In this document: positions 1-64,000 of the stretch, in pieces
Numbering within the stretch: position 1 is the stretch's first letter
How the letters are laid out: each line of letters begins with the position of its first letter
DNA from: Clostridia bacterium
Lineage (GTDB): Bacteria > Bacillota > Clostridia > Oscillospirales > CAG-272
Assembly: GCA_028720145.1 (NCBI GenBank)
Contig: JAQYLJ010000045.1
Span: forward strand, 2,283-66,282
DNA length: 64,000 nt
Reading direction: 5' to 3'
The notes under the pieces: generated by a model
Seen by the model: the letters and a program-made list of their open reading frames with translations, nothing else
Told to the model about the DNA's origin: nothing
Database searches by the model: none
Program-made: the position numbers and the translations under genes

Positions 1-549
1 TTTGATCGTCAAATTCTCCACAGTCGCCCCATCAAGCGTGCTGAATATTGTCGATTGTGTTGTGCCTGCCTTGTAGCCATTCTTGGGATTCCAAATGGTG
101 TGTCCATTCCCATCCAAATTTCCTGCAAAAGAAACCGGTGCAAAACTGCGATTTGCTTCACTCTTGCTGGCGTTTGCAAAAGATGTCGACGACATGACCG
201 GGAAATAGATATCTCCTGTCATTTTGAAGTAAGTGTCCGCCGTCGCAGCCGCCGCCGCGGTATTCACAAAGTACATGAAGTCCGCGACATTATTGATGAG
301 GTAGGGGTTATCTTTTGTTTTTCCCCATGCTGATTCATCCTCACCGGTTCCTTTGAGACTGGTCGAGGCGGTCGTCATGTCTCCGCTCCCCCATGCGACA
401 GCGCCTTCGGGGAGTTCTGCGCCCCACGAGGTGGGCAGTTCGGTCGCAATCGCCGCCGACGAGGTGACAGAGAATGCCACAAAGCAGGTCGCGACCATCG
501 CGAACACGAGGAGAATACTCAAACATGAGGTCCTTTTGGTGTGTTTCAT
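1..549 (-). CDS. secreted protein, N-terminal part (gene runs off left window edge)
   Basis: Absent from the ORF track because no stop lies in the window. Hand translation of the minus strand from ATG (549-547) gives MKHTKRTSCLSILLVFAMVATCFVAFSVTSSAAIATELPTSWG...FAGNLDGNGHTIWNPKNGYKAGTTQSTIFSTLDGATVENLTIK, open to position 1. A basic N-terminus plus hydrophobic core fits a Sec signal peptide. AAAGGA lies about 10 nt upstream. Confidence 0.6.
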   Translation of the reverse strand, partial: MKHTKRTSCLSILLVFAMVATCFVAFSVTSSAAIATELPTSWGAELPEGAVAWGSGDMTTASTSLKGTGEDESAWGKTKDNPYLINNVADFMYFVNTAAAAATADTYFKMTGDIYFPVMSSTSFANASKSEANRSFAPVSFAGNLDGNGHTIWNPKNGYKAGTTQSTIFSTLDGATVENLTIK

Positions 550-972
550 AATTTTCGATCCTTTCTTATCAATGATGGAAGTTCGTTCTATCCGCTCAAG
601 GTGCGGGCGGTTGCCCGTCTGTGTGGTACCCGAAGGAACAGCAGATAGAAAAAAAACTTCTCTATGATAACAGTGAGCATAGCATATCATGTCCTTTGTT
701 TGTCGGTCAACTCGGCTACGCGACGAAATGTTCCATTTTTGTTTTTTTTCGAGAAAACTCTACAAGTTGGCAGGTTTTGCTTGGAAATGGTGCACAAAAA
801 TCGTCGGAGAGATACGGGGCGTCATGATGAAAAGCGGCGGGAGCAAGCCCCCGCCCTACGATAAGGTCTTTTCATGGCTCCCTCCGAGAGGGGGCTGCCG
901 CGGGGACGCGGCTGGGGGAGAATACGATAGAAAAAACAACAAAGCCGTAAACCATGCAAACGCAGGCTCCTT

Positions 973-1064
973 CCGTCACGCTCTCGCGTGCCACCTCCCT
1001 CCCGGAGGGAGGCAATACCCTCTCCGTCACGCTCCGCGTGCCACCTCTCCCGGGGTGAGAGGCA
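973..1064. repeat. two tandem ~51-nt copies of a GC-rich palindromic unit
   Basis: 973-1014 reads CCGTCACGCTCTCGCGTGCCACCTCCCTCCCGGAGGGAGGCA and 1024-1064 reads CCGTCACGCTCCGCGTGCCACCTCTCCCGGGGTGAGAGGCA. Each ends in a CCTCYC..GRGAGG hairpin. A related hairpin GCTCCCTCCGAGAGGGGGC lies at 877-895. GGAGCAAGCCCCCGCCCTAC is duplicated at about 840-860 and 1150-1168. Confidence 0.7.
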
Positions 1065-1065
1065 T

Positions 1066-1282
1066 TTTTCACTTCGGCGTGAGCCGAAACTTCACTTTGC
1101 ATTAGCAAAACTTCACTTTTTCGTGAGACAAAACTTCACCTTGCGGCAGGAGCAAGCCCCCGCCCTACAAGAAAGAATGATCCAACTTCGTCGCAGACGA
1201 AACTTCACCGCGGCGCATCGCGCCGCAGCGTCACATTTGGCGCAAGACAAAACTTCACTTTCCGCAGAGCGGAAAACTTCAC
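1066..1282. repeat. array of constant AACTTCAC motif alternating with variable short hairpins
   Basis: (A)AACTTCAC occurs at 1087, 1108, 1131, 1200, 1250 and 1274, with degenerate copies at 1066 and 1183. The intervening segments are different self-complementary stems: TTCGGC-GTGA-GCCGAA, TTTGC-ATTA-GCAAA, TTCGTC-GCA-GACGAA, GCGGCGC-ATC-GCGCCGC and TTTCCGC-AGA-GCGGAAA. Confidence 0.75.
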
Positions 1283-1309
1283 TGCGGCGCGGAGTGCCGC
1301 CATTCCGCC

Positions 1310-1338
1310 TTGACAGTCCTCTCGAAATAAGATAAAAT
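1310..1338 (+). promoter_or_regulatory. sigma-A type promoter for regulator-addB
   Basis: TTGACA (1310-1315), 17-nt spacer, TAAAAT (1333-1338). RBS GGGAGGAG lies 8-10 nt before the ATG at 1378. Confidence 0.55.
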
Positions 1339-1377
1339 TATTCTATCATTTTTACTTGGTGGGAGGAGAGCGGTGCT

Positions 1378-1956
1378 ATGATTTACGATGCCTGTGTGGT
1401 CTCGCGGGACCGCGTCTTTGCGCAATTCGTCCGCCTGACCCTTTTGGAGAAACTGGATTCTGTCACGGTCGCAGAGGGGTCTCATCTCCCTGCGGCGCAC
1501 CGCTATGTATTCGACCTCGACACCTTTGCACCCGAGAGCTATCCCGCGGGAGAGATTCTGTGTCTGTCGAGGAAGCAATTCTGCCCGCCGAATTTCCCCT
1601 ACCTGTTTGCGTCGAGACCCCTCCGCAAAGCGCGTCTGCTCGCGCTCTTCGGTCTGATAGAACCCGAGCGGGGCGACGGTCTCACGCCGTTCCCCGAGCG
1701 GAAAAGTGTGCTACTCGCGGGGCGTGAGATTCCGCTCTCCCCGACCGAATATGCGCTGTTTTACGCCCTGTGGGAGAACGGGGAGGAGCCGATCTCCGCG
1801 GAAACTCTCCGTGAAATCGTATGGGGAAAAGACAATCCCGACAAAAATGCGGTCAATCTCTATATCCACTATCTGCGCCGCAAGCTCGAACCCGACGGCG
1901 TGAAAAGAATCCTATCCGTGCGGGGGCGCGGATACCGCCTATTGAGAGGAGTATAG
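1378..1956 (+). CDS. OmpR-family winged-helix DNA-binding protein with degenerate receiver-like N-terminus
   Basis: The C-terminus LSPTEYALFYALWENGEEPISAETLREIVWGKDNPDKNAVNLYIHYLRRKLEPDGVKRILSVRGRGYRL matches the OmpR/PhoB effector-domain pattern. The N-terminal about 95 aa lacks the usual DD acidic pocket. Its stop lies 1 nt before the addB ATG. Confidence 0.7.
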   Translation: MIYDACVVSRDRVFAQFVRLTLLEKLDSVTVAEGSHLPAAHRYVFDLDTFAPESYPAGEILCLSRKQFCPPNFPYLFASRPLRKARLLALFGLIEPERGDGLTPFPERKSVLLAGREIPLSPTEYALFYALWENGEEPISAETLREIVWGKDNPDKNAVNLYIHYLRRKLEPDGVKRILSVRGRGYRLLRGV

Positions 1957-1957
1957 T

Positions 1958-4900
1958 ATGCTGCACCTGATTCTCGGCGACGCGGGGAGCGGAAAAACCA
2001 CCCGCCTCGCGGAAGAGATTTCCGCCGCTCTTCCGAGCGGGAGAGAACTCTATCTGATCGTCCCCGAGCAGGAGACGGTCTCGTGTGAGCGTTTCATGGC
2101 GGAGAAGCTCCCGCCGACGGCTCCCCTCACCTTTGAGGTCACCAACTTCACGCGGTTCTCGGACACGGTATTCCGCCGTACGGGAGGACTCGCGGGAAAG
2201 ATCGCGACGCCCGCCGTCGAACAGACGCTGGTCTGGCGCACTCTCGCGGAACTTGAACCATACCTGAAAACCATCCACTCGAGACCCGATGCCGCCGCGG
2301 TCAAAAAAATGCGTACCATTCTCGCAGAGCTACGCGCCGCGCGGCTCTCGCCCGCGATGATGGAGAGCGCCGCCGCGCAGGTCTCGGACGAGGGGCTCTC
2401 CCGCAAACTGCAAGACTATGCGCTGATTTCCTCGACCTACTCGGCTCTCCTCTCGGAGCACTTCTCGGGGAATGCCGAGCGGCTCGACCGCCTGACGGAG
2501 GTGCTCACGGAGCAGAACCCCCTCGCGGGAGCTTCCATCTATTTCGACAGTTTCACGAGTTTCACCGAACAGCAATACGCGGTATTCGCCGCCCTGCTCC
2601 CCTCGTGCGATGTCACCGTCGCACTCTGCCGTCCGCCGCACGCGGAAAAGCAGCTCTCCGCATCCGATGTCCTGAACACCGAAAAGCGGCTCACCCATCT
2701 CGCGGGGGAACTCGGGATCCCCCTCAAAAAGGAATGCCTCACCGGCTCCTATCGCAAGGTCTCGCCCGCGCTGACCTACGCCGCCGAACGGCTCTTTACG
2801 CTCGACTATGAAGATGCCCCCGCGTGCGGGGAAAAGCCCACCGACGCGCTCCGTCTGGTGGAGGCGGCCGACCCGCTCGAAGCATCGGACTTCCTCGCCG
2901 CCGACATTTTGAAAAGAGTGACGGAGGAAGGCGCGCGCTTCGGCGACTGCACGGTCGTGACCTCGACCTCCGCGTACACCGATATTCTGGACGCCGCGCT
3001 CGACAAATGCGGAATCCCCTATTTCTTCGCGAGACGGGACTCCGTCCTCTCGCTCGAACCCGTGAAAATGATGTTCGCCGCGCTCGCCATCATCAGCGGG
3101 GGCTGGCGGCGGGAAGATGTCATCGCCTATCTCAAATGCTCCTATTCGGGGGTCACGCCCGAAGAGCGGGACGCCGTTGACCTATTCAGCGACATTTGGG
3201 ATATCCGCGGCGAGGACTGGAAAAAAGACAAGGTCTGGGAGCGGAACCCCGACGGATACGGAAAACCCCATTCCCGCGACCGCAGAACCTATAACGAGGC
3301 GTGGCTCAAAACCGTGCGCGAAGCGCGCGGCAAATTCATGCCCCCTCTGCTCGCTTTGGAAACCGTGCTCGCCAAACGGCAGACGGTCACCGAACACCTG
3401 CGCGGTCTGACCGAATTTCTCCTCTCCCTCAAGCTGCCCGAGGCACTCGACGCGCGCGCAGACGCCTGCAAGGCGGCGGGAGACGCACGACGGGCAGACG
3501 CAACGGGGCGGGTCTGGAACACCCTCTGTGACACCTTTGACACCCTCTCCTCGCTCGTCGGAGACACCGAGATGAACACCGCGGAGTTCCGCGAACTCTT
3601 ACGGCTCCTGCTCGGTGCCGTCAGCATCGGGCAGATTCCCGCCGCGCTCGACGAGGTGACGGTGGGGGACGCTGCGACCGTACGCGCGGGCGGGGTCAAA
3701 CATATCTATCTGCTCGGGGTCAACGAGGGGGTCTTCCCCGCGGGACTCAAAGAGGGAAACTCGTTTACCGAACACGAGCGGGAGCTGCTCGTCGGTTTGG
3801 GGTTCCCCGCGACAGATGGGGTCGACCTGCGCGCCGCGCGGGATCTCTTCTCGTTCTATCGTGCCCTGACCCTCGCGACCGAGAGCGTCACCGTCATCTG
3901 GTGTGACACCGACGCCGCGTTTGAAGAGGCGCTCCCGTCCGACCCCGTGAAGCGGCTCCGCCATCTCATTGGGGAGGACTATCCCGTCCTGCGTCCCGCG
4001 CTCGAAAAAGACCCGTCCTATCTCCGTACCCCCTCGCTCGTCCGTGAGCGGCTGGGGCGTATGACGGGGACCGCGCTCGGGCAAGCGGCAAGGCGGGCAC
4101 TCGCCCGCGAGGGGGAAGACATGGCTCCCCTCACCGACTATCCGCTGACCAACCGAGAGGCGACCCTCTCGCCCGCCGCAGCTGAGATGCAATACCCGGG
4201 CGAACTCCGCCTGACGCAGAGCCGCATCAAGAGTTACGGGGGCTGCCCGCTCTCGGACTTCTGTAATTATGTCCTGCAACTCAATGTCCCCGAACGAGCG
4301 GGATTCCGCTCGGACAGCATCGGGACCTTCGTACACGCCCTGCTCGAACAGTTCTTCAAAACCGTCAAGGAAACCGCACGTGACCCCGGGGCTCTCGATG
4401 AAGCCGAACAGGCGGAAATCCTCGACGCGATTCTCCCGTCTGTCCTCGCCGAGACCCTCTCCGAGGACGCTCGGGACAACCCGCGCGTCCGCCATCAGAT
4501 AGCCAAACTCAAAGAGGTGACCCGTCTCATTCTCGCGGAAATCTGCCGCGAGTTTTCCCACACCCGATTCCGTCCGGTCTATGAAGAGCTCCGCATCGGC
4601 GACGAGCCCGAGGCACCCAAGCCCGTCTCGTTCCTCACGCCTGACGGCAGAACGCTCTCACTCTGGGGGACCATCGACCGCGTCGACACCTACCGTGAGG
4701 GCAGCGATGTCTATCTCCGTGTGGTGGACTACAAGACGGGGCAAAAGGATTTCAATCTGAAAGATCTCGAAAAGGGTGCGGACTTCCAGTTGCTTCTCTA
4801 CCTCAACACGCTTTGGCTCTGTGACTCTCCCTCGTTCCGCAAAGCCATCGGGGTGGGTGAAGGCGGGAAAGTGATTCCCGCGGGATTCCTCTACTTCTCT

Positions 4901-5260
4901 TCTCTCACGAGAAGCGCGTCGGTCAAAGGGCAGGAGAACGCCGCGAAAAACGCGGAGGATATCCTCAAAGACGTATTTGAGAGAAACGGCATGTATCTCG
5001 ACGACGAAGTGCTGAAAAATGCGCTCGACACCACCCCCGAAAAGCGCTATCTCCCGTCCGACAAGGACCTCTACACGATGGAAGAACTCGGCAGGATGAT
5101 GGAGACCGTCGAAGCGAGTTTGACCGAGATCGCCCGCGACATGACGGGCGGGGTCATCCGTCCGAAGTCCGACTTCAAAAACGATCACGGGAACTGCGCC
5201 TACTGCCACTTCCGCGCGGTATGCCGTCTGCTCCCGAACGAGGAGTCCCAAGAAAACTGA
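1958..5260 (+). CDS. addB: helicase-nuclease AddAB subunit B (AddB/RexB)
   Basis: N-terminal Walker A GDAGSGKTT. RecB-type nuclease motif VVDYKTGQK. The C-terminal CAYCHFRAVC plus the upstream GGCPLSDFC cysteines fit the AddB Fe-S cluster. The 1100-aa length is typical. Confidence 0.9.
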   Translation: MLHLILGDAGSGKTTRLAEEISAALPSGRELYLIVPEQETVSCERFMAEKLPPTAPLTFEVTNFTRFSDTVFRRTGGLAGKIATPAVEQTLVWRTLAELEPYLKTIHSRPDAAAVKKMRTILAELRAARLSPAMMESAAAQVSDEGLSRKLQDYALISSTYSALLSEHFSGNAERLDRLTEVLTEQNPLAGASIYFDSFTSFTEQQYAVFAALLPSCDVTVALCRPPHAEKQLSASDVLNTEKRLTHLAGELGIPLKKECLTGSYRKVSPALTYAAERLFTLDYEDAPACGEKPTDALRLVEAADPLEASDFLAADILKRVTEEGARFGDCTVVTSTSAYTDILDAALDKCGIPYFFARRDSVLSLEPVKMMFAALAIISGGWRREDVIAYLKCSYSGVTPEERDAVDLFSDIWDIRGEDWKKDKVWERNPDGYGKPHSRDRRTYNEAWLKTVREARGKFMPPLLALETVLAKRQTVTEHLRGLTEFLLSLKLPEALDARADACKAAGDARRADATGRVWNTLCDTFDTLSSLVGDTEMNTAEFRELLRLLLGAVSIGQIPAALDEVTVGDAATVRAGGVKHIYLLGVNEGVFPAGLKEGNSFTEHERELLVGLGFPATDGVDLRAARDLFSFYRALTLATESVTVIWCDTDAAFEEALPSDPVKRLRHLIGEDYPVLRPALEKDPSYLRTPSLVRERLGRMTGTALGQAARRALAREGEDMAPLTDYPLTNREATLSPAAAEMQYPGELRLTQSRIKSYGGCPLSDFCNYVLQLNVPERAGFRSDSIGTFVHALLEQFFKTVKETARDPGALDEAEQAEILDAILPSVLAETLSEDARDNPRVRHQIAKLKEVTRLILAEICREFSHTRFRPVYEELRIGDEPEAPKPVSFLTPDGRTLSLWGTIDRVDTYREGSDVYLRVVDYKTGQKDFNLKDLEKGADFQLLLYLNTLWLCDSPSFRKAIGVGEGGKVIPAGFLYFSSLTRSASVKGQENAAKNAEDILKDVFERNGMYLDDEVLKNALDTTPEKRYLPSDKDLYTMEELGRMMETVEASLTEIARDMTGGVIRPKSDFKNDHGNCAYCHFRAVCRLLPNEESQEN

Positions 5261-5275
5261 ACAAAATAGCAAAAG

Positions 5276-5325
5276 AGCCGTGTACGGCATCCCGAACGGG
5301 TACCGAATCACGGCTTTTCTTTTTC
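5276..5325. terminator. hairpin plus T-tract between convergent addB and tdk
   Basis: AGCCGTG (5276-5282) pairs with CACGGCT (5309-5315) and is followed by TTTTCTTTTTC. It sits between two convergent stops. Confidence 0.45.
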
Positions 5326-5381
5326 ATAATAAACGGAATAAACGGATACGTTCATAAAAAGCGGACGCAGGCGAAAGAGAA

Positions 5382-5978
5382 TCAGGTGATAATCCCTTTT
5401 TCCTCCTGTTCCTTTTTGCGGGCGAGCCAACATTTGCGGCACATCGCCTGATAGCGGCTGTTCCCGCCGAGGAGCACCTGCTCCCCGTGGTAGACGATAT
5501 TCCCGTCGTCGTCGAAGCGGGCGTTGACGGTGGCTTTCGCCCCGCAACGGCAGACCGACTTGATTTCCGAGATGGATTCGGCAATCTCGAAGAGCCGACG
5601 CGACCCCGGGAAAAGATGGGTGAGAAAATCGGTCGCAAGCCCGAAACAGAGGACAGGAACATCGAAGTCCATCACGATTTGGCTGAGTTCGTCCACCTGC
5701 TCGGGCGCGAGAAACTGACACTCGTCCACAATCACCACATTGCAGGTGCGGTACTCGGTGGTGTACAGTTGGTAGAGGTCCCTGTCTTGCGGGACCGCGA
5801 GTGCCTCCGCCCAAAGCCCCACGCGGGAGCGGACGATATTCACGCCGTCGCGCGTATCGGTCGAGGGCTTCAAGAACATGACCTTCATCCCTCGCTCTTC
5901 ATAGTTGAATTTGGTGATGAGCGCCTGCGCGGTTTTGGAGCATCCCATGGCACCGAATTTGAAATACAGTTTTGCCAT
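5382..5978 (-). CDS. tdk: thymidine kinase
   Basis: P-loop GAMGCSKT, IVDECQFL, and C-terminal zinc ribbon CRCG...CRKC. RBS GGGAGGAG upstream. Confidence 0.92.
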   Translation of the reverse strand: MAKLYFKFGAMGCSKTAQALITKFNYEERGMKVMFLKPSTDTRDGVNIVRSRVGLWAEALAVPQDRDLYQLYTTEYRTCNVVIVDECQFLAPEQVDELSQIVMDFDVPVLCFGLATDFLTHLFPGSRRLFEIAESISEIKSVCRCGAKATVNARFDDDGNIVYHGEQVLLGGNSRYQAMCRKCWLARKKEQEEKGIIT

Positions 5979-5998
5979 TATCTCGGTCTCCTCCCGCG

Positions 5999-7300
5999 TC
6001 AGTCAATGTGCCCGAGAATCAGCGGGCGAGGGGCGGGCGGGGCATCTTCAATCGAGGTGGCGCCGAGAAAACTGCGCTCTGCCCCGTCGAGCAGTTCCTC
6101 TTTTGAGGTATAGAGTGTGGCGAGGACTTCGCCTGTTTCAACGCGGTCTCCCGTCTTCTTTTCGAGATAAAATCCCGCGGTGAGGTCGATTTTGTCCCCC
6201 ATGGTATTCCGTCCCGCGCCGAGCGAGAGCGCCGTGAGCCCGAGGGCTTCGGTATCCATGCGGGTGATGAACCCCGCGCGGGGTGCCAAGACCTTCCGCT
6301 CATAGGCGGCGCGCGGAAACTGCGCGGTGTCCATGACCCACGCAGGGTCTCCCCCCTGCGCCTCGACCATCTCCGCGAGTTTTCGGAGTGCCGCGCCCGA
6401 AGCAATCGTCTCTTTGACGGTTCTCTCACATTCCTCACGGCTCCCCCGCCCCGCAAGATACAGCATCTCGGCAGAGAGCGCAACCGACAGCGCGGTGAGG
6501 TCAGCGGGTCCGTGACCCGCGAGGGTATCAATCGCCTCGATGACTTCGAGCGAATTCCCGACGGCGCGTCCGAGCGGGGCATCCATATCGGTAATCAGAG
6601 CAGACATTTTTTTCCCTGCGCGGCGACCGATCTCGACCATGAGACGCGCGAGCTCAAAGCTCTTCTCCTCGGTCTTCATGAAACTGCCGCTCCCCGTCTT
6701 GACATCGAGGACGATGCAATCGTCGTCGGCTGCGAGTTTCTTCCCCATAATGCTCGACGCGATGAGGGGCATACTGTCGACCGTCGCCGTGACATCGCGG
6801 AGGGCGTAGAGCTTTTTGTCTGCGGGGGCGAGGGTGGCGGTCTGTCCGACGATGGCGACCCCGACGCGGTTGACGATCTCTTCAAACTCTTCTTTGGGCA
6901 GGTCGGTTCTGAATCCCGCGAACGCTTCGAGTTTATCGACCGTGCCGCCGGTATGTCCGAGCCCCCGTCCGCTCATTTTCGCGACTTTCACGCCGAGGGC
7001 GGCGACCGTGGGTGCTACGATGAGACTGGTCTTATCCCCGACACCACCGGTCGAGTGCTTATCCGCGCGAATCCCTGCGATTTTCGAGAAGTCGAGACGC
7101 TCTCCCGAATCTCGCACCGCGAGGGTGAGGTCGGTCGTCTCGCGGTCGTCCATCCCTCGAAAATAGATCGCCATGGCGAGCGCCGCCGCCTGATAATCGG
7201 GGATTTCTCCTGCGGTATACCCGGCGACAAACGCGCGGATCTCCTCGGTCGAGAGGCATCCGCCGTCGCGCTTTTTCTTAATGATATCATACATCCGCAT
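5999..7300 (-). CDS. pdp: pyrimidine-nucleoside (thymidine) phosphorylase
   Basis: MRMYDIIKKKRDG, the DKHSTGGVGDKTSL motif, and a 433-aa length. Confidence 0.92.
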   Translation of the reverse strand: MRMYDIIKKKRDGGCLSTEEIRAFVAGYTAGEIPDYQAAALAMAIYFRGMDDRETTDLTLAVRDSGERLDFSKIAGIRADKHSTGGVGDKTSLIVAPTVAALGVKVAKMSGRGLGHTGGTVDKLEAFAGFRTDLPKEEFEEIVNRVGVAIVGQTATLAPADKKLYALRDVTATVDSMPLIASSIMGKKLAADDDCIVLDVKTGSGSFMKTEEKSFELARLMVEIGRRAGKKMSALITDMDAPLGRAVGNSLEVIEAIDTLAGHGPADLTALSVALSAEMLYLAGRGSREECERTVKETIASGAALRKLAEMVEAQGGDPAWVMDTAQFPRAAYERKVLAPRAGFITRMDTEALGLTALSLGAGRNTMGDKIDLTAGFYLEKKTGDRVETGEVLATLYTSKEELLDGAERSFLGATSIEDAPPAPRPLILGHID

Positions 7301-7334
7301 ACAGTCGGTACTCCGTTTCCGTCGGATGACTTCT

Positions 7335-7745
7335 TTATTTTTTTAATTCCTTATCGGTGAAAGAGAATGCGAGCAGGTCTCCCAAGGTGTGGGTCTCGGT
7401 ATGAGTCTCATCCCCGAGAATCACGGGGAAACTCGGGGGGCAGAACTCCGCGAGCACCTGTCGGCAGACCCCGCAGGGGGGACAGAGCGCCAGCAGTTTC
7501 TCTCCCTCGCCGCCTCCGACGATGGCGATGGCGGAGAACTCCCGTTCCCCCTCGCTGACCGCGCGAAAGACCGCGACGCGCTCGGCACAGACGGTCGGGG
7601 TGTAGGTCGCGTTCTCAATATTGCACCCGAGGTAGACCTTCCCCGACTTCCCGAGCAGTGCGGCACCCACGCAGAAGTGCGAATAGGGGGCGTAACTGTT
7701 CTTTCTCGCGTCGATTGCTTGATTCAGCAGTTCCCTCTCGGTCAT
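7335..7745 (-). CDS. cdd: cytidine deaminase
   Basis: Zinc motifs CAERVAVF and PCGVCRQ. The start was trimmed from the 177-aa ORF to the internal MTERELL ATG (7745), which gives 136 aa and removes the overlap with deoD. Confidence 0.9.
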   Translation of the reverse strand: MTERELLNQAIDARKNSYAPYSHFCVGAALLGKSGKVYLGCNIENATYTPTVCAERVAVFRAVSEGEREFSAIAIVGGGEGEKLLALCPPCGVCRQVLAEFCPPSFPVILGDETHTETHTLGDLLAFSFTDKELKK

Positions 7746-7756
7746 AATTCCCTCCG

Positions 7757-8491
7757 TCAGGCGAGCGCGAGCGCGACTTCCATCATCTGCGTGAATGAGG
7801 TCTGACGCTCCTCCGCCGTGGTGTTTTCTTCGGGATAGAGGAAAGAATCGCTCACCGTGCAGATGCACAACGCGTTCTTGCCGAGGCGAGCGGCATTACA
7901 ATAGAGGGCGGCGGACTCCATCTCCACGCCGAGGACCCCCATCTTCGCCCATTCCATGCCCGAATTGGCGTCGTCATAGAAGGTATCGGACGAGAGAATG
8001 TTCCCGACTTTATAGTTTAGACCCCGCTTGTCGCATTCCTCCGCCGCGCGCTTCACGAGGTCGAAAGACGCGATGGGGCAGAATGTCCCGGGCAGACGGT
8101 ACTGCATCGCGTAATTCCCGTTCGTGCAGGCACCCATCGCGATGATGATGTCGCGGGCGTGCAAATCGGGGTCGAACGAGCCGCAGGAGCCGACGCGGAT
8201 AATGTTCTTCACATCGTAGAACTTGAAGAGTTCATAGGAATAGATGCCGATGGCGGGCTGTCCCATGCCCGATGCCATGACCGACACGCGCTTCCCGTGA
8301 TAGGTACCGGTATATCCGTTGACCCCGCGAACGGGGTTCACGAGTACGGGATTCTCAAAATAGGTCTCGGCGATGAATTTCGCGCGGAGGGGGTCACCCG
8401 GCATGAGAACCGTCTCGGCGAAGTCCCCCGCTTTCGCGGAGATATGGGGGGTAGGGATATTGGGGTTCCCCTGTTTGATTGTATCACTCAT
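7757..8491 (-). CDS. deoD: purine nucleoside phosphorylase, DeoD type
   Basis: PHISAKAGDFAETVLMPGDPLRAKFIAE and GMGQPAIGIYSYEL are typical of the hexameric PNP family. Confidence 0.9.
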   Translation of the reverse strand: MSDTIKQGNPNIPTPHISAKAGDFAETVLMPGDPLRAKFIAETYFENPVLVNPVRGVNGYTGTYHGKRVSVMASGMGQPAIGIYSYELFKFYDVKNIIRVGSCGSFDPDLHARDIIIAMGACTNGNYAMQYRLPGTFCPIASFDLVKRAAEECDKRGLNYKVGNILSSDTFYDDANSGMEWAKMGVLGVEMESAALYCNAARLGKNALCICTVSDSFLYPEENTTAEERQTSFTQMMEVALALA

Positions 8492-8509
8492 CGTGGTGTC
8501 CTCCCGTTC

Positions 8510-9169
8510 TTACTTGTTTTCAGCGGCTTTGACCGCTTTCACCACACGGCTGGTACCGAGCCGTGACGCGCCCAAATCCAAGAAGTCCTGTGCGTCTTCG
8601 AGCGAGGAGATCCCGCCCGCCGCTTTCATCTTCACGCCGGGTCCGATATGGGCGGCGAAGAGGCGAATGTCGTCTCGGGTCGCGCCCGCGGTCGAGAATC
8701 CGGTCGAGGTCTTGATGTATTCCGCGCCGCTCTCGGTGACGATTTTACACATTCTGATCTTCTCGTCGTCGGTGAGCAGACAGGTCTCGATAATCACTTT
8801 CAGAAGTTTCCCGTGGCAGGCGGCTTTCACGGCTTTGATCTCATCGAGCACCGCCGCGTCCTCTCCCGCTTTCAGCGCGCCGATATTGATGACCATATCG
8901 ATTTCATCCGCGCCGTTTTTCACCGCGTCTTCTGTCTCATAGACCTTGACCGCAGTCGTTTCATACCCGTTCGGGAATCCGATGACGGTACAGATGGCGA
9001 GCTTATCGCCCACATAGTCCTTCGCCGCCTTGACATAGCACGGCGGGATGCAGACCGACGCCGTCCCGTATTTCATCCCATCGTCACAGACCGCGCGGAT
9101 GTCCTCCCATGTCGCCGTCTGCGCGAGCAGGGTGTGGTCGCAATGCGCGAGAATATTCCGAATATCCAT
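8510..9169 (-). CDS. deoC: deoxyribose-phosphate aldolase
   Basis: HTLL, VCIPP, and the catalytic-Lys context YIKTSTGF. The start was trimmed to MDIRNIL (ATG 9169), which is preceded by AGGAGG. Confidence 0.9.
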
Positions 9170-9199
9170 CTTGATGCCTCCTGAGTTTATTCCTGATTC

Positions 9200-9228
9200 A
9201 GTATAACATGAAAGCGGAAATTTATCAA
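9200..9228 (-). promoter_or_regulatory. sigma-A type promoter of deoC operon
   Basis: Minus strand reads TTGATA (9228-9223), 17 nt, TATACT (9205-9200), with TGT just upstream of the -10. Confidence 0.5.
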
Positions 9229-9237
9229 CCGTCGACA

Positions 9238-9266
9238 TAAAAATACCCCCCGAATGATTCGGGGGG
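9238..9266 (-). terminator. intrinsic terminator after gap
   Basis: Stem CCCCCCG..CGGGGGG (9246-9266), followed on the minus strand by TATTTTT. Confidence 0.7.
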
Positions 9267-9287
9267 CACTTGTGCGAACCGTATGAA

Positions 9288-10316
9288 TTACAGTTCAGCG
9301 AAATACTTGATGGTGCGAACCATCTGCGAGGTGTAGGAGTTCTCGTTATCGTACCAAGAAACCACCTGCACCTGGTAGGTGTCGTCGTCGATCTTCGTCA
9401 CCATGGTCTGGGTCGCATCAAACAGCGAGCCGTAACGCATACCGATGACATCGGAGGAGACGATCGGGTCTTCGTTGTAACCGAAGGACTCGGAAGCAGC
9501 TGCCTTCATCGCGGCGTTGATGCTGTCTTTCGTGACATCTTTGCCCTTCACGACCGCCACGAGGATGGTGGTGGAACCGGTGCAGACCGGAACGCGCTGT
9601 GCGGAACCGATCAGTCTGCCGTTCAGTTCGGGGATGACAAGCCCGATGGCTTTTGCGGCACCGGTGGAGTTCGGAACAATGTTCTGAGCGCCGGCACGCG
9701 CACGGCGGAGGTCACCCTTGCGGTGAGGACCGTCGAGGATCATCTGGTCGCCGGTGTAAGCATGAACGGTGGTCATGATGCCGGAGACGATGGGTGCATA
9801 GTCGTTGAGCGCCTTCGCCATGGGAGCGAGGCAGTTGGTGGTGCAGGAAGCGGCGGAGATGATCTGGTCATCTTTCGTCAGAGTGCCTTCGTTCACGCTG
9901 TAAACGATGGTCTTCAGATCGTTACCCGCGGGAGCGGAGATAACGACTTTCTTCGCGCCGGCGTTGATGTGCGCCATGGATTTCTCCTTGGAGCAGTAGA
10001 AACCGGTGCATTCCAGAACAACATCCACATCGAGGGCACCCCAAGGGCAGTTGTTCGCGTCTTTTTCAGCATAGATGCGGATCGCCTTTCCGTCCACGAC
10101 GATGGAATCCTCGGTCGCGGAGACGGTGTGCTTGTCTTCGCCGATCACGCCGCAGTAGGAACCCTGCGCGGTATCGTACTTGAGCAGGTGAGCGAGCATG
10201 GCGGGGTTGGTCAGGTCGTTGATGGCGACGATCTCATACCCTTTCGCGCCGAACATCTGACGGAAAGCGAGACGACCGATACGACCGAAACCGTTAATGG
10301 CAACTTTTACGGACAT
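9288..10316 (-). CDS. gap: glyceraldehyde-3-phosphate dehydrogenase
   Basis: INGFGRIGR and the active site SCTTNCLAP. The start was trimmed to MSVKVAING (ATG 10316), which has GGAGG upstream. Confidence 0.95.
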
Positions 10317-10357
10317 AGTGAAATCCTCCAATAGATATTTTTGTTTTCCAAGTCGTA

Positions 10358-10386
10358 ATTATAACACAATCATTCTGTTTTGACAA
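10358..10386 (-). promoter_or_regulatory. sigma-A type promoter of gap
   Basis: Minus strand reads TTGTCA (10386-10381), 17 nt, TATAAT (10363-10358), with a TGT extended -10. Confidence 0.6.
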
Positions 10387-10403
10387 GGGCTATCACGGTT
10401 TTT

Positions 10404-11423
10404 TTACTTTTTTGTCGCGGAGTCGTCTTCTTCCCCGCTTTGGGCGGGGGTCTCCGCGGGGGCAGAGCCGGAGGCGGCAGAGGCGCGGCGGGCACGGCGT
10501 TTCTCCTCCCAGCCGTCGGTCAGGCGGATGAGTGGTGCGAAAGTGAGCGGCCAAAGGAGCGCCGCTACGAGAATCAAGAGGAAATAGCGGACACCCCCGC
10601 CCGCAATCTCGCCGAAGAGTGCGTTCAAGGGGTATTTTAACCCGGCTTTGAGACCGACGCACAGAAGCGCGCCGACAGCGACCTTAAAAATCTGCAAGTA
10701 CCAGACGCCGCGCGTCTCAAAACGGACAAACTTTCTCTCGACGAAATAGGCGATGAGAAGCCCCACCGACGCACCCAGCAGTTTCGCGAGGTTCTCTCGT
10801 CCCGAGGCGAGGTTCACGGGGTCGATATCGGCGGGAAAGCGGAACAGGAGCGAAAACAGAAGTGCGCCGAAGGTGAGCAGAATCCCGACCGAGAACAGGA
10901 TCGCCGTGACGAGCGTCTCATGCGTTTTGCGGTGCATAAGCGGATACAGCCCGAAAACGAGCAGAAGCGCGACGAGCACCGAGACCGAGACATCGAGCGG
11001 CGTATGTACGCCGAGATAAAGACGAGAAAACGGGACAATCACCGCGAGTGAGATGGCGACAACACGCACCCATCTGCGGCGGAACGAGAGCGAGACCGCG
11101 CCGTAGGTCCCCACGGCATTCTGCGTGTGCCCGCTCGGGAATGAATACCCCGTCGCCTCGGCGCGGGCACTCTCGACGATGGTGAAGTCGGGGTCCAGCA
11201 CCCACGGGCGCGGGATGCGAAAAATGAGTTTCAGCGTCTGATTCACGACCGTGCCGAAGAAGCCGACCGCCATCAGATAATACCCTTCCCGTTTGCTGAC
11301 GCACCAAAAGAGGGTGACGGCAAGCAAAAGGAAAATCATTTCTTCTCCAAAATGCGTGAAAAACGAGAAGACCGCGTCGAGAAACGGATTCCGCAGAGAT
11401 TCCAACCAATATAAGAAGTTCAT
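10404..11423 (-). CDS. PAP2-family (type 2 phosphatidic acid / undecaprenyl-PP) phosphatase with extra C-terminal TM region
   Basis: PAP2 motifs KLIFRIPRP, PSGH and SRLYLGVHTPLD. The start was trimmed to MNFLYWLESL. Confidence 0.8.
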   Translation of the reverse strand: MNFLYWLESLRNPFLDAVFSFFTHFGEEMIFLLLAVTLFWCVSKREGYYLMAVGFFGTVVNQTLKLIFRIPRPWVLDPDFTIVESARAEATGYSFPSGHTQNAVGTYGAVSLSFRRRWVRVVAISLAVIVPFSRLYLGVHTPLDVSVSVLVALLLVFGLYPLMHRKTHETLVTAILFSVGILLTFGALLFSLLFRFPADIDPVNLASGRENLAKLLGASVGLLIAYFVERKFVRFETRGVWYLQIFKVAVGALLCVGLKAGLKYPLNALFGEIAGGGVRYFLLILVAALLWPLTFAPLIRLTDGWEEKRRARRASAASGSAPAETPAQSGEEDDSATKK

Positions 11424-11465
11424 ACAGCACTCTTTTCCTGACAATCTGTCCCTATGATACACGAT

Positions 11466-11499
11466 TCCAAAAGGAAAAGCAACCCCGAGACGGGGTTGC
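11466..11499 (-). terminator. intrinsic terminator after SNF transporter
   Basis: GCAACCCCG-loop-CGGGGTTGC (11479-11499), followed on the minus strand by TTTTCCTTTTGG. Confidence 0.65.
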
Positions 11500-11601
11500 G
11501 GAAAGGAGAAAACGCGCAGCGCGGCGGCGGAGCGGCGCGAGTGCGGGGGCGGAGTGGTGTGCGGAGCGCGGGAAAAAGGGATGGTAAGGGGCAGTTCCCC
11601 G

Positions 11602-13146
11602 TCAATCGTTGTCTTCGGCTATCCTATTCGAAAGAGAGGGCTCCGCTCTCCCAAAGCGACGCACGAAATACGGAAAGAACAGGCAGGCGAAGAGCATCAG
11701 AACAGGCAGACTCCATCCGAAGAGCAGGTTTGCCGCAAGCGAATACCCGCTCTCGCCGCCCCAAATCCCGCCGCTCCGAATGAGACCCGTCAGATTCCAG
11801 CCGAAGAAGAGCAGGAGCAGGAGCGGCGCCAGCACCTTGAGCGAGGTGAGGAACCACCACCGTGGCATCTTTGCCCGCCCGGTATTGCGGTTGACCTCCC
11901 AAAGGATATAGCGGGTCGGGAAAAACCAGCCGATCGCCGCGGTTTCGAGAAAACCGACGAAAATCAGGTTTAGCGCATTGAGATAGTGGTCGGTGAGATC
12001 GACTAGTGCCTCGCCCGAGCCGCCGATATAGAGGAGCGATAGTACCGCCGCCGCGAGCGTGACGAAAAAGGTGGTGCGTCTCTTATCCCAGAGAAATCTG
12101 TCGGAGAGCGAGACGGCGACCCCCTCGACCATGGAGAACGCCGAGTCGATGGCGAGGGTGCAGAGCGAGAGGTAGAACAGGGCGGCGAAGAGCGCGTTGA
12201 GCACCCCCGAGCCCGAGAGATGGACGATGGCGGTCGGGTAGACGAGGAACGCCGTCCGCACGCCCGAGCCGGTGAGGTCCGCCGCGGTCATGCCCGTCCC
12301 GTACAGGGTGGAAAACAGCACCACGCCCGCGAGCAGACTGACGGCGAAGTCGGAGACCGTGATGATGAGGGCATCCGCCGCGACATTCGCCCCGTCGTCA
12401 AGGAGCGACCCGTAGGCGAACATGACCGCCATCATGACCGAGAGTGAATAGAACACCTGTCCGACCGCGTCAATCCAAAGTCCGAGGTCGAGAAACGCCC
12501 TGAAATCGGGGATGAAGAATGCTTTGACCCCTGCCCAAGCGCCCGGGAGAAACAAACTCCGCACCGCGAGGATAGCGAGCGCTACGACGGGAAAAAACAC
12601 CGTCACTTTCACGACCTTCCCCATACTGTTTGTTCCGTTCCGTATCGAGCAGTAGATGAGAATCCACGCGACGAGAAGAGCAATCAGCACCGGGACCGAG
12701 ATGGGCGTGAACCCTGCGGTCGTCCCGGTCGAGCGGGTGATGCTCTGAAACACCCCTGCCGCGGCTTCCCCGTCCCCCGTCATGGCGGCGAACCGATAGG
12801 AAAAGACGGTCATCAGAATGACCCAAGCAAAAATGACGGCATAATAGACCGAGACGATAAACGCATTCGCCGTCTCCGCCCAGCCGATTCCCTCGGCGCG
12901 CGGATGAATCCCCCGCATCGCGCCCGCGGCACCGTGCCGCGTCCTACGCCCGACGGCGACCTCCGCCATGAGAATCGGCGCGCCTACTGCGAGCAAAAGC
13001 ACAAAATACGCGAAGAGGAACGCGCCGCCGCCGTGTTTCGCGGCGAGCCCGGGGAATCGCCACGCGTTCCCGAGACCGACCGCCGACCCGATCGCCGCCA
13101 GAATAAACGAAGTCCGCGATGCCCATCTCTCGCGCGTCCTGTTCAT
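11602..13146 (-). CDS. sodium-dependent transporter, SNF (neurotransmitter:sodium symporter) family
   Basis: RERWASRTSFILAAIGSAVGLGNAWRFP is the NSS signature. The protein is polytopic. The start was trimmed to MNRTRERW (ATG 13146), which has GGGAGTGGG upstream. Confidence 0.88.
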   Translation of the reverse strand: MNRTRERWASRTSFILAAIGSAVGLGNAWRFPGLAAKHGGGAFLFAYFVLLLAVGAPILMAEVAVGRRTRHGAAGAMRGIHPRAEGIGWAETANAFIVSVYYAVIFAWVILMTVFSYRFAAMTGDGEAAAGVFQSITRSTGTTAGFTPISVPVLIALLVAWILIYCSIRNGTNSMGKVVKVTVFFPVVALAILAVRSLFLPGAWAGVKAFFIPDFRAFLDLGLWIDAVGQVFYSLSVMMAVMFAYGSLLDDGANVAADALIITVSDFAVSLLAGVVLFSTLYGTGMTAADLTGSGVRTAFLVYPTAIVHLSGSGVLNALFAALFYLSLCTLAIDSAFSMVEGVAVSLSDRFLWDKRRTTFFVTLAAAVLSLLYIGGSGEALVDLTDHYLNALNLIFVGFLETAAIGWFFPTRYILWEVNRNTGRAKMPRWWFLTSLKVLAPLLLLLFFGWNLTGLIRSGGIWGGESGYSLAANLLFGWSLPVLMLFACLFFPYFVRRFGRAEPSLSNRIAEDND

Positions 13147-13203
13147 AGTCCCACTCCCAATCGCTTTTCTTACAGTTTTCCGCCAAGAGCAGTCTCTTAT
13201 ACG

Positions 13204-13233
13204 AAAAAATCGGGCGCCCAAAAGGACGCCCGA
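13204..13233 (-). terminator. intrinsic terminator (end of ABC operon, or attenuator ahead of the SNF gene)
   Basis: Minus strand reads TCGGGCGTCC-TTTT-GGGCGCCCGA followed by TTTTTT. It lies 175 nt after the permease stop and 58 nt before the SNF ATG. Confidence 0.7.
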
Positions 13234-13408
13234 CTATGGGAGAAATACATTTTGTGAGGAGCGTTGCGTGCGGATGGGGTGCGGTAAACACACGGACAGA
13301 GCGTGCAAAACGCGAAACGAGGCGCGGTAGACGCGCAAACGGAGCGCGACGAGCACGCGGATGAGAGGGCGGCAACTCACGCGAGCGCCGCTCTCCCCAA
13401 AAGCCGTC

Positions 13409-14467
13409 TTAACCGACCAGCCCGGAGCGCTCGATCCCCTGCACGAGGTATCTCTGACCGAACAGGTAGACCAGAATCAAGGGAGCAATCACCATCATGC
13501 CCGCGGTATTAAAGATCGCGTTCTGATAGAGACTCTTCCCTGCGCCGGAGACTTCCAAACTCGGAGGTATCTGGCTCCAGAATCGACTGCTCGCCAAGGT
13601 GACGGGCGCATTCGACCCTTGCAGGAAGATGCCGGTATAGAGTTCATCCGTCCACTGCCAGCTGAACGCGAACAGGAAGATGGTAATCATCATCGGCACC
13701 GACAGCGGCAGAATGATCTGAATGAAGGTGCGGAACGCGCCCGAGCCGTCCACATAGGCGGACTCTTCGAGTTCGTCCGGAACCCCTTTGAAGAACTGAA
13801 TCATCATGAAGATATACAGTCCGTTCTTAAACCCGCAGCCGATGAGCGACAGGATCGCAAACGGGAAGAAGGTGCCGTTCAACGCGGCGGGCGAGCCGGT
13901 GATGAGTTCGATAATCCCGCGATAACCCGCCGCCTGAACAGTCAGGAAATCGAACGAGTCGAAATGCTGCTTGATGGCGAGACGCAGGGTATCCGGCGGA
14001 AGCACCATCGTCAGAATCACGAGGAACATGAGCAGCTTTCTGCCGCGGAATTTGAACTTCGAGATACCGTACCCGATCATACAGCAGATGAATGTCTGAA
14101 TAACCGCGCACATGAGCGAGAGGAAGAAGGTGTTTCTCATCGCCGTCCAATAGTGGTTCTCGACCGTAATGAACTTATAGATCTCCCCGGTCCAATGCTT
14201 CGGGATCAGACTGACCGTGGGGTCGACGAAATCCTCGAAGGTCATGAAGGACTGCAAAATGCGAGAGAAGAACGGATACAGAATCACATAGGAGATGCCC
14301 AGCATGATGATGAACCGGAATACATACCAAACCTTATCGATCCAGAACGAAGCGGTTTTCAGTTTTAATTGCAGGCGTTTCCCGGAAGAGGTTTTCCCCT
14401 CGTAATCCACACGAATCTTCTTCTTCGTGTTTTTCAGCAGTTTGGGAGCAGTAGATTGTTGTTCCAT
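13409..14467 (-). CDS. ABC transporter permease (MalG-like, divergent; pair B)
   Basis: EAA-loop region FFKGVPDELEESAYVDGSGAFRTFIQIILPLS, six hydrophobic spans, GGAGG RBS. Confidence 0.85.
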   Translation of the reverse strand: MEQQSTAPKLLKNTKKKIRVDYEGKTSSGKRLQLKLKTASFWIDKVWYVFRFIIMLGISYVILYPFFSRILQSFMTFEDFVDPTVSLIPKHWTGEIYKFITVENHYWTAMRNTFFLSLMCAVIQTFICCMIGYGISKFKFRGRKLLMFLVILTMVLPPDTLRLAIKQHFDSFDFLTVQAAGYRGIIELITGSPAALNGTFFPFAILSLIGCGFKNGLYIFMMIQFFKGVPDELEESAYVDGSGAFRTFIQIILPLSVPMMITIFLFAFSWQWTDELYTGIFLQGSNAPVTLASSRFWSQIPPSLEVSGAGKSLYQNAIFNTAGMMVIAPLILVYLFGQRYLVQGIERSGLVG

Positions 14468-14479
14468 TTTCTTTCCTCC

Positions 14480-15451
14480 TTAATCCCGCTTTTGATAGAA
14501 CACGAAGAGCGATGCGATGCCGGCGAATGCGGCAATCACAAGCAGAATCATCGCGAAGTACATCCACGCCTGTGCGTTACCGATGGCTCGTGTCGCCGGT
14601 GTAATGCTGTTCAGGTTGTTGTTGATGTACGACATGACGATATTATCCGACTTGGTGAACGAGTCGATGATGGTGTAGATCCCGTTGACGAGAATCATCG
14701 GACTGATCATGGGGAAGGTGATCTTCCAGAAGGTCTCCCAGCTGGTCGCGCCTTCGATCTGGCACGCCTCATAAATCGAGGGAGAGATGGATTGAAGTCC
14801 TGCAAGGAAAATGAGCATCTGAACCCCGGAATAGTTGACGATATCGTAGACGCGGTTGACCAGTCCCACGACGATCTCGACGAGTCCCGAGCCGACCTCC
14901 ATGGAGGAGAACAGCGCCTCGGCGTCCATCAGACTGATGAGACCCCCTTCGCTGTCGCCCGAACCGTCATCGATGCCGGCACCGCCGGACAGAGCGTCCT
15001 GCGCGTTGATGGAATCCATAAGCCCTGTCGCGAGAATGACGGGGATGAAGAAGATCGCGCGGAACGCGGCGCGCCCAACCATCTTTTGATTCAGAATCAC
15101 CGCGATGAACAGGGAGAAAATCAAAATGGTCGGCACATTGATGAGCAGCTGTTCAAACCCCTGCAACAGGGTCTTCCAAAATTCCTGCGTCATGGCTTTC
15201 TGATAGGCGGTGATGCCGTAGAACTCGGTGGTTCTGACCCCGTCGAGCCGCTGCACAAACAGGAAACTGAAACAGAACGAGTCGATGATGATGGGGAGAT
15301 AGATGAGAAGCATCCCGAGGGCGAACGGCAGAACAAAGAGCCAGCCGGTCCGCGCCTTTCTCTCGGTCAAAGTCGACTTCCGAAGGAGAGGAATCTTGGT
15401 ATGACGGCGATCGACATGCCATTTGTCGGCAAGTTTATCCATAACACTCAT
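14480..15451 (-). CDS. ABC transporter permease (MalF-like, divergent; pair B)
   Basis: SISPSIYEACQIEGATSWETFWKITFPMISP is an EAA motif. Polytopic. AAGGAGAG RBS. Confidence 0.85.
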   Translation of the reverse strand: MSVMDKLADKWHVDRRHTKIPLLRKSTLTERKARTGWLFVLPFALGMLLIYLPIIIDSFCFSFLFVQRLDGVRTTEFYGITAYQKAMTQEFWKTLLQGFEQLLINVPTILIFSLFIAVILNQKMVGRAAFRAIFFIPVILATGLMDSINAQDALSGGAGIDDGSGDSEGGLISLMDAEALFSSMEVGSGLVEIVVGLVNRVYDIVNYSGVQMLIFLAGLQSISPSIYEACQIEGATSWETFWKITFPMISPMILVNGIYTIIDSFTKSDNIVMSYINNNLNSITPATRAIGNAQAWMYFAMILLVIAAFAGIASLFVFYQKRD

Positions 15452-15467
15452 TGTTTTCTCTCCTTTC

Positions 15468-18400
15468 TTAACCGAGTCTCACAAAGCCGTACTTTGCGAG
15501 CGAATAGACCTCGCCGTCCAGTCTGACGGTGACAGCGAAGATGTTGAAGTTGAGTAAGAACCGCACGGTGTTCACACCGTCGGAGTAGGTGACGATGACG
15601 ACGGAATGGTCGTTCACCGTAGAGGTGGTCGCCTTGTAATTCGTATCGAGCGCATCCGAGAGGGTGAAGTACCGATAGTCGGAGGTGTAGGAGACATCGG
15701 TCACCCGCACGATCTTATCGGCGGTCTCCTGCGTATTCTCGGCGATGAACGCGCGGATACGCGCTTCAAAGTCCTCTCGCAGCGTATCGGAATAGACCGC
15801 CCTCTTCGCTGCGGCGAGGATGGCGTCGGTATCGAAGGACACGCCGATGGTCTTCCCGTACTCGGCAATCAGTTTGCTCTCGTCGGTGGCACTCGTATTC
15901 ACCGCATCGACGATCTTCCCCCACTTCGCCGCAATGTCCTCACCCGTGTAGTCGCTCTCGGGTCCGAGGACGGCGCGGAGGGTGGGCGTATCCTGACGGT
16001 CAAGGATGAAGGTACGGATTTTCGTACGGATGGGATACAGAGTATCGAACGCAGCGTTCGTCCAGTCGATGCCGTTCTCGTTCGCAAAGGCGATCAGGTC
16101 GCGGATAAACGCTTTCTCTTCCTCTACCGCCTGTTCGGTCGCGCACGCGAGCTGCGTGAGAAATTCTTCTTCCAAAGTCGTGAGGGCAAGTTCGACTTCC
16201 TCATCGAGTTGCACACGCTCTGCGGCAAGTCCGCGATGGTCGATAATCCGATACCCCTGCAAGTCGCCGATGGTTTCGTTCAGCTTCTGATAGAAGGTGA
16301 CAAGCGAATTTTTCTCGATCTCGTAGTTGACCGAATAGTAGTCGCTCGCATGGGTGTCTTTCAGCAACTGCGTATTCTGATAAGAGAGCAGATAGTAGAG
16401 CGATGCGCCCGATTCGATGGCACGGAGGAACGCCTCGGTCTTATCCGCCTCTTCGTTGAACGGCTGTCCCGCGTATTGCAGGAATCCGTGGGCGACCATA
16501 CCCCAGAACGGAACCGTGTAGGACTCCGCGTTGAAGTGCGACGAGTCGGTCGGCGCTTCGAGCAGGTAGTCCATATAGCGGAACGCGTACATATTCCCGC
16601 CGGTACTCATCATGCTTGTGTACCCGGACTCGCGCACGCCTGCGAGGAACGCGCAGATGTTTTCGAGAGACGTCTCGCGGTCGATGAAGTTCTCCTCATC
16701 GAAGTTCGACGATAGCTCGGCGGCGAATCCGTCGAGAGAGATGGACCCGATATCGTACTTCTTGTACTTTTTCAGCATCTTCCCGAAGAGTTCGTCAAGC
16801 TTGTCGCTCGAAACCACGATGCCGCCCTCTTTCACATATTCCTGATAGACGGTGACATACTCCTGATGCCAAGCATAGCGGTTATCCACACTGCGGGCAC
16901 CGATGTCTTTGAGCTTGATATTCGAGCTGTTTCTGACATACAGGTACTCAAAATTCGGGAACACTTCGAGACCCGTGTCTTCGGCGTTCACATAGGCAAG
17001 CAGTTTCTTGAATCCGCTCTTGCCGCCTGCGGCGTTCTCCCATTTGAGGCGCACGGGATATTCCATCTGCGTGAATCCGCCGTTCGCGAACCCGGTCAGA
17101 CGGAACTTAATGTTGGTGATGTTTTTCCCTTTGAGTTCCTCATACATGGTACGGATATCCTCAAAGGTGGTCAGAGGTTTATCCGCCGTATAGGGGATCG
17201 AGAGGAACTTCTCGGTCGTCTGGATGACACCGAAGGACTCAATGTAGAGCGGAAGGTCGTTTTTGAGGTTGGTAAGTGCCGTAAAGACACCCTCGTCTAC
17301 AAGGTACTGTTGATACAGGTTCGCCATCCCGGAATAGGTGGTATCATAAGTCCCGTTCAGTCCTTTTGCCGACGCGAGGTCGGGATCGGTTAAAAACAGA
17401 TAGCGAATCGAATAGTCCCCTTCGTACTTCCCTTTCGCTTGAATGTAGAACGAGGAGGATTCCGCGCCCGTCATGACATCCGCCAGGTTGTACTTGTCGT
17501 TCGGCTGCGGCACATACTCCGCGTAGACCGAAGTATAGGGTTTCGTGTTGTTACCCGATTCATTGACCCGGGCATTGATATTCGCGAGGGATGCGCCCTC
17601 TTCGAGGACTGCGAGATAGCCCGTCTGATGGCTCTCTGTAATCCCGAAGAACTCTTCGGAGATGACCATGGGGTTCTCGATCTGCGTCGTCTTTCCGTTC
17701 ACGGTCAGATACGAAGTCGCGGTATTCCCGGTCACCACACAAGTGACATTTCCGTAATAATACTTGTTATCCGAGGCACTCGCCTGCTTATCTGTCGAGA
17801 ACTCAAAACCCGCTCTCTCGAGGGTGGTACCGGTGACGCTGTGCGTCCCGAGGAGATACTGTACCGGACGGGTCTCCCCCCGCGGGTAATTCGCGACGAT
17901 CTGTTTTGCCTTATCGTCATAGGAATAGGTGATGGTGTAGGAGCCGGTGCGGTAGTGTTTCTCGTTCACAGAGACACGCGCATCCGTCTCGTACGGGTCA
18001 ACCATGTAATAGGTGGTGGTATTCTTTACCGTCCCGAAGACAGGGAGAGCGATGGTCTGCTGATGCTTCCCGGAGATGGAATAGTAGGCGTAATCCTGTC
18101 CGTAGACCTTCCCGCTGACGCTCGACATCCGCGTCCGGAAATCGTTAAAGTCGATCACCGCGCCCGAGCCGTCGGGATAGAAGATGAATCCGCCTTCCAG
18201 CACCTTACCGGACCCGAAATACGGAAGTACATCGATGTATTCCACCGCGTACTCACTCTCGTCGAACACGATCCCGCGCGCGGGCATGGTGACGGTGAGT
18301 CCTTTTTCATCCAGCACATACTCGAGAGCAACACGGAAGATGGCGTTGTTCGCGGCAGGCATGGCGATGCCGACCTCCGCTTCCAGCTCATTCATCAGTG

Positions 18401-19622
18401 CTTCGTTCAGGTCCTCGAAGTAGGAGAGAACCACCGAGGAGTATAGCTGCAATTTCACGGAGTTGGTCCACAGGTTCCCGTTCAGGGCGAAGTAGGAGTT
18501 CGGGTAGATGGTCAGTCCGTTCTCGTCCTCGTAGGAGTCTGCGCGGAGATACCCGACTGCGAACAGCGAGCTCCACTTGCTCTCGGGGAGGTCCTTCCCA
18601 TCGCTGTCGATACCGACCTTCTCGTTGTTGATTCTCCAATCTTTCCGATGGATATTCCCACTCGTGGTGACATCCGCGTCATACGCGCTGTAGAACGTGT
18701 AGACAGCGCTGAGTTTCACGAAGTCGTCCGAAATCTTACTGATAGTCGTGACAGGCGCCATGGTCTCCTGTTTTGACGCCGGCTGCTCGCGGTAGAACAT
18801 GGTGTATTCGCTGTCTACCTGGAACAGCCATTCGTCAAAGGCGACCCAGTTGCCGTAAGTCGGGATGCCGTAAGGCTGCTCCGTGCCGTCGTCCCAAGTG
18901 CCGATCAGCTCGGTGAGAGAGAAAACGGAGTCCTTCTCTTTGCAATACTTTTGGAAATCCCATGTGGAAGACGCAAGGTCTGCCTCGGGAATCCCATTCT
19001 CCCGTCCGACCTCACGAATCCTCGTCTCGATCTGCTCCATCATGGGGGCGAGTACATTCTCGACATACACCTTCGCGGGCATGGAGGTCGGGAGCAGATA
19101 CCGTTTGGTGGTATCGCCGAGCACATAATTCACGCGGATCCCGTTCTCGATGGGATCGACGGTGATCTGTCCGTAGGCGGCGGCATCGGGCTGACTCATC
19201 AGCACCGTCGTCTTACGCGTCGCGTCATGGATATTCCGATACTGCAGAATGATCTGGCTCATGAACTCCTTGGACGCGACCGAGGACATATCTTTTCCCG
19301 AGGTGTCATAAGGGTTCGAGGTCAGGATATCGCCTGTCACGATATCCTTGACATACACCTCGCCCGTATAACGGTTGGCATAGAGTTCGTACTGCCCGTA
19401 AACCGTCATCAACACCATGTTCTCGTCGAGGTCGATCTTTTCCTGCGCGGTCGTGTAGGTCTGTGTCAGTGCTTTCGCCGCGAGGGTCTTTGCGGTACTC
19501 TTGACGATTTTGAAATCGGTCGGGGTCTCACCGTTCCGATAGGCGAACACGCCGAGGGGAAGGACGAGCAGGCAACCGAGCAGCATGGCGGTCACGAGTA
19601 TTGCGGATATTATTCTTTTCAT
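15468..19622 (-). CDS. 1384-aa secreted protein of unknown function (possibly the DUF5696-type family; C-terminal half alternates beta/alpha like a glycosidase barrel)
   Basis: Signal peptide MKRIISAILVTAMLLGCLLVLPLGVFA and a GGGAGGAA RBS. Notable motifs are FYPDGSGAVIDF, LPLYIESFG, RLTGFANGG, ISLDGFA and VPFWGMVAHG. I recognise no known catalytic signature. Confidence 0.75.
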   Translation of the reverse strand: MKRIISAILVTAMLLGCLLVLPLGVFAYRNGETPTDFKIVKSTAKTLAAKALTQTYTTAQEKIDLDENMVLMTVYGQYELYANRYTGEVYVKDIVTGDILTSNPYDTSGKDMSSVASKEFMSQIILQYRNIHDATRKTTVLMSQPDAAAYGQITVDPIENGIRVNYVLGDTTKRYLLPTSMPAKVYVENVLAPMMEQIETRIREVGRENGIPEADLASSTWDFQKYCKEKDSVFSLTELIGTWDDGTEQPYGIPTYGNWVAFDEWLFQVDSEYTMFYREQPASKQETMAPVTTISKISDDFVKLSAVYTFYSAYDADVTTSGNIHRKDWRINNEKVGIDSDGKDLPESKWSSLFAVGYLRADSYEDENGLTIYPNSYFALNGNLWTNSVKLQLYSSVVLSYFEDLNEALMNELEAEVGIAMPAANNAIFRVALEYVLDEKGLTVTMPARGIVFDESEYAVEYIDVLPYFGSGKVLEGGFIFYPDGSGAVIDFNDFRTRMSSVSGKVYGQDYAYYSISGKHQQTIALPVFGTVKNTTTYYMVDPYETDARVSVNEKHYRTGSYTITYSYDDKAKQIVANYPRGETRPVQYLLGTHSVTGTTLERAGFEFSTDKQASASDNKYYYGNVTCVVTGNTATSYLTVNGKTTQIENPMVISEEFFGITESHQTGYLAVLEEGASLANINARVNESGNNTKPYTSVYAEYVPQPNDKYNLADVMTGAESSSFYIQAKGKYEGDYSIRYLFLTDPDLASAKGLNGTYDTTYSGMANLYQQYLVDEGVFTALTNLKNDLPLYIESFGVIQTTEKFLSIPYTADKPLTTFEDIRTMYEELKGKNITNIKFRLTGFANGGFTQMEYPVRLKWENAAGGKSGFKKLLAYVNAEDTGLEVFPNFEYLYVRNSSNIKLKDIGARSVDNRYAWHQEYVTVYQEYVKEGGIVVSSDKLDELFGKMLKKYKKYDIGSISLDGFAAELSSNFDEENFIDRETSLENICAFLAGVRESGYTSMMSTGGNMYAFRYMDYLLEAPTDSSHFNAESYTVPFWGMVAHGFLQYAGQPFNEEADKTEAFLRAIESGASLYYLLSYQNTQLLKDTHASDYYSVNYEIEKNSLVTFYQKLNETIGDLQGYRIIDHRGLAAERVQLDEEVELALTTLEEEFLTQLACATEQAVEEEKAFIRDLIAFANENGIDWTNAAFDTLYPIRTKIRTFILDRQDTPTLRAVLGPESDYTGEDIAAKWGKIVDAVNTSATDESKLIAEYGKTIGVSFDTDAILAAAKRAVYSDTLREDFEARIRAFIAENTQETADKIVRVTDVSYTSDYRYFTLSDALDTNYKATTSTVNDHSVVIVTYSDGVNTVRFLLNFNIFAVTVRLDGEVYSLAKYGFVRLG

Positions 19623-19643
19623 TTCATTGTGTTCCTCCCATAC

Positions 19644-21902
19644 TCATGAGCGATAACTGATTTCGGTGGCAAGTCCGGAGACGAAGGAAATCATGTCTCC
19701 GACAAGGCTGGTGAACAGAATGACAACGAACATAATCACTGCCATACTGAGGATGGTACCGAGGGTGGTGACGACATTCTTCCCGAGGGAGTAGTCCTGT
19801 ACCACCATGGTGCCGAAGAAGAGCAGGAATCCGACCCAAATGAACCCGAGCGTGATGATGAAGGTCACAAAACCGTCTGTAAATGTCGCGGAGACATTCG
19901 TCAGCACCGTCCCGAGCACCAGGAACCACGGCAGAGGTGCCGTCGCGTAGCAGGTCGTCACAAAAATCTGCTTGAAAGTCCCTTCCCCGTTGAAGAGGGT
20001 GGTCAGACACCAGTTCGCGACCGACCACAGAAGGACCGGTACGAAGAACGCGAGAATCTGCGAGAAGAAGGAACTGTAACCCATACTCGGATTCGCGAGG
20101 TACGAGCGTCCGATCGAGGCATAGTAGCTCGCGCAGACATTGATCATCAGGATGGTGAGCCCAGCGCGCACCGAACCTCGGTGTTCATGCTTGATGTCCC
20201 AGAACCCGTCGAACGGGTGGAACGAGACATAGAAGCCGTACATGAGTTCTTCCCAATAGGTGCGCCGTCCGCTCTTGAAGTTCCCTTGATAGTTGATGCG
20301 TTTGGCATACTTCATCAGGCGGAGGAACAGGATCACGAGGACAATCACGCCGACAATCATCAGAATCAGGATGAGCGGGTGATTCGTCATATTGTCCTGA
20401 CTCTTGGCGGACAGCGCCTTCGCGTAGAAGTCGGTCTCTTTGGCGGCGGCGAGGTATTCCATCGCCTCGTCGTATTCGCCGTTGTAATACAGTGCTTTCC
20501 CGACCCCGACATACGCGGCGTCAAAGTTGTTGTTCGCGCCGAGGATCTGCGTCCAATAGTCGATCGACTCGTTGTACCGTCGCTCGTTGTCGTTCTTGAG
20601 CGCCTGTATCAGCAGACTGTTGTAGTCGGTCGGGACATACACCGTAATCTGTAGTTTCATGCCGTCGAGCATGAGCAGGTTATAGGTGCCTTCCGTCGGG
20701 TTGTACTGATAGTCGATGGCGTTCAGCGATTTCGGGGAGATGGTACCGAGCTGGAAGGTCTCGGAGAAGTCGCCGAAGGCGTAGAGGAGCTGCCCGTTGG
20801 AATCATAGGTAAAGACCTTACTCCGCTTGTTATCGGCGATGGACCAAGAACCCTCGGGTCCGACGGCGACATCGACGATGGTGGAGACCCCGTAGATGGT
20901 GGAGGACTGCCGCAGCCTCTTGACACTCACTTCACCGCCGCAATCGAAGAAGCCGTTACGCTTCATGATCTCGTCGCCCTTGGTATTCAGTTTCTTGACG
21001 GGAGAGTAGGTCGCGCGGCTCGATCCCGACGCGGTCAGCGCGCTCTCCTGATTCGACTCGTTATCGGTATTCTTGGTCACGGCGTAGATGAAGTCGCCGT
21101 AGGTACCGTGTTCGAGCGCGAGCCGGTTTAGGTTAATCGACACGATGTCGACATGGGTGGCGCGTTCTTCTTCGCTCTCAAAGCGACGGAAGAACATATC
21201 GAAGAGCGAGTAGGTCGCTTTCTGTGCGCCGATAAAGCCGGTGAAATTGCTGTCCTCGTCCATGACGATGACACCCTGGTTACAGCTGGACGCGATGACG
21301 AACAGCCGTCCGTAACGGTCAGCGACACAGGAGACAGGGTCGAAGTCCATTGCCTTTGCCCCTGCGACGATCGATCCGTCCCCATTGTCCGCCTGCTTGA
21401 AGTAGGAACTCTTCGGGGCGGTGACGGTCTTTACAAACTTGCCGTCCAGGTCAAAGACCACCAAGCGGTTGTTCCCGGTATCGCAGACATAGATGCGATC
21501 GTCCGAGACGTACACGCCCTGCGGGTTTCTGAACTGGTCGTTCTTCCCTGCTTCCGAGTTAAACTTCGTGATGACGTACTGCAACTCGTAGGCATGGTTC
21601 AGCACTACGAGTTTCGGTTGGAAGCCCGTCTCGGAGGTCTGGTCGAGAATGTAGACCCACCCGCGAGAGTCGGTGCAGAAGTCGCCGATGTTGTTCCCGA
21701 ACTCGACGGTCTGCCCGCTCTTCGCGGAAATGGTTTCCGCATTGATGATCTCCCGCGCATTATACGCATGGGGAGACTCCATGGTATCGCCGTTGATGGA
21801 ATAGGTATAGGTTTCGTAAGGGGTATATGCCGCCGTATAGGTGCCGAGGCAGAAGATGGCAACCATCACCAAAAGAAACGCGGTTACTAAAATCTTTTTC
21901 AT
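19644..21902 (-). CDS. membrane protein: signal peptide, NHL-like beta-propeller, TPR-like segment, TM, then Yip1-like 5-TM domain
   Basis: MKKILVTAFLLVMVAIFCLG is a signal peptide. NHL-like blades include VYVSDDRIYVCDTGNNRLVVFDLDGKFV and RLFVIASSCNQGVIVMD. The TPR-like segment is AAYVGVGKALYYNGEYDEAMEYLAAAKE. The C-terminal 245 aa carry 6 hydrophobic spans. GGAGG RBS. Confidence 0.75.
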   Translation of the reverse strand: MKKILVTAFLLVMVAIFCLGTYTAAYTPYETYTYSINGDTMESPHAYNAREIINAETISAKSGQTVEFGNNIGDFCTDSRGWVYILDQTSETGFQPKLVVLNHAYELQYVITKFNSEAGKNDQFRNPQGVYVSDDRIYVCDTGNNRLVVFDLDGKFVKTVTAPKSSYFKQADNGDGSIVAGAKAMDFDPVSCVADRYGRLFVIASSCNQGVIVMDEDSNFTGFIGAQKATYSLFDMFFRRFESEEERATHVDIVSINLNRLALEHGTYGDFIYAVTKNTDNESNQESALTASGSSRATYSPVKKLNTKGDEIMKRNGFFDCGGEVSVKRLRQSSTIYGVSTIVDVAVGPEGSWSIADNKRSKVFTYDSNGQLLYAFGDFSETFQLGTISPKSLNAIDYQYNPTEGTYNLLMLDGMKLQITVYVPTDYNSLLIQALKNDNERRYNESIDYWTQILGANNNFDAAYVGVGKALYYNGEYDEAMEYLAAAKETDFYAKALSAKSQDNMTNHPLILILMIVGVIVLVILFLRLMKYAKRINYQGNFKSGRRTYWEELMYGFYVSFHPFDGFWDIKHEHRGSVRAGLTILMINVCASYYASIGRSYLANPSMGYSSFFSQILAFFVPVLLWSVANWCLTTLFNGEGTFKQIFVTTCYATAPLPWFLVLGTVLTNVSATFTDGFVTFIITLGFIWVGFLLFFGTMVVQDYSLGKNVVTTLGTILSMAVIMFVVILFTSLVGDMISFVSGLATEISYRS

Positions 21903-21915
21903 CTTTCGCGCCTCC

Positions 21916-22806
21916 TCAGTCTTTCATACCCGATGAGCCCATGGTCTCGATGATCTTCGACTGGTTGATGACGAAGATGATGATCGGGACGGACATCATA
22001 ATCACGGTCGATGCGGCGCCCGCGCCCGAACGCGCGATACCGCCCGAGATGATCTGACCGATCGCATAGTTGAAAGTCTTCAACTGCTCGGAATGAATGT
22101 AAATGGATGCACCCGTGTTCCACAGTCCCTTGAAGCTCTCGATCATCAGGGTCAGCCACGCGGGTTTGACCATCGGCATGGCGATGGTCCAATAGATGCG
22201 GAACTCGCTCGCGCCGTCGAGTCGCGCACTCTCGAGCACCGTATCGGGGACGCTCGACTCCATAAACTGCTTCATGAGGTAAAGTCCCAAAGTGGAAGCG
22301 AGTGCGGGCAGGATGATGGCGAGGTAGTTATCAATCAGACCGAATGCGGAGAGAATGATGAAGTGGGTCACCTGGTTGACGGTCGAGTGGAACATCAGGG
22401 AGATGACCACGAGCTGGAAGAAGAAGTTTCTCCCGGGGAACCGCAGTTTCGAGAGGGCGTATGCCGCCATCGACGCGAGCAAGAGGTTCCCTGCCGTGCC
22501 GCAGGCGGTGATAAACACCGTGTTGAAGATGTACCGCGAGAACGGCACCCAAGAGTCGCCCATCAGGGTGAACAGGTCTTTGAAGTTGTTGAGCGTGGGG
22601 CGTACCACATAGAAACGCGGCGGGAACACGAAGAGTTCATCCAGCGGTTTGAGCGCCTGAATCACCACATAGTACATCGGCAGGAACATGAAGAGTCCCA
22701 TGAGCGAGAGGACGATGGTGATGCCGACATCGCCGCCGGCGCTTCGGTTCAGAACGACCCGATGGCCGCGTGTCCGTATCTTTTTATACTTTTTCGTCTG
22801 TTCCAT
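21916..22806 (-). CDS. carbohydrate ABC transporter permease (MalG-like; pair A)
   Basis: ESARLDGASEFRIYWTIAMPMVKPA is an EAA motif. Typical CUT1 length of 296 aa. Confidence 0.9.
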   Translation of the reverse strand: MEQTKKYKKIRTRGHRVVLNRSAGGDVGITIVLSLMGLFMFLPMYYVVIQALKPLDELFVFPPRFYVVRPTLNNFKDLFTLMGDSWVPFSRYIFNTVFITACGTAGNLLLASMAAYALSKLRFPGRNFFFQLVVISLMFHSTVNQVTHFIILSAFGLIDNYLAIILPALASTLGLYLMKQFMESSVPDTVLESARLDGASEFRIYWTIAMPMVKPAWLTLMIESFKGLWNTGASIYIHSEQLKTFNYAIGQIISGGIARSGAGAASTVIMMSVPIIIFVINQSKIIETMGSSGMKD

Positions 22807-22807
22807 C

Positions 22808-23896
22808 TCACTCGCCCACCTTTGACAGCGCTTTCTTGATGATTTGGTTGCACCCGATCATTATAATAAATAGGAAAACAGCAATGGCGGATGCATAGCC
22901 GACTTCGTATCGCTGTCCCCCGTAGTCATCGAGACAGTGCATGATGGTATGCCCTGCGTAGTTGACCGACGGGAAGCCGCAGAGCGCGGTCACGACGCCG
23001 CCGAAGCCGAAGGATTGTGTGATGGAAAGCACGGCACCGAACATCAGCTGAGGACGCATGGTCGGCAGCGTGATGTACCAGAGTTCCTGCCACCGGTTCT
23101 TGACCCCGTCGACGGCACCCGCTTCAAAGAGCGAGCGGTCGATGCCCTGCAAGCCCGCGATGAACGAGAGGAATGCGGTACCGAGCGACGTCCACAGTGC
23201 CACGACAATACAGAGCGGCATGATGTACTTCTCGGTCTGGAACCACAAGACGGGGGAGCTGATGATCCCGAGCTTGATGCCCCACGCGTTGACCCACCCG
23301 TAAGAGTCCGAGGAGAACAGGGTACCCCAGATGAGGTAGACCTGCCCGGAAATCGAGGGGGCGTAGAAAATCAGGGTCACCACCGCACGGATTTTGGGCG
23401 GGAGCTCGTTGATGAACCACGCGATGAGCAGGGACATGATGTACGAGACGGGTCCCGTCACCGCTGCGAAGATTAAGGTGTTCTTACACGCTTTCAGGAA
23501 AATCTCGTCCTGCGTGAACAGGCGGATATAGTTGCTGATTCCCTTGAAGTGCGGGGTCTGCAACATATTGAAGTCGGTGAAGCTGAAACCGATGGACAGA
23601 ATGACCGGCAGGACGGTGAAGATGAAGAACAACACCATGAAGGGACCTACCATGAGGTAAGCGATTTTGTTCCGCCGAATCTCTTTGAACAGCCATTGTC
23701 TGCGGGTCATGTCCTTGCGGGAGACCGGGCGGTGCTCGGTATCGACCGCCATCGGCGAGGGGGATGCGGGGGTCATCGCGACAGATGCCGTCGTCTCTTC
23801 AGGCATCACCGCCTCCTGTGCCTTCTCTTCCGGCATTTCGGGAGACACTTGCGCCTGAGAGCGCTGTTCTGCGGTGTCAACAGTATCTTTTGACAT
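22808..23896 (-). CDS. sugar ABC transporter permease (MalF-like; pair A) with ~65-aa acidic/Pro-rich N-terminal extension
   Basis: LFEAGAVDGVKNRWQELWYITLPTMRPQ is an EAA motif. The start was set at MSKDTVD (ATG 23896) because AAGGAGAA lies 6 nt upstream. Confidence 0.88.
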   Translation of the reverse strand: MSKDTVDTAEQRSQAQVSPEMPEEKAQEAVMPEETTASVAMTPASPSPMAVDTEHRPVSRKDMTRRQWLFKEIRRNKIAYLMVGPFMVLFFIFTVLPVILSIGFSFTDFNMLQTPHFKGISNYIRLFTQDEIFLKACKNTLIFAAVTGPVSYIMSLLIAWFINELPPKIRAVVTLIFYAPSISGQVYLIWGTLFSSDSYGWVNAWGIKLGIISSPVLWFQTEKYIMPLCIVVALWTSLGTAFLSFIAGLQGIDRSLFEAGAVDGVKNRWQELWYITLPTMRPQLMFGAVLSITQSFGFGGVVTALCGFPSVNYAGHTIMHCLDDYGGQRYEVGYASAIAVFLFIIMIGCNQIIKKALSKVGE

Positions 23897-23928
23897 AGTC
23901 TTTCTCCTTATCATTTACCGGATGTCTG

Positions 23929-26900
23929 TCAGTTCCCCGAAGTCTGATAGGAAGGAGGCACTTCCCCTGTCCCCAGGGTCTTCATGCCGAATTCCTCTCT
24001 CTTACGGGTCACTTCAGCGTTGATGGCGGCGATGTAACTGCGGAGCGCCTCGACGGGGTCGCTCCCCTTGTTCACCACATCATAGAATGCAAAGTTGGTA
24101 TAGCGTCCGATGATATACGAACCGGGATAGTTGACGATGGCTCCGAGGTGATCGAGCTGTTCCCGAATCGCCGCGACTTCCGCCGAAGTCCAAGCCATAT
24201 CGTCGAGTGCATTCAGGTTGGCGGCGGCGTATTTCCCCGAAGGACCGAGAATCGAGACCATGCGGTTGGAATACTCGCTCGTGTACTGGGCACCGGTGCA
24301 CCACTTGACAAACTGCCATGCGTCCGCGATGCGGTTTTCTCCGGTCGCTTTCATGCGTTCTTCCGCGCTCTTGGTGACGATGGCGGACGAGACGCCCGCG
24401 ATCGCGGTGTAGTTCACACCTGCGGGATCCCCGTTCTCATCGTACTCTTGGATGCCCGGGATATGGGCGAAGCTCCAAAGTCCGTCGAGCTCGGTCGCGT
24501 ACACAATCAACTGGTTGTATGTAGACACATAGTCCTGAATGACGATAGGCATCTCGCCGGTACGGAAACGGGTGGCGGCATTGAAGCTGACGGGGAACGA
24601 ATAGTCGGTATAAAGCCCGCAGCAAAATTCAAACGCGGTCAGACCCTCGTCGGTATCCAGACCGATCTGCGCGCCCTGATACTCGATATCATCCATGTAG
24701 CGCCACATATTTCCTCCATTTTGATAAAGGAAGAAATCCAGGGCGAGCGTGTAGTTCAGACCGATCTCCATGTTGTTCTCGTTGAGGATGGGGAGCAGGG
24801 AGAGCAGTTCGTCCCAAGTCTCCGGGACTTTCGCTTCATCGCCCATCATATTAACAAGGAAGTCGAGGCGGTAGAACATCATGGCGAACGACATGGTCAT
24901 CGGGACACCGTAGGTTCTGCCGAGCAGGGTGATGGAGTCGATCGCGCTCTGATGGAAGTTCGTCATGTGCTCGCTGAAGCCGTCCTGCTCTTCGAGCGGC
25001 AGGACCGCGTCACGAATCGCGTAGTTCATGATGGTCGCGGAGTCGAGACCCATATAGACATCGGGTCCTTTCCCTGCCAAAATGGAGGGGAGCAGGGTTC
25101 CGCCGGTCACGAGTTTCAGGGAGACGGGCAACTGCTTGTAGTTGTTTTCCGTGCAGTAGTCGCTGAAATAGGAGTCAATCAGGTTTCTAACCACCTTACT
25201 TTGGTCACGACCGCTCGCGAGCCATACCTGCAGAGCGTCCTCACTCTCGACGGCTTCTTCCCGTACACCCATCTTATCGTAGTCGGTGAAGAAGGAAGAG
25301 AAGAACGAGCGGATCTCATACCATGCGGACTGGAAGAAGTTTGCGTTCGACTTCCCTGCCGTCGTCGCGCCGGGCGCCTCAATGGTGATGGTATCGACGA
25401 TCAGGGTCGATGCTTTGGAATCCGAGAGCCAAGTACCGAGGGTGCCGAGGTAGGACTTGAAGTCGTCGAGGTTCTTGGCGATCTCGCGCTCGTCGCACAT
25501 GGTGCCGATGAGTCGGTAGATATTCTCGAGGGTGGCGAGGTGAGCACCCGTGCCGCCGCAGATTTCCTTGAATTTGTTTCTGACATCTTCGAGGACCACC
25601 GCTTCTTTGTTCAGCCACCACATGACGTCGGGCAGAACGTCGCTGAAGTGATAATCCTGATATTCATCGGGGTCGGAGCCGGTCAGTTTCAGAATTTGGA
25701 GGTAGCAATCGTTCAGAACGGTCAGCGCCTCCTCCACAATCTGCAACTGTTCGGCAAGCGCGCCGAGACCGACCTCGAAGTAGATGGTGTAAGGAACGCC
25801 GGCTTCAAAATAGAACTTGAAGGTGTTTGTCCCGTCGGTGAGGGGCGCGGACATCCAGTCGCTCGAATAGTTGAAGCGCGTATTAAACGCTTCCCGGAAC
25901 GGAATGACAGGGGTACCGTCGTCGAGACCGTATTTTCCTTTCCCTTCCGTCCCTTCTCCGTTCGAGGTAATGCGGATGGTACGGGAGATGAACATACCTT
26001 CGAGTGCCTTCTGCAAATACCGCATCGAGATTTCGTACATCCCGGTCTCGGAGACGGTGAAGTTGTACGCCGCCCACTGCCCGACGCTCTTATACGAGTT
26101 CGCGCCGATGACATTGTAGAGATCGGCGAACGGCGTCGAGGGAGAGGTGATGGCGGAGCTCTTATTGTTCGTCATGGTGACCGAGGAGTCGGAGACCATG
26201 GTCGGTTTCTCCGCCTGCAAAATCAGCGACGCATTTGCGGACGCATCGGGGACTCCCGCATACTTGGCGAGATATTCTTCATAGGACGGGACCGCGTATG
26301 CCGAAGCGTCCGTCGGAATGACGCGGACGGCGCCGACCACCATGCCCTCACGAATGGCTTCCAGCGTGATGGTGTGCGTCCCGGCAGTGAGATAAAACTG
26401 ATAGTAGCCGCTCGAATACCCCTCGGAGTCGGAGCAGAAATAGGTCTGCCAATGCGAGTATTGGTTCACGGTAGGCGTGAGGTCATTCCCGTTCACATCC
26501 TGCGAAAACCCGAGACGGTCCCACTCCTCTTTCTCAAACGCGCCGGTCACTTCATCGACCGTCGCGGTGGAGTTCTCGCCGTTCTGATACGCATATACCC
26601 ACGACTTGGAAAGAGAAATCATATTCGCCTCGGTAAACGGGAGATCATCGTCAATCAGAAGCTTCCGCTCAATCGAGTTCACCGTCTGCGCTACGGCGTA
26701 GTATTCAATGGCAATGTAGTACATACCGCTCGAGGGAATCTCGATGGTGAAAGCGGTATCGCCCACGGCGGGCGCCCATACCGCACCCGCACGGAAATCC
26801 TCGGTTTTCCCACCGAGCGATGCCCATGCGTCATGATCGATCAGATACGCCCCTTCGTCGGACTGCGAGAGGTCGGGCGTCGAAGACGCTTCGGCGGTAC

Positions 26901-27099
26901 CGGGCTTCTCGTTCCCATACTTGGCGATGTACGCGGCATAAGACTCGGACGCGAGATACTTTCTCATGTCGTCGAGCGCCTTCTCCGCGCTCGTTTGTTC
27001 TTCGGACGCGGCGAATACCGGCAGGATAGACACTCCGCCCAGACAGAACGCCAGCGTCAAAAGGACACAAAGGACGCGGGTAAATCTGCTTGCTTTCAT
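23929..27099 (-). CDS. giant extracellular solute-binding protein: signal peptide, two CBM-like beta-sandwich modules, helical linker, then type-1 SBP core
   Basis: Signal peptide MKASRFTRVLCVLLTLAFCLGGVSILPVFAAS. In ORF-track numbering, CBM-like stretches such as GMYYIAIEYYAVAQTVNSIERKLLID, YYQFYLTAGTHTITLEAIREG and GMYEISMRYLQ cover aa 85-452. The SBP-like core starts at about aa 625 (LQVWLASGRDQSKVVRNLIDSYF...GKGPDVYMG). GGAGG RBS before ATG 27099. Confidence 0.8.
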   Translation of the reverse strand: MKASRFTRVLCVLLTLAFCLGGVSILPVFAASEEQTSAEKALDDMRKYLASESYAAYIAKYGNEKPGTAEASSTPDLSQSDEGAYLIDHDAWASLGGKTEDFRAGAVWAPAVGDTAFTIEIPSSGMYYIAIEYYAVAQTVNSIERKLLIDDDLPFTEANMISLSKSWVYAYQNGENSTATVDEVTGAFEKEEWDRLGFSQDVNGNDLTPTVNQYSHWQTYFCSDSEGYSSGYYQFYLTAGTHTITLEAIREGMVVGAVRVIPTDASAYAVPSYEEYLAKYAGVPDASANASLILQAEKPTMVSDSSVTMTNNKSSAITSPSTPFADLYNVIGANSYKSVGQWAAYNFTVSETGMYEISMRYLQKALEGMFISRTIRITSNGEGTEGKGKYGLDDGTPVIPFREAFNTRFNYSSDWMSAPLTDGTNTFKFYFEAGVPYTIYFEVGLGALAEQLQIVEEALTVLNDCYLQILKLTGSDPDEYQDYHFSDVLPDVMWWLNKEAVVLEDVRNKFKEICGGTGAHLATLENIYRLIGTMCDEREIAKNLDDFKSYLGTLGTWLSDSKASTLIVDTITIEAPGATTAGKSNANFFQSAWYEIRSFFSSFFTDYDKMGVREEAVESEDALQVWLASGRDQSKVVRNLIDSYFSDYCTENNYKQLPVSLKLVTGGTLLPSILAGKGPDVYMGLDSATIMNYAIRDAVLPLEEQDGFSEHMTNFHQSAIDSITLLGRTYGVPMTMSFAMMFYRLDFLVNMMGDEAKVPETWDELLSLLPILNENNMEIGLNYTLALDFFLYQNGGNMWRYMDDIEYQGAQIGLDTDEGLTAFEFCCGLYTDYSFPVSFNAATRFRTGEMPIVIQDYVSTYNQLIVYATELDGLWSFAHIPGIQEYDENGDPAGVNYTAIAGVSSAIVTKSAEERMKATGENRIADAWQFVKWCTGAQYTSEYSNRMVSILGPSGKYAAANLNALDDMAWTSAEVAAIREQLDHLGAIVNYPGSYIIGRYTNFAFYDVVNKGSDPVEALRSYIAAINAEVTRKREEFGMKTLGTGEVPPSYQTSGN

Positions 27100-27140
27100 A
27101 CGAATTTCCTCCAAGGACTCAAATCTTTACGCGCAGCGCA

Positions 27141-27165
27141 TATACGCGTATAAAAAATTGTACAA
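27141..27165. promoter_or_regulatory. two perfect palindromes at the start of the SBP-operon transcript (candidate operators)
   Basis: TATACGCGTATA (27141-27152) and TTGTACAA (27158-27165) lie immediately downstream of the predicted -10. Confidence 0.4.
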
Positions 27166-27168
27166 CCA

Positions 27169-27197
27169 ATCATACCAAAACTCCCGTTTCTTGTCAA
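27169..27197 (-). promoter_or_regulatory. sigma-A type promoter of the SBP/permease/exoprotein operon
   Basis: Minus strand reads TTGACA (27197-27192), 17 nt, TATGAT (27174-27169). Confidence 0.6.
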
Positions 27198-27331
27198 ACC
27201 TCTTTTTTTAGTGAAAATCACGTTCAAAACGCCTAAAAAAAGAACATTGACTCGTTTTTAACGAAGTTCATCTAAAAAAGCGAAAATCGGGGCTGAGAAT
27301 CGGGGGTTGCTCTACGAGTTTTTTTGAATGG

Positions 27332-27443
27332 GTAAATTTAATTTACTTGTATTTTAGAGATTACCGACTGATTTCTAAGGCAAAACGCCGTAAAACACAG
27401 TCGGATATTCTCTGCGTTTGAAAAATTAGTAATCTGAATTTAC
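27332..27443. promoter_or_regulatory. pair of GTAA-N7-TTAC inverted repeats (candidate regulator sites)
   Basis: GTAAATTTAATTTAC (27332-27346) and GTAATCTGAATTTAC (27429-27443) lie 97 bp apart in the AT-rich divergent control region. Confidence 0.35.
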
Positions 27444-27793
27444 GATATGCGGCAAGGCGTGTAAAGAATTGTTTTCATCTTTTGGGGCAAATCCCGCTTT
27501 GTGAGGTATGCACAAAATTCACCCGATAATTTCTACACTGCGCAAAGCACTCCACAAGGGGGAAAATTGCGGCTTTGGACACCGATGCCGGCAAAAACGT
27601 TCGTGTGAGCGGCATGCGCTATCGGGTGTGAGAGCGATGAAAACGGGGCGAGTGCTGTATGCTGCGGCGGATCTGACGGGAGCAGTCAAAGAGACGGGAT
27701 GAGGAGCGTGGCGGGGACGGCGACGCGCGTGTTATCTTCCGGCGACTGTAAGCAACAAATTGCCGTCTCGAACGGTGTTTCTCTCGTCCTTTC

Positions 27794-27822
27794 TTGACAG
27801 ACGGGCGCGCGTGTGCTATAGT
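27794..27822 (+). promoter_or_regulatory. sigma-A type promoter of glucokinase gene
   Basis: TTGACA (27794-27799), 17 nt, TATAGT (27817-27822), with TGC forming an extended -10. Confidence 0.6.
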
Positions 27823-27895
27823 ACAAAAAGGAAACGGAACCGTGCCTGCGTCCTCGCAGCACGAGAGGTCCCGAAACAAAAAGGAGAATCGCATC

Positions 27896-28855
27896 ATGTA
27901 TTACATAGGCGTTGATCTCGGCGGCACCAATATCGCCGTCGGTATTGTGGATGAATCCATGCATATTGTCAAGAAAGGCAGCGTCCCGACCCTCCCCGAG
28001 AGAGGTGCGGAGGCGATCGTCGCCGATATGACCCAACTCGCGGCGAACCTCATGGTCGACTGCTCGCTCACCCTCGCGGATATCGCGTATGCGGGGATCG
28101 CTTCGCCCGGTGTCTGCATTCGCGAGACCGCGACCGTCAAGTATTCCTGCAACCTTCCCTTCCGTGATTTCAAGATTGGGGAAGCATTCAAAAAACACCT
28201 GAATGTCCCCGCGGTCTATGTCGAGAACGACGCGAATGCCGCGGCACTCGCGGAGGCGCTGACGGGTGCGGCAAAGGGCACCAAGAACAGCATCACGGTC
28301 ACCCTCGGCACCGGCGTCGGCGGCGGGATCGTCATCGACGGGAAAATCTATTCCGGATTCAACTCCGCGGGCGGCGAAGTCGGGCATATCGTCATCGTCA
28401 AGAACGGCAGACAGTGCGGATGCGGTCGGCGCGGCTGCTGGGAGACCTACTCCTCTGCGACGGGTCTTACCAACATGACCCGCGAGAAGGTCACCGAACT
28501 CTCCCTCAAAGGGATTCCTTCCCTCATGGTGGACGAATACCGCGCGAACGGAAAGGTCTCCGCGCGTACCGCGTTCGACGCGATGCGGAAAGGCGATGCC
28601 GCCGGAAAAGCGGTCGTCGACGAATATATTTCCTATCTCGCCTGCGGTGTGACGAACATGATTAACATTTTCCAGCCCGAGGTACTCTGCATCGGCGGCG
28701 GAATCAGCAACGAAAAGGGCTATCTGCTCGAACCGCTGAGAGCCATTGTCGACAGAGAACAGTACACCCGTGACAGCGATGCCAAGACCATCGTCAAGAT
28801 CGCCGAAATGGGCAACGACGCGGGCATCGTCGGCGCGGCGGGACTCGGACGGTAA
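27896..28855 (+). CDS. glcK: ROK-family glucokinase
   Basis: MYYIGVDLGGTNIAVG is the ATP site and CGCGRRGCWETY is the ROK zinc motif. There is no N-terminal HTH, so this is a kinase rather than a repressor. The start was trimmed to ATG 27896, after AAAGGAGAA. Confidence 0.9.
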   Translation: MYYIGVDLGGTNIAVGIVDESMHIVKKGSVPTLPERGAEAIVADMTQLAANLMVDCSLTLADIAYAGIASPGVCIRETATVKYSCNLPFRDFKIGEAFKKHLNVPAVYVENDANAAALAEALTGAAKGTKNSITVTLGTGVGGGIVIDGKIYSGFNSAGGEVGHIVIVKNGRQCGCGRRGCWETYSSATGLTNMTREKVTELSLKGIPSLMVDEYRANGKVSARTAFDAMRKGDAAGKAVVDEYISYLACGVTNMINIFQPEVLCIGGGISNEKGYLLEPLRAIVDREQYTRDSDAKTIVKIAEMGNDAGIVGAAGLGR

Positions 28856-28940
28856 TACCGCTCATCCCACGCCCCATCGAGAGCTTTTCGCGGGGCTCAA
28901 AGCCCTCACAAACAGCACTTTCTTTGATTTGTTAAAACAT

Positions 28941-28985
28941 AGCGCGGAGCCGAATTTCTCGGCTCCGCGCTGTTTATTTGCTTTT
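28941..28985. terminator. bidirectional terminator between glcK and the lipoprotein gene
   Basis: AGCGCGGAGCCG-AATTTCT-CGGCTCCGCGCT (28941-28971), followed by GTTTATTTGCTTTT. Confidence 0.7.
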
Positions 28986-29065
28986 GTTGTAAGTTGTGCT
29001 GCGTGCAAGGATTGCTTCGAGCGGGTGCAAGCAACGGGCGCGAACCATGACGCAAAGTGACGGAA

Positions 29066-29698
29066 TCAGTAGTAGGAATACGAGGTCACGATCGTGACGG
29101 TCTCGCCGCCCGCGGTATTGTACTTCACGGCGGCGGCGCTGACGGAACCGTCCGAGAGGGTCAGGGTCACCGTGACCTCACCCGAAATGTCCGTGCTTGC
29201 TTCCGGGAAGAGCGCAAGATATTCCTCCCTCGAAAAGGTCGCGCGGTACTGTCCGCCGCTCTCGGTAAAGGCGGCACCGCGGAACGGCAACGCCGCGGGG
29301 GTCTCCCCGTTTAAGGCGTGCGATTCGCTGCTCTCGTTCCACACCTCGTCCTCTGTCGGGGGATTCAGGACCTTTTTCGTCACCGTCACCGTTTTTGCGG
29401 AAATATCATAGACGCGAACTTCGGAGGCAACGGTCCCGCCGCCGACCGTCACGGTGACGGTCTGACGCACTTCGGTCGCACGATTGGTCTTTGCGGCGGC
29501 AACCGTCACGGGATGGGTGTCGGTCTCCCCGTCTCCGCCCTGCGAGGGCGAATCGGAACCGCTCCCGTCCCCCGTATCGGCGGGCGGGGTGGGGTCATCC
29601 TGCGTCTTTTGGCAGGAAGTTAAGAACAGAGTGCTCAAAAGCAGGCAGACGCACAACAGTGCGTGAAACCAATGACTGCAAGAACGATGATATCTCAT
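29066..29698 (-). CDS. lipoprotein of unknown function
   Basis: The signal peptide ends in the lipobox LTSC (LLLSTLFLTSCQKT), followed by a Gly/Asp/Ser/Pro-rich linker. The ATG overlaps the upstream TGA by 1 nt (TGATG). Confidence 0.7.
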   Translation of the reverse strand: MRYHRSCSHWFHALLCVCLLLSTLFLTSCQKTQDDPTPPADTGDGSGSDSPSQGGDGETDTHPVTVAAAKTNRATEVRQTVTVTVGGGTVASEVRVYDISAKTVTVTKKVLNPPTEDEVWNESSESHALNGETPAALPFRGAAFTESGGQYRATFSREEYLALFPEASTDISGEVTVTLTLSDGSVSAAAVKYNTAGGETVTIVTSYSYY

Positions 29699-32600
29699 CA
29701 GAAGAACCTCCTTTTCCCGAGATACAGAGCCGCGGGGGCAATGACTGCCGCCGCCGTCACGGCGATTTCAAAGCCGACGAGGGCGTCCCCGGTCTTTTCC
29801 GCCTCGGGGAGTGCGGTCTCGGCATGGGCGACCGCCGACCGATAAGAGGCGAGCACCGTATCGTACACGAGTTTTTCTTCGGGTGCGAGCGCCGAAGCGT
29901 CCCCGCCCCAAGTGTCCAGAACTGCCTGTGCCTGTTTGAGTGCGGCAAACTGTTTCTCGGGGGTATTCGCCGTCTGCAACGCCCGCAGGGCACCCGCGAA
30001 GAGTGCCATATCGGGCGACCAATGTGCCGTGAGGGTCAAGCTATCCTCGGGATAGGTCGAGAACGCATATGCCGTGTCCCCGTGATACCAGCCGTCAAAC
30101 ACATAGCCCTCGCGCGTGGGGGCGGCAGGTGCGGTCAGAGGTGCGCCCGCAGCGCCGCTCGACGGAAGAACCGTGCTCCCGCCCGCGGAATCAAAGGTCA
30201 CCGTGACCGTGATGCGGTACTGCGCAGCGATGGTGAGATTCTCGGTTACATTCTCGTAAGAGTCCGACCAAGAGACGAAAGTATACCCCTCGACGGTCGG
30301 CGGGGTGGGTGGGGTCGCGCTCTCACCCTCGTAGAGAACTTCGGTTTTGAGAACGCCGCCGTCTCGGTCGGTAAAGGTGACGGTGAAGGACTTTGCCTCG
30401 GTATATTCTGCGCGCACGGTCAGGTTCTCGGTCACGCGGTCGTATGCCGTCGACCACCGTGAGAAGACAAATCCGCGAATGGCGGGAGGCTCGGGTGCGG
30501 TGGCTCCCTCTCTTTCGTACACCGTCTCGGTCTTTATGGTATTCCCATCTTTATCAAGAAATGTCACCGTATAAGTCGGAATCGGCGTATAAATCGCCTG
30601 TACCGTCAGGTCCTCGGTCACATTCTCATACGAACACGACCATTTTGTGAAGGTGTATCCGCGCAGGGTCGGCGGAGTGGGTGCGGTCGCGCTCCCGCCC
30701 GGGTCGACCGATTCGGTCTTTAAGACCGCGCCGTCACGGTCGAGGAAGCGGACGATGAGTTTGGTCTCCGAGACATAGACGGCTCTCACCGTAATGTCTT
30801 CGGTGACCCCTTGGTAGTCGCCCTCCCACGCGAGGAACCGATATCCCGCGACCACGGGCGGGTCGGGTAAAGTGGGAGTGCACCCGTGGCAGACCGAGAG
30901 GGTCGCAAGGGTGTCTCCGTCCTTCCCCTCTACCGTCACGGTATGGAACGGGGAGAGCGCGGTCAAGGTATTGTCCGCGACGATATCGGTAAAGACCGCC
31001 GAGCGGAGATAGGTCTCTGCTCCGGTCGTATCGTAGGCGACGAGTTCCAGCGTGCAACCCGAGAGGTCGGCGGGAACCCCCGCGAGGGTGATGTCGCAGA
31101 GGACATTCACGGGTTCGTCCGGCAGTACTTTCAGGTATTCGACGGTATAGGTCGTGCCGTCGCTGTCGGTCCATTCTTTCGTATAGATATTGTCGGCGGT
31201 GGCGTACTGCTTATACCCGATATAGGCGTTCACCGAGCCGTTCACGGTCTCTTTGGAAATCAAAGTGCCGTTTGCGCTGTAAATCTGCGCCTCCAAGCGG
31301 TAATTCCGCTCTTCGAGAAGGTAGTTCGCCATGTTCACCGAGACCTTGACCGTCCCGTCGGTGATGTCGGCGAGCGTCCCCACGCGATTCCCCGCACCGT
31401 CAAAGAGAAGCACGCTCCCTGCGGCGAGGTGCTCCGCCATGGTGTTCCCCGTAAATTCGCCGCCGGTCGCCTCCGCCATCTCTTTGCCCGAGCTCCAGCC
31501 ATTGAAGATAATGTTCTTGAACGCATAGCCGTAGCCGGTGATATTGTTGCTGAATGTCAGGTAGTACATATTCTCGATACCCGCGGTCCCGCCGACCCAA
31601 TAGACGGTATAGCCGCCGCCATTGAGCCAGTTCCCGACGCACCTGACATTGGAATAGCCGAGGGTGCCTTGCTCGGGTTTGAAGAAGAACGCCGCGTTCG
31701 CCACGCCGTCCCCTTTGAGTTGCGGGAGATCCACGCGGTTCCCGTAAAAGACCACATTGTCGAGCACCTCGTTCGGCGTCCCCGAGAACTGAATGCCGTC
31801 CGCGTGGGCGAGCGGACTGCCCTGCCCGCCGAGGGTCAGGTAACAATGCTCGACCCGCAGGTTCTTCCCCGCTTTGAGATGGTCGGCACCGACATCGTGG
31901 ATATAGCAATACGAAAGCGTCATGTTGTTCCCACGGTTAAACGAGTGGGTCGCGACGCCCGTCCCCTCGACATATGAGAGGGTCAGATGACCCGTGCCGT
32001 CGTTCGAGACGCAGTAGAAGGTATTGCCGACGAGGAGCGCGTCCTCGATCACAATGTCCTGCGTACACTTGACGGAAATCATGCCGGTGTGTTTGAAACC
32101 CGAGAAACGGTAGCCGTATTCCGCGGCGTTGTCATCGGTGATGGTGACGCCCGTCCCCGAATAGGTGAGGTTCGGGTATTTTTCGGTCAAAAGCGCAAGA
32201 TCCTCTTCGGCGCACCGATAGCCGGTGTTATAGGCATCGGGCATCACAAGCCCGTTTGTCGGCAGGGTCTCGATCGGAATCTTCGGTCGCACCTCTCCCT
32301 CCGTCCCGTAGGTCGCGAACGAGAGGACCGAGCCGCCGAAAAGCGACTGCCCGCAGAAGTCGCGCAGACCCTCTCCGAGGTCGACCGTAAATACGGTATG
32401 CGTGGGGAGCGGGTCCTCGGCGAAACTGATCACCAGTTGCCGTGGGGCGGACGCCGACCAGTTGACCGCTGTATAGGGGATAAGATTCCCCGCCTCGTCG
32501 GTTACGGTGATGCTGTTCAGCACCTCGTCGGTAATCTCCAAATCGTGAGAAAACTTCATGGTGTAGTTGCCGTCAAGTTTGAGATTCCCGTGTTTGTCTC

Positions 32601-33414
32601 CCACATAGGGGTCCAGCGCGGCGGACTCCAAGTAGAAGTCCCCGGGGTGGCAGAGATAAATGTTGTCGAGCAGCATTCCGTAGGTGAGCGCGGTGTCCCC
32701 CGTCTGTGCGGGAATCCCGTAGGAAAGTTGCAGGTCTGCCTTACTCCCCGCATTGGCGATTCCGTCGACGCGAATCTTATCGCACGCGCCCCCCTGCGCA
32801 TTTGTCAGAGTACCGAGAATGGTCACGCTCGACAGATGGTCCTCCGGGGCGTAGGTCACGGTCAGTCGCACCCAAGTGCCCGTCGGAAACGACGCAATCG
32901 TCCCTGTGGGACTACTCACTCGACAGAGGTCGTCCTCCCGCGTGACGGTCACGAGGTCGACCCCGTACAGTTTGACCGTGAAAGAGGTCACCCCGATCCC
33001 GATTTCCGACTGTTCCGATGACGGAATCAGCAGATTACAGGCGAAAATGGTGGGGAAGTTCGGGTCGGGGTAGGTATGGTTTTTGATGAGTTTGTTGTTC
33101 TGCGCCGAAGCGGATTGCGTACCGCCCGCAAAGAGCACCGAGTTGGTCTCGTCGAACGGGTCGGTCATGGGCGTCAGGGTCCCTCCCACTTTTTTATTCC
33201 ATCTGCCGGTGGCGCTGCCGGAGGACGGGGACATGACGATCGATCCCGCCTTAAACACGGTATGGTCGAGTATCACCGTATCTTTCCGATAGGTTTGTTC
33301 CTCTTCTTCTCCGATCTCCCCCTCGGTCTCCCCGGCGGCGACGGGAATCGCCATGAGCGAGAACGGGAGCATGAGCGAGAGCGCGAGCATGAAAGCCAGC
33401 AAAATGCGTTTCAC
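29698..33414 (-). CDS. large cell-surface protein: signal peptide, Ig-like and right-handed beta-helix region, five tandem repeats, C-terminal TM anchor
   Basis: Signal peptide MKRILLAFMLALSLMLPFSLMAIPVAAG. Beta-helix-like rungs include NMTLSYCYIHDVGADHLKAGKNLRVEHCYLTLGG...AHADGIQFSG...VFYGNRV. The repeats are listed separately. The C-terminal FEIAVTAAAVIAPAALYLGKRRFF is a TM span with a basic stop-transfer. Confidence 0.8.
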   Translation of the reverse strand: MKRILLAFMLALSLMLPFSLMAIPVAAGETEGEIGEEEEQTYRKDTVILDHTVFKAGSIVMSPSSGSATGRWNKKVGGTLTPMTDPFDETNSVLFAGGTQSASAQNNKLIKNHTYPDPNFPTIFACNLLIPSSEQSEIGIGVTSFTVKLYGVDLVTVTREDDLCRVSSPTGTIASFPTGTWVRLTVTYAPEDHLSSVTILGTLTNAQGGACDKIRVDGIANAGSKADLQLSYGIPAQTGDTALTYGMLLDNIYLCHPGDFYLESAALDPYVGDKHGNLKLDGNYTMKFSHDLEITDEVLNSITVTDEAGNLIPYTAVNWSASAPRQLVISFAEDPLPTHTVFTVDLGEGLRDFCGQSLFGGSVLSFATYGTEGEVRPKIPIETLPTNGLVMPDAYNTGYRCAEEDLALLTEKYPNLTYSGTGVTITDDNAAEYGYRFSGFKHTGMISVKCTQDIVIEDALLVGNTFYCVSNDGTGHLTLSYVEGTGVATHSFNRGNNMTLSYCYIHDVGADHLKAGKNLRVEHCYLTLGGQGSPLAHADGIQFSGTPNEVLDNVVFYGNRVDLPQLKGDGVANAAFFFKPEQGTLGYSNVRCVGNWLNGGGYTVYWVGGTAGIENMYYLTFSNNITGYGYAFKNIIFNGWSSGKEMAEATGGEFTGNTMAEHLAAGSVLLFDGAGNRVGTLADITDGTVKVSVNMANYLLEERNYRLEAQIYSANGTLISKETVNGSVNAYIGYKQYATADNIYTKEWTDSDGTTYTVEYLKVLPDEPVNVLCDITLAGVPADLSGCTLELVAYDTTGAETYLRSAVFTDIVADNTLTALSPFHTVTVEGKDGDTLATLSVCHGCTPTLPDPPVVAGYRFLAWEGDYQGVTEDITVRAVYVSETKLIVRFLDRDGAVLKTESVDPGGSATAPTPPTLRGYTFTKWSCSYENVTEDLTVQAIYTPIPTYTVTFLDKDGNTIKTETVYEREGATAPEPPAIRGFVFSRWSTAYDRVTENLTVRAEYTEAKSFTVTFTDRDGGVLKTEVLYEGESATPPTPPTVEGYTFVSWSDSYENVTENLTIAAQYRITVTVTFDSAGGSTVLPSSGAAGAPLTAPAAPTREGYVFDGWYHGDTAYAFSTYPEDSLTLTAHWSPDMALFAGALRALQTANTPEKQFAALKQAQAVLDTWGGDASALAPEEKLVYDTVLASYRSAVAHAETALPEAEKTGDALVGFEIAVTAAAVIAPAALYLGKRRFF
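30020..30946 (-). repeat. five tandem ~62-aa coding repeats (Listeria-Bacteroides / Flg_new-like pattern)
   Basis: The repeated pattern is xTVTFxDxDGxxLKTExVxxGxSATxPxPPTxxGYTFxxWSxxYxNVTExLTVxAxY, seen 5 times in 309 aa. Confidence 0.8.
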
Positions 33415-33504
33415 GAGACTTCTCCTTTCGATTGAGGCGGGATTCTCCCGCCACCGATGCGGGTGACAAAAATGCTTCTAATACATGATCTATATAATCA
33501 CTTT

Positions 33505-33549
33505 AACAAAATAATCCCGACCTCCGCAAGGAACGGAACGGTCGGGATT
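33505..33549 (-). terminator. intrinsic terminator after ABC exporter
   Basis: Minus strand reads AATCCCGACC-loop-GGTCGGGATT followed by ATTTTGTT. Confidence 0.6.
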
Positions 33550-33604
33550 TGAAAAAACAGAAAATACCGAACAAAACTAGACAAAGAGAGAACAAAAACT
33601 TGTT

Positions 33605-35548
33605 CTAAATACACGAATCCGGATTTTCCTCGGGGAGATAGTGCTTCGCCTGTGTCGAGAACAGGTGGTAGTAGATGCCGCCCTTCTCCATGAGTTCCCG
33701 GTGGGTGCCGCTCTCGGCGAGGGTGCCGTCAGAGAGGACGAGGATGCGTGTCGCCGAGACCGCGCAGGACAGGCGGTGCGAGACGAGCAGGGTCAGTTTG
33801 TTCTCCGAGAGGGTGGCGAACCGCCGATAGACCTCTTCTTCGGCGATGGCGTCGAGCGCGGCGGTCGGCTCGTCCAAAATCAGAATGTCCGAGTCAGCGT
33901 AAAACGCGCGGGCGACCGAGAGTTTCTGCCATTGTCCCTGCGAGAGTTCGGTCGCGTCTTCCTCGAAATACCGCATGAGGGGGGTATCATAGCCCGCGGG
34001 GAGCCGTTCGATGAATCCCGACGCGTCCCCCATCTCGGCGGCGCGGCGGACGGCGGCGGTATCTTTCTCCACGCGGGTATTGCCGAGCGCGATATTCTCG
34101 CCCGCGGTCACCGCGTATTTCCCGAAGTCCTGAAAGACCGTACCGTACAGCGCGTAGAGTGCCTCGGGGTCGTACTCCCGCAGGTCGTGGCCGTCGAGGG
34201 TAATCCGCCCTTCAGTCGGGTCATAGAGACGGGTCAGCAGTTTGATGAGCGTGGTTTTCCCCGCGCCATTCAACCCGACGAGGACGATTCTGTCCCCCGA
34301 CTTCATCTCACAGGAGAAATGCCGCAGGACGAATTGTTCACTCCCGGGATAGCGGAAACTGATATCTTCGCACACGAGGGTATGAGGGACTCCGTGCCGG
34401 GGGACGCGCGGCGGCTCGTGCGTCGCGACCACCGAGGGCTTCTCCCGCATGAAAGTCATCAGATTATCAATAAACAGCGTCCCCTCATAGACCGTCGCGG
34501 TCGAGGCGATGACCGACGAGACATAGGAACCGATGGAGGTCAGCGCACCCGAATAGAGTGAGTAATCCCCGATCTCCATATTGCCCGACACGACATGGTA
34601 GGCGATATAGAAGAAGACCGCCGCCTCCGCCGCGAGACTGAAAATCCCGACACCGATCTGCCAGAAGAGCTCCGCCATGGTGAGACGGCGAATCCCCTTG
34701 TAATAGGTGCCGAACGCGGTCTTGTATTTGTCGATAAAGGTGTCCGCCGTGTGCATGAGCCGCACTTCCTTCGCGAGGTCTTTATCGGTCACGACATCCG
34801 AGAAATACGACATCTGCCTGCGCTCTTTCGAGGCGCGGCGCATATACCAATACCCGCGGCGGCGATAGACATAGTTGACTACTGCTGCGGGCAACGAGAA
34901 GAGCAGGACAAAGAGGGGGATCTGCCATCCGACCGTCACGAGGATGGTGACGAAACTGACGGCGGAAATGATATAGGAGATGACCGAAAAGGTCGAAGAG
35001 AGAATCCCGATCGGGCGCATCCCCGCCTCGCGATTTGCGTTTTCGAGTTTCTCGTAAAAATCGGGGTTATCGAAACTCGCGAGATCGACCTTCTTCGCTT
35101 GATTCATGAGCATGAGCCGAATATGCGAGGAGACCCGCTCGCCCGCGAGAGTGTTGACCGCGGTCTGTAACCGATTGACGAGCCGCCTGACGAGTAAGAA
35201 AATGAACTGTAAAAGGATGAAGAATCCCACGGTCGAGAGCGTGCCCCAAACCGAATGGAGCAGGGTCTCCCCCGGGGCAAGCCCCGTCCCGAGAAGCGCC
35301 CCGTTCACGGCGTTGAGCAGGTACTTCCCCACCACCGCGCTCGCGACCGGCAAAACGCCCGCCGCGACACAAAGCAGGACCATGAGAACGAGCAGTGCGG
35401 GGCTGGTCTGCCACAAAAGCGAAATGACATAGAAAAGACGCGAAAAGAACCCCCGAATCACCTTCGCGATATACTTCGGGTAGTCGCGGAGCTTCTTCGG
35501 CTTCGGATAGAGCGTCATCGGCTTTCTTGGGGGTCGCGGATCCCTCAT
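33605..35548 (-). CDS. ABC exporter, fused TMD-NBD (MsbA/type I exporter-like)
   Basis: Six N-terminal TM spans, Walker A GLNGAGKTT, signature LSQGQWQ, Walker B ILILDEPTAALD. GGAGG RBS. Confidence 0.88.
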   Translation of the reverse strand: MRDPRPPRKPMTLYPKPKKLRDYPKYIAKVIRGFFSRLFYVISLLWQTSPALLVLMVLLCVAAGVLPVASAVVGKYLLNAVNGALLGTGLAPGETLLHSVWGTLSTVGFFILLQFIFLLVRRLVNRLQTAVNTLAGERVSSHIRLMLMNQAKKVDLASFDNPDFYEKLENANREAGMRPIGILSSTFSVISYIISAVSFVTILVTVGWQIPLFVLLFSLPAAVVNYVYRRRGYWYMRRASKERRQMSYFSDVVTDKDLAKEVRLMHTADTFIDKYKTAFGTYYKGIRRLTMAELFWQIGVGIFSLAAEAAVFFYIAYHVVSGNMEIGDYSLYSGALTSIGSYVSSVIASTATVYEGTLFIDNLMTFMREKPSVVATHEPPRVPRHGVPHTLVCEDISFRYPGSEQFVLRHFSCEMKSGDRIVLVGLNGAGKTTLIKLLTRLYDPTEGRITLDGHDLREYDPEALYALYGTVFQDFGKYAVTAGENIALGNTRVEKDTAAVRRAAEMGDASGFIERLPAGYDTPLMRYFEEDATELSQGQWQKLSVARAFYADSDILILDEPTAALDAIAEEEVYRRFATLSENKLTLLVSHRLSCAVSATRILVLSDGTLAESGTHRELMEKGGIYYHLFSTQAKHYLPEENPDSCI

Positions 35549-35682
35549 ATGAGTACCTCCGTTTTTTAGTCATTCGCAAAACTGCGTTTTGGTGTATTCG
35601 GTGTGTGTGTTTCGGTGTCAATCGGGCGGGTTACGGCTTGTCCGAAAAACAGGGTTTCGCCTTGTTTTTCGGCGCAACGCGG

Positions 35683-36174
35683 TCAGCGCAGGAGCGTGCC
35701 GTGCGAGAACAGAACATTCTTTCCGTCGAGCTGTAAGAGCCCGTAGGACGGCTCTCCCTCCCGCGGCTCTCCGAGACTGCCGGGGTTGAAGAGATAGATT
35801 TTTTCGTCGGAGAGATAGGTCTCCTGCGGCAGGTGGGTATGCCCGTAGAGGACGATGTCGCACCCCGCGTCTTTCGCCGCGGCGATAAGACCGCCCTGCC
35901 CCCATTTCGCACCGTACAGGTGCCCGTGGGTGAGCAGCAGGCGATGCCCTGCCCGCTCGACAATCCGCGTCCCCGGGGCGGCGGGATAGAGCGAAGCGCT
36001 GTCGCAGTTCCCGCACACCTCATAGATGGGCGCGGGGAATGCGCGGGAAGCTGCGGCGAGGTCGTTAAGACCGTCCCCGAGAAAGCAGGCAAAGTCGGCA
36101 TCCGCGTGCATCGCGAGCACCCGCGAGAGCCGCTCGGTGCGGCGGTGGGTATCGGACAAAATCAGAATTTTCAT
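35683..36174 (-). CDS. yfcE: YfcE/MJ0936-family metallophosphoesterase
   Basis: MKILILSDTH, GNCD, LTHGH and YGHTH are the calcineurin-like motifs. 163 aa. Confidence 0.85.
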   Translation of the reverse strand: MKILILSDTHRRTERLSRVLAMHADADFACFLGDGLNDLAAASRAFPAPIYEVCGNCDSASLYPAAPGTRIVERAGHRLLLTHGHLYGAKWGQGGLIAAAKDAGCDIVLYGHTHLPQETYLSDEKIYLFNPGSLGEPREGEPSYGLLQLDGKNVLFSHGTLLR

Positions 36175-36239
36175 GGTTCTCTCACATATAGATTTCTCGT
36201 TTCATATACTGACATTACAATGAAACAAGGAGGTTTGGA

Positions 36240-36479
36240 ATGAAACTCGACAAAAATCTCATCGCCGCGCTCCTGACCCTGCCCGACGATCGGCTGTGGG
36301 AGACCGTGCGCGCGGTTGCGGCATCCAAGAACATCCACCTGTCCGAAACGCCGCCGCCGAAGGTCACCATGGACGCACTGCGCGGCGCGTTCTCGGACTG
36401 CGAAAAGATGGACCTCGTGACGGCGGGACGCATCCTCGCGGAATACCGAGAAAAAGGGAAAAAGAAAAATGGCAAATGA
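36240..36479 (+). CDS. small hypothetical protein (79 aa)
   Basis: AAGGAGG sits 6 nt before the ATG. Third codon positions are GC-rich. It is the first gene of a tightly spaced three-gene set. Confidence 0.55.
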   Translation: MKLDKNLIAALLTLPDDRLWETVRAVAASKNIHLSETPPPKVTMDALRGAFSDCEKMDLVTAGRILAEYREKGKKKNGK

Positions 36480-36837
36480 GAACCTCAATTTAGCTCCGCT
36501 CCTCGAAAAGCTCGGGCAGAATCCCGCCGCCGTCTCCATGCTCCAAAACCTGTTGGGCGGTCTCGGCGGTGGGGCATCCGCTCCCGCGGGGTCGCACCAT
36601 GAGGACACGGAGAGCGAGGAGAGCGAGCATAGCGAAGACAGCCCGCGGGAGGGCGAGAGTATCCCCACCATCTCATTCTCCCCTCCCCCGGCGCCACCGG
36701 GATACGGTCACGGCAAGGGGCGGCGCGAGGTCCTACTCTCCCTGCGCCCGTTCCTCTCGGAGAAGCGCTGTGCGACCGTCGACCGCGTCCTGCGCGCACT
36801 CGAACTCTACGAGGTCATCGAGAGCACCCGTAACTGA
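36469..36837 (+). CDS. small hypothetical protein (122 aa), acidic central region
   Basis: The start overlaps the previous stop (ATGGCAAATGA). The C-terminus reads RREVLLSLRPFLSEKRCATVDRVLRALELYEVIES. The codon bias looks coding. Confidence 0.55.
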   Translation: MANENLNLAPLLEKLGQNPAAVSMLQNLLGGLGGGASAPAGSHHEDTESEESEHSEDSPREGESIPTISFSPPPAPPGYGHGKGRREVLLSLRPFLSEKRCATVDRVLRALELYEVIESTRN

Positions 36838-36851
36838 CAAGGAGGCATACT

Positions 36852-37217
36852 GTGTATAGTCGGGATTATCATACCGAAGGGGTACCGCCCGGGTACGGCG
36901 GGAGCGCCTTTCTATCGTCGTCCGGTGCCGAAGAGGAGCCGGACACTCAGGCACCGCCCCGTGAAAGCGAACCCGTATTTCAAAAGGCAGAGACGGACGA
37001 ACCGCCCTGCAAAGAGACCTCCTGCGCGCCGCGGGGGTGCTCCCATCGCCCGTCGCTGTTCGGGAAATGGAAATTCCCAGGGATGGACGGTCTCTTTTCG
37101 AGCGACCTCATCCTCATCGCGCTGTCGCTCCTCTTGCTGACCGGTCGGGGCGATGACTGCGAGGAAAAAGACGATGACTTCTGGCTCCTGCTGCTTCTCA
37201 TCTTCTTTATGAAGTAG
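36852..37217 (+). CDS. small hypothetical protein (121 aa) with hydrophobic C-terminus
   Basis: GTG start after AAGGAGG. The C-terminus reads DLILIALSLLLLTGRGDDCEEKDDDFWLLLLLIFFMK. The gene ends 17 nt from the convergent polC stop. Confidence 0.5.
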   Translation: MYSRDYHTEGVPPGYGGSAFLSSSGAEEEPDTQAPPRESEPVFQKAETDEPPCKETSCAPRGCSHRPSLFGKWKFPGMDGLFSSDLILIALSLLLLTGRGDDCEEKDDDFWLLLLLIFFMK

Positions 37218-37234
37218 CAAGTGCAGAAGAGGGG

Positions 37235-40200
37235 TCAAAAGAACGAATACTGGTTGGTCTCGCTCAGGTCTTTCAGGGCATCGATTTTGCGGAGCAGTTC
37301 GATGACCGATTTCGAGAGTCCCGCGCGATTTCGGAGGTCCTCCACCGAGTAAAACTCGCCTGCGGCGCGCGCTTCGACAATCTTCTGCGCGGCGGTCTCT
37401 CCGAGCCCCGCGAGTGCGGTGAACGGCATCCGAATCCTGCCGTCCTCGGGCAAGAAGCGGCGGTAATCCGAATGGTAGAGGTCGGGCGGCAGATACTTCA
37501 CACCCCGCGCCATCGACTCTTCGACGAGCTGCAAGGTCGCCATCATTTCCTTATCTTTCTGAGTTGCTTCGCCCTGCGCCTTCCCCGCGATCTCGTCGAT
37601 GACCCGTCGGACATTCCGCTTCCCGCCGAGGACAATTTCGGCATCGAACCCGCCGGGTGCGACCGAGAGATAGGCGGCGTAGAACTCCATCGGGTAGTGA
37701 ATCTTATACCACCCGAGACGAATCGCGGACATGACATAGGCGGCGGCGTGCGCCTTCGGGAACATATACTTGATTTTTTTACAAGACGCGATATACCAAT
37801 CGGGGACATCGTGCTCTTTCATGAGCGCTTCCCACTCGGGTTTGAGCCCCCGCCCTTTTCGCACCGACTCCATGATGGTGAAGGCATCGCTGTTCGGCAG
37901 ACCGTAGCGAATCAGGTCGAGCATGATACCGTCTCGGGTCCCGATCACCTTGGAAATATCGCAGATACCCGCTTTGATGAGGTCCTGCGCGTTGCCCAGC
38001 CACACATCGGTGCCGTGGGTCAGACCCGAAATCTGCATGAGGTCGGCGAAGGTCTTCGGCTTCGCGTCGTCGAGCACGCCTTGAATGAAGTGCGTACCGA
38101 ACTCGGGCAGACCGTAGGTCCCCTTGGTGCATCCGCCGATATCGTCGGGGGTGATGCCGAGGGGTTCCACGCTCCCGAAGAGCTCGTACACCTTGGCATC
38201 GTTCATCTTGACATCCATGACCGAGGTGTTCGTATAGGTTTCGAGCATCTTGTACTTGGTCGGAATATCGTGCCCGAGCTCGTCCAGTTTCAGAATGGTA
38301 TCGTGGAGATACGAGAACTGGAAGTGGGTGGTGATGATGTCCGAGTTCGGGTCGTCAGCCGGGTGCTGTACCGGCGTGAAATCGTGAATGTCGTATTCTT
38401 TCGGAATGACGATGATGCCGCCCGGGTGCTGTCCCGTCGTGCGCTTGACCCCCGCGGTGCGGGAGACAATCTGATCGATCTCGGCGCGAGAGAGCGAAAT
38501 CTGCTTCTCGTCGAGGTACTTCATGACATAGCCGTATGCGGTCTTATCCGCGAGCGTACTGATGGTGCCCGCGCGGAACACATGACCCTCTCCGAAGAGT
38601 TCCTCGGTGTACTTATGCACACGCCCTTGGACTTCCCCCGAGAAGTTGAGGTCAATATCGGGGGATTTGTCCCCGTGGAACCCGAGGAAGGTCTCGAAAG
38701 GAATGTCCTGTCCGTCCGAGACCATTTGGGTCCCGCAGTGCGGACACGCCTTGGTCTCGAGGTCAAAGCCCGAGCCGACCGAGCCGTCGGTGAAAAATTC
38801 GGAATACCGACATTTGGGACAGCGATAGTGTGGCGGCAGAGGGTTCACCTCGGAGATGCCCGACATATGGGCGACAAACGACGATCCGACCGAACCGCGG
38901 GAGCCGACCAAATATCCCTGTGACTCGCTGTACGCGACCAGACGGACGGCAATCATGTAAAGCACGGCGAAGCCGTGGGAGATGATGGCGTTGAGTTCCC
39001 TCTCGAGGCGGCTCTTCACGAGTGCGGGAATCTGTGCCCCCGTCCCGTCGTCATAGCCGTAATACTCCTCGGCGCGCTTCCAACAGGACGAGGTGAGTTC
39101 CTCTTCCGCGCCCTCCATCTTGGGCTCATACTTCCCCTCGGGAATCGGGCGAAAATGCTCCACCATGTCGGCAATCTTATTCGGATTTTCAATGACGACT
39201 TTCCGCGCGGTCTCCTCGCCGAGGTAGGCGAACTCCGCGAGCATCTCGTCGGTCGTGCGGAGATAGATGCCGGTGTCGCGGTCGCCGTCCGAGAACTTCA
39301 TGCCGGTCAGAATGATTTTGCGGTAGAGTTCGTCCTCGCGGTTGAGGAAATGCGCGTCGCAGGTCGCGACCACGGGTTTCCCGAGTTTCTCCCCGAGGGC
39401 GACTATCTTGCGGTTGATCTCCCGCAGGGTCTCCTCGTCCGGCACCTTTTCCTCATCGAGCAGGAAGCGGTTATTCGAGAGCGGCTGGATTTCGAGATAA
39501 TCGTAGAAATCCGCGATTTCCTCAATCGCCGCCTCGGTCTGATTCGCCAAAATCGCACGGTAGAGTTCCCCCGCCTCGCAGGCGGAGCCGATAATCAGGT
39601 TCTCCCTGTTCCTCTCGAGCAGACTGCGGGGAATACGGGGAAAACGCTTGTAATAGGTGAGATAGCTCGCGGAAATCAGTTGATAGAGGGTTTTCAGCCC
39701 CGCGAGATTCTTCGCGAAAATCACCATGTGATACGGCGGGAGTTTCAGGGGGTCGCTCTTCTCGCTCATCGCTTCAATCATGCGGGAAAAGTCCCCGACT
39801 CCCTCGCCTTTCAGTTGCGCGAGCATCCGCAGGTAAATCAGCGCGAGCATCCGTGCGTCGTCCGACGCGCGATGGTGGTGGAAATCCCCGAGGTCGTAGT
39901 GCTCCGCGAGGGTATCGAGTTTATGATTTTTGAGTTCGGGATTCAGATAGCGCGAGAGCGCCACGGTATCGAGATAGGCGTTCTCAAACGGGAGCCCGAC
40001 CCGCTCCGCCGAAGCACGGATAAAGCCGCAGTCGAAGTTCGCATTATGCGCGACGAGCAGGGCACCGCCCGTGAAGGCGAAAAACTTTTCGAGCGCCTCT
40101 CGGATTTTGGGAGCACCCTTTACCATCTCGTCGGTAATCGAGGTCAGGCGGGTAATCTCTTCGGGAATATGGCACTCGGGGTCGACGAAAGTGTCGAACT

Positions 40201-41683
40201 CTTCGAGCACTTCCCCGTTCTTCACGCGCACGGCGCCTATCTCGGTAATGGCGCAGGAGCGGACATCGAGACCCGTCGTCTCAATGTCGAAGACCACCGT
40301 CTCGCCCGAGAAATCCGCAGGCGGCTTCCCGTAGACGGCGCGTGCCTTGTCGTTGACATAGTACGCCTCCATGCCCCAAAGAATCTTCAGGTCGGTCGCC
40401 TTCTGCTTCTCTTTTGCAATCATGATTTCCGGGAAAGACTGGACATTCCCGTGGTCGGTGACGGCGATGGCTTTCCACCCCCACCGTACCGCGGTTCTCA
40501 CGAGGTCTGCCGGCTGGATGAACGCGTCCATCATGGACATATTGGTGTGCAGGTGCAACTCGGTCCGCTTCTCGGGGGCGGTGTCCATGCGGAGCAACCG
40601 CTTGACGGGTGTGACCGCGTCGGGGGAGACCGTCAGATCATGGTCGAAGTTATCGCGGTAGACCCGCCCCGAGACGGCATAGGACTTCCCGATTTCGAGC
40701 GACGACAGCCACGCCGTCTCTTCGGGCGACCCGATGCGTTTCATGAAAATGGAGGAGACCCCGTCGGTGAGCCCCACCGTGACCGTGACCTTTTCTTTGT
40801 TGCGGCTCTCGCGCTTATCGACCGAGAACACCTCGCCGACCGTCACCGCTTTCCGTGTGGCGGCGAGACAGCCGATGGGGAGCGCATCGTCTAGCGCAAT
40901 CGGCTCTCCGATGAGAGGAGCCGCCTCGGCGGAGGAGAACCGCATATGACCGAACGCGACTTCGGTCTCGCTCGTGTGTTCATTCGCCGGCTCGTCCGAA
41001 AAAAGGACCTCGGCTTTCGCCCGGGGATAGGCGGGGCGTTCGGGCGCGGAGGCAGCCGTCGAAGACGCGGTGGGAGCATTTTCTTCCCGTATCTCCCGCG
41101 CCGCCTGCTCGCTCGCCTGCGCCTCATACGCCGCGAGGAGACGGTCATACTCTTCCTGCCGTGCGCGTGCCCGCTCGGCGGCATCCGCCGAGCGGCAGAT
41201 GACGAATTTGCGTTTCAGCCCGAAGCGGCTGCACAGAATCGCCGAGAGGATCTCCTCGGTCTGCGACTGTTTCACGAGGCCGACCCCGCTCTCTTCAAAC
41301 GGGATACAGACCGTGACGGTCTCGCCGTCATCGTTCGCCTCCGCCTCCGAAAAGAAGCCGCGCGTGACGGCTCCGCTCCGTGTCGCCTCTTCGGCAATCT
41401 CGTCTATGTATTCAATCCGAAACGACTCGCTCGGGAATTGCGGGAAAATGCGGAACGACTCGAGCGCGGGGAAACTCTCCCGATAAAGCGCACGGCATTC
41501 TTCTTCCACCCGATAGAGGTCCTCCGCCCGCACATGGCGGTCGAAGAGCGCGTTGACCTCAATGCGAAAGAGGTCGTGTGCCTCGTTATAAATCGGGCGT
41601 TTGATGATATTGGTGACATGGGACAGCACCGCCCGCAGTTCCTCATTCGGTCGATATTTCTTGAACACTTCGAGAAAAGTCAT
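37235..41683 (-). CDS. polC: DNA polymerase III alpha subunit, PolC type
   Basis: 1482 aa. PHP motif ELHLHTNMS, the inserted 3'-5' exonuclease VVFDIETTGL, and a polymerase core. Confidence 0.97.
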   Translation of the reverse strand: MTFLEVFKKYRPNEELRAVLSHVTNIIKRPIYNEAHDLFRIEVNALFDRHVRAEDLYRVEEECRALYRESFPALESFRIFPQFPSESFRIEYIDEIAEEATRSGAVTRGFFSEAEANDDGETVTVCIPFEESGVGLVKQSQTEEILSAILCSRFGLKRKFVICRSADAAERARARQEEYDRLLAAYEAQASEQAAREIREENAPTASSTAASAPERPAYPRAKAEVLFSDEPANEHTSETEVAFGHMRFSSAEAAPLIGEPIALDDALPIGCLAATRKAVTVGEVFSVDKRESRNKEKVTVTVGLTDGVSSIFMKRIGSPEETAWLSSLEIGKSYAVSGRVYRDNFDHDLTVSPDAVTPVKRLLRMDTAPEKRTELHLHTNMSMMDAFIQPADLVRTAVRWGWKAIAVTDHGNVQSFPEIMIAKEKQKATDLKILWGMEAYYVNDKARAVYGKPPADFSGETVVFDIETTGLDVRSCAITEIGAVRVKNGEVLEEFDTFVDPECHIPEEITRLTSITDEMVKGAPKIREALEKFFAFTGGALLVAHNANFDCGFIRASAERVGLPFENAYLDTVALSRYLNPELKNHKLDTLAEHYDLGDFHHHRASDDARMLALIYLRMLAQLKGEGVGDFSRMIEAMSEKSDPLKLPPYHMVIFAKNLAGLKTLYQLISASYLTYYKRFPRIPRSLLERNRENLIIGSACEAGELYRAILANQTEAAIEEIADFYDYLEIQPLSNNRFLLDEEKVPDEETLREINRKIVALGEKLGKPVVATCDAHFLNREDELYRKIILTGMKFSDGDRDTGIYLRTTDEMLAEFAYLGEETARKVVIENPNKIADMVEHFRPIPEGKYEPKMEGAEEELTSSCWKRAEEYYGYDDGTGAQIPALVKSRLERELNAIISHGFAVLYMIAVRLVAYSESQGYLVGSRGSVGSSFVAHMSGISEVNPLPPHYRCPKCRYSEFFTDGSVGSGFDLETKACPHCGTQMVSDGQDIPFETFLGFHGDKSPDIDLNFSGEVQGRVHKYTEELFGEGHVFRAGTISTLADKTAYGYVMKYLDEKQISLSRAEIDQIVSRTAGVKRTTGQHPGGIIVIPKEYDIHDFTPVQHPADDPNSDIITTHFQFSYLHDTILKLDELGHDIPTKYKMLETYTNTSVMDVKMNDAKVYELFGSVEPLGITPDDIGGCTKGTYGLPEFGTHFIQGVLDDAKPKTFADLMQISGLTHGTDVWLGNAQDLIKAGICDISKVIGTRDGIMLDLIRYGLPNSDAFTIMESVRKGRGLKPEWEALMKEHDVPDWYIASCKKIKYMFPKAHAAAYVMSAIRLGWYKIHYPMEFYAAYLSVAPGGFDAEIVLGGKRNVRRVIDEIAGKAQGEATQKDKEMMATLQLVEESMARGVKYLPPDLYHSDYRRFLPEDGRIRMPFTALAGLGETAAQKIVEARAAGEFYSVEDLRNRAGLSKSVIELLRKIDALKDLSETNQYSFF

Positions 41684-42774
41684 TCGGTCATGGTATCCTT
41701 TATTTTGTGTAGTTCTTCCATAAGGCGGGCGACGATCTCGCCCTCGGGGTACTTCGCCACGACTTCACCGTGGCGGAAGAGGAGCGCCTCACCGACACCT
41801 CCCGCGATGCCGATATCCGCATCCCGCGCCTCCCCGGGTCCGTTCACCGCGCACCCCATAAACGCGACCTTCACGGGGAGGTCGTTCAGCCCCTCCGCGC
41901 GGATTCTCTTCTCAAAATCGGCGAGCAGCGGAATCAGGTCGACGCGGGTGCGCCCGCAGGTCGGGCAGGAGACGAGGGTCAGTTGCTTTTGGGGATTCAG
42001 TCCGAGGGACGAGAGAATCTCCCGTGCCGCCCCCACCTCTTCCACGGGGTCTGCGGTGAGCGAGACCCGAATGGTGTCGCCGATGCCCTCGGCGAGGAGG
42101 GTGCCTATCCCGACTGCGCTCTTGACGGTGCCGCGCGCGGCACTCCCCGCCTCGGTCACGCCGAGGTGGAGCGGGTAATCGGTCTTTTCGGCAAGAATGC
42201 GGTTAGCATCAATCATGCGGCGCACATCCGAGGACTTGACCGAGAGGACCGTGTCCCAAAAGTCGCAGGCTTCGAGCAGGCGTGCGTGCATGAGTGCGCT
42301 CTCGGCGAGTGCTTCCGCCGTGGGAGAGCCGTATTTCGCGAGGATTTCTTTTTGGAGGGAGCCGCCGTTCACCCCGATGCGAATGGGAATCCCCCGCTCG
42401 CGGCAGGCGCGGGCGACCGCCTCGACTTTTTCGTGCCCCCCGATATTCCCGGGGTTAATCCGAATCTTGTCCGCACCGGCGGCGACGCATTCGAGCGCGA
42501 TTTTCCAGTCAAAATGGATATCCGCGACGAGCGGCACGGTGACCCCCTGCTCTTTCAGATACGAGAAGGTCGCGGCGGCGGCGGCATCGGGGACGGCGAG
42601 CCGTACGATGTCGCATCCCGCGTCCGCGAGTGCCCGCACCTGTCGGAGGGTCGCCACCGCGTCGTGGGTATCGGTATTCGTCATGGACTGTACCGTAATC
42701 GGCGCGTCCCCGCCGATGGTCAGAGAACCGACCGAAAGCGCGCGGGACCTGCGTCTCAAATCCTGTTCCGCCAT
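41680..42774 (-). CDS. ispG: 4-hydroxy-3-methylbut-2-en-1-yl diphosphate synthase
   Basis: ITVQSMTNTDT, LVSCPTCGRT and MGCAVNGPGE. The start was trimmed to MAEQDL (ATG 42774), after GGGAGG. The stop overlaps the polC ATG (ATGA). Confidence 0.93.
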   Translation of the reverse strand: MAEQDLRRRSRALSVGSLTIGGDAPITVQSMTNTDTHDAVATLRQVRALADAGCDIVRLAVPDAAAAATFSYLKEQGVTVPLVADIHFDWKIALECVAAGADKIRINPGNIGGHEKVEAVARACRERGIPIRIGVNGGSLQKEILAKYGSPTAEALAESALMHARLLEACDFWDTVLSVKSSDVRRMIDANRILAEKTDYPLHLGVTEAGSAARGTVKSAVGIGTLLAEGIGDTIRVSLTADPVEEVGAAREILSSLGLNPQKQLTLVSCPTCGRTRVDLIPLLADFEKRIRAEGLNDLPVKVAFMGCAVNGPGEARDADIGIAGGVGEALLFRHGEVVAKYPEGEIVARLMEELHKIKDTMTE

Positions 42775-42817
42775 TTGAAACCTCCCTCTCGTTCCTCCCC
42801 AAAGGGGGGGGAACCGA

Positions 42818-43912
42818 TTACATGATACACGAATAAATGTCCTTAAATGTGACCACAACCATGAGCGCGAGCAACAAAAACAGCCCGACGGTATCAATCC
42901 ACGCGATGGTCTTCGCAGGCAGTTTCTTGCGCGAAACGAGTTCAATCAAAGTATAGAGGACATGACCGCCGTCGAGCGCCGGCAGCGGCAATAGGTTGAA
43001 TATCCCGAGGTTTACGCTGATGAGCCCCACGATATAGAGGAAACTGTACATTCCCGTCTTGGCAACCTCGGAAATCGCCTGTGCCGTCCCGACGGGACCC
43101 GATACCGCTTTGAGCGAGTAGCGACCCGTAATGAGGTCGATGAGGGAATCCCACACCGCCTGCACGAGATAGCAAGACTTATAGAAGGACTGTTTGATGA
43201 CGACCCCAAAGGTCTTTTCCTCGGGCGCGACATAGAAGTCGAGCGTCCCGTACGAAATGCCGTTCTCTTCCTCGCTCGGGAAACGGATTTGAAGCTCTTG
43301 AATCTCGCCGTTCCGTCTCACCGTCAGGGTGAGAGGTTCCTCGCCCCCGCCCTGATGGACAATCTGATAGTACAGTTGGTCCGAGATATGGACGCGGTGG
43401 GACCCGACTTTGAGAATCTCGTCCCCGACCATCAGCCCCTGTGCCGCACTGGACGGAAGACCCTCTTCGGTCTTTTGGAACGCGCTCACGGTCGTCCCGC
43501 CGACGACCGACGAACAGGTGAGAATGACGCAGATGAGGAACCCGAGCAGGAGGTTTTGGAGCGCGCCCGCGGCGTGGACGATGAGACGCTGCCACGCGGG
43601 TTTGGACGCGAGCGACCCGAGGCGCGGGTCTACGATTTCGGGGGCGGGTTCTCCGTCCTCCGGGGGATTGGGCGCATCGCCCGCATCCTCCTCCGAGAGT
43701 TCTCCCTCCATCGAGACAAAACCGCCGAACGGAATCATGCGGAGCGCATAGACGATCCCCGTCTTCTTCGAGCGGAACCAAACCAGTTTCGGTCCCATCC
43801 CGATGGCAAATTCATAAATCCGCACATGGAAAATCCGCGCGGAAATATAGTGTCCGAGTTCGTGAATGAAAATGAGAAGCCCGAACACCAAAATGGCTAA
43901 TACGATATACAT
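42818..43912 (-). CDS. rseP: RIP site-2 metalloprotease RseP
   Basis: HELGHY zinc motif, a central PDZ-like segment, and NLLPLPALDGG. The start was trimmed to MYIVLAILVFG. Confidence 0.9.
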   Translation of the reverse strand: MYIVLAILVFGLLIFIHELGHYISARIFHVRIYEFAIGMGPKLVWFRSKKTGIVYALRMIPFGGFVSMEGELSEEDAGDAPNPPEDGEPAPEIVDPRLGSLASKPAWQRLIVHAAGALQNLLLGFLICVILTCSSVVGGTTVSAFQKTEEGLPSSAAQGLMVGDEILKVGSHRVHISDQLYYQIVHQGGGEEPLTLTVRRNGEIQELQIRFPSEEENGISYGTLDFYVAPEEKTFGVVIKQSFYKSCYLVQAVWDSLIDLITGRYSLKAVSGPVGTAQAISEVAKTGMYSFLYIVGLISVNLGIFNLLPLPALDGGHVLYTLIELVSRKKLPAKTIAWIDTVGLFLLLALMVVVTFKDIYSCIM

Positions 43913-43925
43913 GGGTTCTCCCCCA

Positions 43926-45107
43926 TTATGCTTTTGTGAGTAGTTTTTGTGCCCGTACCCTCGCCTCGCGGTCGAGCGCGAGGATTTCGTCGAGGGTTTC
44001 GGCTTTGGTCTCCCGCCCGAAAGAGGCGTAGACCTCCGAGACGGTATCCGAGATTCCGAGGAACGGGATTTTCCCGTCGAGGAACGCCGCCACCGCGACC
44101 TCGTTCGCGGCATTGAGTACCGCGGGCATTCCGCCGCCCGCGCGATACGCTTTTTTCGCGAGTGAGAGGAGCGGGAACGCCTCGTCGTCCGGCTCTCCGA
44201 ATGTCAGGCGCCCCTGCGCAAAGAGGTCGAGCGGCTCGGTCAGCCCCGCGACACGCGCGGGATAGGTCAGCGCGTACTGCACGCAGGCGCGCATATCGGG
44301 TTTCGACAATTCCGCGAGAACCGTGTTATCAATATATTCCACCGCGCTGTGAATTATACTCTCGGGATGGACAAGCACGGTGATGCGCTCGGCAGGGACC
44401 CCGAAAAGGTGTGCCGCCTCGATCACTTCAAAGCCCTTGTTCATGAGCGTGGCGCTGTCGACCGTGATTTTGGCACCCATCTTCCATGTCGGATGCGCGA
44501 GAGTGTCCGCCGCCGTCACATGGGCGAGTCGCTCCCTCGTATAGCCGTAGAACGGTCCGCCCGAGGCGGTGAGCAAAATCCGCTTGACCTCGCGCTGATC
44601 CCCGCCGTGGAGGCATTGGAAAATCGCGCTGTGCTCGCTGTCGACCGGGATGAGTTCGCACCCCGTCTCCTTTGCACGCCGCATGACAATCTCGCCGGCG
44701 ACGACGAGGGATTCCTTATTGGCGAGGGCGAGCCTCCGTCCGGTCTCGATGACCCGCAGGGTGGGCATGAGCCCCGCCTCTCCGAGGACGGAATTGACAA
44801 ACACTTCCGCATCGCTTGCGGCAATGGCTTCCGCGCTCCCCGCATCCCCCGCGAGCACCTTGACCGAGGTATCGGCAAGTCGGGTTTTGAGATCCCGCGC
44901 CGCCTCCTCGTCGGTCAGCACGACATAGCGGGGAGAAAACGCTCGCGCTTGTTCTTCGATGAGATTTGTATTCCGATGCGCGGTCAACAGGTCTACCCGA
45001 AGACGGTGATGGGCGGCGACTTCGAGAGTCTGCCGCCCGACGGAGCCGGTGGAGCCCAAAACCGCGACCGACGCGGGCATCCCGCCGCGAAATTCCCCCG
45101 CTCTCAT
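43926..45107 (-). CDS. dxr: 1-deoxy-D-xylulose 5-phosphate reductoisomerase
   Basis: VAVLGSTGSVGRQTL, LANKESLV and DSEHSAIFQC. The start is ambiguous: ATG 45107 overlaps the cdsA stop (ATGA), while ATG 45080 would give MPASVAVLG. The 529-aa ORF is an artefactual extension. Confidence 0.9.
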   Translation of the reverse strand: MRAGEFRGGMPASVAVLGSTGSVGRQTLEVAAHHRLRVDLLTAHRNTNLIEEQARAFSPRYVVLTDEEAARDLKTRLADTSVKVLAGDAGSAEAIAASDAEVFVNSVLGEAGLMPTLRVIETGRRLALANKESLVVAGEIVMRRAKETGCELIPVDSEHSAIFQCLHGGDQREVKRILLTASGGPFYGYTRERLAHVTAADTLAHPTWKMGAKITVDSATLMNKGFEVIEAAHLFGVPAERITVLVHPESIIHSAVEYIDNTVLAELSKPDMRACVQYALTYPARVAGLTEPLDLFAQGRLTFGEPDDEAFPLLSLAKKAYRAGGGMPAVLNAANEVAVAAFLDGKIPFLGISDTVSEVYASFGRETKAETLDEILALDREARVRAQKLLTKA

Positions 45108-45997
45108 GACAGTATGGCGAACGCGTCGCCCAAGAGAGAGAGATTCGAGAGAATGAGCAGAACGGGAGAAATCGCGAGCACGCTGTCGAAGCGGTCGAGC
45201 ACGCCGCCGTGCCCCGGGAAAATCTTCCCGTAATCTTTGACCCCGTGTTCCCGCTTGATGAGCGAGGTGATAAGGTCGCCGACCTGTGACACCACCGACG
45301 CGATGAGCCCCGTGAGAATGAGCATCGGGTAATTGACGCGGAATCCCCATCTGCCCGCGAAGTGCATGACGAGCCCGAAAGCCACGAAAGAGATCATGCA
45401 GAACACGATGCCGCCGATCGACCCCTCGACCGTCTTTTTCGGGCTGATGACGGGGTTCAGACGATGACGACCGAAGAAACGACCCGTGAAGTACGCGAAG
45501 GTATCGGTCACCCACGCGCCGAAGAAGACCAAGAGATAGAGGTAGCCGCCGAAGGGCGTTTGATGGCGCAGAAGCGCGAGCGAGGCAAACGAGAGCGTGA
45601 TATAGAGCACGCCCGAGAAGACCTCGGCGACCGTCTCAAATTTCATCTTCCCCTGACGGAAGACCGCCACGGCGAAGAGGTAGAGCAAATAGACCGTGAA
45701 CACCGCCGCCGCTACCAAGAGATAGGGGGGGATATCGGTGACGAAATAGGTGCCGAACGGCAGGACAAGCGCAATCAGATACGCGGGTACCGAGACGACA
45801 AAATCTTCTTTTCCCGCAGTCGCGGGTGCGTCGTCCGCGCCGGGGACGGTACGCAGGCATTTGAGCAGTTCATAGGTCCCCGCGAGAGAGAGGACTGCCA
45901 CCAATGCGGGGATAAGAAACGCCGCTTTCCACGAGAGAAACAGAATCGGCACCAAAATGGCAATCAGCACGGTCGCCGTGAGAATCCGCTGTTTCAT
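45104..45997 (-). CDS. cdsA: phosphatidate cytidylyltransferase
   Basis: The signature is GDLITSLIKREHGVKDYGKIFPGHGGVLDRFDS. Confidence 0.93.
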   Translation of the reverse strand: MKQRILTATVLIAILVPILFLSWKAAFLIPALVAVLSLAGTYELLKCLRTVPGADDAPATAGKEDFVVSVPAYLIALVLPFGTYFVTDIPPYLLVAAAVFTVYLLYLFAVAVFRQGKMKFETVAEVFSGVLYITLSFASLALLRHQTPFGGYLYLLVFFGAWVTDTFAYFTGRFFGRHRLNPVISPKKTVEGSIGGIVFCMISFVAFGLVMHFAGRWGFRVNYPMLILTGLIASVVSQVGDLITSLIKREHGVKDYGKIFPGHGGVLDRFDSVLAISPVLLILSNLSLLGDAFAILS

Positions 45998-45998
45998 C

Positions 45999-46715
45999 TC
46001 AAAGCCCTCCGTACCGCCGCTGCCGCCCGCAGTAGTCTTTTAGAATGGCATCGAGTTCCCGCTCTCCGAAGGACGGCCACGGGGTCTTGGTAAACGCGTA
46101 TTCGGCATACGCCGACTGCCACAAGAGGAAATTCGAGACGCGTGTCTCCCCGCCGGTGCGTACCACCAGATCGGGGTCGGGCATCCCGCCGGTATAGAGC
46201 GCGGCGGAAATATCCTCGGGGGTCACCTCGGTGACACCTTTGGCAATCAGCTCGTTCACCGCATGGGTGATCTCCTGCCGCCCGCCGTAGTTCAGGGCGA
46301 TATTCAGGGTGTAATCGGTAAAGCCCGCGGTCGCTTCTTCGAGATCACAGATCTTCCAGATGAGGTCCTCCGAGAGGGGTTTGAGGTCCCCCAAAACGCG
46401 GACGCGCATCTTGTTTTTATCCTTATCCCGCATCGCCTCGTCGAGATAATCCGCGAGAAGCGACATGATGCCGTCCACTTCTTTTTTCGGGCGGTTCCAG
46501 TTCTCGGTGGAGAAGGCATAGACCGTCACCGTCCGAATGCCGCGGTCGCGGCAGGCGGTCACGATTTTCCGAAGGTTTTTCGCCCCTGCGCTGTGTCCCG
46601 CCTCACGCGGGAGCCCCCGTTTCTGTGCCCATCTGCCGTTCCCGTCCATGATGAACGCGATATGCGAAAGGCAATCCCCGCACACGACAGGTTCTGGTTT
46701 GTGAAACAGTTTCAA
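45999..46715 (-). CDS. uppS: isoprenyl transferase (undecaprenyl diphosphate synthase)
   Basis: HIAFIMDGNGRWA and FSTENWNRP. The start is apparently TTG, with GAGGTG 5 nt upstream. Confidence 0.92.
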   Translation of the reverse strand: MKLFHKPEPVVCGDCLSHIAFIMDGNGRWAQKRGLPREAGHSAGAKNLRKIVTACRDRGIRTVTVYAFSTENWNRPKKEVDGIMSLLADYLDEAMRDKDKNKMRVRVLGDLKPLSEDLIWKICDLEEATAGFTDYTLNIALNYGGRQEITHAVNELIAKGVTEVTPEDISAALYTGGMPDPDLVVRTGGETRVSNFLLWQSAYAEYAFTKTPWPSFGERELDAILKDYCGRQRRYGGL

Positions 46716-46728
46716 GGTGCACCTCGTT

Positions 46729-47283
46729 TCAGATGGTCATCATCTCTTTGTTTTTCGCCTCGATGATGGCATCGATTTTCTTAATGTATTTGTCGGTGAG
46801 ATCCTGTACCGCTTTGTCCGAGAGTTTCGCCTCGTCCTCGGTCATCTCTCCATTCTTCTTCTGTTCCTTGATTGCGTCGTTCGCGTCGCGGCGAATGTTG
46901 CGGATGGCGACCTTGGCGCCCTCGCCTTTCGCGGCGACCTGCTTGATCATCTCGCGACGGCGATCCTCGGTCATGGGCGGGAACACGAGACGCAGAACCG
47001 ACCCGTCATTCTGCGGATGAATACCGATGTCGGAGGTCTGAATCGCCTTGTCCATCTCTTTGAGCGTGGACTTGTCATAGGGCGTGAGCACGAGGGTGCG
47101 CGCGTCGGGCGTCGAGACATTCGCCATGGTCAGAATGGGCGTGGGCGAACCGTAATAACTGAAAGTGACTTTGGAGAGCACTTCCGGATTGGCTTTCCCG
47201 ACCCGCATGGTCGCGAGCTCCGCTGTGAAAGCGTCCGCGGTCTTCTGCATTTTCTCTTCAAATTTTTTGGTATCGAGTTTCAT
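46729..47283 (-). CDS. frr: ribosome recycling factor
   Basis: 184 aa with typical RRF sequence (LTEDRRREMIKQV..., IRNIRRDAND). Confidence 0.95.
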   Translation of the reverse strand: MKLDTKKFEEKMQKTADAFTAELATMRVGKANPEVLSKVTFSYYGSPTPILTMANVSTPDARTLVLTPYDKSTLKEMDKAIQTSDIGIHPQNDGSVLRLVFPPMTEDRRREMIKQVAAKGEGAKVAIRNIRRDANDAIKEQKKNGEMTEDEAKLSDKAVQDLTDKYIKKIDAIIEAKNKEMMTI

Positions 47284-47331
47284 GGTAATTCTCCTTTTCG
47301 GATGATGATTTTTTATGTTGTGAGAAGGTCC

Positions 47332-48039
47332 TTAATCGCAGGTAATGACCGTTCCGAAGTTCTCCCCGCGCGCGGCGCGCAGAATGTTCTTCGGCGTATC
47401 GAGCCCGAACACCAAGACGGGAATCTTGGCATCCATGCAGAGGGCGGCGGCGGTGGCATCAATCGCGCGGAGCCCGCGGCTCAGAATCTCTTTGCAGGAG
47501 ACGGTATCGAGTTTCACCGCATTCGGGTTCACCCGCGGGTCGTCGGTATAAATGCCGTCGATGTTCTTCGCCATCAGAATGGCATCCGCGCCGATTTCCG
47601 CAGCACGCATGGCGGCGGCGGTGTCGGTCGAAAAATACGGCAGACCAATCCCGCCCCCGAAGATGACGGTATGTCCTTTCTCCAAATGCTCTTTTGCCCC
47701 GTACGAGGTATAGAGCTCGGCGAACTGCGGCATGGAGACCGAGGTCAGGACGACCGCGTCCATCCCCGCGCGCCGAAAACTGTCTTTGAGCATGAGCGCA
47801 TTGACGCAGGTGGCGAGCATCCCCATCGCGTCGGCGGTGCCTCTGTCCATCTCGACGCCCTGTCTGCCGCGCCAGATATTCCCCGCGCCGACCATGACGG
47901 CGACCTCGATGCCCTCATCGGTCGCGGCTTTGATGGCCTCGGCAACCTCGGCGAGAAATGCGTGATTGTAGATACCGTCACTCCCCTGTGCGAGCGCTTC
48001 GCCCGACAGTTTGAGCAGTACGCGTTTGTATTTTCCCAT
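47332..48039 (-). CDS. pyrH: UMP kinase
   Basis: YKRVLLKLSGEAL and GAGNIWRG. 235 aa. Confidence 0.95.
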   Translation of the reverse strand: MGKYKRVLLKLSGEALAQGSDGIYNHAFLAEVAEAIKAATDEGIEVAVMVGAGNIWRGRQGVEMDRGTADAMGMLATCVNALMLKDSFRRAGMDAVVLTSVSMPQFAELYTSYGAKEHLEKGHTVIFGGGIGLPYFSTDTAAAMRAAEIGADAILMAKNIDGIYTDDPRVNPNAVKLDTVSCKEILSRGLRAIDATAAALCMDAKIPVLVFGLDTPKNILRAARGENFGTVITCD

Positions 48040-48076
48040 GGAAACCTCCGCTTTTGTATTCTATTTTTTCTTATAT

Positions 48077-48105
48077 ATCTTACAACAAATCGGGCGCGTT
48101 GTAAA
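48077..48105 (-). promoter_or_regulatory. candidate promoter of pyrH
   Basis: Minus strand reads TTTACA (48105-48100), 17 nt, TAAGAT (48082-48077). Confidence 0.4.
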
Positions 48106-48454
48106 CACTTTTTTCTCGCCTCGCGCCGTCTGCCCGCCCGTTTTCTCTCATGTCCTATCCCCTGTGGCACCCGTCGAAACGCTTGACAAAGCCGCAGTAT
48201 TATCAAGGCGGAGCCGTAAATACGGGTTCTCCCCGTTCCTTGGGCAAGATATTCTCCCTATTCCTTACGGGGGGGCTTCGAAGATGATTTCGCTCGCTCA
48301 TACACATACCGAGCAGTCAATAAAGCGAGACAAACTAAGTTATGAAGCGGAGAAGAAACAGAGAGAATAGATTTTTCATGCGAAGTGCAACACTTGATAG
48401 CATCATTCACCGAGAAACCTTCATTTGTCTCGAACTGCAAAAGATACCCAAATC

Positions 48455-48605
48455 GTGCCTTCTCCCGCGGGAGAAGGTGTCAGCCGACGGATGACGGATG
48501 AGGCGTTTCACAATGGCTATAAGTTAGGTGTGAAGCATTGTTTCTTTCTTCTCTCACTCCTCATCCACCGCTCGCGCGGTCCCCCTTCTCCCACAGGAGA
48601 AGGCA
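48455..48605. repeat. two more copies of the GC-rich palindromic repeat family
   Basis: GTGCCTTCTCCCGCGGGAGAAGGTG (48455-48479) and CCACCGCTCGCGCGGTCCCCCTTCTCCCACAGGAGAAGGCA (48565-48605). Both have the same architecture as the units at 973-1064. Confidence 0.65.
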
Positions 48606-48628
48606 ATTCAAATATGTATTCTTCACCG

Positions 48629-48663
48629 AAAAAGAAAGCGCGACCGACAAAAGTCGGTCGCGC
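48629..48663 (-). terminator. intrinsic terminator after tsf
   Basis: GCGCGACCGAC-AAAA-GTCGGTCGCGC (48638-48663), followed on the minus strand by TTTCTTTTT. Confidence 0.8.
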
Positions 48664-48683
48664 GTATTTTCGTGGGAACGGTA

Positions 48684-49610
48684 TCAGTTTCCGGAGACCA
48701 TCTTCGCGACTTCTGCCGCGAGGTCGTCCTCTCTCTTCTGAATGCCTTCGCCCTTCTCGTAGCGGTAGAAAGCAAGCACCTTGATATCCGCGCCGAGTTC
48801 TTTCGCGGTCTTGGCGACATACTGCGAGACGGTCATGGAGTCGTCTTTGACATACGCCTGTTCAAGCACGCAGTTGTTCTCGTAGTACTTCTTCAGTTTG
48901 CCGTTGACGATTCCCTCAAGCACCTTCTCGGGTTTATTCGCCATCTTGGGGTCTGCCTTCATCTGCGCGAGGATAATGCCCTTCTCCTCTTCGAGGACCG
49001 AAGCGGGGACATCGGTGGTCGCGAGATAAGGAATGTTGTATGCGGCGATCTGGAGCGCGATATTCTTCGCAAATTCCTTAAATTCGGGTTTCTCGGCGGT
49101 CGCGGCATCGGTATCGAACTTCACGACGACACCCGTCACGCCCATACCATGGACATAGGTGGAAACCACGCCCTCAACGAGGACGAAACGGCGGATGCTG
49201 AGTTTCTCACCGATGGTGTAGGTCTTCTCTTGAAGTTCTGCGAGCACGGTATTCTCGGCGTTGTAGGGGCAGTTCATCAGCGCGTCGACATCTGCGGGTT
49301 TGTTCGCGAGAATCGCATCGAGGATGCCCGAGACAAATGCCTGGAAAGCCGCGTTCTTCGCAACGAAGTCGGTCTCGGAGTTGACCTCGACCATCGCGGT
49401 CAGGTCCCCTGCCGTCTTGATGGCGACAAGACCCTCGGCGGCGATTCTGCCCGCCTTCTTCGCGGTAGCGGCCATGCCCTTTTCACGCAGGACCTTGATC
49501 GCCTCGTCAAAATTGCCGTCTGCCTCGACGAGTGCGTTCTTGCAGTCCATCATGCCGCAGCCGGTCTGTCTGCGGAGTTCCGCTACATCTTTTGCAGTAA
49601 AGTTAGCCAT
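48684..49610 (-). CDS. tsf: translation elongation factor Ts
   Basis: TAKDVAELRRQTGCGMMDCKNAL is the N-terminal UBA-like motif. 308 aa. Confidence 0.96.
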   Translation of the reverse strand: MANFTAKDVAELRRQTGCGMMDCKNALVEADGNFDEAIKVLREKGMAATAKKAGRIAAEGLVAIKTAGDLTAMVEVNSETDFVAKNAAFQAFVSGILDAILANKPADVDALMNCPYNAENTVLAELQEKTYTIGEKLSIRRFVLVEGVVSTYVHGMGVTGVVVKFDTDAATAEKPEFKEFAKNIALQIAAYNIPYLATTDVPASVLEEEKGIILAQMKADPKMANKPEKVLEGIVNGKLKKYYENNCVLEQAYVKDDSMTVSQYVAKTAKELGADIKVLAFYRYEKGEGIQKREDDLAAEVAKMVSGN

Positions 49611-49621
49611 CTTGTTCCTCC

Positions 49622-50386
49622 TTATTCTGCCGCGGTTTCGGTTGCGGGTGCTTCGGCGGGCGCTTCCTCGGTGGCGGGAGCCGCTTCGGCTGCCTCGTTC
49701 GTCTCACCGCCGTGTCCTTCGATCACCGCATCGGCGATCGCACCGGTGATGAGTTTGATGGCGCGGATCGCGTCATCGTTACCCGGGATGATATAGTCGG
49801 CGTCATCGGGATCGCAGTTGGTGTCGACGATGGCGATGACGGGAATGCCCAGTTTCTTCGCTTCGAGGATGGCGTTATGCTCTTTGTGGGTATCGACCAC
49901 GAACACGGCATCCGGCAGGGTCTCCATGTTCTTGATACCGCCGTAGTTCTTTTCGAGGTCGTCGATCTCTTTGAGTTTCTTCGCGACTTCTTTCTTGGGG
50001 AGCAGGTTGAAAGTGCCGTCTTCCTGCATCTTTTCGAGTTCTTTCAGACGCGCGATGCTCTTGCGAATGGTCTTGAAGTTGGTGAGCATTCCGCCCGGCC
50101 AACGCACATTCACATAGTACATACCGCACTTGGTCGCTTCTTCTTTGATGGTGTCGGTCGCCTGTTTCTTGGTACCGATGAAGAGGACGGTCCCGCCCGC
50201 TTCGGAGAGGTAACGCACATAGGTGCACGCCTCTTCAAACTTCTTCACGGTCTTTTGCAGGTCGACGATGTGAATCCCGTTCCGGTGAGTGAAGATGTAC
50301 TCAGCCATTTTCGGGTTCCATTTCTTGGTCGGGTGACCGAAATGGACGCCTGCTTCGAGCAGTTGCTTGATGGTGATGTTGAACAT
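49622..50386 (-). CDS. rpsB: 30S ribosomal protein S2
   Basis: [19 protein letters not shown], with an acidic Ala/Glu-rich C-terminal tail. Confidence 0.96.
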
Positions 50387-50514
50387 GAAATGTTCCTCCT
50401 GATTGGTTGTCCTCCACAGAGTAAACCCGTACCACCCGCCATCAAAACGGGCACCGGCACGACTATCCGCTCTGTGTGTAGATAAAATTTCCGTGCTCGC
50501 GCACAGATATTGGT

Positions 50515-50544
50515 ATTATATAATATTTCGGGATGGATTTACAA
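50515..50544 (-). promoter_or_regulatory. sigma-A type promoter of rpsB-tsf
   Basis: Minus strand reads TTGTAA (50544-50539), 18 nt, TATAAT (50520-50515). This leaves a leader of about 120 nt. Confidence 0.5.
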
Positions 50545-50570
50545 GAATATTTTTCTTGATGGAATATAAT

Positions 50571-51440
50571 TTACAATTTATTCACAAATTCAAGACAAGC
50601 GGGCGCGTGCCGGAGGAGCGGGAGAACCTCGCGGTAGAGCGACGGGAGAGACGCCCGCGGAAGCGGATTCTCTCCTAACCCGACTTCGACCGTGACGGCG
50701 GGAATCCCCATCTCCGCGAGGGTATCGGAGAGCCCGCCGTATGCCGCGGCACCCGTGGGATGCCCTGCGCGGTAGCCGACACGCCTCCCGAGGAGTTCCG
50801 CCCAAAAGCGGGTCGCGCGGGGTGCGCCCGCGCCGAAGAAGAGTTCCCTGCCCTGCGTATGGAGCGAGAGCACCCCGTCGGGGGAAAGCATGGAGACGAG
50901 GGAGAGCATCGCGGCGCTCTCCGGCTCCGAGAGTGGGTACTCTCCGCTAAATCGCGTGGGTGCGCCGCCGAGAATCCCGAGTTCCCTCTCTACGGCGCGG
51001 TATTCCTCGAATCCCGCGGGATAGTTATGATTTAGGTCCACCCCTCTTGCATTCGCCTGCCAATGCCGAAAGTCGGGGTCTCCCCCGTTCATGGCGCGCT
51101 GTCTCTCGGTGAGCAGGCAGGACGGGGTGGTGCCCCGTATTTGCAGCTCCGCCCCGTCGGGATTCAGGCAGGGGACAAAATAGAGTGTCCCCTGTGGGAG
51201 CCGTTCTTCCCCCGCCGCGAAGGCGAGGAGCAGATTCCCCGTCAGCCACTCCATGGCGTGATGCCCCGCGACATAGAGCACCCGCGGTGACCCCTCCCCG
51301 ATTCTAAGGCACCACAGCGTCCTCCCGAGGATACTCTTCCCGAACGGGAACCACCAGCCGTCGCCCCGCCGTCTTGTCACTTCTTCCCGCATGGCTCGAT
51401 ACCCCGCCCGCGTCATCGGGGTGTCCCAAAACAGACGCAT
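50571..51440 (-). CDS. M14-family zinc carboxypeptidase (gamma-D-glutamyl-meso-DAP peptidase-like)
   Basis: GHHAMEW is an HxxE zinc site. Also VDLNHNYPAGFE and SLHTQG. The start was trimmed to MRLFWDTP. Confidence 0.8.
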   Translation of the reverse strand: MRLFWDTPMTRAGYRAMREEVTRRRGDGWWFPFGKSILGRTLWCLRIGEGSPRVLYVAGHHAMEWLTGNLLLAFAAGEERLPQGTLYFVPCLNPDGAELQIRGTTPSCLLTERQRAMNGGDPDFRHWQANARGVDLNHNYPAGFEEYRAVERELGILGGAPTRFSGEYPLSEPESAAMLSLVSMLSPDGVLSLHTQGRELFFGAGAPRATRFWAELLGRRVGYRAGHPTGAAAYGGLSDTLAEMGIPAVTVEVGLGENPLPRASLPSLYREVLPLLRHAPACLEFVNKL

Positions 51441-51568
51441 CTCTTCTCTTCCCCCTGTTCTTTTCGCCAGTATATGCGGGTAACGCAAAAAAAGTTTGTC
51501 GAATCCCCTGTTTTTTTCCCGTTTTTTATGCTAGAATAGGAAAGTACTGTGAATGGGAGGAACAACGC

Positions 51569-52300
51569 GTGCATATTCGTAAGAGCGAAACGACTCCCCG
51601 AGGACTGCTTTTCCTGTTTGCCTCCATCGAGCTTTTCTCGGCGTTTGCGTCCATTGGGCTTTCCGCCCTCGCGGCGCGCGGCAACATTCTGTCCATCCCC
51701 CTCGACTATTTTCTCGTGTTCCTCGACCGTGCGCTCATCGGCGGTTGGACCATGGTCGCCCTCTGGCGGGCGAACCGCGCGGGGATTTGGCGAGGGTTCA
51801 GAATCATCGGGATGTTCATCTTGGAGTTTTCGGTGAAAGACCTGATCGGGAATACCGCCGAATATCTTATGAAAGAAACCTACTCATTCGGGGGCTGTCT
51901 TCTCAAAGGGGTGGCGACGACGCTCATCCACACCACCCTGCTCGAAGGTGCGGTCGTCTTGGCTCTCTTTTGGTTCTCATGGTACCTATTTCTCTCGCGC
52001 CGCGGTCCTGCCGACCCCTATCCCGGGCTGTTCCGCATCCGCGGGAACACGCTCTCGGAAGCAGAGCTGCTGCTGATTTCTCTTCTGACCGTCCGTTTCC
52101 TCATCGAGCGCGTAATCGCTGCCGTGGAATACGGGAACAAATACGACTGGCTCCTGCGCACCTCGCAGATTCAACTGATGGTCGCGGACTTCGTCGTACT
52201 CTTCGCCGCGGGATTTGTATCCTATCTCGTCGCGGGGACGGTGCGTCGCTTCTTCCTCGCGGAGACCCCCGCAGCGAGCGATCCCGCTGTTCCGAACTAA
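51569..52300 (+). CDS. polytopic membrane protein, unknown function
   Basis: GTG start 6 nt after GGGAGGAA. The longer ATG start would overlap the divergent peptidase gene. About 6 hydrophobic spans. Confidence 0.55.
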   Translation: MHIRKSETTPRGLLFLFASIELFSAFASIGLSALAARGNILSIPLDYFLVFLDRALIGGWTMVALWRANRAGIWRGFRIIGMFILEFSVKDLIGNTAEYLMKETYSFGGCLLKGVATTLIHTTLLEGAVVLALFWFSWYLFLSRRGPADPYPGLFRIRGNTLSEAELLLISLLTVRFLIERVIAAVEYGNKYDWLLRTSQIQLMVADFVVLFAAGFVSYLVAGTVRRFFLAETPAASDPAVPN

Positions 52301-52345
52301 CCCCACACTCCCCTCGTCTATTTTATCTGAGAAAGGATTATTGAT

Positions 52346-52735
52346 ATGTCGAACAATTCCACCAAACACCCGCTTACCCTCACCGGCATTCTCGTCTCGA
52401 TCGCGTTTCTGCTCCTGTCCTTCGACACGGTCTGGAACTCGCTGATTGATTCGATCAAGAAACTTTTTGAGAACCCGACTGCTCCCGACTGGCTCCTGAC
52501 CCTGACCGGCGCGTTCTTGGCGATTCTCCTGCTCGTCACCGGCATCCTCGGTCTGTTCCCGAACCCGAAGCGGCGCGCCATCCGCATCCTCTCGCTCATC
52601 ATCCTCGTCCTCTCCGCCGCATTCTTCATCATGGGACTGATGCAGTTCCAGAAAACCTTCCCGTTCATCAGCATTCAGACCCCCATGCTGGTGCAGGCCA
52701 TCTTGGCGTGGGTGCTCTACTGCGAAACGAAATAA
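52346..52735 (+). CDS. small 4-TM membrane protein, unknown function
   Basis: 129 aa with four hydrophobic spans. GAAAGGA upstream. Confidence 0.55.
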   Translation: MSNNSTKHPLTLTGILVSIAFLLLSFDTVWNSLIDSIKKLFENPTAPDWLLTLTGAFLAILLLVTGILGLFPNPKRRAIRILSLIILVLSAAFFIMGLMQFQKTFPFISIQTPMLVQAILAWVLYCETK

Positions 52736-52760
52736 CGCCACGGTAGAGTTCAGAATATGA

Positions 52761-52796
52761 AAGCGGAGCCGCAAATGCGGCTCCGCTTTGTGTTTG
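52761..52796. terminator. terminator between convergent genes
   Basis: AAGCGGAGCCGC-AAAT-GCGGCTCCGCTT followed by TGTGTTTG. Confidence 0.7.
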
Positions 52797-52801
52797 AAAA
52801 T

Positions 52802-53572
52802 TCAGTTTTCCTCATTCGGGCGGTCGCTCTCGGAGAGGGTCTCCGCCGTCTCCGTATCGACTGTCTTCTCGTCATCCGTCTCCGTGTCACTCGCCTCTAA
52901 GGTCGTGTCGTCCTCCTCATCCTCGGGACAGGGGATGCAGGCGAGATCGGTCTCCAAAAACGCGAGAAACGCGGCGTGCGTATCGCGCGGGCGATACCGC
53001 ATCACGAGTTCCAACATGCGGAACACCCAGAAACAGATCGGCGCGATGAGCGGGAGCCAAGCATTCCGATTCCCGATCAGGTAAGTGATCCCCCAAACCG
53101 AGAAATAGAGGAACGCCCCGACAAACAGCATCACCGTCAGGTTCGCCGCGATTTTCGCCGCGAGCGAGGTATCCGCCGTGTCCTCGGTCTCTAATGCCTC
53201 ATCGGGCTCCGTCTCTAAGGCAGGTTCGGTTTCCCCGGCGGTGTCGGTTTCGGCGGGTTCTGTCTCCTCGACAGGTTCCGATTCTTCGACAAGTTCCGTC
53301 TCTTCGAGAGGAGCGGCATCCGCGAGCCGCGGAATGTCCTCCAAATGGAAGTCGAGCATCAGATACCCGTCTTCTTCCGAGCGCGTCCCAACCGCGACCA
53401 AGTCGTAGTCCTTCGCGCGATAAATCCGAATGGCGACGAGCGCGGGGTCGTCGGGCGTGGGGATGCGGACATACTGATAGGCGGGGTTCTTCACCCGCGT
53501 ATGCTGTTCTTCCAAGCGTTTTTCGAGATACCCGTCAAACGCCTGCGCTTCAATGGCACATTGAAATTTCAT
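52802..53572 (-). CDS. hypothetical membrane protein: globular N-domain, Glu/Thr-rich linker, 2 TM, acidic tail
   Basis: The start was trimmed to MKFQCAIEAQ (ATG 53572, GGGAGG upstream, directly after the upstream stop). The linker reads EETELVEESEPVEETEPAETDTAGETEPALETEPDEALETED. Confidence 0.6.
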   Translation of the reverse strand: MKFQCAIEAQAFDGYLEKRLEEQHTRVKNPAYQYVRIPTPDDPALVAIRIYRAKDYDLVAVGTRSEEDGYLMLDFHLEDIPRLADAAPLEETELVEESEPVEETEPAETDTAGETEPALETEPDEALETEDTADTSLAAKIAANLTVMLFVGAFLYFSVWGITYLIGNRNAWLPLIAPICFWVFRMLELVMRYRPRDTHAAFLAFLETDLACIPCPEDEEDDTTLEASDTETDDEKTVDTETAETLSESDRPNEEN

Positions 53573-53577
53573 TTGGG

Positions 53578-54096
53578 TCAACCTCCCGCAATCAGCGACG
53601 CGAGGAGAGCAATCAAGCTCCCGACCCCGGCGATACCGCTCGCAACGGCAGACCACAGGGCAAAGCGAAGCACGCGCGCCATATGCGCGATTCTCCCCGA
53701 GAGGGTGTCGATTTTGGTCTGCATCTCCACGAGTTGCCCCGTCACTTCTTTCACCGGTACGACCGCGACCGGCGGCTGTGTCGGACGGGCAGGGAGATTC
53801 CCCTGCGGTGGCGTGCTTGTCCCCGCGAGGGGTTCCGCCTTCCGCGGGGTGATGCGGTCGAGATAGGCGCAATAGGCGGAGAGCGCATTCATCCCTCGCG
53901 GTGTAATCCCGCGCGTGGAGAGCTCCTGCTTCCATGCCGCGAGATGCTCGGCGTGCGTCTCGTAGTGATTCGTCTCTTCAAGGAACGGCGCGATCTTCTT
54001 TCTGCACGAGGTGCAAAAGACCGCCTCGGAGCCCGGGAACAGTTCTTCTGTCTCATTGAATAGAAACAGGCGCGTATTGCAGTTTACGCAATTCAT
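53578..54096 (-). CDS. hypothetical zinc-ribbon protein with C-terminal TM anchor
   Basis: The start was trimmed to MNCVNCN (GGAGGAGGG upstream). It carries CxxC...CxxC (CVNC..CTSC) and the C-terminal hydrophobic segment LWSAVASGIAGVGSLIALLASLIAGG. Confidence 0.6.
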   Translation of the reverse strand: MNCVNCNTRLFLFNETEELFPGSEAVFCTSCRKKIAPFLEETNHYETHAEHLAAWKQELSTRGITPRGMNALSAYCAYLDRITPRKAEPLAGTSTPPQGNLPARPTQPPVAVVPVKEVTGQLVEMQTKIDTLSGRIAHMARVLRFALWSAVASGIAGVGSLIALLASLIAGG

Positions 54097-54280
54097 ATGG
54101 ATTCCCTCCTCCGTTTTGATAACGGAATTGTAGCACATTTGCCATCCTCTGTCAAGTCGAATCCCTCCGCCGGTCTGAGAAAACGTCCCGCAACCGTGTC
54201 GCACCCCGGAAAAACAGTTCATACAAAGTTTATATTCCTTTCTTATAATCTCTAAGTCGACAAAAAAGGAGGGGGAAACG

Positions 54281-55231
54281 ATGTTCGCATTTGTCTTTAT
54301 GCTGATAGCGGGATTCTTTCCCCTTTTGTTTCTTCTCATCTACGCGAGTTATGTCTTAAAACACAAAGAGCGCTATTCCGAAGAACGGCGCTTCTCGCTC
54401 GCGAAAAAGATCATTCATACCTGTGAATTTTTCTCGAATACTTCCCCACGGTTCTTCGGGCTCGAGAACCTGCCGCCCAAAGAAACCGGGTATTTGCTGA
54501 TAGCGAACCATCAGGGGAAATACGATGCGCTCGCGGTCATCAGTGCGATGGAAAACCCGCTCGGTGTGCTGATGGAGACCCATCAGGCGGGGAAATTCGG
54601 GGTACGACAGGTCATGGGTCTGCTCGACGGGGAGAATATCGATCTCACCCGCCCGCGCCAGCAGTTGCGTATCATCCGCCGCATCGGTGAGCGGGTGCGC
54701 GACGGCGCACATTTCCTGGTCTTCCCCGAGGGGGGATATGTCGATAACCACAACAGCATTCTGAACTTTCACAACGGCTGTCTGTTCTCCGCCTACCTCG
54801 CGCGGTGTCCCATCGTCCCTGTCCTTTTGGTGGACACCTATCGCTCCATGAACCGCAACAACATCTTCGCGCATGTGAAGCCCGAAGTACATTTCCTCCC
54901 GCCCATCCCCTACGAGGCATATAAAGACCTCTCGCGGGAAGAGACGACGCAGATGGTCAGAGGAATCCTGATTCAAAAGATGACCGAACGGCTCGCCGAG
55001 CGTGGCGAGACGTATGTCCCACGCGACATGGACGCGCCCATGCCGAAAGCGGCGCGTAAGGCATACGAGGCGGAACTCCGCGCCAATGCGAAGAAAGCGG
55101 GAGTCAAGCAAGACGAGAGACCTCAGTCCGGGAAGGTTCCCTCTCGGGAAACCGCACCTCCCGAGGAACCCCCGCATGAACTAACAAGTGCTCCCCTGCC
55201 CGACGATGCGCGCAAAGCAAACGGGGGATAA
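54281..55231 (+). CDS. plsC: 1-acyl-sn-glycerol-3-phosphate acyltransferase family
   Basis: NHQGKYD is the HX4D motif. Also FPEGG, an N-terminal TM span, and a disordered basic/Pro-rich tail. AAGGAGGGGG RBS. Confidence 0.85.
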   Translation: MFAFVFMLIAGFFPLLFLLIYASYVLKHKERYSEERRFSLAKKIIHTCEFFSNTSPRFFGLENLPPKETGYLLIANHQGKYDALAVISAMENPLGVLMETHQAGKFGVRQVMGLLDGENIDLTRPRQQLRIIRRIGERVRDGAHFLVFPEGGYVDNHNSILNFHNGCLFSAYLARCPIVPVLLVDTYRSMNRNNIFAHVKPEVHFLPPIPYEAYKDLSREETTQMVRGILIQKMTERLAERGETYVPRDMDAPMPKAARKAYEAELRANAKKAGVKQDERPQSGKVPSRETAPPEEPPHELTSAPLPDDARKANGG

Positions 55232-55236
55232 CAAAA

Positions 55237-55275
55237 CCGACCGTCCATAATTAAGACGATCGGTTTTTCTTTTTG
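55237..55275 (+). terminator. intrinsic terminator after plsC
   Basis: CCGACCGTC-loop-GACGATCGG (1 mismatch) followed by TTTTTCTTTTT. Confidence 0.55.
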
Positions 55276-55277
55276 TT

Positions 55278-55359
55278 AAAGGGCGATCCGTGCGGAACGT
55301 AAGGGGCAACCCGTGCGGCGTCGAAACGGGGGAACGCCTGCCGCATAAGGGCAAAATCA
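55278..55359. repeat. ~3.5 tandem copies of a 23-nt GC-rich unit
   Basis: AAAGGGCGATCCGTGCGGAACGT, then AAGGGGCAACCCGTGCGGCGTCG, then AAACGGGGGAACGCCTGCCGCAT, then the partial AAGGGCAAAATCA. Confidence 0.55.
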
Positions 55360-55860
55360 AAATGTGCTGATGGGCAGGTCGGTATTGTCTTCACCCTTTT
55401 CGAGCAGACGAATCTCCACTTCATACGCCTTATCGGCGCTGACTCTCACGGTGACGCGGTCACCCACCCTATGCCCGAGGAGCGCCTGCCCGAGCGGTGA
55501 CTCTTTGCTGATAAAACCCGCGAGGGCATCCTGCCTCAGAGTCGTGACAATCTGAATACGGCGGGTCTGGTCTTTATCGGCGCGGTAGTAGGTCACATAG
55601 TCGAAAAGCCCGATGCAATCGGGGGCGGAGGCGACCGGAATGACTTTCGCCGTCCGAATCATCGCTTCGAGATAGCGAATGCGGCTCCGATTCTTGTTCC
55701 GTTCCTGTTTCGCGACTTTATACTCCGCGTTCTCGGAGAGGTCTCCGAACTCGCGCGTGCGCTGGACCTCCGCTCCGAGTGCGGGTGCGAGCACCTCGTA
55801 GCGATAGCGAAGCTCCTCTTTCATTTTTTGAATATCCACTTCCGTGAGTTCGTCGTACAT
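55357..55860 (-). CDS. greA: transcription elongation factor GreA family
   Basis: REFGDLSENAEYKVAKQE in the coiled-coil tip, with a C-terminal FKBP-like domain. 167 aa. Confidence 0.88.
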   Translation of the reverse strand: MYDELTEVDIQKMKEELRYRYEVLAPALGAEVQRTREFGDLSENAEYKVAKQERNKNRSRIRYLEAMIRTAKVIPVASAPDCIGLFDYVTYYRADKDQTRRIQIVTTLRQDALAGFISKESPLGQALLGHRVGDRVTVRVSADKAYEVEIRLLEKGEDNTDLPISTF

Positions 55861-55863
55861 AGC

Positions 55864-56391
55864 TCAGTCCTCCTCTTCGCGATGCTCTTCAATCATGCGG
55901 TAGCCGCTTAGACGCATCTCCTCAATGACCTCGGGTAGCATCTCCCCGAACACCATGATATCCTCTTCTTTTTCTTCTCTCAAAATCAGACGGGAACCGT
56001 CACCGGGATAAATGACCGTCAGCCCCGCTCGCTCGACCTTGGTCTCCAAGCGCGGGCGCTTATCCCACAGAAAGAGATGGACCCCGTCTGCGGTCAGGAA
56101 CAGATACGCCCGACGGATCCCCTCACGGAAGAGGACACCTGCATACACGAAGCAGAGGATCTCCCCCTCGACGCGCTCTTCCGCGCGGCAAATCTTGCGG
56201 TATTCCAAATGGACGACCAGCACAATGATCCCGCAGGTCAAAAGCGCGGCGAGCGATCCGGCGATCATCCCCCACGCCCAAGGGCGCTCAATGTGCAAAA
56301 GCGATAGGATCACCGTCACGACAGCAAACACCAGTCCGCCGACAAGCAGACTGATGACACGGGTCGCGGCGTTCATATAATTTACTTTCAT
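55864..56391 (-). CDS. hypothetical 2-TM membrane protein with cytoplasmic beta-rich domain
   Basis: Two hydrophobic spans followed by a soluble domain of about 100 aa. The start is uncertain (ATG 56391 or 56376) and the RBS is weak. Confidence 0.5.
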   Translation of the reverse strand: MKVNYMNAATRVISLLVGGLVFAVVTVILSLLHIERPWAWGMIAGSLAALLTCGIIVLVVHLEYRKICRAEERVEGEILCFVYAGVLFREGIRRAYLFLTADGVHLFLWDKRPRLETKVERAGLTVIYPGDGSRLILREEKEEDIMVFGEMLPEVIEEMRLSGYRMIEEHREEED

Positions 56392-56489
56392 CGTATGATC
56401 TGTCAAAACAATCGATTCCTCAAAAGCAGTAGCGGATAAAAGAGGTGAGCAGGCTCGGCACCTGCTCACCGTTGGTTCTGCCGTTTGAC

Positions 56490-57887
56490 TTATTTGTTCT
56501 TCCCGAACAGGGCACGCATCAGGAAGTGACCGAACCCGCGCTTCTTCTCGGCGGAAGCGCTCGGTGCCTTCGCGGGTGCGGGAGCTTCCTCTTCGGCGGA
56601 AGTGTCCTCCTCGACGGGAGCTTCCTCCTCTGCGGGAGCTTCTTCCTCCGCGGGAGCTTCCTCCTCCGCGGGAGCTTCCTCCTCTGCGGGAACTTCTTCC
56701 TCCGCGGGAGCTTCTTCCTCTGCGGGAGCTTCTTCCTCAGCAGGAGCTTCTTCAGCGGGAGTCTCCTCAACGGGAGCTTCCTCTTCGACGGGAGCTTCTT
56801 CCTCAACGGGAGTCTCTTCTACGGGAGTTTCCTCTGCGGGAGCGGCCTCAGCAGGTGTTTCTTCCACAGGCGTTTCCGCGACAGGTGCGGCGGCGACGGG
56901 GGTCTCCTCGGTCGTCACGCTCTCGACGGTCTCGGTGGTCTCTTCGGTTTCGGGTTTCTCGGTCTTGCGGAACATACTGGCGTTGAAGATAGCGACGCGA
57001 ATCGCAGTATATTCCTCAATGGGCATCGGTCCCTCTTCGGTCTCGATGTAAATCTCCGCACGGTCGATGTGTTTCTGAACACTCTCAATCCCGTTTCGGC
57101 ATCCCTCTTTGGTCGAATAGGTCTGCGAGGAAATGGTCTGTTTCCCGTTCTTCGCACGGAAACGGAAGGTGTAGGTATCACCGTCCGAGAAAATCTCGAA
57201 CTTCGGGTTGGGTTTCTTTTCTACGGGGTCGACCGTGTTGTCCTGTACCGGCACGCCGCTCGCGTACTCTTTGATGGAGCGAATCGAGCGCTTCGCGCTG
57301 TCGAGGGTCGAATAACTCGGCGAGTCCGCAATGGACGAGAAGTTCGCGGCAAGCAGTTCAAAGCGGAACGACTTTCCGTCCTGATAAATCATGAAACGAC
57401 CGGGACGAGTGGCTTTCTCTTCCTCGGGGGTCTCCTCTTCAACGGCGGTCTCCTCGACGATGGTCTTATCATCGAGTTCCGCGAAGTCCTCGAGGCTGAC
57501 AATGCCGTCGGGGGTCTCGATGCAAACGACGGAATCCTGCACATTGGTCTGCACGCTGGCGACGCCGTTCTTGCAAGCGTCCTTGGAAGTGTAGACCTGC
57601 GAGGAAATCGTCATTCTGCCGTTCCCCGCACGGAAACGGAAGAAGAAATAGTTTCCCTGACGAAAAATCTCAAACTTGGGGTTCGGATATTTCACCTGAT
57701 CTTCCACGGTGTTATCCTGTACGGGAACGCTGTGTGCGTTCTCCATAATCGAACGGATCGACCGTTTTGCACTATCGAGTGTGGTATAAACCGGGGATTC
57801 GGCGATCGAAGAATAGTTGCTCGCCTGCAACTCAAACATATACCCTTCGCCGATCTTCTTAATGACAAATCTGCCCGTGCGCGCCAT
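56490..57887 (-). CDS. tandem-duplicated YegP/DUF1508-like protein with long acidic repeat tail and C-terminal amphipathic helix
   Basis: Four YegP-like half-domains: GRFVIKKIGEGYMFELQASN, KFEIFRQGNYFFFRFRAGNGRMTISSQVYTSK, GRFMIYQDGKSFRFELLAAN and KFEIFSDGDTYTFRFRAKNGKQTISSQTYSTK. The start was trimmed to MARTGRF (GGAGG 7 nt upstream). Confidence 0.75.
   Translation of the reverse strand: MARTGRFVIKKIGEGYMFELQASNYSSIAESPVYTTLDSAKRSIRSIMENAHSVPVQDNTVEDQVKYPNPKFEIFRQGNYFFFRFRAGNGRMTISSQVYTSKDACKNGVASVQTNVQDSVVCIETPDGIVSLEDFAELDDKTIVEETAVEEETPEEEKATRPGRFMIYQDGKSFRFELLAANFSSIADSPSYSTLDSAKRSIRSIKEYASGVPVQDNTVDPVEKKPNPKFEIFSDGDTYTFRFRAKNGKQTISSQTYSTKEGCRNGIESVQKHIDRAEIYIETEEGPMPIEEYTAIRVAIFNASMFRKTEKPETEETTETVESVTTEETPVAAAPVAETPVEETPAEAAPAEETPVEETPVEEEAPVEEEAPVEETPAEEAPAEEEAPAEEEAPAEEEVPAEEEAPAEEEAPAEEEAPAEEEAPVEEDTSAEEEAPAPAKAPSASAEKKRGFGHFLMRALFGKNK
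56616..56840 (-). repeat. 18-bp in-frame tandem repeat encoding (AEEEAP)n
   Basis: GGGAGCTTCYTCCTCYGC units start at 56616, 56634, 56652, 56670, 56688, 56706 and 56724. Degenerate 15-18-bp units continue to about 56840. Confidence 0.85.
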
Positions 57888-58008
57888 ACCGTACCTCCAA
57901 AGAAGTTTCAATCTATGATAGTGCGAAACCGCACCTACATATGCTCATCCTATTCGTTTTCGCCCGAATTTTTCGTGCGGGCGGACGAATTTATTTATAT
58001 TCAAAAAT

Positions 58009-58037
58009 ATAATAACACAACCATTTTTATTTTGCAA
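58009..58037 (-). promoter_or_regulatory. sigma-A type promoter of YegP-like gene
   Basis: Minus strand reads TTGCAA (58037-58032), 17 nt, TATTAT (58014-58009), with a TGT extended -10. The leader is about 115 nt. Confidence 0.5.
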
Positions 58038-58208
58038 CACATTTTTTCGGATTTTTGCAAAAATCGACTTTTGTCAGAGAGGACGCGTAAAAAACGGCTC
58101 CACGCTTATGCCCGATTCACTATTTTTCGGAAAAAATGCGGCAAGGCGGAGCCGTGGTTTTTCCCGTCTGTCCGCGCCTCCTCCCCGAGGTTTTTTCGGT
58201 TTTGACTC

Positions 58209-58237
58209 TTGACACGAGGGAAGCGTTGTGATAGAAT
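58209..58237 (+). promoter_or_regulatory. sigma-A type promoter of tRNA-Thr
   Basis: TTGACA (58209-58214), 17 nt, TAGAAT (58232-58237), with a TGA extended -10. It lies 12 nt before the tRNA 5' end. Confidence 0.65.
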
Positions 58238-58249
58238 ACAAAATATCTT

Positions 58250-58324
58250 GCTGGTGTGGCGCAATGGCAGCGCAACTGATTTGTAATCAGTCGGTTGTAG
58301 GTTCGACTCCTATCACCAGCTCCA
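58250..58324 (+). tRNA. tRNA-Thr (anticodon UGU), CCA encoded
   Basis: Folded by hand. Acceptor GCTGGTG/CACCAGC, D arm GCGC-AATGGCA-GCGC, anticodon arm ACTGA-TTTGTAA-TCAGT (TGT), T arm GTAGG-TTCGACT-CCTAT, 3' TCCA. Confidence 0.9.
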
Positions 58325-58331
58325 ATAATTG

Positions 58332-58368
58332 ACCGTGCCGCCCTCCGGGAGCGGCACGGTTTGTTTTT
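58332..58368 (+). terminator. intrinsic terminator after tRNA-Thr
   Basis: A perfect 10-bp stem ACCGTGCCGC/GCGGCACGGT followed by TTGTTTTT. Confidence 0.8.
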
Positions 58369-58457
58369 GAAAAATGCTCGTGTCGATGACCGCCATCGAC
58401 TGTTTTTCAAGAGAAAACGCCCGACCGAGCGGGCGTTTTCTCTTTTTCTTTTTGCTC

Positions 58458-59258
58458 TTAAACCCCGCAGAGTTCACGGTCGCGGGCGACCACGGCGTTG
58501 AACGCACGGGTCAGGAGTTCCCGATACCCGCCGTCTTCGAGCGCCTTGATGCCCTCGATGGTGGTGCCGCCGGGGGAGCAGACCATCTTGACGAGGGTCT
58601 CGGGATCAATCCCCCCCTCGGAGACCATCTTCGCGCTTCCGCGTGCGGCGGCGGCGGAGATTTCGAGCGCGGTCTCGTAGGAGAATCCCGCGGCGGCTCC
58701 CGCGCGGGCAATGAAATCAATGTACTGATAGGCGAACGCCACGGAAGACCCCGAGAGCGCGGTGAACGCCGAGAAGAGGTCCTCCCGAATGCGGAAGGTC
58801 TCCCCGACCGTCCGAAACACCGCTTCGGCGGCACCGAGATGTTCCTCGGTCGCGTACTTCCCGCCACAGAGCGCGATGGCGGCATCCCCCACCATGGCGT
58901 TGATATTCGGCATGACCCGCACGACGGGCGTGCCTGCGGGGAAATACCCCTCATAGAACGCGAGGTCGCGTCCCGCGGCGATGGAGATGATGAGCTGTCC
59001 CGCACGCACAAAACCCGACACGGTGGGGAGCAATGTGGGGAGCACCTGCGGCTTGACGGCGAGGAGCACCGCATCGGCTGTGCCGAACACCTCTTCGGCT
59101 GTCGCGGGCTGTACGGCATACCGTGCGCGCATCACTTCGGTTTTTTCCTCGCTGATATCCGCGCCGAGAATCTTCGTGTCCGCGAACGCGGGCGTGCGAC
59201 GCATTCCGCCGATGATGGCGGTCGCCATATTGCCGAGACCGATGAATCCGTATGTCAT
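58458..59258 (-). CDS. proC: pyrroline-5-carboxylate reductase
   Basis: MTYGFIGLGNMATAIIGG is the NADP site. Also SPGGTTIEG. The start was trimmed to ATG 59258 (GGGGGA upstream). Confidence 0.92.
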   Translation of the reverse strand: MTYGFIGLGNMATAIIGGMRRTPAFADTKILGADISEEKTEVMRARYAVQPATAEEVFGTADAVLLAVKPQVLPTLLPTVSGFVRAGQLIISIAAGRDLAFYEGYFPAGTPVVRVMPNINAMVGDAAIALCGGKYATEEHLGAAEAVFRTVGETFRIREDLFSAFTALSGSSVAFAYQYIDFIARAGAAAGFSYETALEISAAAARGSAKMVSEGGIDPETLVKMVCSPGGTTIEGIKALEDGGYRELLTRAFNAVVARDRELCGV

Positions 59259-59268
59259 GGTATCCCCC

Positions 59269-60510
59269 TTAACGAACCTGTCCGTTGCCTTGGACAAGAT
59301 ATTTCATGGAAGTGAGTTCCCGGAGACCGAGCGGACCGCGGGCATGGAGCTTCTGGGTCGAGATGCCGATCTCCGCACCAAGTCCGAACTCCCCGCCGTC
59401 GGTGAACCGCGTCGACGCATTGTGATAGACCGCCGCAGCGTCCACCTCACGGAGGAAGCGCTCTGCCGTCTCGGTGTTTTCGGTGACAATACACTCGCTG
59501 TGTCCTGTGCCGTAACGGGAGATGAACGAGATCGCCTCCCCGACATCGGCGACGGCGTGTACCGCCATGATATAGTCATTGTATTCCCTGCCCCAATCGC
59601 TCTCGTCCGCGGGGACGGCACCCGGGGTGTAGCCGAGTGTTTCAGGGTCCGCCCTGAGTTCCACACCCTTTTCGCGAAGCGCGGACGCGAGGAGCGGCAG
59701 AGCGGTTTTCAGAATGTCCCGATGGACGAGCAGACACTCCGCCGCATTACAGACCGACGGGCGGCTGGTCTTGGCGTTGACGGTAATGTTCACCGCCATC
59801 GTGAGGTCTGCGTCTTTATCCACATAGATATGGCAGGTGCCCGCGCCCGTCCGAATGACGGGGACCGTGGCGTTCTCCACCACGGCGCGAATCAATCCCG
59901 CGCCTCCGCGCGGAATCAGGACATCCACATAGTCATTCAGCCGCATGAGCACTTTGGTTGTCTCACGGTCGGTGTCCTCAATCAACTGCACGCAATCGGC
60001 GGGGAAACCCGCGTCCCGCAGGCCATCTCGCATAATGCGGACTGCCGCCGTATTCGAGCGGAGCGCCTCGCTGCCGCCACGGAGAATGACCGCGTTCCCG
60101 CTCTTGAAGCAGAGAGCCGCGGAGTCGGCGGTCACATTGGGGCGCGCCTCGTAGATGACCGCGATGACCCCGATGGGCACCGCGACTTTCGTCAGGCGCA
60201 GTCCGTTCGGGCGTACCGTCTCGTCGAGCACCCGTCCGACAGGATCGGGGAGATCCGCCACTTGGCGCATCCCGTCCGCCATCGCGAGAATCCGCTGTTC
60301 GGTGAGAGAAAGTCGGTCGAGCATCGCGCGGCTGAGTCCGTTCTTTTCCCCGTCCGCGAGATCCAGACGGTTCGCGTCCAAGAGTTCTGCAGTGCGGGCG
60401 ATCAGTGCGTCCGCCATGGTTTGCAGGGCGAGGTTTTTCTGGTCCGTCCCCGCCGTGGCGAGAAAACGTGCCGCTTCTTTCGCCTGTTTTCCGAGTTCGG
60501 TGAGTTCCAT
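59269..60510 (-). CDS. proA: glutamate-5-semialdehyde dehydrogenase
   Basis: 413 aa. VIYEARPNVT and the catalytic-Cys context NAKTSRPSVCNAAE. Confidence 0.93.
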   Translation of the reverse strand: MELTELGKQAKEAARFLATAGTDQKNLALQTMADALIARTAELLDANRLDLADGEKNGLSRAMLDRLSLTEQRILAMADGMRQVADLPDPVGRVLDETVRPNGLRLTKVAVPIGVIAVIYEARPNVTADSAALCFKSGNAVILRGGSEALRSNTAAVRIMRDGLRDAGFPADCVQLIEDTDRETTKVLMRLNDYVDVLIPRGGAGLIRAVVENATVPVIRTGAGTCHIYVDKDADLTMAVNITVNAKTSRPSVCNAAECLLVHRDILKTALPLLASALREKGVELRADPETLGYTPGAVPADESDWGREYNDYIMAVHAVADVGEAISFISRYGTGHSECIVTENTETAERFLREVDAAAVYHNASTRFTDGGEFGLGAEIGISTQKLHARGPLGLRELTSMKYLVQGNGQVR

Positions 60511-60542
60511 AAAATTTCCTTTCGCCGTCCGACGGCTCTTCG

Positions 60543-61616
60543 TTATAGGAGGGTCACCCAGTTGTCGCGGTGGATGGCTTCGCCGTGACTGCCGGGCGTT
60601 TGTGCGAGCGCGAGCAGTTCCTCCCGCGCATAGCCGACAATGCCGCGCCCGATGGGGGTATCACTCCCGACCTCACACACTTCGACGACATCGCCTGCCG
60701 CAAAGTCGCCTTCTGCCCAAAGCACCCCCGGGGGGAGCAAACTCTTCTTCTGCTCGACGAGTGCCTTCGCCGCGCCTGCGTCGACCCAAAGTATCCCTTT
60801 CGGGGTCGCGTGGAACGCGAGCCACTGTCGGCGCACCGACATAAAGTGCTGTACCGAGAAGCAGGTCCCCCGAATGTCGCCCGCGACGGCGTGGAGCAGC
60901 GCATCCTCGGCGGCCGAGGAGCAGATCAACACCTCGACCCCCGCTTTTGTCGCGAGGGATGCACCCGAGAGTTTGGTTTGCATCCCACCCGTCCCGACGC
61001 CGGAGCCGGCGCCGCCCGCGCAGGCGCGGAGGGTGTCATCTATTTTTTCCACGCGGTCGATATGCCGCGCATCCGGGTCTGACGAGGGGTCTGCCGTATA
61101 CAGCCCGTCGATGTCGGTAAGCAAAACCAAGAGGTCGGCGTGTACCATCGCCGCCACCTGTGCGGACAGGGTATCGTTGTCTCCGATGCCGATCTCATCG
61201 ACCGCCACCGTATCGTTCTCATTGACGATGGGAACCGCGCCGCGTTCCAGCAGGACTTCGAGCGCCGCATAGGCGTTGTGGAACCGACGCGCGTCCGAGA
61301 AGTCCTCGCGGGTGAGAAGCAACTGCCCCGTGGCGATGCCGTGCGCGAGGAAACAGCGGTTGTATTCCTCCATGAGTAACCCCTGCCCGACGGCGGCGGA
61401 CGCCTGTTTCTCGGCGATTTTCTTCGGTTTCTGCGAGAACCCGAGACGGCGGAATCCCGCGGCAATCGCACCCGATGACACGAGCACCACCCGATGCCCC
61501 TCTGCGCGCAGGCAGGCAATCTGCCGCACCAGTTCCGCGAGCTTTTCGGGGGCGAGATCCCCTCGTTTTTCGGTGAGAGAACTGGAACCCACCTTGACTA
61601 CAATCAGTTTATTCAT
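60543..61616 (-). CDS. proB: glutamate 5-kinase with C-terminal PUA domain
   Basis: LIVVKVGSSSLT, ENDTVAVDEIGIGDNDTLSA, and a PUA-like C-terminus. The start was trimmed to MNKLIVV. Confidence 0.92.
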   Translation of the reverse strand: MNKLIVVKVGSSSLTEKRGDLAPEKLAELVRQIACLRAEGHRVVLVSSGAIAAGFRRLGFSQKPKKIAEKQASAAVGQGLLMEEYNRCFLAHGIATGQLLLTREDFSDARRFHNAYAALEVLLERGAVPIVNENDTVAVDEIGIGDNDTLSAQVAAMVHADLLVLLTDIDGLYTADPSSDPDARHIDRVEKIDDTLRACAGGAGSGVGTGGMQTKLSGASLATKAGVEVLICSSAAEDALLHAVAGDIRGTCFSVQHFMSVRRQWLAFHATPKGILWVDAGAAKALVEQKKSLLPPGVLWAEGDFAAGDVVEVCEVGSDTPIGRGIVGYAREELLALAQTPGSHGEAIHRDNWVTLL

Positions 61617-61654
61617 ATTGGCGTTTTTCACACCTCTCTCACAAGATTTTACAA

Positions 61655-61683
61655 ATTGTATCACATTCTTTCTAAGATTGCAA
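61655..61683 (-). promoter_or_regulatory. sigma-A type promoter of proBAC
   Basis: Minus strand reads TTGCAA (61683-61678), 17 nt, TACAAT (61660-61655), with a TGA extended -10. The leader is only about 35 nt. Confidence 0.55.
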
Positions 61684-61728
61684 GAAATCTGCGCCCAAAC
61701 CCGCTCCAAACACGCATTTTTTTCTTCC

Positions 61729-61768
61729 ATCCGAATCTCTTCCGATTTTTATCCGAATTTTATCCGAA
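61729..61768. repeat. four direct repeats (A/T)TCCGA(A/T) phased at exactly 11 bp
   Basis: CCGA starts at 61731, 61742, 61753 and 61764. Each copy is followed by an A/T tract. Confidence 0.7.
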
Positions 61769-61796
61769 AAAATGAAGATTTCACGGCAAAAACATG

Positions 61797-61819
61797 AAAA
61801 ACTCCCGCCGAAGCGGGAG
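61797..61819 (-). terminator. intrinsic terminator ending the phage-like gene cluster
   Basis: Minus strand reads CTCCCGC-TTCG-GCGGGAG followed by TTTTT. Confidence 0.75.
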
Positions 61820-61827
61820 AACCTGCG

Positions 61828-62217
61828 TCAAGAGAAGAGACTTCTCTCTTTCGCCTGTTTTTCGGTCAGAATCCAAGCCGCGATGTCATCGAGGGTTTCG
61901 AGCGCGTCCGCGAGGCACGCCCCAATCGAGAGGAGTACCGCGTCACGGTCGAACCCGAGGGGCGTCAGACGGGTGCCGTCATAGCCGAGCCCCTCACAGC
62001 GGTGACTGCCGCGCTGTGTCAGAATACGGACGGTGTTGCGCGCGCGGAGCGCACCTTGCGACACAAAGACTTCTCCCCCCTCTTCGGGGTATGCCGTGCC
62101 GTTCCAAAACAGGGTCGCACCAACGGGGACTGCAATGTGTACGCCGTCTCCGACGGAAATCGGTTCGCGCGTCAAGAGAATCCCGTCCTTTTGTCCAAGG
62201 AGCAGATAACGAATCAT
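61828..62217 (-). CDS. hypothetical protein (phage-associated by context)
   Basis: 129 aa. The start overlaps the upstream stop by 4 nt. The codon bias looks coding. Confidence 0.5.
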   Translation of the reverse strand: MIRYLLLGQKDGILLTREPISVGDGVHIAVPVGATLFWNGTAYPEEGGEVFVSQGALRARNTVRILTQRGSHRCEGLGYDGTRLTPLGFDRDAVLLSIGACLADALETLDDIAAWILTEKQAKERSLFS

Positions 62218-62492
62218 GCGTTTCCACCTCCCCCGAGGTATGCCGCCACCGCGGGCGGAACCTCCGAAAACGCCGTTTCGTCCAAATCCAAAAGCGCCCG
62301 ATACCAGCGGAGTACGGTCTCCCGATCGGCTTGGGTCTCGTCAAGGATGCCGTAGACGACATTCTGTTTATAAATATCGAACGCCGAGAGCAGGTCGCGG
62401 CGGATGTCTCGTTTCACCGAGGTTTCTTCCGCGAGATGCGCGAAAGCCGCGAGGTCGGACATTTTCAGTTTGCGTGCGGATAAGACTTTCAT
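62214..62492 (-). CDS. small hypothetical protein downstream of tail-fibre-like gene
   Basis: 92 aa, with 4-nt start/stop overlaps on both sides, which is typical phage gene packing. Confidence 0.5.
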   Translation of the reverse strand: MKVLSARKLKMSDLAAFAHLAEETSVKRDIRRDLLSAFDIYKQNVVYGILDETQADRETVLRWYRALLDLDETAFSEVPPAVAAYLGGGGNA

Positions 62493-63970
62493 TCGCCGTC
62501 ACCTCCCACCTTGACATAGTAGGCGGCGACAGCAGTCACAGACGAGGGGGCGCCTGTATCTGCGGCTTCTCCCCGTAGAATTTCCTCGGTGCCGCCCTCC
62601 CATGCGAGATAGGTGTTCTCGGGGCAGGAGACGGTCTCACTCGTCGCAGTCGCGTTCGGGTATGCCGCCCACGCGTCTGCGAGGACTTCGGTCCACGCGC
62701 TCGTGTCCTCTCCGCATGACGCAGGCGGAAGCACGACCGGGTGCCCGGTACTTTCGTCCCATCCCAAATAGGCGACCTCGTCCGAGGCGATATTTTCGTA
62801 ATCGTCGGTCTTTGACAAGTTCGAGATGAGACAGGAAAACAGCTCTTTCGTGAGGGTGAGATCGTCCAAAAGATAATACTGCCGCGAGGCGTTCTGTCCG
62901 TTTTTCGTGTACCCCTCTTGATAGCAGAGAGAGACCATCGCGGTTTTCCGCGTGACCGTCTCGGACGCGAGGTCGAGCGTGTCCCATTTTCCGAGGGAAA
63001 CGGCGGCGGGGAGCAGAACCGTACTTGCGGCGTGATAGGGCGCAAACGGCAGGACCGATGCGCCGTGGTTCACCCACAGCCGCAAGGACACATCCATTTC
63101 ATCCCCGCTCGTGTAGGCGTAACTGCCGTTCACGATGGCGATCCCGTAGGAATAGGTCTTTTTATCGAAAGTCACGCTCCCGGGCAAGGCATCGGTCGAA
63201 ATCAAAGAGTGGTTCGTCTCGCCTGTCGCGAGATTTTTCCGAGTGACTTTCCAATACACCGCATTTTTGGCGGTGTATGCCACGCCGTACTTCCCGAAAT
63301 AGTCCGACTGAGCGAATGTGTAGGTTTCTCCGTCTTGGAACAAGTCCTGAGACAATACGAAGAACCCGCGATAGGACCCGGCGGGGATTCCGGAAAAGTG
63401 CAGGTAACCGTCCGATTCCTGCGTGATGGTGACGCCGGATTCCGTGATCCCCTCACCGACCGCTCCGCAGATGTCCGCAAGATTGCTCCCCGTTGATTTC
63501 ACGCCCAAAAATGAGGTGTGTTTCGGTCCCGTACCGGATGCGACGGTATCTCCCGTGACGCGGAGGAAAGAAACGGGCGCACCGTCGACGATGGGGAGCC
63601 CACCGCCCGAGGTACGGTAGCAAAAGGTGTCCTCAGTTGTTTCGAGGAGAACGCTCGCCCCGAGGAGCGTGCGGATCAGCGCAAGCGTCTTTTCGACTGT
63701 GGGGAACGGGAGTGCCGCCGACGCGGTCGGCAGTTCCGCATTCTCGCTCGAATAGAGTTTGAGCTCGCCGCTCTCGGAGTCATAGACCAAACGCTGTGCG
63801 CCGACTGCGGTGTCCGCATAAGCTCTCAGGGCGGCGACCGCGTCCGCGAGTGCGGCATAGACCCCGCCCGAGGTCACGGGCACCGTCCCGTTTTCGACAG
63901 GGGTATCGTCATAGACGGGTGGCGCGGAAAGATGCTCTTTCAGCGTCTCGCAGAAGTCCGCGAGGGACAT
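62489..63970 (-). CDS. phage tail-fibre / receptor-binding-like protein
   Basis: The Ala-rich N-terminus (GGVYAALADAVAALRAYADTAVGAQ) followed by a beta-rich C-terminal domain is a tail-fibre-like architecture, judged by eye only. GAGGGGAAA precedes ATG 63970, but the frame stays open to the window edge, so the start is uncertain. Confidence 0.5.
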   Translation of the reverse strand: MSLADFCETLKEHLSAPPVYDDTPVENGTVPVTSGGVYAALADAVAALRAYADTAVGAQRLVYDSESGELKLYSSENAELPTASAALPFPTVEKTLALIRTLLGASVLLETTEDTFCYRTSGGGLPIVDGAPVSFLRVTGDTVASGTGPKHTSFLGVKSTGSNLADICGAVGEGITESGVTITQESDGYLHFSGIPAGSYRGFFVLSQDLFQDGETYTFAQSDYFGKYGVAYTAKNAVYWKVTRKNLATGETNHSLISTDALPGSVTFDKKTYSYGIAIVNGSYAYTSGDEMDVSLRLWVNHGASVLPFAPYHAASTVLLPAAVSLGKWDTLDLASETVTRKTAMVSLCYQEGYTKNGQNASRQYYLLDDLTLTKELFSCLISNLSKTDDYENIASDEVAYLGWDESTGHPVVLPPASCGEDTSAWTEVLADAWAAYPNATATSETVSCPENTYLAWEGGTEEILRGEAADTGAPSSVTAVAAYYVKVGGDGE

Positions 63971-64000
63971 GGATTTCCCCTCATAAGAGACGGGAATCTC

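Follow-up and report, generated by a model that had tools for sequence, protein, structure and literature searches.

A constant-linker hairpin array beside a winged-helix regulator gene in a Clostridia bacterium consists of two tandem, diverged arms of the Gut-1-type family

Introduction

Gut-1 (RF01706) was described from human-gut metagenomes only, without an assigned function, and was rated as a certain RNA ('RNA? Y') on covariation alone (Weinberg 2010, Genome Biol 11:R31, PMC2864571). Nothing on Gut-1 beyond that paper was found in the literature searched. In Rfam its consensus is a hairpin, the linker GUGAAAU, a hairpin, again GUGAAAU and a hairpin, and the seed alignment includes the linker variant GUGAUAU, with tandem as well as inverted copies (AUAUCAC plus hairpins) in the flanks. 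In this work we followed up an array of short hairpins joined by a constant motif, located in a window of 64,000 nt (the whole stretch of DNA analysed) from a Clostridia bacterium. The original prediction placed this array upstream of the promoter of a winged-helix regulator, did not recognize it as a described element, and proposed that it might be an operator of that regulator, a transcribed multi-hairpin RNA or a genome-wide intergenic repeat family.

REP/BIME elements of Enterobacteria and BOX elements of pneumococcus often lie after gene ends and alternate in orientation; they are co-transcribed, with effects on termination or on the stability of mRNA. Like these elements, the family to which the array belongs is made of short, structured, modular intergenic repeats with many copies per genome, and no sequence similarity between the array and either of them was found. 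In REP, however, the hairpin sequence is conserved and there is a link to RAYT transposases, whereas here the hairpins vary and only a 7-nt linker is constant; a hairpin conserved within the genome together with a 5' tetranucleotide, as expected of REP/BIME, was not found in the array, the units of one array being different from each other. With CRISPR arrays it shares a regular alternation of segments that are constant and segments that vary, but its logic is the inverse of that of CRISPR. Its constant part is 7 nt long, whereas CRISPR repeats measure 21-48 nt; in place of spacers derived from protospacers it has self-complementary hairpins of 9-19 nt; and the arrays have 3-8 units in arms that are also found inverted. 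A CRISPR array was therefore rejected, since a 7-nt repeat with hairpin spacers of 9-19 nt fails the expectation of 21-48-nt repeats with non-palindromic spacers.

Results

The window was found to hold 9 copies of AACTTCAC, compared with 1.42 +/- 1.13 copies in shuffles of the 64 kb, where the maximum in any shuffle was 5 and 9 was reached in 0/100, confirming that the motif is more frequent than composition would predict. Six exact copies, as originally counted, lie on the + strand at 1088-1282, with starts at 1088, 1109, 1132, 1201, 1251 and 1275 and start-to-start spacings of 21, 23, 69, 50 and 24 nt; the earlier description of the spacing as 21-24 nt or about double was nearly right (21, 23, 24, 50), but the 69-nt gap is a triple. 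The constant motif had been taken to be 8-9 nt long. Its constancy was borne out, but the invariant core is the 7-mer ACTTCAC (GTGAAGT on the - strand), and the A and T residues that flank it are the basal pairs of the neighbouring stems. In addition to the exact linkers there are three degenerate ones, and not two as first thought, each with 5/7 matches.

The linkers in the window are separated by 8-9 short hairpins with unrelated sequences and stems of 3-7 bp, among which the five clean stems of 5-7 bp and the two GTGA loops noted before were seen as described. Read on the + strand, the array opens with the degenerate linker TTTTCAC (1066-1072) and the 6-bp hairpin TTCGGC-GTGA-GCCGAA (1073-1088), the counterpart of a TTCGCC..GGCGAA hairpin of the family. 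The first three exact linkers, at 1089-1095, 1110-1116 and 1133-1139, precede the 5-bp hairpin TTTGC-ATTA-GCAAA (1096-1109), the imperfect hairpin TTTTTC-GTGA-GACAAA with its GTGA loop (1117-1132) and the 5-bp hairpin CTTGC-GGCAGGA-GCAAG (1140-1156), the last of which is at the position of the family head hairpin. The degenerate linker ACTTCGT (1185-1191) belongs to an 'AACTT + hairpin' start typical of solo arrays (compare L152 and L161), here with the 6-bp hairpin TTCGTC-GCA-GACGAA (1187-1201, GCA loop). The fourth exact linker (1202-1208) is followed by the 7-bp hairpin GCGGCGC-ATC-GCGCCGC (1210-1226), the degenerate linker GCGTCAC (1228-1234) by a weak 4-bp hairpin, TTTG-GCGCAAGA-CAAA (1236-1251), the fifth exact linker (1252-1258) by the 7-bp hairpin TTTCCGC-AGA-GCGGAAA (1259-1275, AGA loop) and the sixth (1276-1282) by the 5-bp terminal hairpin GCGGC-GCGGAGT-GCCGC (1284-1300). 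Folding of 1058-1305 compared with shuffles gave z = -5.3 for the + strand and z = -2.5 for the - strand.

A copy of another dispersed module (GCGGCAGGAGCAAGCCCCCGCCCTAC..., 1143-1173, + strand; family D3, 90% identity) lies between the two arms of the array. A second copy of this module is present at 834-864 in the window, and it occurs twice in L152 as well. The hairpin at 1140-1156 is built in part from this module. The ORFs that cross the array (e.g. 988-1335 on the + strand and 872-1108 on the - strand) are spurious.

When the whole window was scanned with Rfam at the gathering cut-off, only tRNA was reported and no Gut-1, for which the cut-off is 50 bits. A permissive scan gave two Gut-1 matches on the - strand, at 1061-1141 (31.1 bits) and 1197-1284 (20.0 bits), both below the cut-off of 50; the alignment of the window to the Gut-1 consensus spans all three hairpins and linkers. 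The array, in which invariant 7-nt linkers of the GUGA type connect at least three short hairpins, thus shares the architecture of the Gut-1 RNA motif (RF01706; PMC2864571), so that, contrary to the original prediction, it is a described element. Gut-1 likewise has 3-4 short covarying hairpins with an invariant GUGA-type linker of 7 nt (GUGAAAU or GUGAUAU in the seed, GUGAAGU here), and both come from gut Clostridia-type sequences. Unlike in Gut-1, the hairpins in the window are longer and the arms are in tandem without an inverted partner, with another repeat module between them. The Rfam model of Gut-1 covers one arm only.

A covariance model, R1, was built from 22 left arms in other genomes, none of them from the window; right and solo arms aligned with MAFFT (A1) gave no structurally usable basis for a model. 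R1 detected arm 1 at 1055-1164 on the - strand (37.6 bits, E ~3e-8, model positions 1-104) and, in tandem and in the same orientation, the more degenerate arm 2 at 1166-1283 on the - strand (33.3 bits, E ~5e-7, positions 1-104), with the next-best match in the 64-kb window at 11 bits. Read on the - strand, arm 1 has four hairpins and three GTGAAGT linkers. In other genomes R1 scored left arms at 90-127 bits and right arms, on the opposite strand, as well as solo arrays at 30-60 bits; the scores of the window arms are within this right-arm and solo-array range. As R1 hits right arms on the opposite strand, a composite element is made of two inverted arms. Composite left arms of the GTGAAGT type reach the Gut-1 threshold (54.2 bits in L160; 52 and 51 bits in L135), and the GTGAAGT/ACTTCAC linker type is therefore part of the Gut-1 family. 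The inverted arms of a composite, with a head AAGTTTGCCC complementary to a centre GGGCAAACTT, were not found in the window; GTGAAGT is absent from the + strand near the array, and AAGTTTGCC and GGCAAACTT are absent from the entire window. The array is thus a pair of tandem, diverged solo arms of the Gut-1-type family without an inverted partner, and it is an ordinary member of a catalogued, uncharacterised repeat/RNA family.

A scan for three AACTTCAC copies spaced 10-30 nt apart in 185,579 species genomes gave at least 120 loci. The matches listed were mostly from gut and rumen Clostridia MAGs (Oscillospiraceae, Acutalibacteraceae, Christensenellales, Ca. Scatosoma). At least 8 MAGs had array matches on two or more contigs, and in one 8-kb locus four arrays were found between co-directional genes. 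Among the matches listed, 315/460 spacers were palindromic, with at least 3 Watson-Crick pairs from the ends, compared with 12/460 shuffled ones; spacer length peaked at 9, 11, 13, 15 and 17 nt, with periods of 16-24 nt. Since spacing follows hairpin length (stem plus triloop), the periods across these arrays appear not to be helically phased. On the ACTTCAC strand the loops were overwhelmingly of the form G/A-N-A, namely GAA (55), GTA (28), GCA (26), AAA (21) and ATA (17), as against 5 for TTC, again among the matches listed, so that the units have a fixed polarity; a second linker type, ATATCAC/GTGATAT, from metagenomes obeys the same rules, including this polarity bias of the loops. In the 22 aligned left arms of other genomes the three variable hairpins covary strongly, in that 95.4% of cells pair and 11/20 pairs change on both sides, so that the compensatory stem changes that had been suggested as a check were indeed found; these pairing statistics were matched in 0/500 shuffles, and slid controls pair at 30-50%. 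To judge from these alignments, the hairpins are selected for pairing and not for sequence, and the linker is selected for sequence.

A composite consists, in this order, of a hairpin, AACTAAGTTTGCCC-loop-GGGCAA, three units of GTGAAGT plus a short hairpin, TTCGCC..GGCGAA, GTG..GGGCAAACTTA, and three to four units of ACTTCAC plus a longer hairpin. Solo arrays have ACTTCAC units only and often start with AACTT plus a TTCGCC..GGCGAA-like hairpin, as does arm 2 of the window. In both ACTTCAC and ATATCAC arrays the head and centre sequences change with the linker type, the ATATCAC-type pair being TATATTCGCC / GGCGAATATA, which changes together with the linker. Composites from different MAG species can be aligned over the whole element, and the proteins beside 28 composites are nearly all unrelated, only two pairs being matched. 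In one subfamily the similarity begins sharply at the first hairpin and ends ~200 nt beyond the last linker. In L200 and L140, which share an orthologous locus, conservation of the element does not exceed that of the adjacent gene (83%). These data agree best with the third of the original hypotheses, a genome-wide intergenic repeat family, as there are several arrays per genome in Clostridia MAGs and their neighbours are unrelated.

The ORF upstream of the element was on the same strand in 22/26 composites, with 0 in divergent intergenic regions, and for several arrays the distance from their end to a start codon that has a ribosome-binding site was 22-58 nt; both observations point to contact with transcripts. 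A good co-oriented promoter-like site follows the array in only 4/29 solo arrays and 4/76 composite arms (~5-14%), which is no significant association. No enrichment of terminators was seen in a strict scan around the arrays, on any side or strand. In plasmid and phage collections no match to the full composite element was found, and genuine hairpin arrays were present in only 3 distinct viral contigs among the matches (L009 and L100, with one and the same sequence, and L037); since the other viral matches are unrelated repeats, the family is not mainly viral. A metagenome search with the window's own junction, ACTTCAC plus TGCGGCNCGGAGTGCCGCC..., gave no match.

The array lies in an intergenic region at 550-1378. 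Its neighbour, outside the element, is a gene at 1378-1956 (+ strand) for a winged-helix protein of 192 aa, and the Pfam domain Trans_reg_C carried by its product bears out the regulator that had been proposed downstream. Its promoter-like TTGACA-17-TAAAAT, also outside the element, was confirmed at 1310-1338 on the + strand (11/12), and the array ends 28 nt upstream of the predicted -35 hexamer. Together with a - strand site at 710-681 it forms a pair of predicted divergent promoters that flank the array, and the array in the window may therefore be untranscribed. Orthologues of the regulator keep synteny with addB. In L227 and L228 (regulator 46-49% identity) the intergenic region of ~150-170 nt has no array, and in L226 (60% identity) no array was found in the 113 nt upstream that are covered. 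In L230, in which the regulator is 95% identical, the hairpin at 1187-1201 is joined directly to the last linker and hairpin; this locus, on a short metagenome contig where collapse is possible, appears to be without window positions 1209-1282, which amount to 74 nt and three units. The number of units thus appears to vary between strains. All contigs that carry the regulator of the window, or proteins nearly identical to it, stop within or beside the array, which is the behaviour expected at a repeat. The contig with the window's regulator is present in SRR21357875 and SRR26714017, and related elements are present in the samples behind the RGIG and SGB MAGs. The copy at this locus is probably a nearly neutral insertion, more degenerate than most.

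Discussion

With moderate confidence, we favour the explanation that the array in the window consists of two tandem, partly decayed arms of the Gut-1 family which act as single-stranded hairpins displaying the linker. An arm is made up of some four short hairpins whose sequences are unrelated, connected through an invariant linker that is G-free and 7 nt long. As the hairpins are kept for pairing, the linker is kept for sequence and the spacing is set by hairpin geometry, the element would act as a single-stranded nucleic acid. The hairpins might be structural spacers, maintained by compensatory change, that hold the linkers unpaired and regularly spaced as multiple recognition sites for a putative trans-acting factor; in composites the role of the partner might fall instead to the inverted arm with its complementary linkers. 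We infer that RNA is the active form, and the most probable arena would be RNA co-transcribed with the flanking genes, like REP/BIME, BOX or Correia elements. A Gut-1-type element in the form of a transcribed multi-hairpin RNA, as had also been hypothesized for this array, is plausible, Gut-1 having been classed as certainly RNA in the 2010 paper and some arrays lying 22-58 nt upstream of start codons. The functional analogy that we favour is a titration of a putative protein partner of the type known for CsrB/RsmZ, multi-hairpin RNAs that likewise present a short repeated motif in a constant structural setting. In CsrB/RsmZ, however, GGA is mainly found in hairpin loops and the RNAs come from one or two dedicated genes, whereas here the motif is the linker between hairpins and the repeats are dispersed.

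Which strand and which form of nucleic acid is read has also been considered. Symmetric tests favour the ACTTCAC strand (G.U 14 vs 5; interior G.T 9 vs A.C 1; G.A mismatches 17 vs T.C 2). The model-fitted alignment gave 53 G.U and 27 A.C in the opposite (Rfam) orientation, but such an alignment is biased to its own orientation. Because the symmetric tests and the model-fitted alignment disagree, a strand call from G.U vs A.C was dropped. We have also rejected a required 'ladder' fold between linkers: RNAfold does pair GUGAAGU with ACUUCAC in composites, yet solo arms exist, and in L150 GTGATAT units are found beside ACTTCAC units, so that ladder pairing cannot be required. In the window it is impossible. 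With inverted arms, composites look alike on both strands, which is just as compatible with a DNA-level element. Stable hairpins of single-stranded DNA are also characterised by C-GNA-G triloops.

The possibility thus has to be weighed that Gut-1-type arrays are selfish or repetitive elements acting at the level of DNA, MITE- or REP/BIME-like, with arms that are read by a transposase, an HUH nuclease or another DNA enzyme; composites would then be two inverted ends, solo arms such as those in the window would be remnants, and any RNA would be incidental. We regard this as possible, though on balance unlikely. The close copies beside unrelated genes in different species would be expected of such an element, as would the two inverted matches of composites to one arm model, the polarity of the units, which follows the linker and not one strand of the element, the assembly breaks at arrays, the apparent variation of unit number between strains and the location of the window copy between divergent predicted promoters. 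The subfamily with sharp boundaries also has possible terminal inverted repeats (16/22 matches), but no consistent target-site duplication was found in it. No protein family recurs in the flanks, so that among the unannotated flanking proteins no transposase gene stands out, and no match was obtained in the plasmid and phage collections. IS200/IS605 TnpA and RAYT transposases recognise conserved hairpins. The hairpins of the present arrays differ between units, unlike those of known hairpin-recognising transposases, and the co-orientation of composites with the upstream gene, none being in divergent regions, speaks for selection acting on the transcript.

Proteins of the OmpR/PhoB type are known to bind to direct repeats. 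The first of the original hypotheses, a multi-site direct-repeat operator or activator array on double-stranded DNA for the adjacent OmpR-like protein, would thus suit an array that ends so close to the predicted -35 of the regulator and is spaced in the window at 21-24 nt, about two helical turns; elsewhere, too, a minority of arrays precede a co-oriented promoter-like site (the 4/29 solo arrays and 4/76 arms mentioned above). Nevertheless, we consider it very improbable, for in many genomes these arrays have unrelated genes as neighbours and show no link to regulators of this kind, no array is seen at the orthologous loci of regulator and addB described above, and a strain with a 95%-identical regulator apparently lacks three of the units. 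The period in the family is 16-24 nt and is set by hairpin length, and palindromic spacers with compensatory changes would be pointless in a double-stranded operator. As for the idea that the repeats clustered by chance, or arose recently by tandem duplication at this locus without a wider family, Tandem Repeats Finder did report a 23-nt period with 3.5 copies at 1068-1145. The spacers are, however, unrelated in sequence and yet each palindromic, and this explanation, to which we give practically no weight, is refuted by them together with the excess of motif copies (9, with 1.4 expected), the more than 100 related loci elsewhere and the R1 matches.

The favoured explanation, single-stranded hairpins displaying a constant linker, leaves room for a further and more doubtful suggestion, that Gut-1-type arrays represent a class of modular genetic element of their own in the uncultured Clostridia of the gut. 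In such a class the units would be polar, each made of a G-free 7-nt linker and a hairpin of any sequence with a G..A loop cap. Arms are seen to assemble in solo, tandem or inverted forms. Each element or lineage seems to have its own linker type; ACTTCAC and ATATCAC were inspected here, and GUGAAAU (ATTTCAC) is present in the Rfam consensus and seed. If this suggestion is true, a dedicated putative partner would read the single-stranded linkers, and candidates might include an RNA-binding protein that is titrated or loaded (e.g. Rho on YC-containing linkers), an endoribonuclease, or an enzyme acting on single-stranded DNA through which the element spreads. Rfam might in that case have oriented Gut-1 on the wrong strand as far as part of the family is concerned.

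For the window itself the finding is of small importance, and the array may be annotated as a repeat or Gut-1-like element. The repeat does account for contig breaks in the assemblies of these genomes. The picture at the level of the family is a more interesting by-product than the window copy. To our knowledge, the composite form with two inverted arms, the solo-arm form and the dispersal of Gut-1 were previously undescribed, and we know of no account in the literature of the family-level picture of arms, composite and solo forms, polarity, linker types, dispersal and host lineages. The survey places Gut-1 in named Clostridia MAG lineages, where it is one arm of a larger, modular and dispersed element with polar units and several copies per genome, and it makes the question of what reads the constant linker directly testable.

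Upstream of the gene for the 192-aa regulator, an 830-nt intergenic region is filled by 42-43-nt units together with the Gut-1-type arrays, and units and arrays together also produce the spurious long ORFs read at 689-1105 and 988-1335 on the plus strand and at 872-1108 on the minus strand. The unit occurs twice in tandem (972-1014 and 1023-1064, the starts being offset by 51 nt), and each copy has the layout TCCGTCACGCTC..GCGTGCCACCTCCC..GGAGGGAGGCA with two hairpins. When compared with Rfam these units matched no family, except for a weak match to the serC leader (16.8 bits). The same intergenic region holds two copies (834-864 and 1143-1173) of a second dispersed module, (A)CGGCGGGAGCAAGCCCCCGCCCTACAA, a GC-rich hairpin distinct from the Gut-1-type array; the copy at 836-855 is terminator-like on the minus strand. 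In L152, a locus from a sheep-colon Clostridia MAG, this module was also found twice, at about 340-380 and 2245-2285.

In arrays of this family, the G..A loops and tandem G.A mismatches lie on the strand opposite to the one modelled by Rfam RF01706 (Gut-1). At least some arms may fold from the strand other than the annotated one.

The only domain match of the 192-aa protein (gene at 1378-1956) was Trans_reg_C. No Pfam receiver domain was matched in its N-terminal half; PF00072 is present in two more distant homologues. The gene is followed at 1958-5260 by one coding for an AddB-type helicase-nuclease, and in every orthologous locus examined, including L227 and L228, the AddB-type gene likewise comes directly after the regulator gene or overlaps it by a few bases.

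Other repeats were found both in the window and near related elements. At 56577-56843, 13 copies of GCGGGAGCTTCTTCCTCA are arranged in tandem with an 18-nt (and 54-nt) period, and probably represent a coding repeat. A further repeat, ~65 nt in length, is found repeatedly in the vicinity of the composite elements (those with two inverted arms) of three MAGs, at 2008-2075 (L135), 2646-2713 (L200), and 1708-1770 and 2665-2717 (L140), all counted within the extracted neighbourhoods rather than as locus coordinates. Two or three composites are carried by L037, a virus-classified IMG/VR contig of 17 kb; each of their arms has four units, their centre is longer and consists of three hairpins, and a GP20-b RNA match (52.3 bits) lies near them.

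In one subfamily of composites (L132, L138, L153, L188, L203, L204, L207 and L212) the conserved element spans about 400 nt, and beyond the right arm lie a hairpin that resembles a terminator (AAAAAGAGAGGAC..GTTCTCTCTTT), GGCTTAGCCC, the palindrome TTGCGTTTGACTAGTCAAATGCGA and the element end (..CTCCGCTAAGGACATCACCC). Since this end resembles the inverted first hairpin (16/22 matches), it is possible that the element has terminal inverted repeats.

At about 5400-5650 of L150 (minus strand) five GTGATAT and one GTGTTAT hairpin units directly adjoin four ACTTCAC plus hairpin units. Thus, two linker types, which in L150 are not complementary to each other, occur in one genome and at one locus. 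The first hairpin, GCGTGATACTCTTAACGGAGTATCACGC, is common to an ATATCAC-type element (L283) and to ACTTCAC-type elements (L132, L153 and others), and this sharing of sequence suggests an exchange of modules between the linker types.

Follow-up and report, generated by a model that had tools for sequence, protein, structure and literature searches.

A giant solute-binding protein with a CBM35-like N-terminal arm heads a conserved seven-gene cassette in Clostridia

In Gram-positive gut bacteria carbohydrates are taken up mostly through ABC importers, and the binding proteins of these systems are seen as small and lipid-anchored. The locus described here, on a stretch of 64,000 nucleotides from a Clostridia bacterium (GCA_028720145.1 JAQYLJ010000045.1:2283-66282, hereafter the window), encodes a solute-binding protein (SBP) with about 590 more N-terminal residues than the MalE-type SBPs, which count about 380-450 aa. 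It raises the question of what this additional arm is and what it could do for a transport protein. The coordinates of the features are collected in Table 1.

Table 1. Features of the giant SBP gene and its surroundings (window positions; residue ranges are those of the giant SBP)
Feature	Position	Strand	Basis or remark
Whole gene, giant SBP	23929..27099	-	1056 aa, secreted; stop codon 23929-23931
Promoter-like site TTGACA-17 nt-TATGAT, extended TG	27169..27197	-	11/12 consensus matches; consensus match only
Ribosome-binding site GGAGG	27108..27112	-	8 nt upstream of ATG 27099; sequence read directly
Signal peptide, aa 1-30, Ala-x-Ala-type site PVFA/ASEE	27010..27099	-	hydrophobic segment 9-27; predicted cleavage
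Two short N-terminal helices, aa 37-61	26917..26991	-	DSSP on models; Y54 and Y57 invariant
Module 1, aa 62-264	26308..26916	-	divergent CBM35/6-like beta-sandwich; model strands, homology to module 2
Module 2 body, aa 288-445	25765..26238	-	CBM35-like beta-sandwich; profile match to 5x7g
Helical bundle, aa 446-562 (~115 aa)	25414..25764	-	inserted in the last beta-hairpin of module 2
Module 2 closing strand, aa 563-577, STLIVDTITIEAP	25369..25413	-	model strand 567-574; D569 invariant
Connector, aa 578-620	25240..25368	-	aromatic amphipathic helix 586-604 (NFFQSAWYEIRSFFSSFF), then lower-confidence linker
SBP core, aa 621-1040	23980..25239	-	MalE-type two-lobe oligosaccharide-binding fold; Pfam, PDB sequence match, Foldseek
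Permease P1, 368 aa, MalF/UgpA-like	22808..23914	-	Pfam BPD_transp_1, NCBIfam UgpA-like
Permease P2, 296 aa, MalG/UgpE-like	21916..22806	-	Pfam, NCBIfam
NHL-TPR-Yip1 membrane protein, 752 aa	19644..21902	-	Pfam Yip1 1.6e-12, NHL 1.3e-7
DUF5696 protein, secreted, 1384 aa	15468..19622	-	Pfam DUF5696 3.2e-131; N-terminal hydrophobic segment only
Second permease pair, P3 (MalF-like, 14480-15451) and P4 (MalG-like, 13409-14467)	13409..15451	-	Pfam
Terminator-like hairpin closing the operon	13208..13235	-	12-bp stem, 8 G-C pairs, T-run
ROK-family gene, 319 aa from ATG, divergent	27896..28855	+	Pfam ROK 4.4e-64

The gene lies in an uninterrupted minus-strand ORF (23929-27114) that opens with TTG and gives 1056 aa when counted from the ATG at 27099. 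As the TTG (27114-27112) overlaps the ribosome-binding site, this ATG is the likely start, and the promoter-like site (27197-27169) was the best sigma-70-like match on the minus strand in a consensus scan of positions 13000-28000. The 120 homologues listed are 1030-1214 aa long, save one fragment of 709 aa. Query coverage is 94-100% for all but ten of them (eight at 57-67% for the best BLASTP segment, one at 89% and the fragment itself). The initial annotation had proposed one fused protein with an SBP core, which is borne out by the continuous ORF and these full-length homologues; the latter also rule out an internal start with a separate gene upstream. An annotation artefact, in which two genes were merged in the reading or the start codon was wrong, is barely conceivable and was rejected in view of the continuous ORF, the ribosome-binding site and promoter-like site upstream of the ATG, the presence of full-length homologues in hundreds of genomes and the confident AlphaFold model of the full-length protein (pLDDT 88.4, pTM 0.83).

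When the SBP core was scanned alone (aa 620-1056), SBP_bac_8 (47.6 bits for a cut-off of 27) and SBP_bac_1 (43.1 bits for a cut-off of 26) were both recovered, their absence from the full-length Pfam scan being a filter artefact. The PDB sequence matches start at residue 621 (5ysb, E 1.8e-6), in agreement with the core first placed from about residue 625 (nt 23929-25242). Foldseek returned 912 PDB matches at E <= 0.001, headed by oligosaccharide SBPs (9xf5, 5ci5, 5ysb and 3uor; target TM 0.7-0.83, top E-values 1e-15 to 1e-17), and in the model two alpha/beta lobes and a hinge are superposable on solved sugar SBPs. The SBPs compared include the Listeria Lin1841 beta-1,2-glucooligosaccharide-binding protein (5ysb), a cycloisomaltooligosaccharide-binding protein (9xf5) and Xanthomonas MalE (3uor), and the identity to the MalE-type solved SBPs is 13-18%. 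Many Trp, Tyr and Arg residues are invariant within the core. The likeness to MalE-type CUT1 SBPs concerns the fold of aa 621-1040 and extends to the MalF/MalG-like permease pair that adjoins the gene.

SBPs of Gram-positive bacteria are normally lipid-anchored. Unlike these usual lipoproteins, the giant SBP has no lipobox: none was found in the 121 close members, and in the wide family 12 of 121 match a lax lipobox pattern, most of the printed cases lying inside the hydrophobic core. Signal-peptide ends of the Ala-x-Ala type recur in the printed N-termini of 45 close members and of the wide family. In two distant cassettes (L083 and L084), the giant SBP, again without a lipobox, has as its neighbour an SBP of normal size that carries a classic one. 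The family as a whole is therefore predicted to lack a lipid anchor. Taken together, our data establish that the giant SBP, the product of one gene, is secreted, is not lipidated and belongs by its core to the MalE-type (CUT1) oligosaccharide-binding proteins.

The arm (aa 33-612), modelled separately, forms a confident single unit (pLDDT 94.9, pTM 0.91). The AlphaFold models place one beta-sandwich at about residues 65-262, the other at about 291-443, and helices at 446-562 and 588-604, and the expectation that the N-terminal region folds as beta-sandwiches is thereby upheld. Two such segments of about 170 aa and a helical region of about 150 aa had been described at the outset. The sandwiches stand, but module 1 is about 200 aa long because of an insertion of about 55 aa at residues 173-225. 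The helices are also modelled (446-473, 490-514, 519-533 and 544-562), but they form a bundle of about 115 aa and not a separate following segment: since the strand after the bundle is the counterpart of module 1's last strand in the profile-profile alignment (hhalign), the bundle is an insertion within module 2. It contains an acidic loop, TGxDPDEYxDY (473-483), whose residues are kept across the wide family. In the connector, the helix (588-604 in the model) has a hydrophobic moment of 0.49 and a mean hydrophobicity of 0.22-0.26, and the pLDDT blocks over aa 601-620 are at 71 and 64.

When aa 85-265 were set against aa 290-450 by profile-profile alignment, the probability was 95% (E 2.5e-8), and it rose to 97% (E 1.9e-10, 138 columns) once the true last strand of module 2 was added. 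The latter alignment pairs GMYYIAIEYY with GMYEISMRYL and YYQFYLTAGTHTITLEA with FKFYFEAGVPYTIYFEV, the motifs quoted in the initial annotation. Modules 1 and 2 are mutually homologous, very divergent CBM35/CBM6-like beta-sandwiches.

Searched against the PDB, the module 2 profile matches CBM35-1, inserted in the dextran-cyclising CITase of Paenibacillus sp. 598K (5x7g, E 1.4e-6), over positions 36-153 of its 156, and the CsxA CBM35 (2vzp, E 0.014). The likeness comprises the jelly-roll beta-sandwich and spans nearly the whole module, and common ancestry of module 2 with bona fide CBM35 modules is detectable from these profiles. Module 1 is weakly tied to CBM35 in direct search (2vzp 0.12; a fucosidase C-terminal domain 0.04), but is homologous to module 2. 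With the model of aa 33-612, Foldseek found the CBM35 structures 2vzp (TM 0.72), 2vzr (0.68), 2w1w from C. thermocellum (0.64) and 4qb1 from Xyn30D (0.61) and the CBM6 structure 2cdo (0.54), each with a probability of 1.0, in an output silent on which module was aligned. The guess of a CBM6/35-type relationship made in the initial annotation is thus well founded, and similarity to carbohydrate-binding modules is present. In the Pfam scans neither module of the giant SBP reached the CBM_35 threshold, and among 83 members tested, four per module gave sub-threshold matches (best E 0.00057 and 0.0028). Module 2 differs from CBM35 by about 20 extra, highly conserved loop residues after strand 1 (SDSSV..TN..S..T.P) and by the helical bundle in its last hairpin; moreover, the known CBM35 modules are carried by enzymes, whereas these are carried by a transport binding protein.

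The binding-site signature of CBM35 consists of a region-A Trp and a region-C Asn (PMC9843283). In the module 2 profile alignment, which is provisional here, the region-A Trp (CITase Trp507) appears to fall on T407, where the consensus is Ala. The region-C Asn likewise seems to be missing from the last strand in either module; two positions ahead of the Asp stands, provisionally, Ile or Leu. As neither residue aligns, any glycan binding would not proceed through the classical site. W415, invariant in module 2, is aligned to Trp515 of CITase, whose part in sugar stacking has been tested by mutation. E297 in the first strand and D569 in the last sit at what we take to be the structural-calcium positions of CBM6/35 modules, presumably with that role.

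The top Foldseek match of the arm was the C-terminal protoxin region of Bacillus thuringiensis Cry1 (8w7n, 4w8j and 9qxq; E 1.1e-7, about 600 aligned columns), with a TM of 0.10-0.16 and an rmsd of about 27 A; single domains resemble each other, the overall arrangement differs, and there is neither sequence relationship nor functional link. In the protoxin region of Cry1Ac, CBM-like beta-rolls presumably alternate with helical bundles, as they do in the arm.

The giant SBP family comprises at least 1476 clusters at 50% identity, all with generic names, and at least 576 loci in species-representative genomes; the 80 loci listed belong, with few exceptions, to Clostridia of gut and rumen that have not been cultured. 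The arm lies outside all Pfam and NCBIfam models, and a literature search found nothing on a CBM-fused SBP or on an SBP-Yip1 gene association. The mean identity to the query is 37% for module 1, the least conserved part of the arm, 58% for module 2, 54% for the helical insert and 59% for the SBP core. In module 2, 32% of the columns are at least 90% conserved (28-32% over module 2 and the insert). A wide-family alignment of 117 sequences, in which the identity of the relatives lies between about 28% and about 68%, shows 22 module 2 positions conserved to at least 85%, many of them polar or aromatic (E297, N329, W342, Y355, R360, Q363, R373, E403, F409, Y411 and W415). Module 2 and the helical insert are conserved on a par with the SBP core, and the arm appears to be under strong constraint.

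A conserved cassette of seven genes opens with the giant SBP, which is followed by a MalF/MalG-like pair (P1, P2), the NHL-TPR-Yip1 protein, the secreted DUF5696 protein and a second permease pair (P3, P4). P1, which has an N-terminal extension of about 75 aa rich in Pro, Glu and Ala, and P2 lie directly downstream of the giant SBP, in an order kept by every related locus that extends far enough. P1 and P3 share 28% identity (E 1e-14), P2 and P4 22% (E 2e-10). For the DUF5696 protein there is no significant solved relative, and a literature search on the term DUF5696 found no paper. Of 82 related loci, 28 have a ROK gene beside the cassette, in 24 cases on the opposite strand.

Several explanations could be issued for the arm. 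The one that we favour, albeit tentatively and with the chances slightly against it, is that the CBM-like arm is functional in glycan binding and retains an anchor-less SBP on a surface polymer. By gripping a polymeric glycan on the outside of the cell, be it a wall polymer of the cell itself or a captured substrate, the arm would substitute for the lipid anchor usual in Gram-positive SBPs and would bring the SBP cleft to the place of oligosaccharide release. The core would bind an oligosaccharide, possibly the product of the DUF5696 protein (whose enzymatic role is a guess), and pass it to the adjoining permease pair, with energy from an ATPase encoded elsewhere. Such a separate location of the ATPase gene is usual for Firmicutes systems of this kind. 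A precedent for retention on the own wall is the CsxA CBM35, which is cited as binding the wall polysaccharide of its producer (Montanier 2009, cited in PMC11002231). A carbohydrate setting is further suggested by the ROK gene that often adjoins the cassette and, in distant cassettes, by GH2-like and GH123 genes and by a histidine kinase with an AraC-type regulator. The initial annotation had imagined that the protein first captures a polymer and then hands oligomers to its core; this would be the sub-case where the bound polymer is the substrate, and since an SBP cannot itself convert polymer into oligomers, any hand-off would need a separate enzyme. Capture and hand-off is plausible, but no more so than retention at the surface or docking to a partner, given the missing lipid anchor, the conserved module 2 and helical insert, and the constant partner genes.

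The strongest rival, which we hold to be rather unlikely, is that the CBM-like folds no longer bind sugar and that module 2 with its insert fixes the SBP to the NHL-TPR-Yip1 protein, the DUF5696 protein or the permeases, so that a protein would serve as the tether in place of a lipid, with a fixed surface complex as the result. Module 2 and the bundle are conserved like the SBP core, which the distal module 1 is not, and such conservation would suit a protein partner better than a glycan, because wall polymers and substrates vary by species. The canonical CBM35 Trp and Asn also seem not to be conserved. The NHL-TPR-Yip1 gene is found in each of the 72 related loci that extend far enough, and also in cassettes whose giant SBP is only 28% identical. 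Its NHL-TPR part is predicted to be extracytoplasmic, between a signal/TM segment (4-22) and a second one (TM 509-527) after which the Yip1 membrane domain follows, and the two parts, separate genes in distant cassettes, are fused here, which suggests that they act together. Against docking speak the kinship with real CBM35 modules, detectable by sequence, and the invariant W415 at the position of the sugar-stacking Trp. The two ideas may also be combined in a surface machine for glycan uptake by Gram-positive gut bacteria, which we consider unlikely, where module 2 and the bundle would sit on the extracellular NHL-TPR domain of the Yip1-type membrane protein, the distal module 1 and the DUF5696 protein would capture and process the polymer, and the two permease pairs would import the products.

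Distinctly unlikely is an arm that serves capture and hand-off exclusively, its modules binding only dietary or host polymer and feeding the SBP cleft. Here the signal peptide might remain uncleaved and anchor the protein, any other tether being then superfluous. The CBM35-like fold and homology are consistent with this, as are the N-terminal helix at residues 5-24 of the model and the glycoside hydrolase genes of distant cassettes. However, the recurring Ala-x-Ala-type end points to cleavage, the SBP has no depolymerase activity, no glycoside hydrolase was recognised by Pfam in the window's own cassette, and the classical binding residues are missing.

Finally, that the arm is merely an inert stalk, a rigid spacer on which the SBP reaches across a thick wall or an S-layer, agrees with its rigid multi-domain model and the low-confidence linker to the core, but is highly improbable, as spacers drift whereas the conserved columns of module 2 and the insert are numerous and many of them surface-type polar, and as a spacer requires an anchor at its base, of which none is evident.

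If the favoured explanation of glycan-based retention holds, and only then, the SusE/SusF-type proteins of Bacteroidota, with tandem surface CBM-like domains beside a transporter, would be a functional analogue. Sus-like surface glycan-binding proteins hold the glycan next to the transporter (PMC13543919). The Sus proteins, however, are outer-membrane lipoproteins of diderms working with a TonB-dependent transporter, whereas the modules described here are fused to an ABC binding protein in a Gram-positive lineage and are not homologous to Sus. The surface machine, if true, would do in Gram-positive bacteria what the Sus complex does in Bacteroidota, but with an altogether different set of components. 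The giant SBP departs from the usual picture of a binding protein in that a large family has had its size doubled by a CBM35-like arm, has lost the lipid anchor and keeps the DUF5696 protein, the NHL-TPR-Yip1 protein and a second permease pair as constant companions. Should the arm be an ordinary substrate-targeting CBM, this would be a modest extension of known modularity. If instead it binds a glycan or docks, it would represent a new way to retain and position an SBP at the Gram-positive surface, and would offer an entry point into a gut cassette that is widespread and uncharacterised.

The giant SBP, a solute-binding protein of 1056 aa when counted from the ATG at 27099, is encoded by an ORF that reads without interruption, with a GGAGG located 8 nt upstream of this ATG and overlapped by the alternative TTG start. 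Its 120 best homologues measure 1030-1214 aa, with the exception of one 709-aa fragment, and the query coverage is 94-100% in about 110 of them. These lengths and this coverage show that the N-terminal extension does not stem from a wrongly called start and is not a gene of its own. Taken together, the continuous ORF, the homologue lengths and the GGAGG before the ATG rule out an internal start or two fused genes; an annotation artefact is thereby refuted, with virtually no probability left to it, and the single gene assumed in the initial annotation stands. A stop-free antisense ORF lies opposite the gene, and long antisense ORFs are likewise found at other genes of the window (e.g., 13361-14368, 15606-16715 and 37472-38923). 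Codon usage in a genome of 55-60% G+C probably accounts for them.

Features of the seven-gene operon and of the giant SBP (window coordinates; residues of the giant SBP unless specified)
Feature	Coordinates	Strand	Residues	Remarks
Sigma-70-like promoter match	27197-27169	-		TTGACA, 17 nt, TATGAT, TG-extended; best match of the region, consensus match only
Giant SBP ORF (gene 1)	23929-27114	-
Signal peptide			1-30
Two short helices			37-61
Beta-sandwich 1			about 62-264
Insertion of sandwich 1			173-225	~55 aa
DVNGND motif	26482-26499	-	201-206	within the insertion of sandwich 1
Linker with one helix				between sandwiches 1 and 2
Beta-sandwich 2			288-445
Four long helices			446-562
Acidic loop TGxDPDEYxDY			473-483	in the helical insert
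Additional strand			567-574
Amphipathic aromatic helix	25288-25344	-	586-604	NFFQSAWYEIRSFFSSFF
Linker				lower confidence; pLDDT 71 and 64 in blocks covering aa 601-620
SBP core			621-1040
MalF-like permease P1 (gene 2)
P1 N-terminal extension	23690-23914	-	1-75 of P1
MalG-like permease P2 (gene 3)
NHL-TPR-Yip1 protein (gene 4)	19644-21902	-		752 aa; NHL repeats, TPR, Yip1 membrane domain
DUF5696 protein (gene 5)	15468-19622	-		1384 aa; secreted
Second MalF/MalG-like pair (genes 6 and 7)	13409-15451	-
Strong terminator-like hairpin	13235-13208	-		past the seventh gene
Antisense ORF	24148-27153	+		1001 aa

The SBP-like part had been placed at nt 23929-25242, from about residue 620 onward, and the sequence matches in the PDB agree with this limit, their first residue being 621. 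When the core was scanned alone (C-terminal 437 aa), Pfam SBP_bac_8 (47.6 bits) and SBP_bac_1 (43.1 bits) both passed the threshold. The full-length protein gave no SBP domain against Pfam and NCBIfam, only a sub-threshold Golvesin_C, and no SBP family emerged from hmmscan of the full 1056 aa with the E-value limit relaxed to 1. As the isolated core does pass, this miss is a false negative; HMMER filters can lose true domains in long multidomain queries. The core is of the MalE type, and its fold matches the oligosaccharide-binding proteins 9xf5, 5ci5, 5ysb and 3uor (Foldseek target TM 0.7-0.83). Both the best SBP fold match (9xf5) and the best CBM match (a CITase) come from isomaltooligosaccharide systems. 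Dextran or alpha-1,6-glucan was considered as the ligand and rejected, the margin of these two over the other matches being too small.

From an alignment of 120 sequences, AlphaFold modelled the full-length protein with a mean pLDDT of 88.4 and a pTM of 0.83; the arm modelled separately (aa 33-612) reached 94.9 and 0.91, respectively. In this secreted protein, the arm is a rigid unit in which two divergent CBM35-like sandwiches are combined with a helical insertion. The two related beta-sandwich-like segments expected from the sequence were thus recovered, being modelled as sandwiches and mutually homologous in profile-profile comparison (probability 95%, E 2.5e-8). When aa 562-580 were appended to sandwich 2, the alignment with sandwich 1 ran end to end (97%, E 1.9e-10, 138 columns), with STLIVDTITIEAP opposite the strand that closes sandwich 1. 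This pairing indicates that the last hairpin of sandwich 2 is interrupted by the helices, a bundle of ~115 aa. Of the ~150-aa helical region proposed initially, the helices are therefore retained in the model, but not their status as a separate segment. D201 and N205 of the DVNGND motif are conserved in the wide family, and the motif resembles EF-hand or dockerin-type calcium loops; the acidic loop of the helical insert is also conserved. The aromatic-rich helix connecting the arm to the core has a hydrophobic moment of 0.49 and a positive mean hydrophobicity, with F599, S602 and Y607 highly conserved, and could rest against a membrane or the surface of a partner.

A profile of sandwich 2 made from 83 relatives matched the CBM35 inserted in the Paenibacillus CITase (5x7g) over nearly its whole length (E 1.4e-6) and the CsxA CBM35 (2vzp, E 0.014), and that of sandwich 1 weakly matched a fucosidase C-terminal domain (0.04) and 2vzp (0.12). 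Foldseek with the arm retrieved CBM35 and CBM6 modules (TM 0.72 for 2vzp, 0.64 for 2w1w, 0.61 for 4qb1 and 0.54 for 2cdo) and also enzymes carrying them, including Xyn30D and CITases. The top match was the Cry1Aa protoxin (TM 0.11-0.16), whose domain types are similar to those of the arm but whose arrangement is not shared, and a relationship to Cry protoxins, domain-wise only (TM 0.1-0.16), was discarded. The suggested CBM6/35 affinity is consequently sound for fold and remote homology, but not for CBM35 membership: no family member scanned reached the Pfam CBM_35 threshold, and the two residues that mark the CBM35/6 site, Trp in region A and Asn in region C (PMC9843283), do not line up. In the profile alignments, the canonical Trp507 of the CITase falls on T407 (consensus Ala), and no Asn precedes the last-strand Asp. 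Trp515 of the CITase, another residue that stacks on sugar and was tested by mutation, aligns with the invariant W415. No model of Pfam-A or NCBIfam covers the arm.

When the arm by itself was searched exhaustively, at least 1476 cluster representatives were retrieved at E <= 0.001, 522 of them at <= 1e-30. The best 150 of these are mostly 900-1250 aa long, with the match N-terminal and followed by roughly 350-550 aa; about 30 shorter entries among them are probably fragments. The scan of species-representative genomes yielded at least 576 loci for the giant SBP, and the 80 among the matches listed belong nearly all to uncultured members of the Clostridia, Eubacteriales or Oscillospiraceae from the guts of ruminants and humans. 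The family members bear generic names in the sources, such as "extracellular solute-binding protein". Two contigs with this Clostridia-type cassette are labelled otherwise, as Akkermansia muciniphila (SBP 69% identical) and Methanocorpusculum sp., most likely through misbinning in the source assemblies. In the close family, sandwich 2 and the helical insert are conserved to the same degree as the core, the mean identity to the query being 58% for sandwich 2, 54% for the helical insert and 59% for the core; it is 37% for sandwich 1. A wider alignment of 117 sequences reaches down to about 28% identity with the query. In it, at least 85% conservation is seen at 22 positions in sandwich 2 and at 15 in the helical insert, many of them polar or aromatic, which reflects a strong constraint on both.

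A lipobox was found in none of the 121 close members of the family, so that the giant SBP is not a lipoprotein; the signal peptide ends at an Ala-x-Ala-type site in the N-termini listed, and the wide family shows this whole pattern too. In two distant cassettes reached through DUF5696 (L083 and L084), a normal-size SBP encoded upstream (1785-3194 and 1369-2850, respectively) has a classic lipobox (LAGC, VCGC), whereas the giant SBP of the same operon has none. A cleaved, unanchored SBP of a Gram-positive bacterium would diffuse off, and must be held by something. Upstream of the ROK-family gene of the window, at 29066-33414 (-), the clear lipobox (LTSC) of a 210-aa protein indicates that lipoproteins are made by the organism; the other protein encoded there, of 1238 aa, is a surface protein that combines a beta-helix region with Listeria-Bacteroides repeats.

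The synteny with the permeases, the NHL-TPR-Yip1 protein and the DUF5696 protein is fixed. Two related loci have the gene order of the window, and among 82 related loci, SBP-P1-P2-Yip1 is present in 72 of the 72 long enough to show it. No ATPase gene was found within the cassette, and a ROK-family gene adjoins in 28/82 loci (24 on the opposite strand). In L083 and L084 the large SBP (953 and 988 aa, about 28% identical) keeps all five parts of the architecture, and NHL-TPR and Yip1 are encoded by two adjacent genes (about 495 and 205 aa), in contrast to the fused gene of the window, which indicates a joint action of the two. For the NHL-TPR part, an extracytoplasmic location is predicted. These loci then carry GH2-like or GH123 genes, a histidine kinase and an AraC-type regulator, and the cassette is therefore a carbohydrate-utilisation locus. 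The window cassette has one SBP gene for two permease pairs; for the second pair, the SBP may be the giant one, shared by both, or one whose gene lies elsewhere. The ~75-aa extension of P1, rich in Pro, Glu and Ala and atypical of MalF/UgpA-like permeases, is presumably cytoplasmic and disordered.

The DUF5696 protein is long compared with the longer homologues among the matches listed (about 790-860 aa), and its Pfam match starts only at residue 644. Its N-terminal signal sequence contains a possible lipobox (LLGC). Phmmer against the PDB gave no solved relative; the only profile matches of DUF5696 there, interferon-gamma (E 1e-4) and GH129 (0.29), were regarded as chance. A lenient Pfam scan added nothing, no informative fused domain was found among the homologues, and the literature search returned no paper on DUF5696.

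Both the detectable CBM35 ancestry and W415 are in agreement with a glycan-binding arm. We tentatively propose that it binds a surface polymeric glycan, which would both retain the SBP and place its cleft where oligosaccharides appear. Capture and hand-off would be a special case of this, with the substrate itself as the polymer bound; for a tether, CsxA offers a precedent, its CBM35 binding the wall polysaccharide of the producer itself (PMC11002231). The main rival, which we consider somewhat less probable, is that the conserved sandwich 2 and helical bundle dock on DUF5696 or on the NHL-TPR domain outside the cell, with no sugar bound. The way in which the arm is conserved and its lack of the canonical CBM35 residues speak for this rival. 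Pure substrate capture, with the protein held by an uncleaved signal anchor, seems improbable, and an inert stalk is very improbable because the arm is conserved.

The SBP and the CBM35-like fold are of known kinds. Their combination with a helical bundle nested in the second module, a family-wide loss of the lipid anchor and a constant link to a second permease pair and two uncharacterised proteins is not described in the literature searched: nothing relevant on a CBM-fused SBP or an SBP-Yip1 association was found in open-access articles, and a 2026 review of bacterial glycoside transporters uses "carbohydrate-binding module" twice, never on an SBP, and "CBM" not at all (PMC13543919). The finding would be a surprise of principle only if the docking were true, or if the giant SBP sat on NHL-TPR-Yip1 in a surface glycan-uptake complex with DUF5696 and the two permease pairs. 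The giant SBP offers a good way into a gut cassette that is widespread and unstudied.
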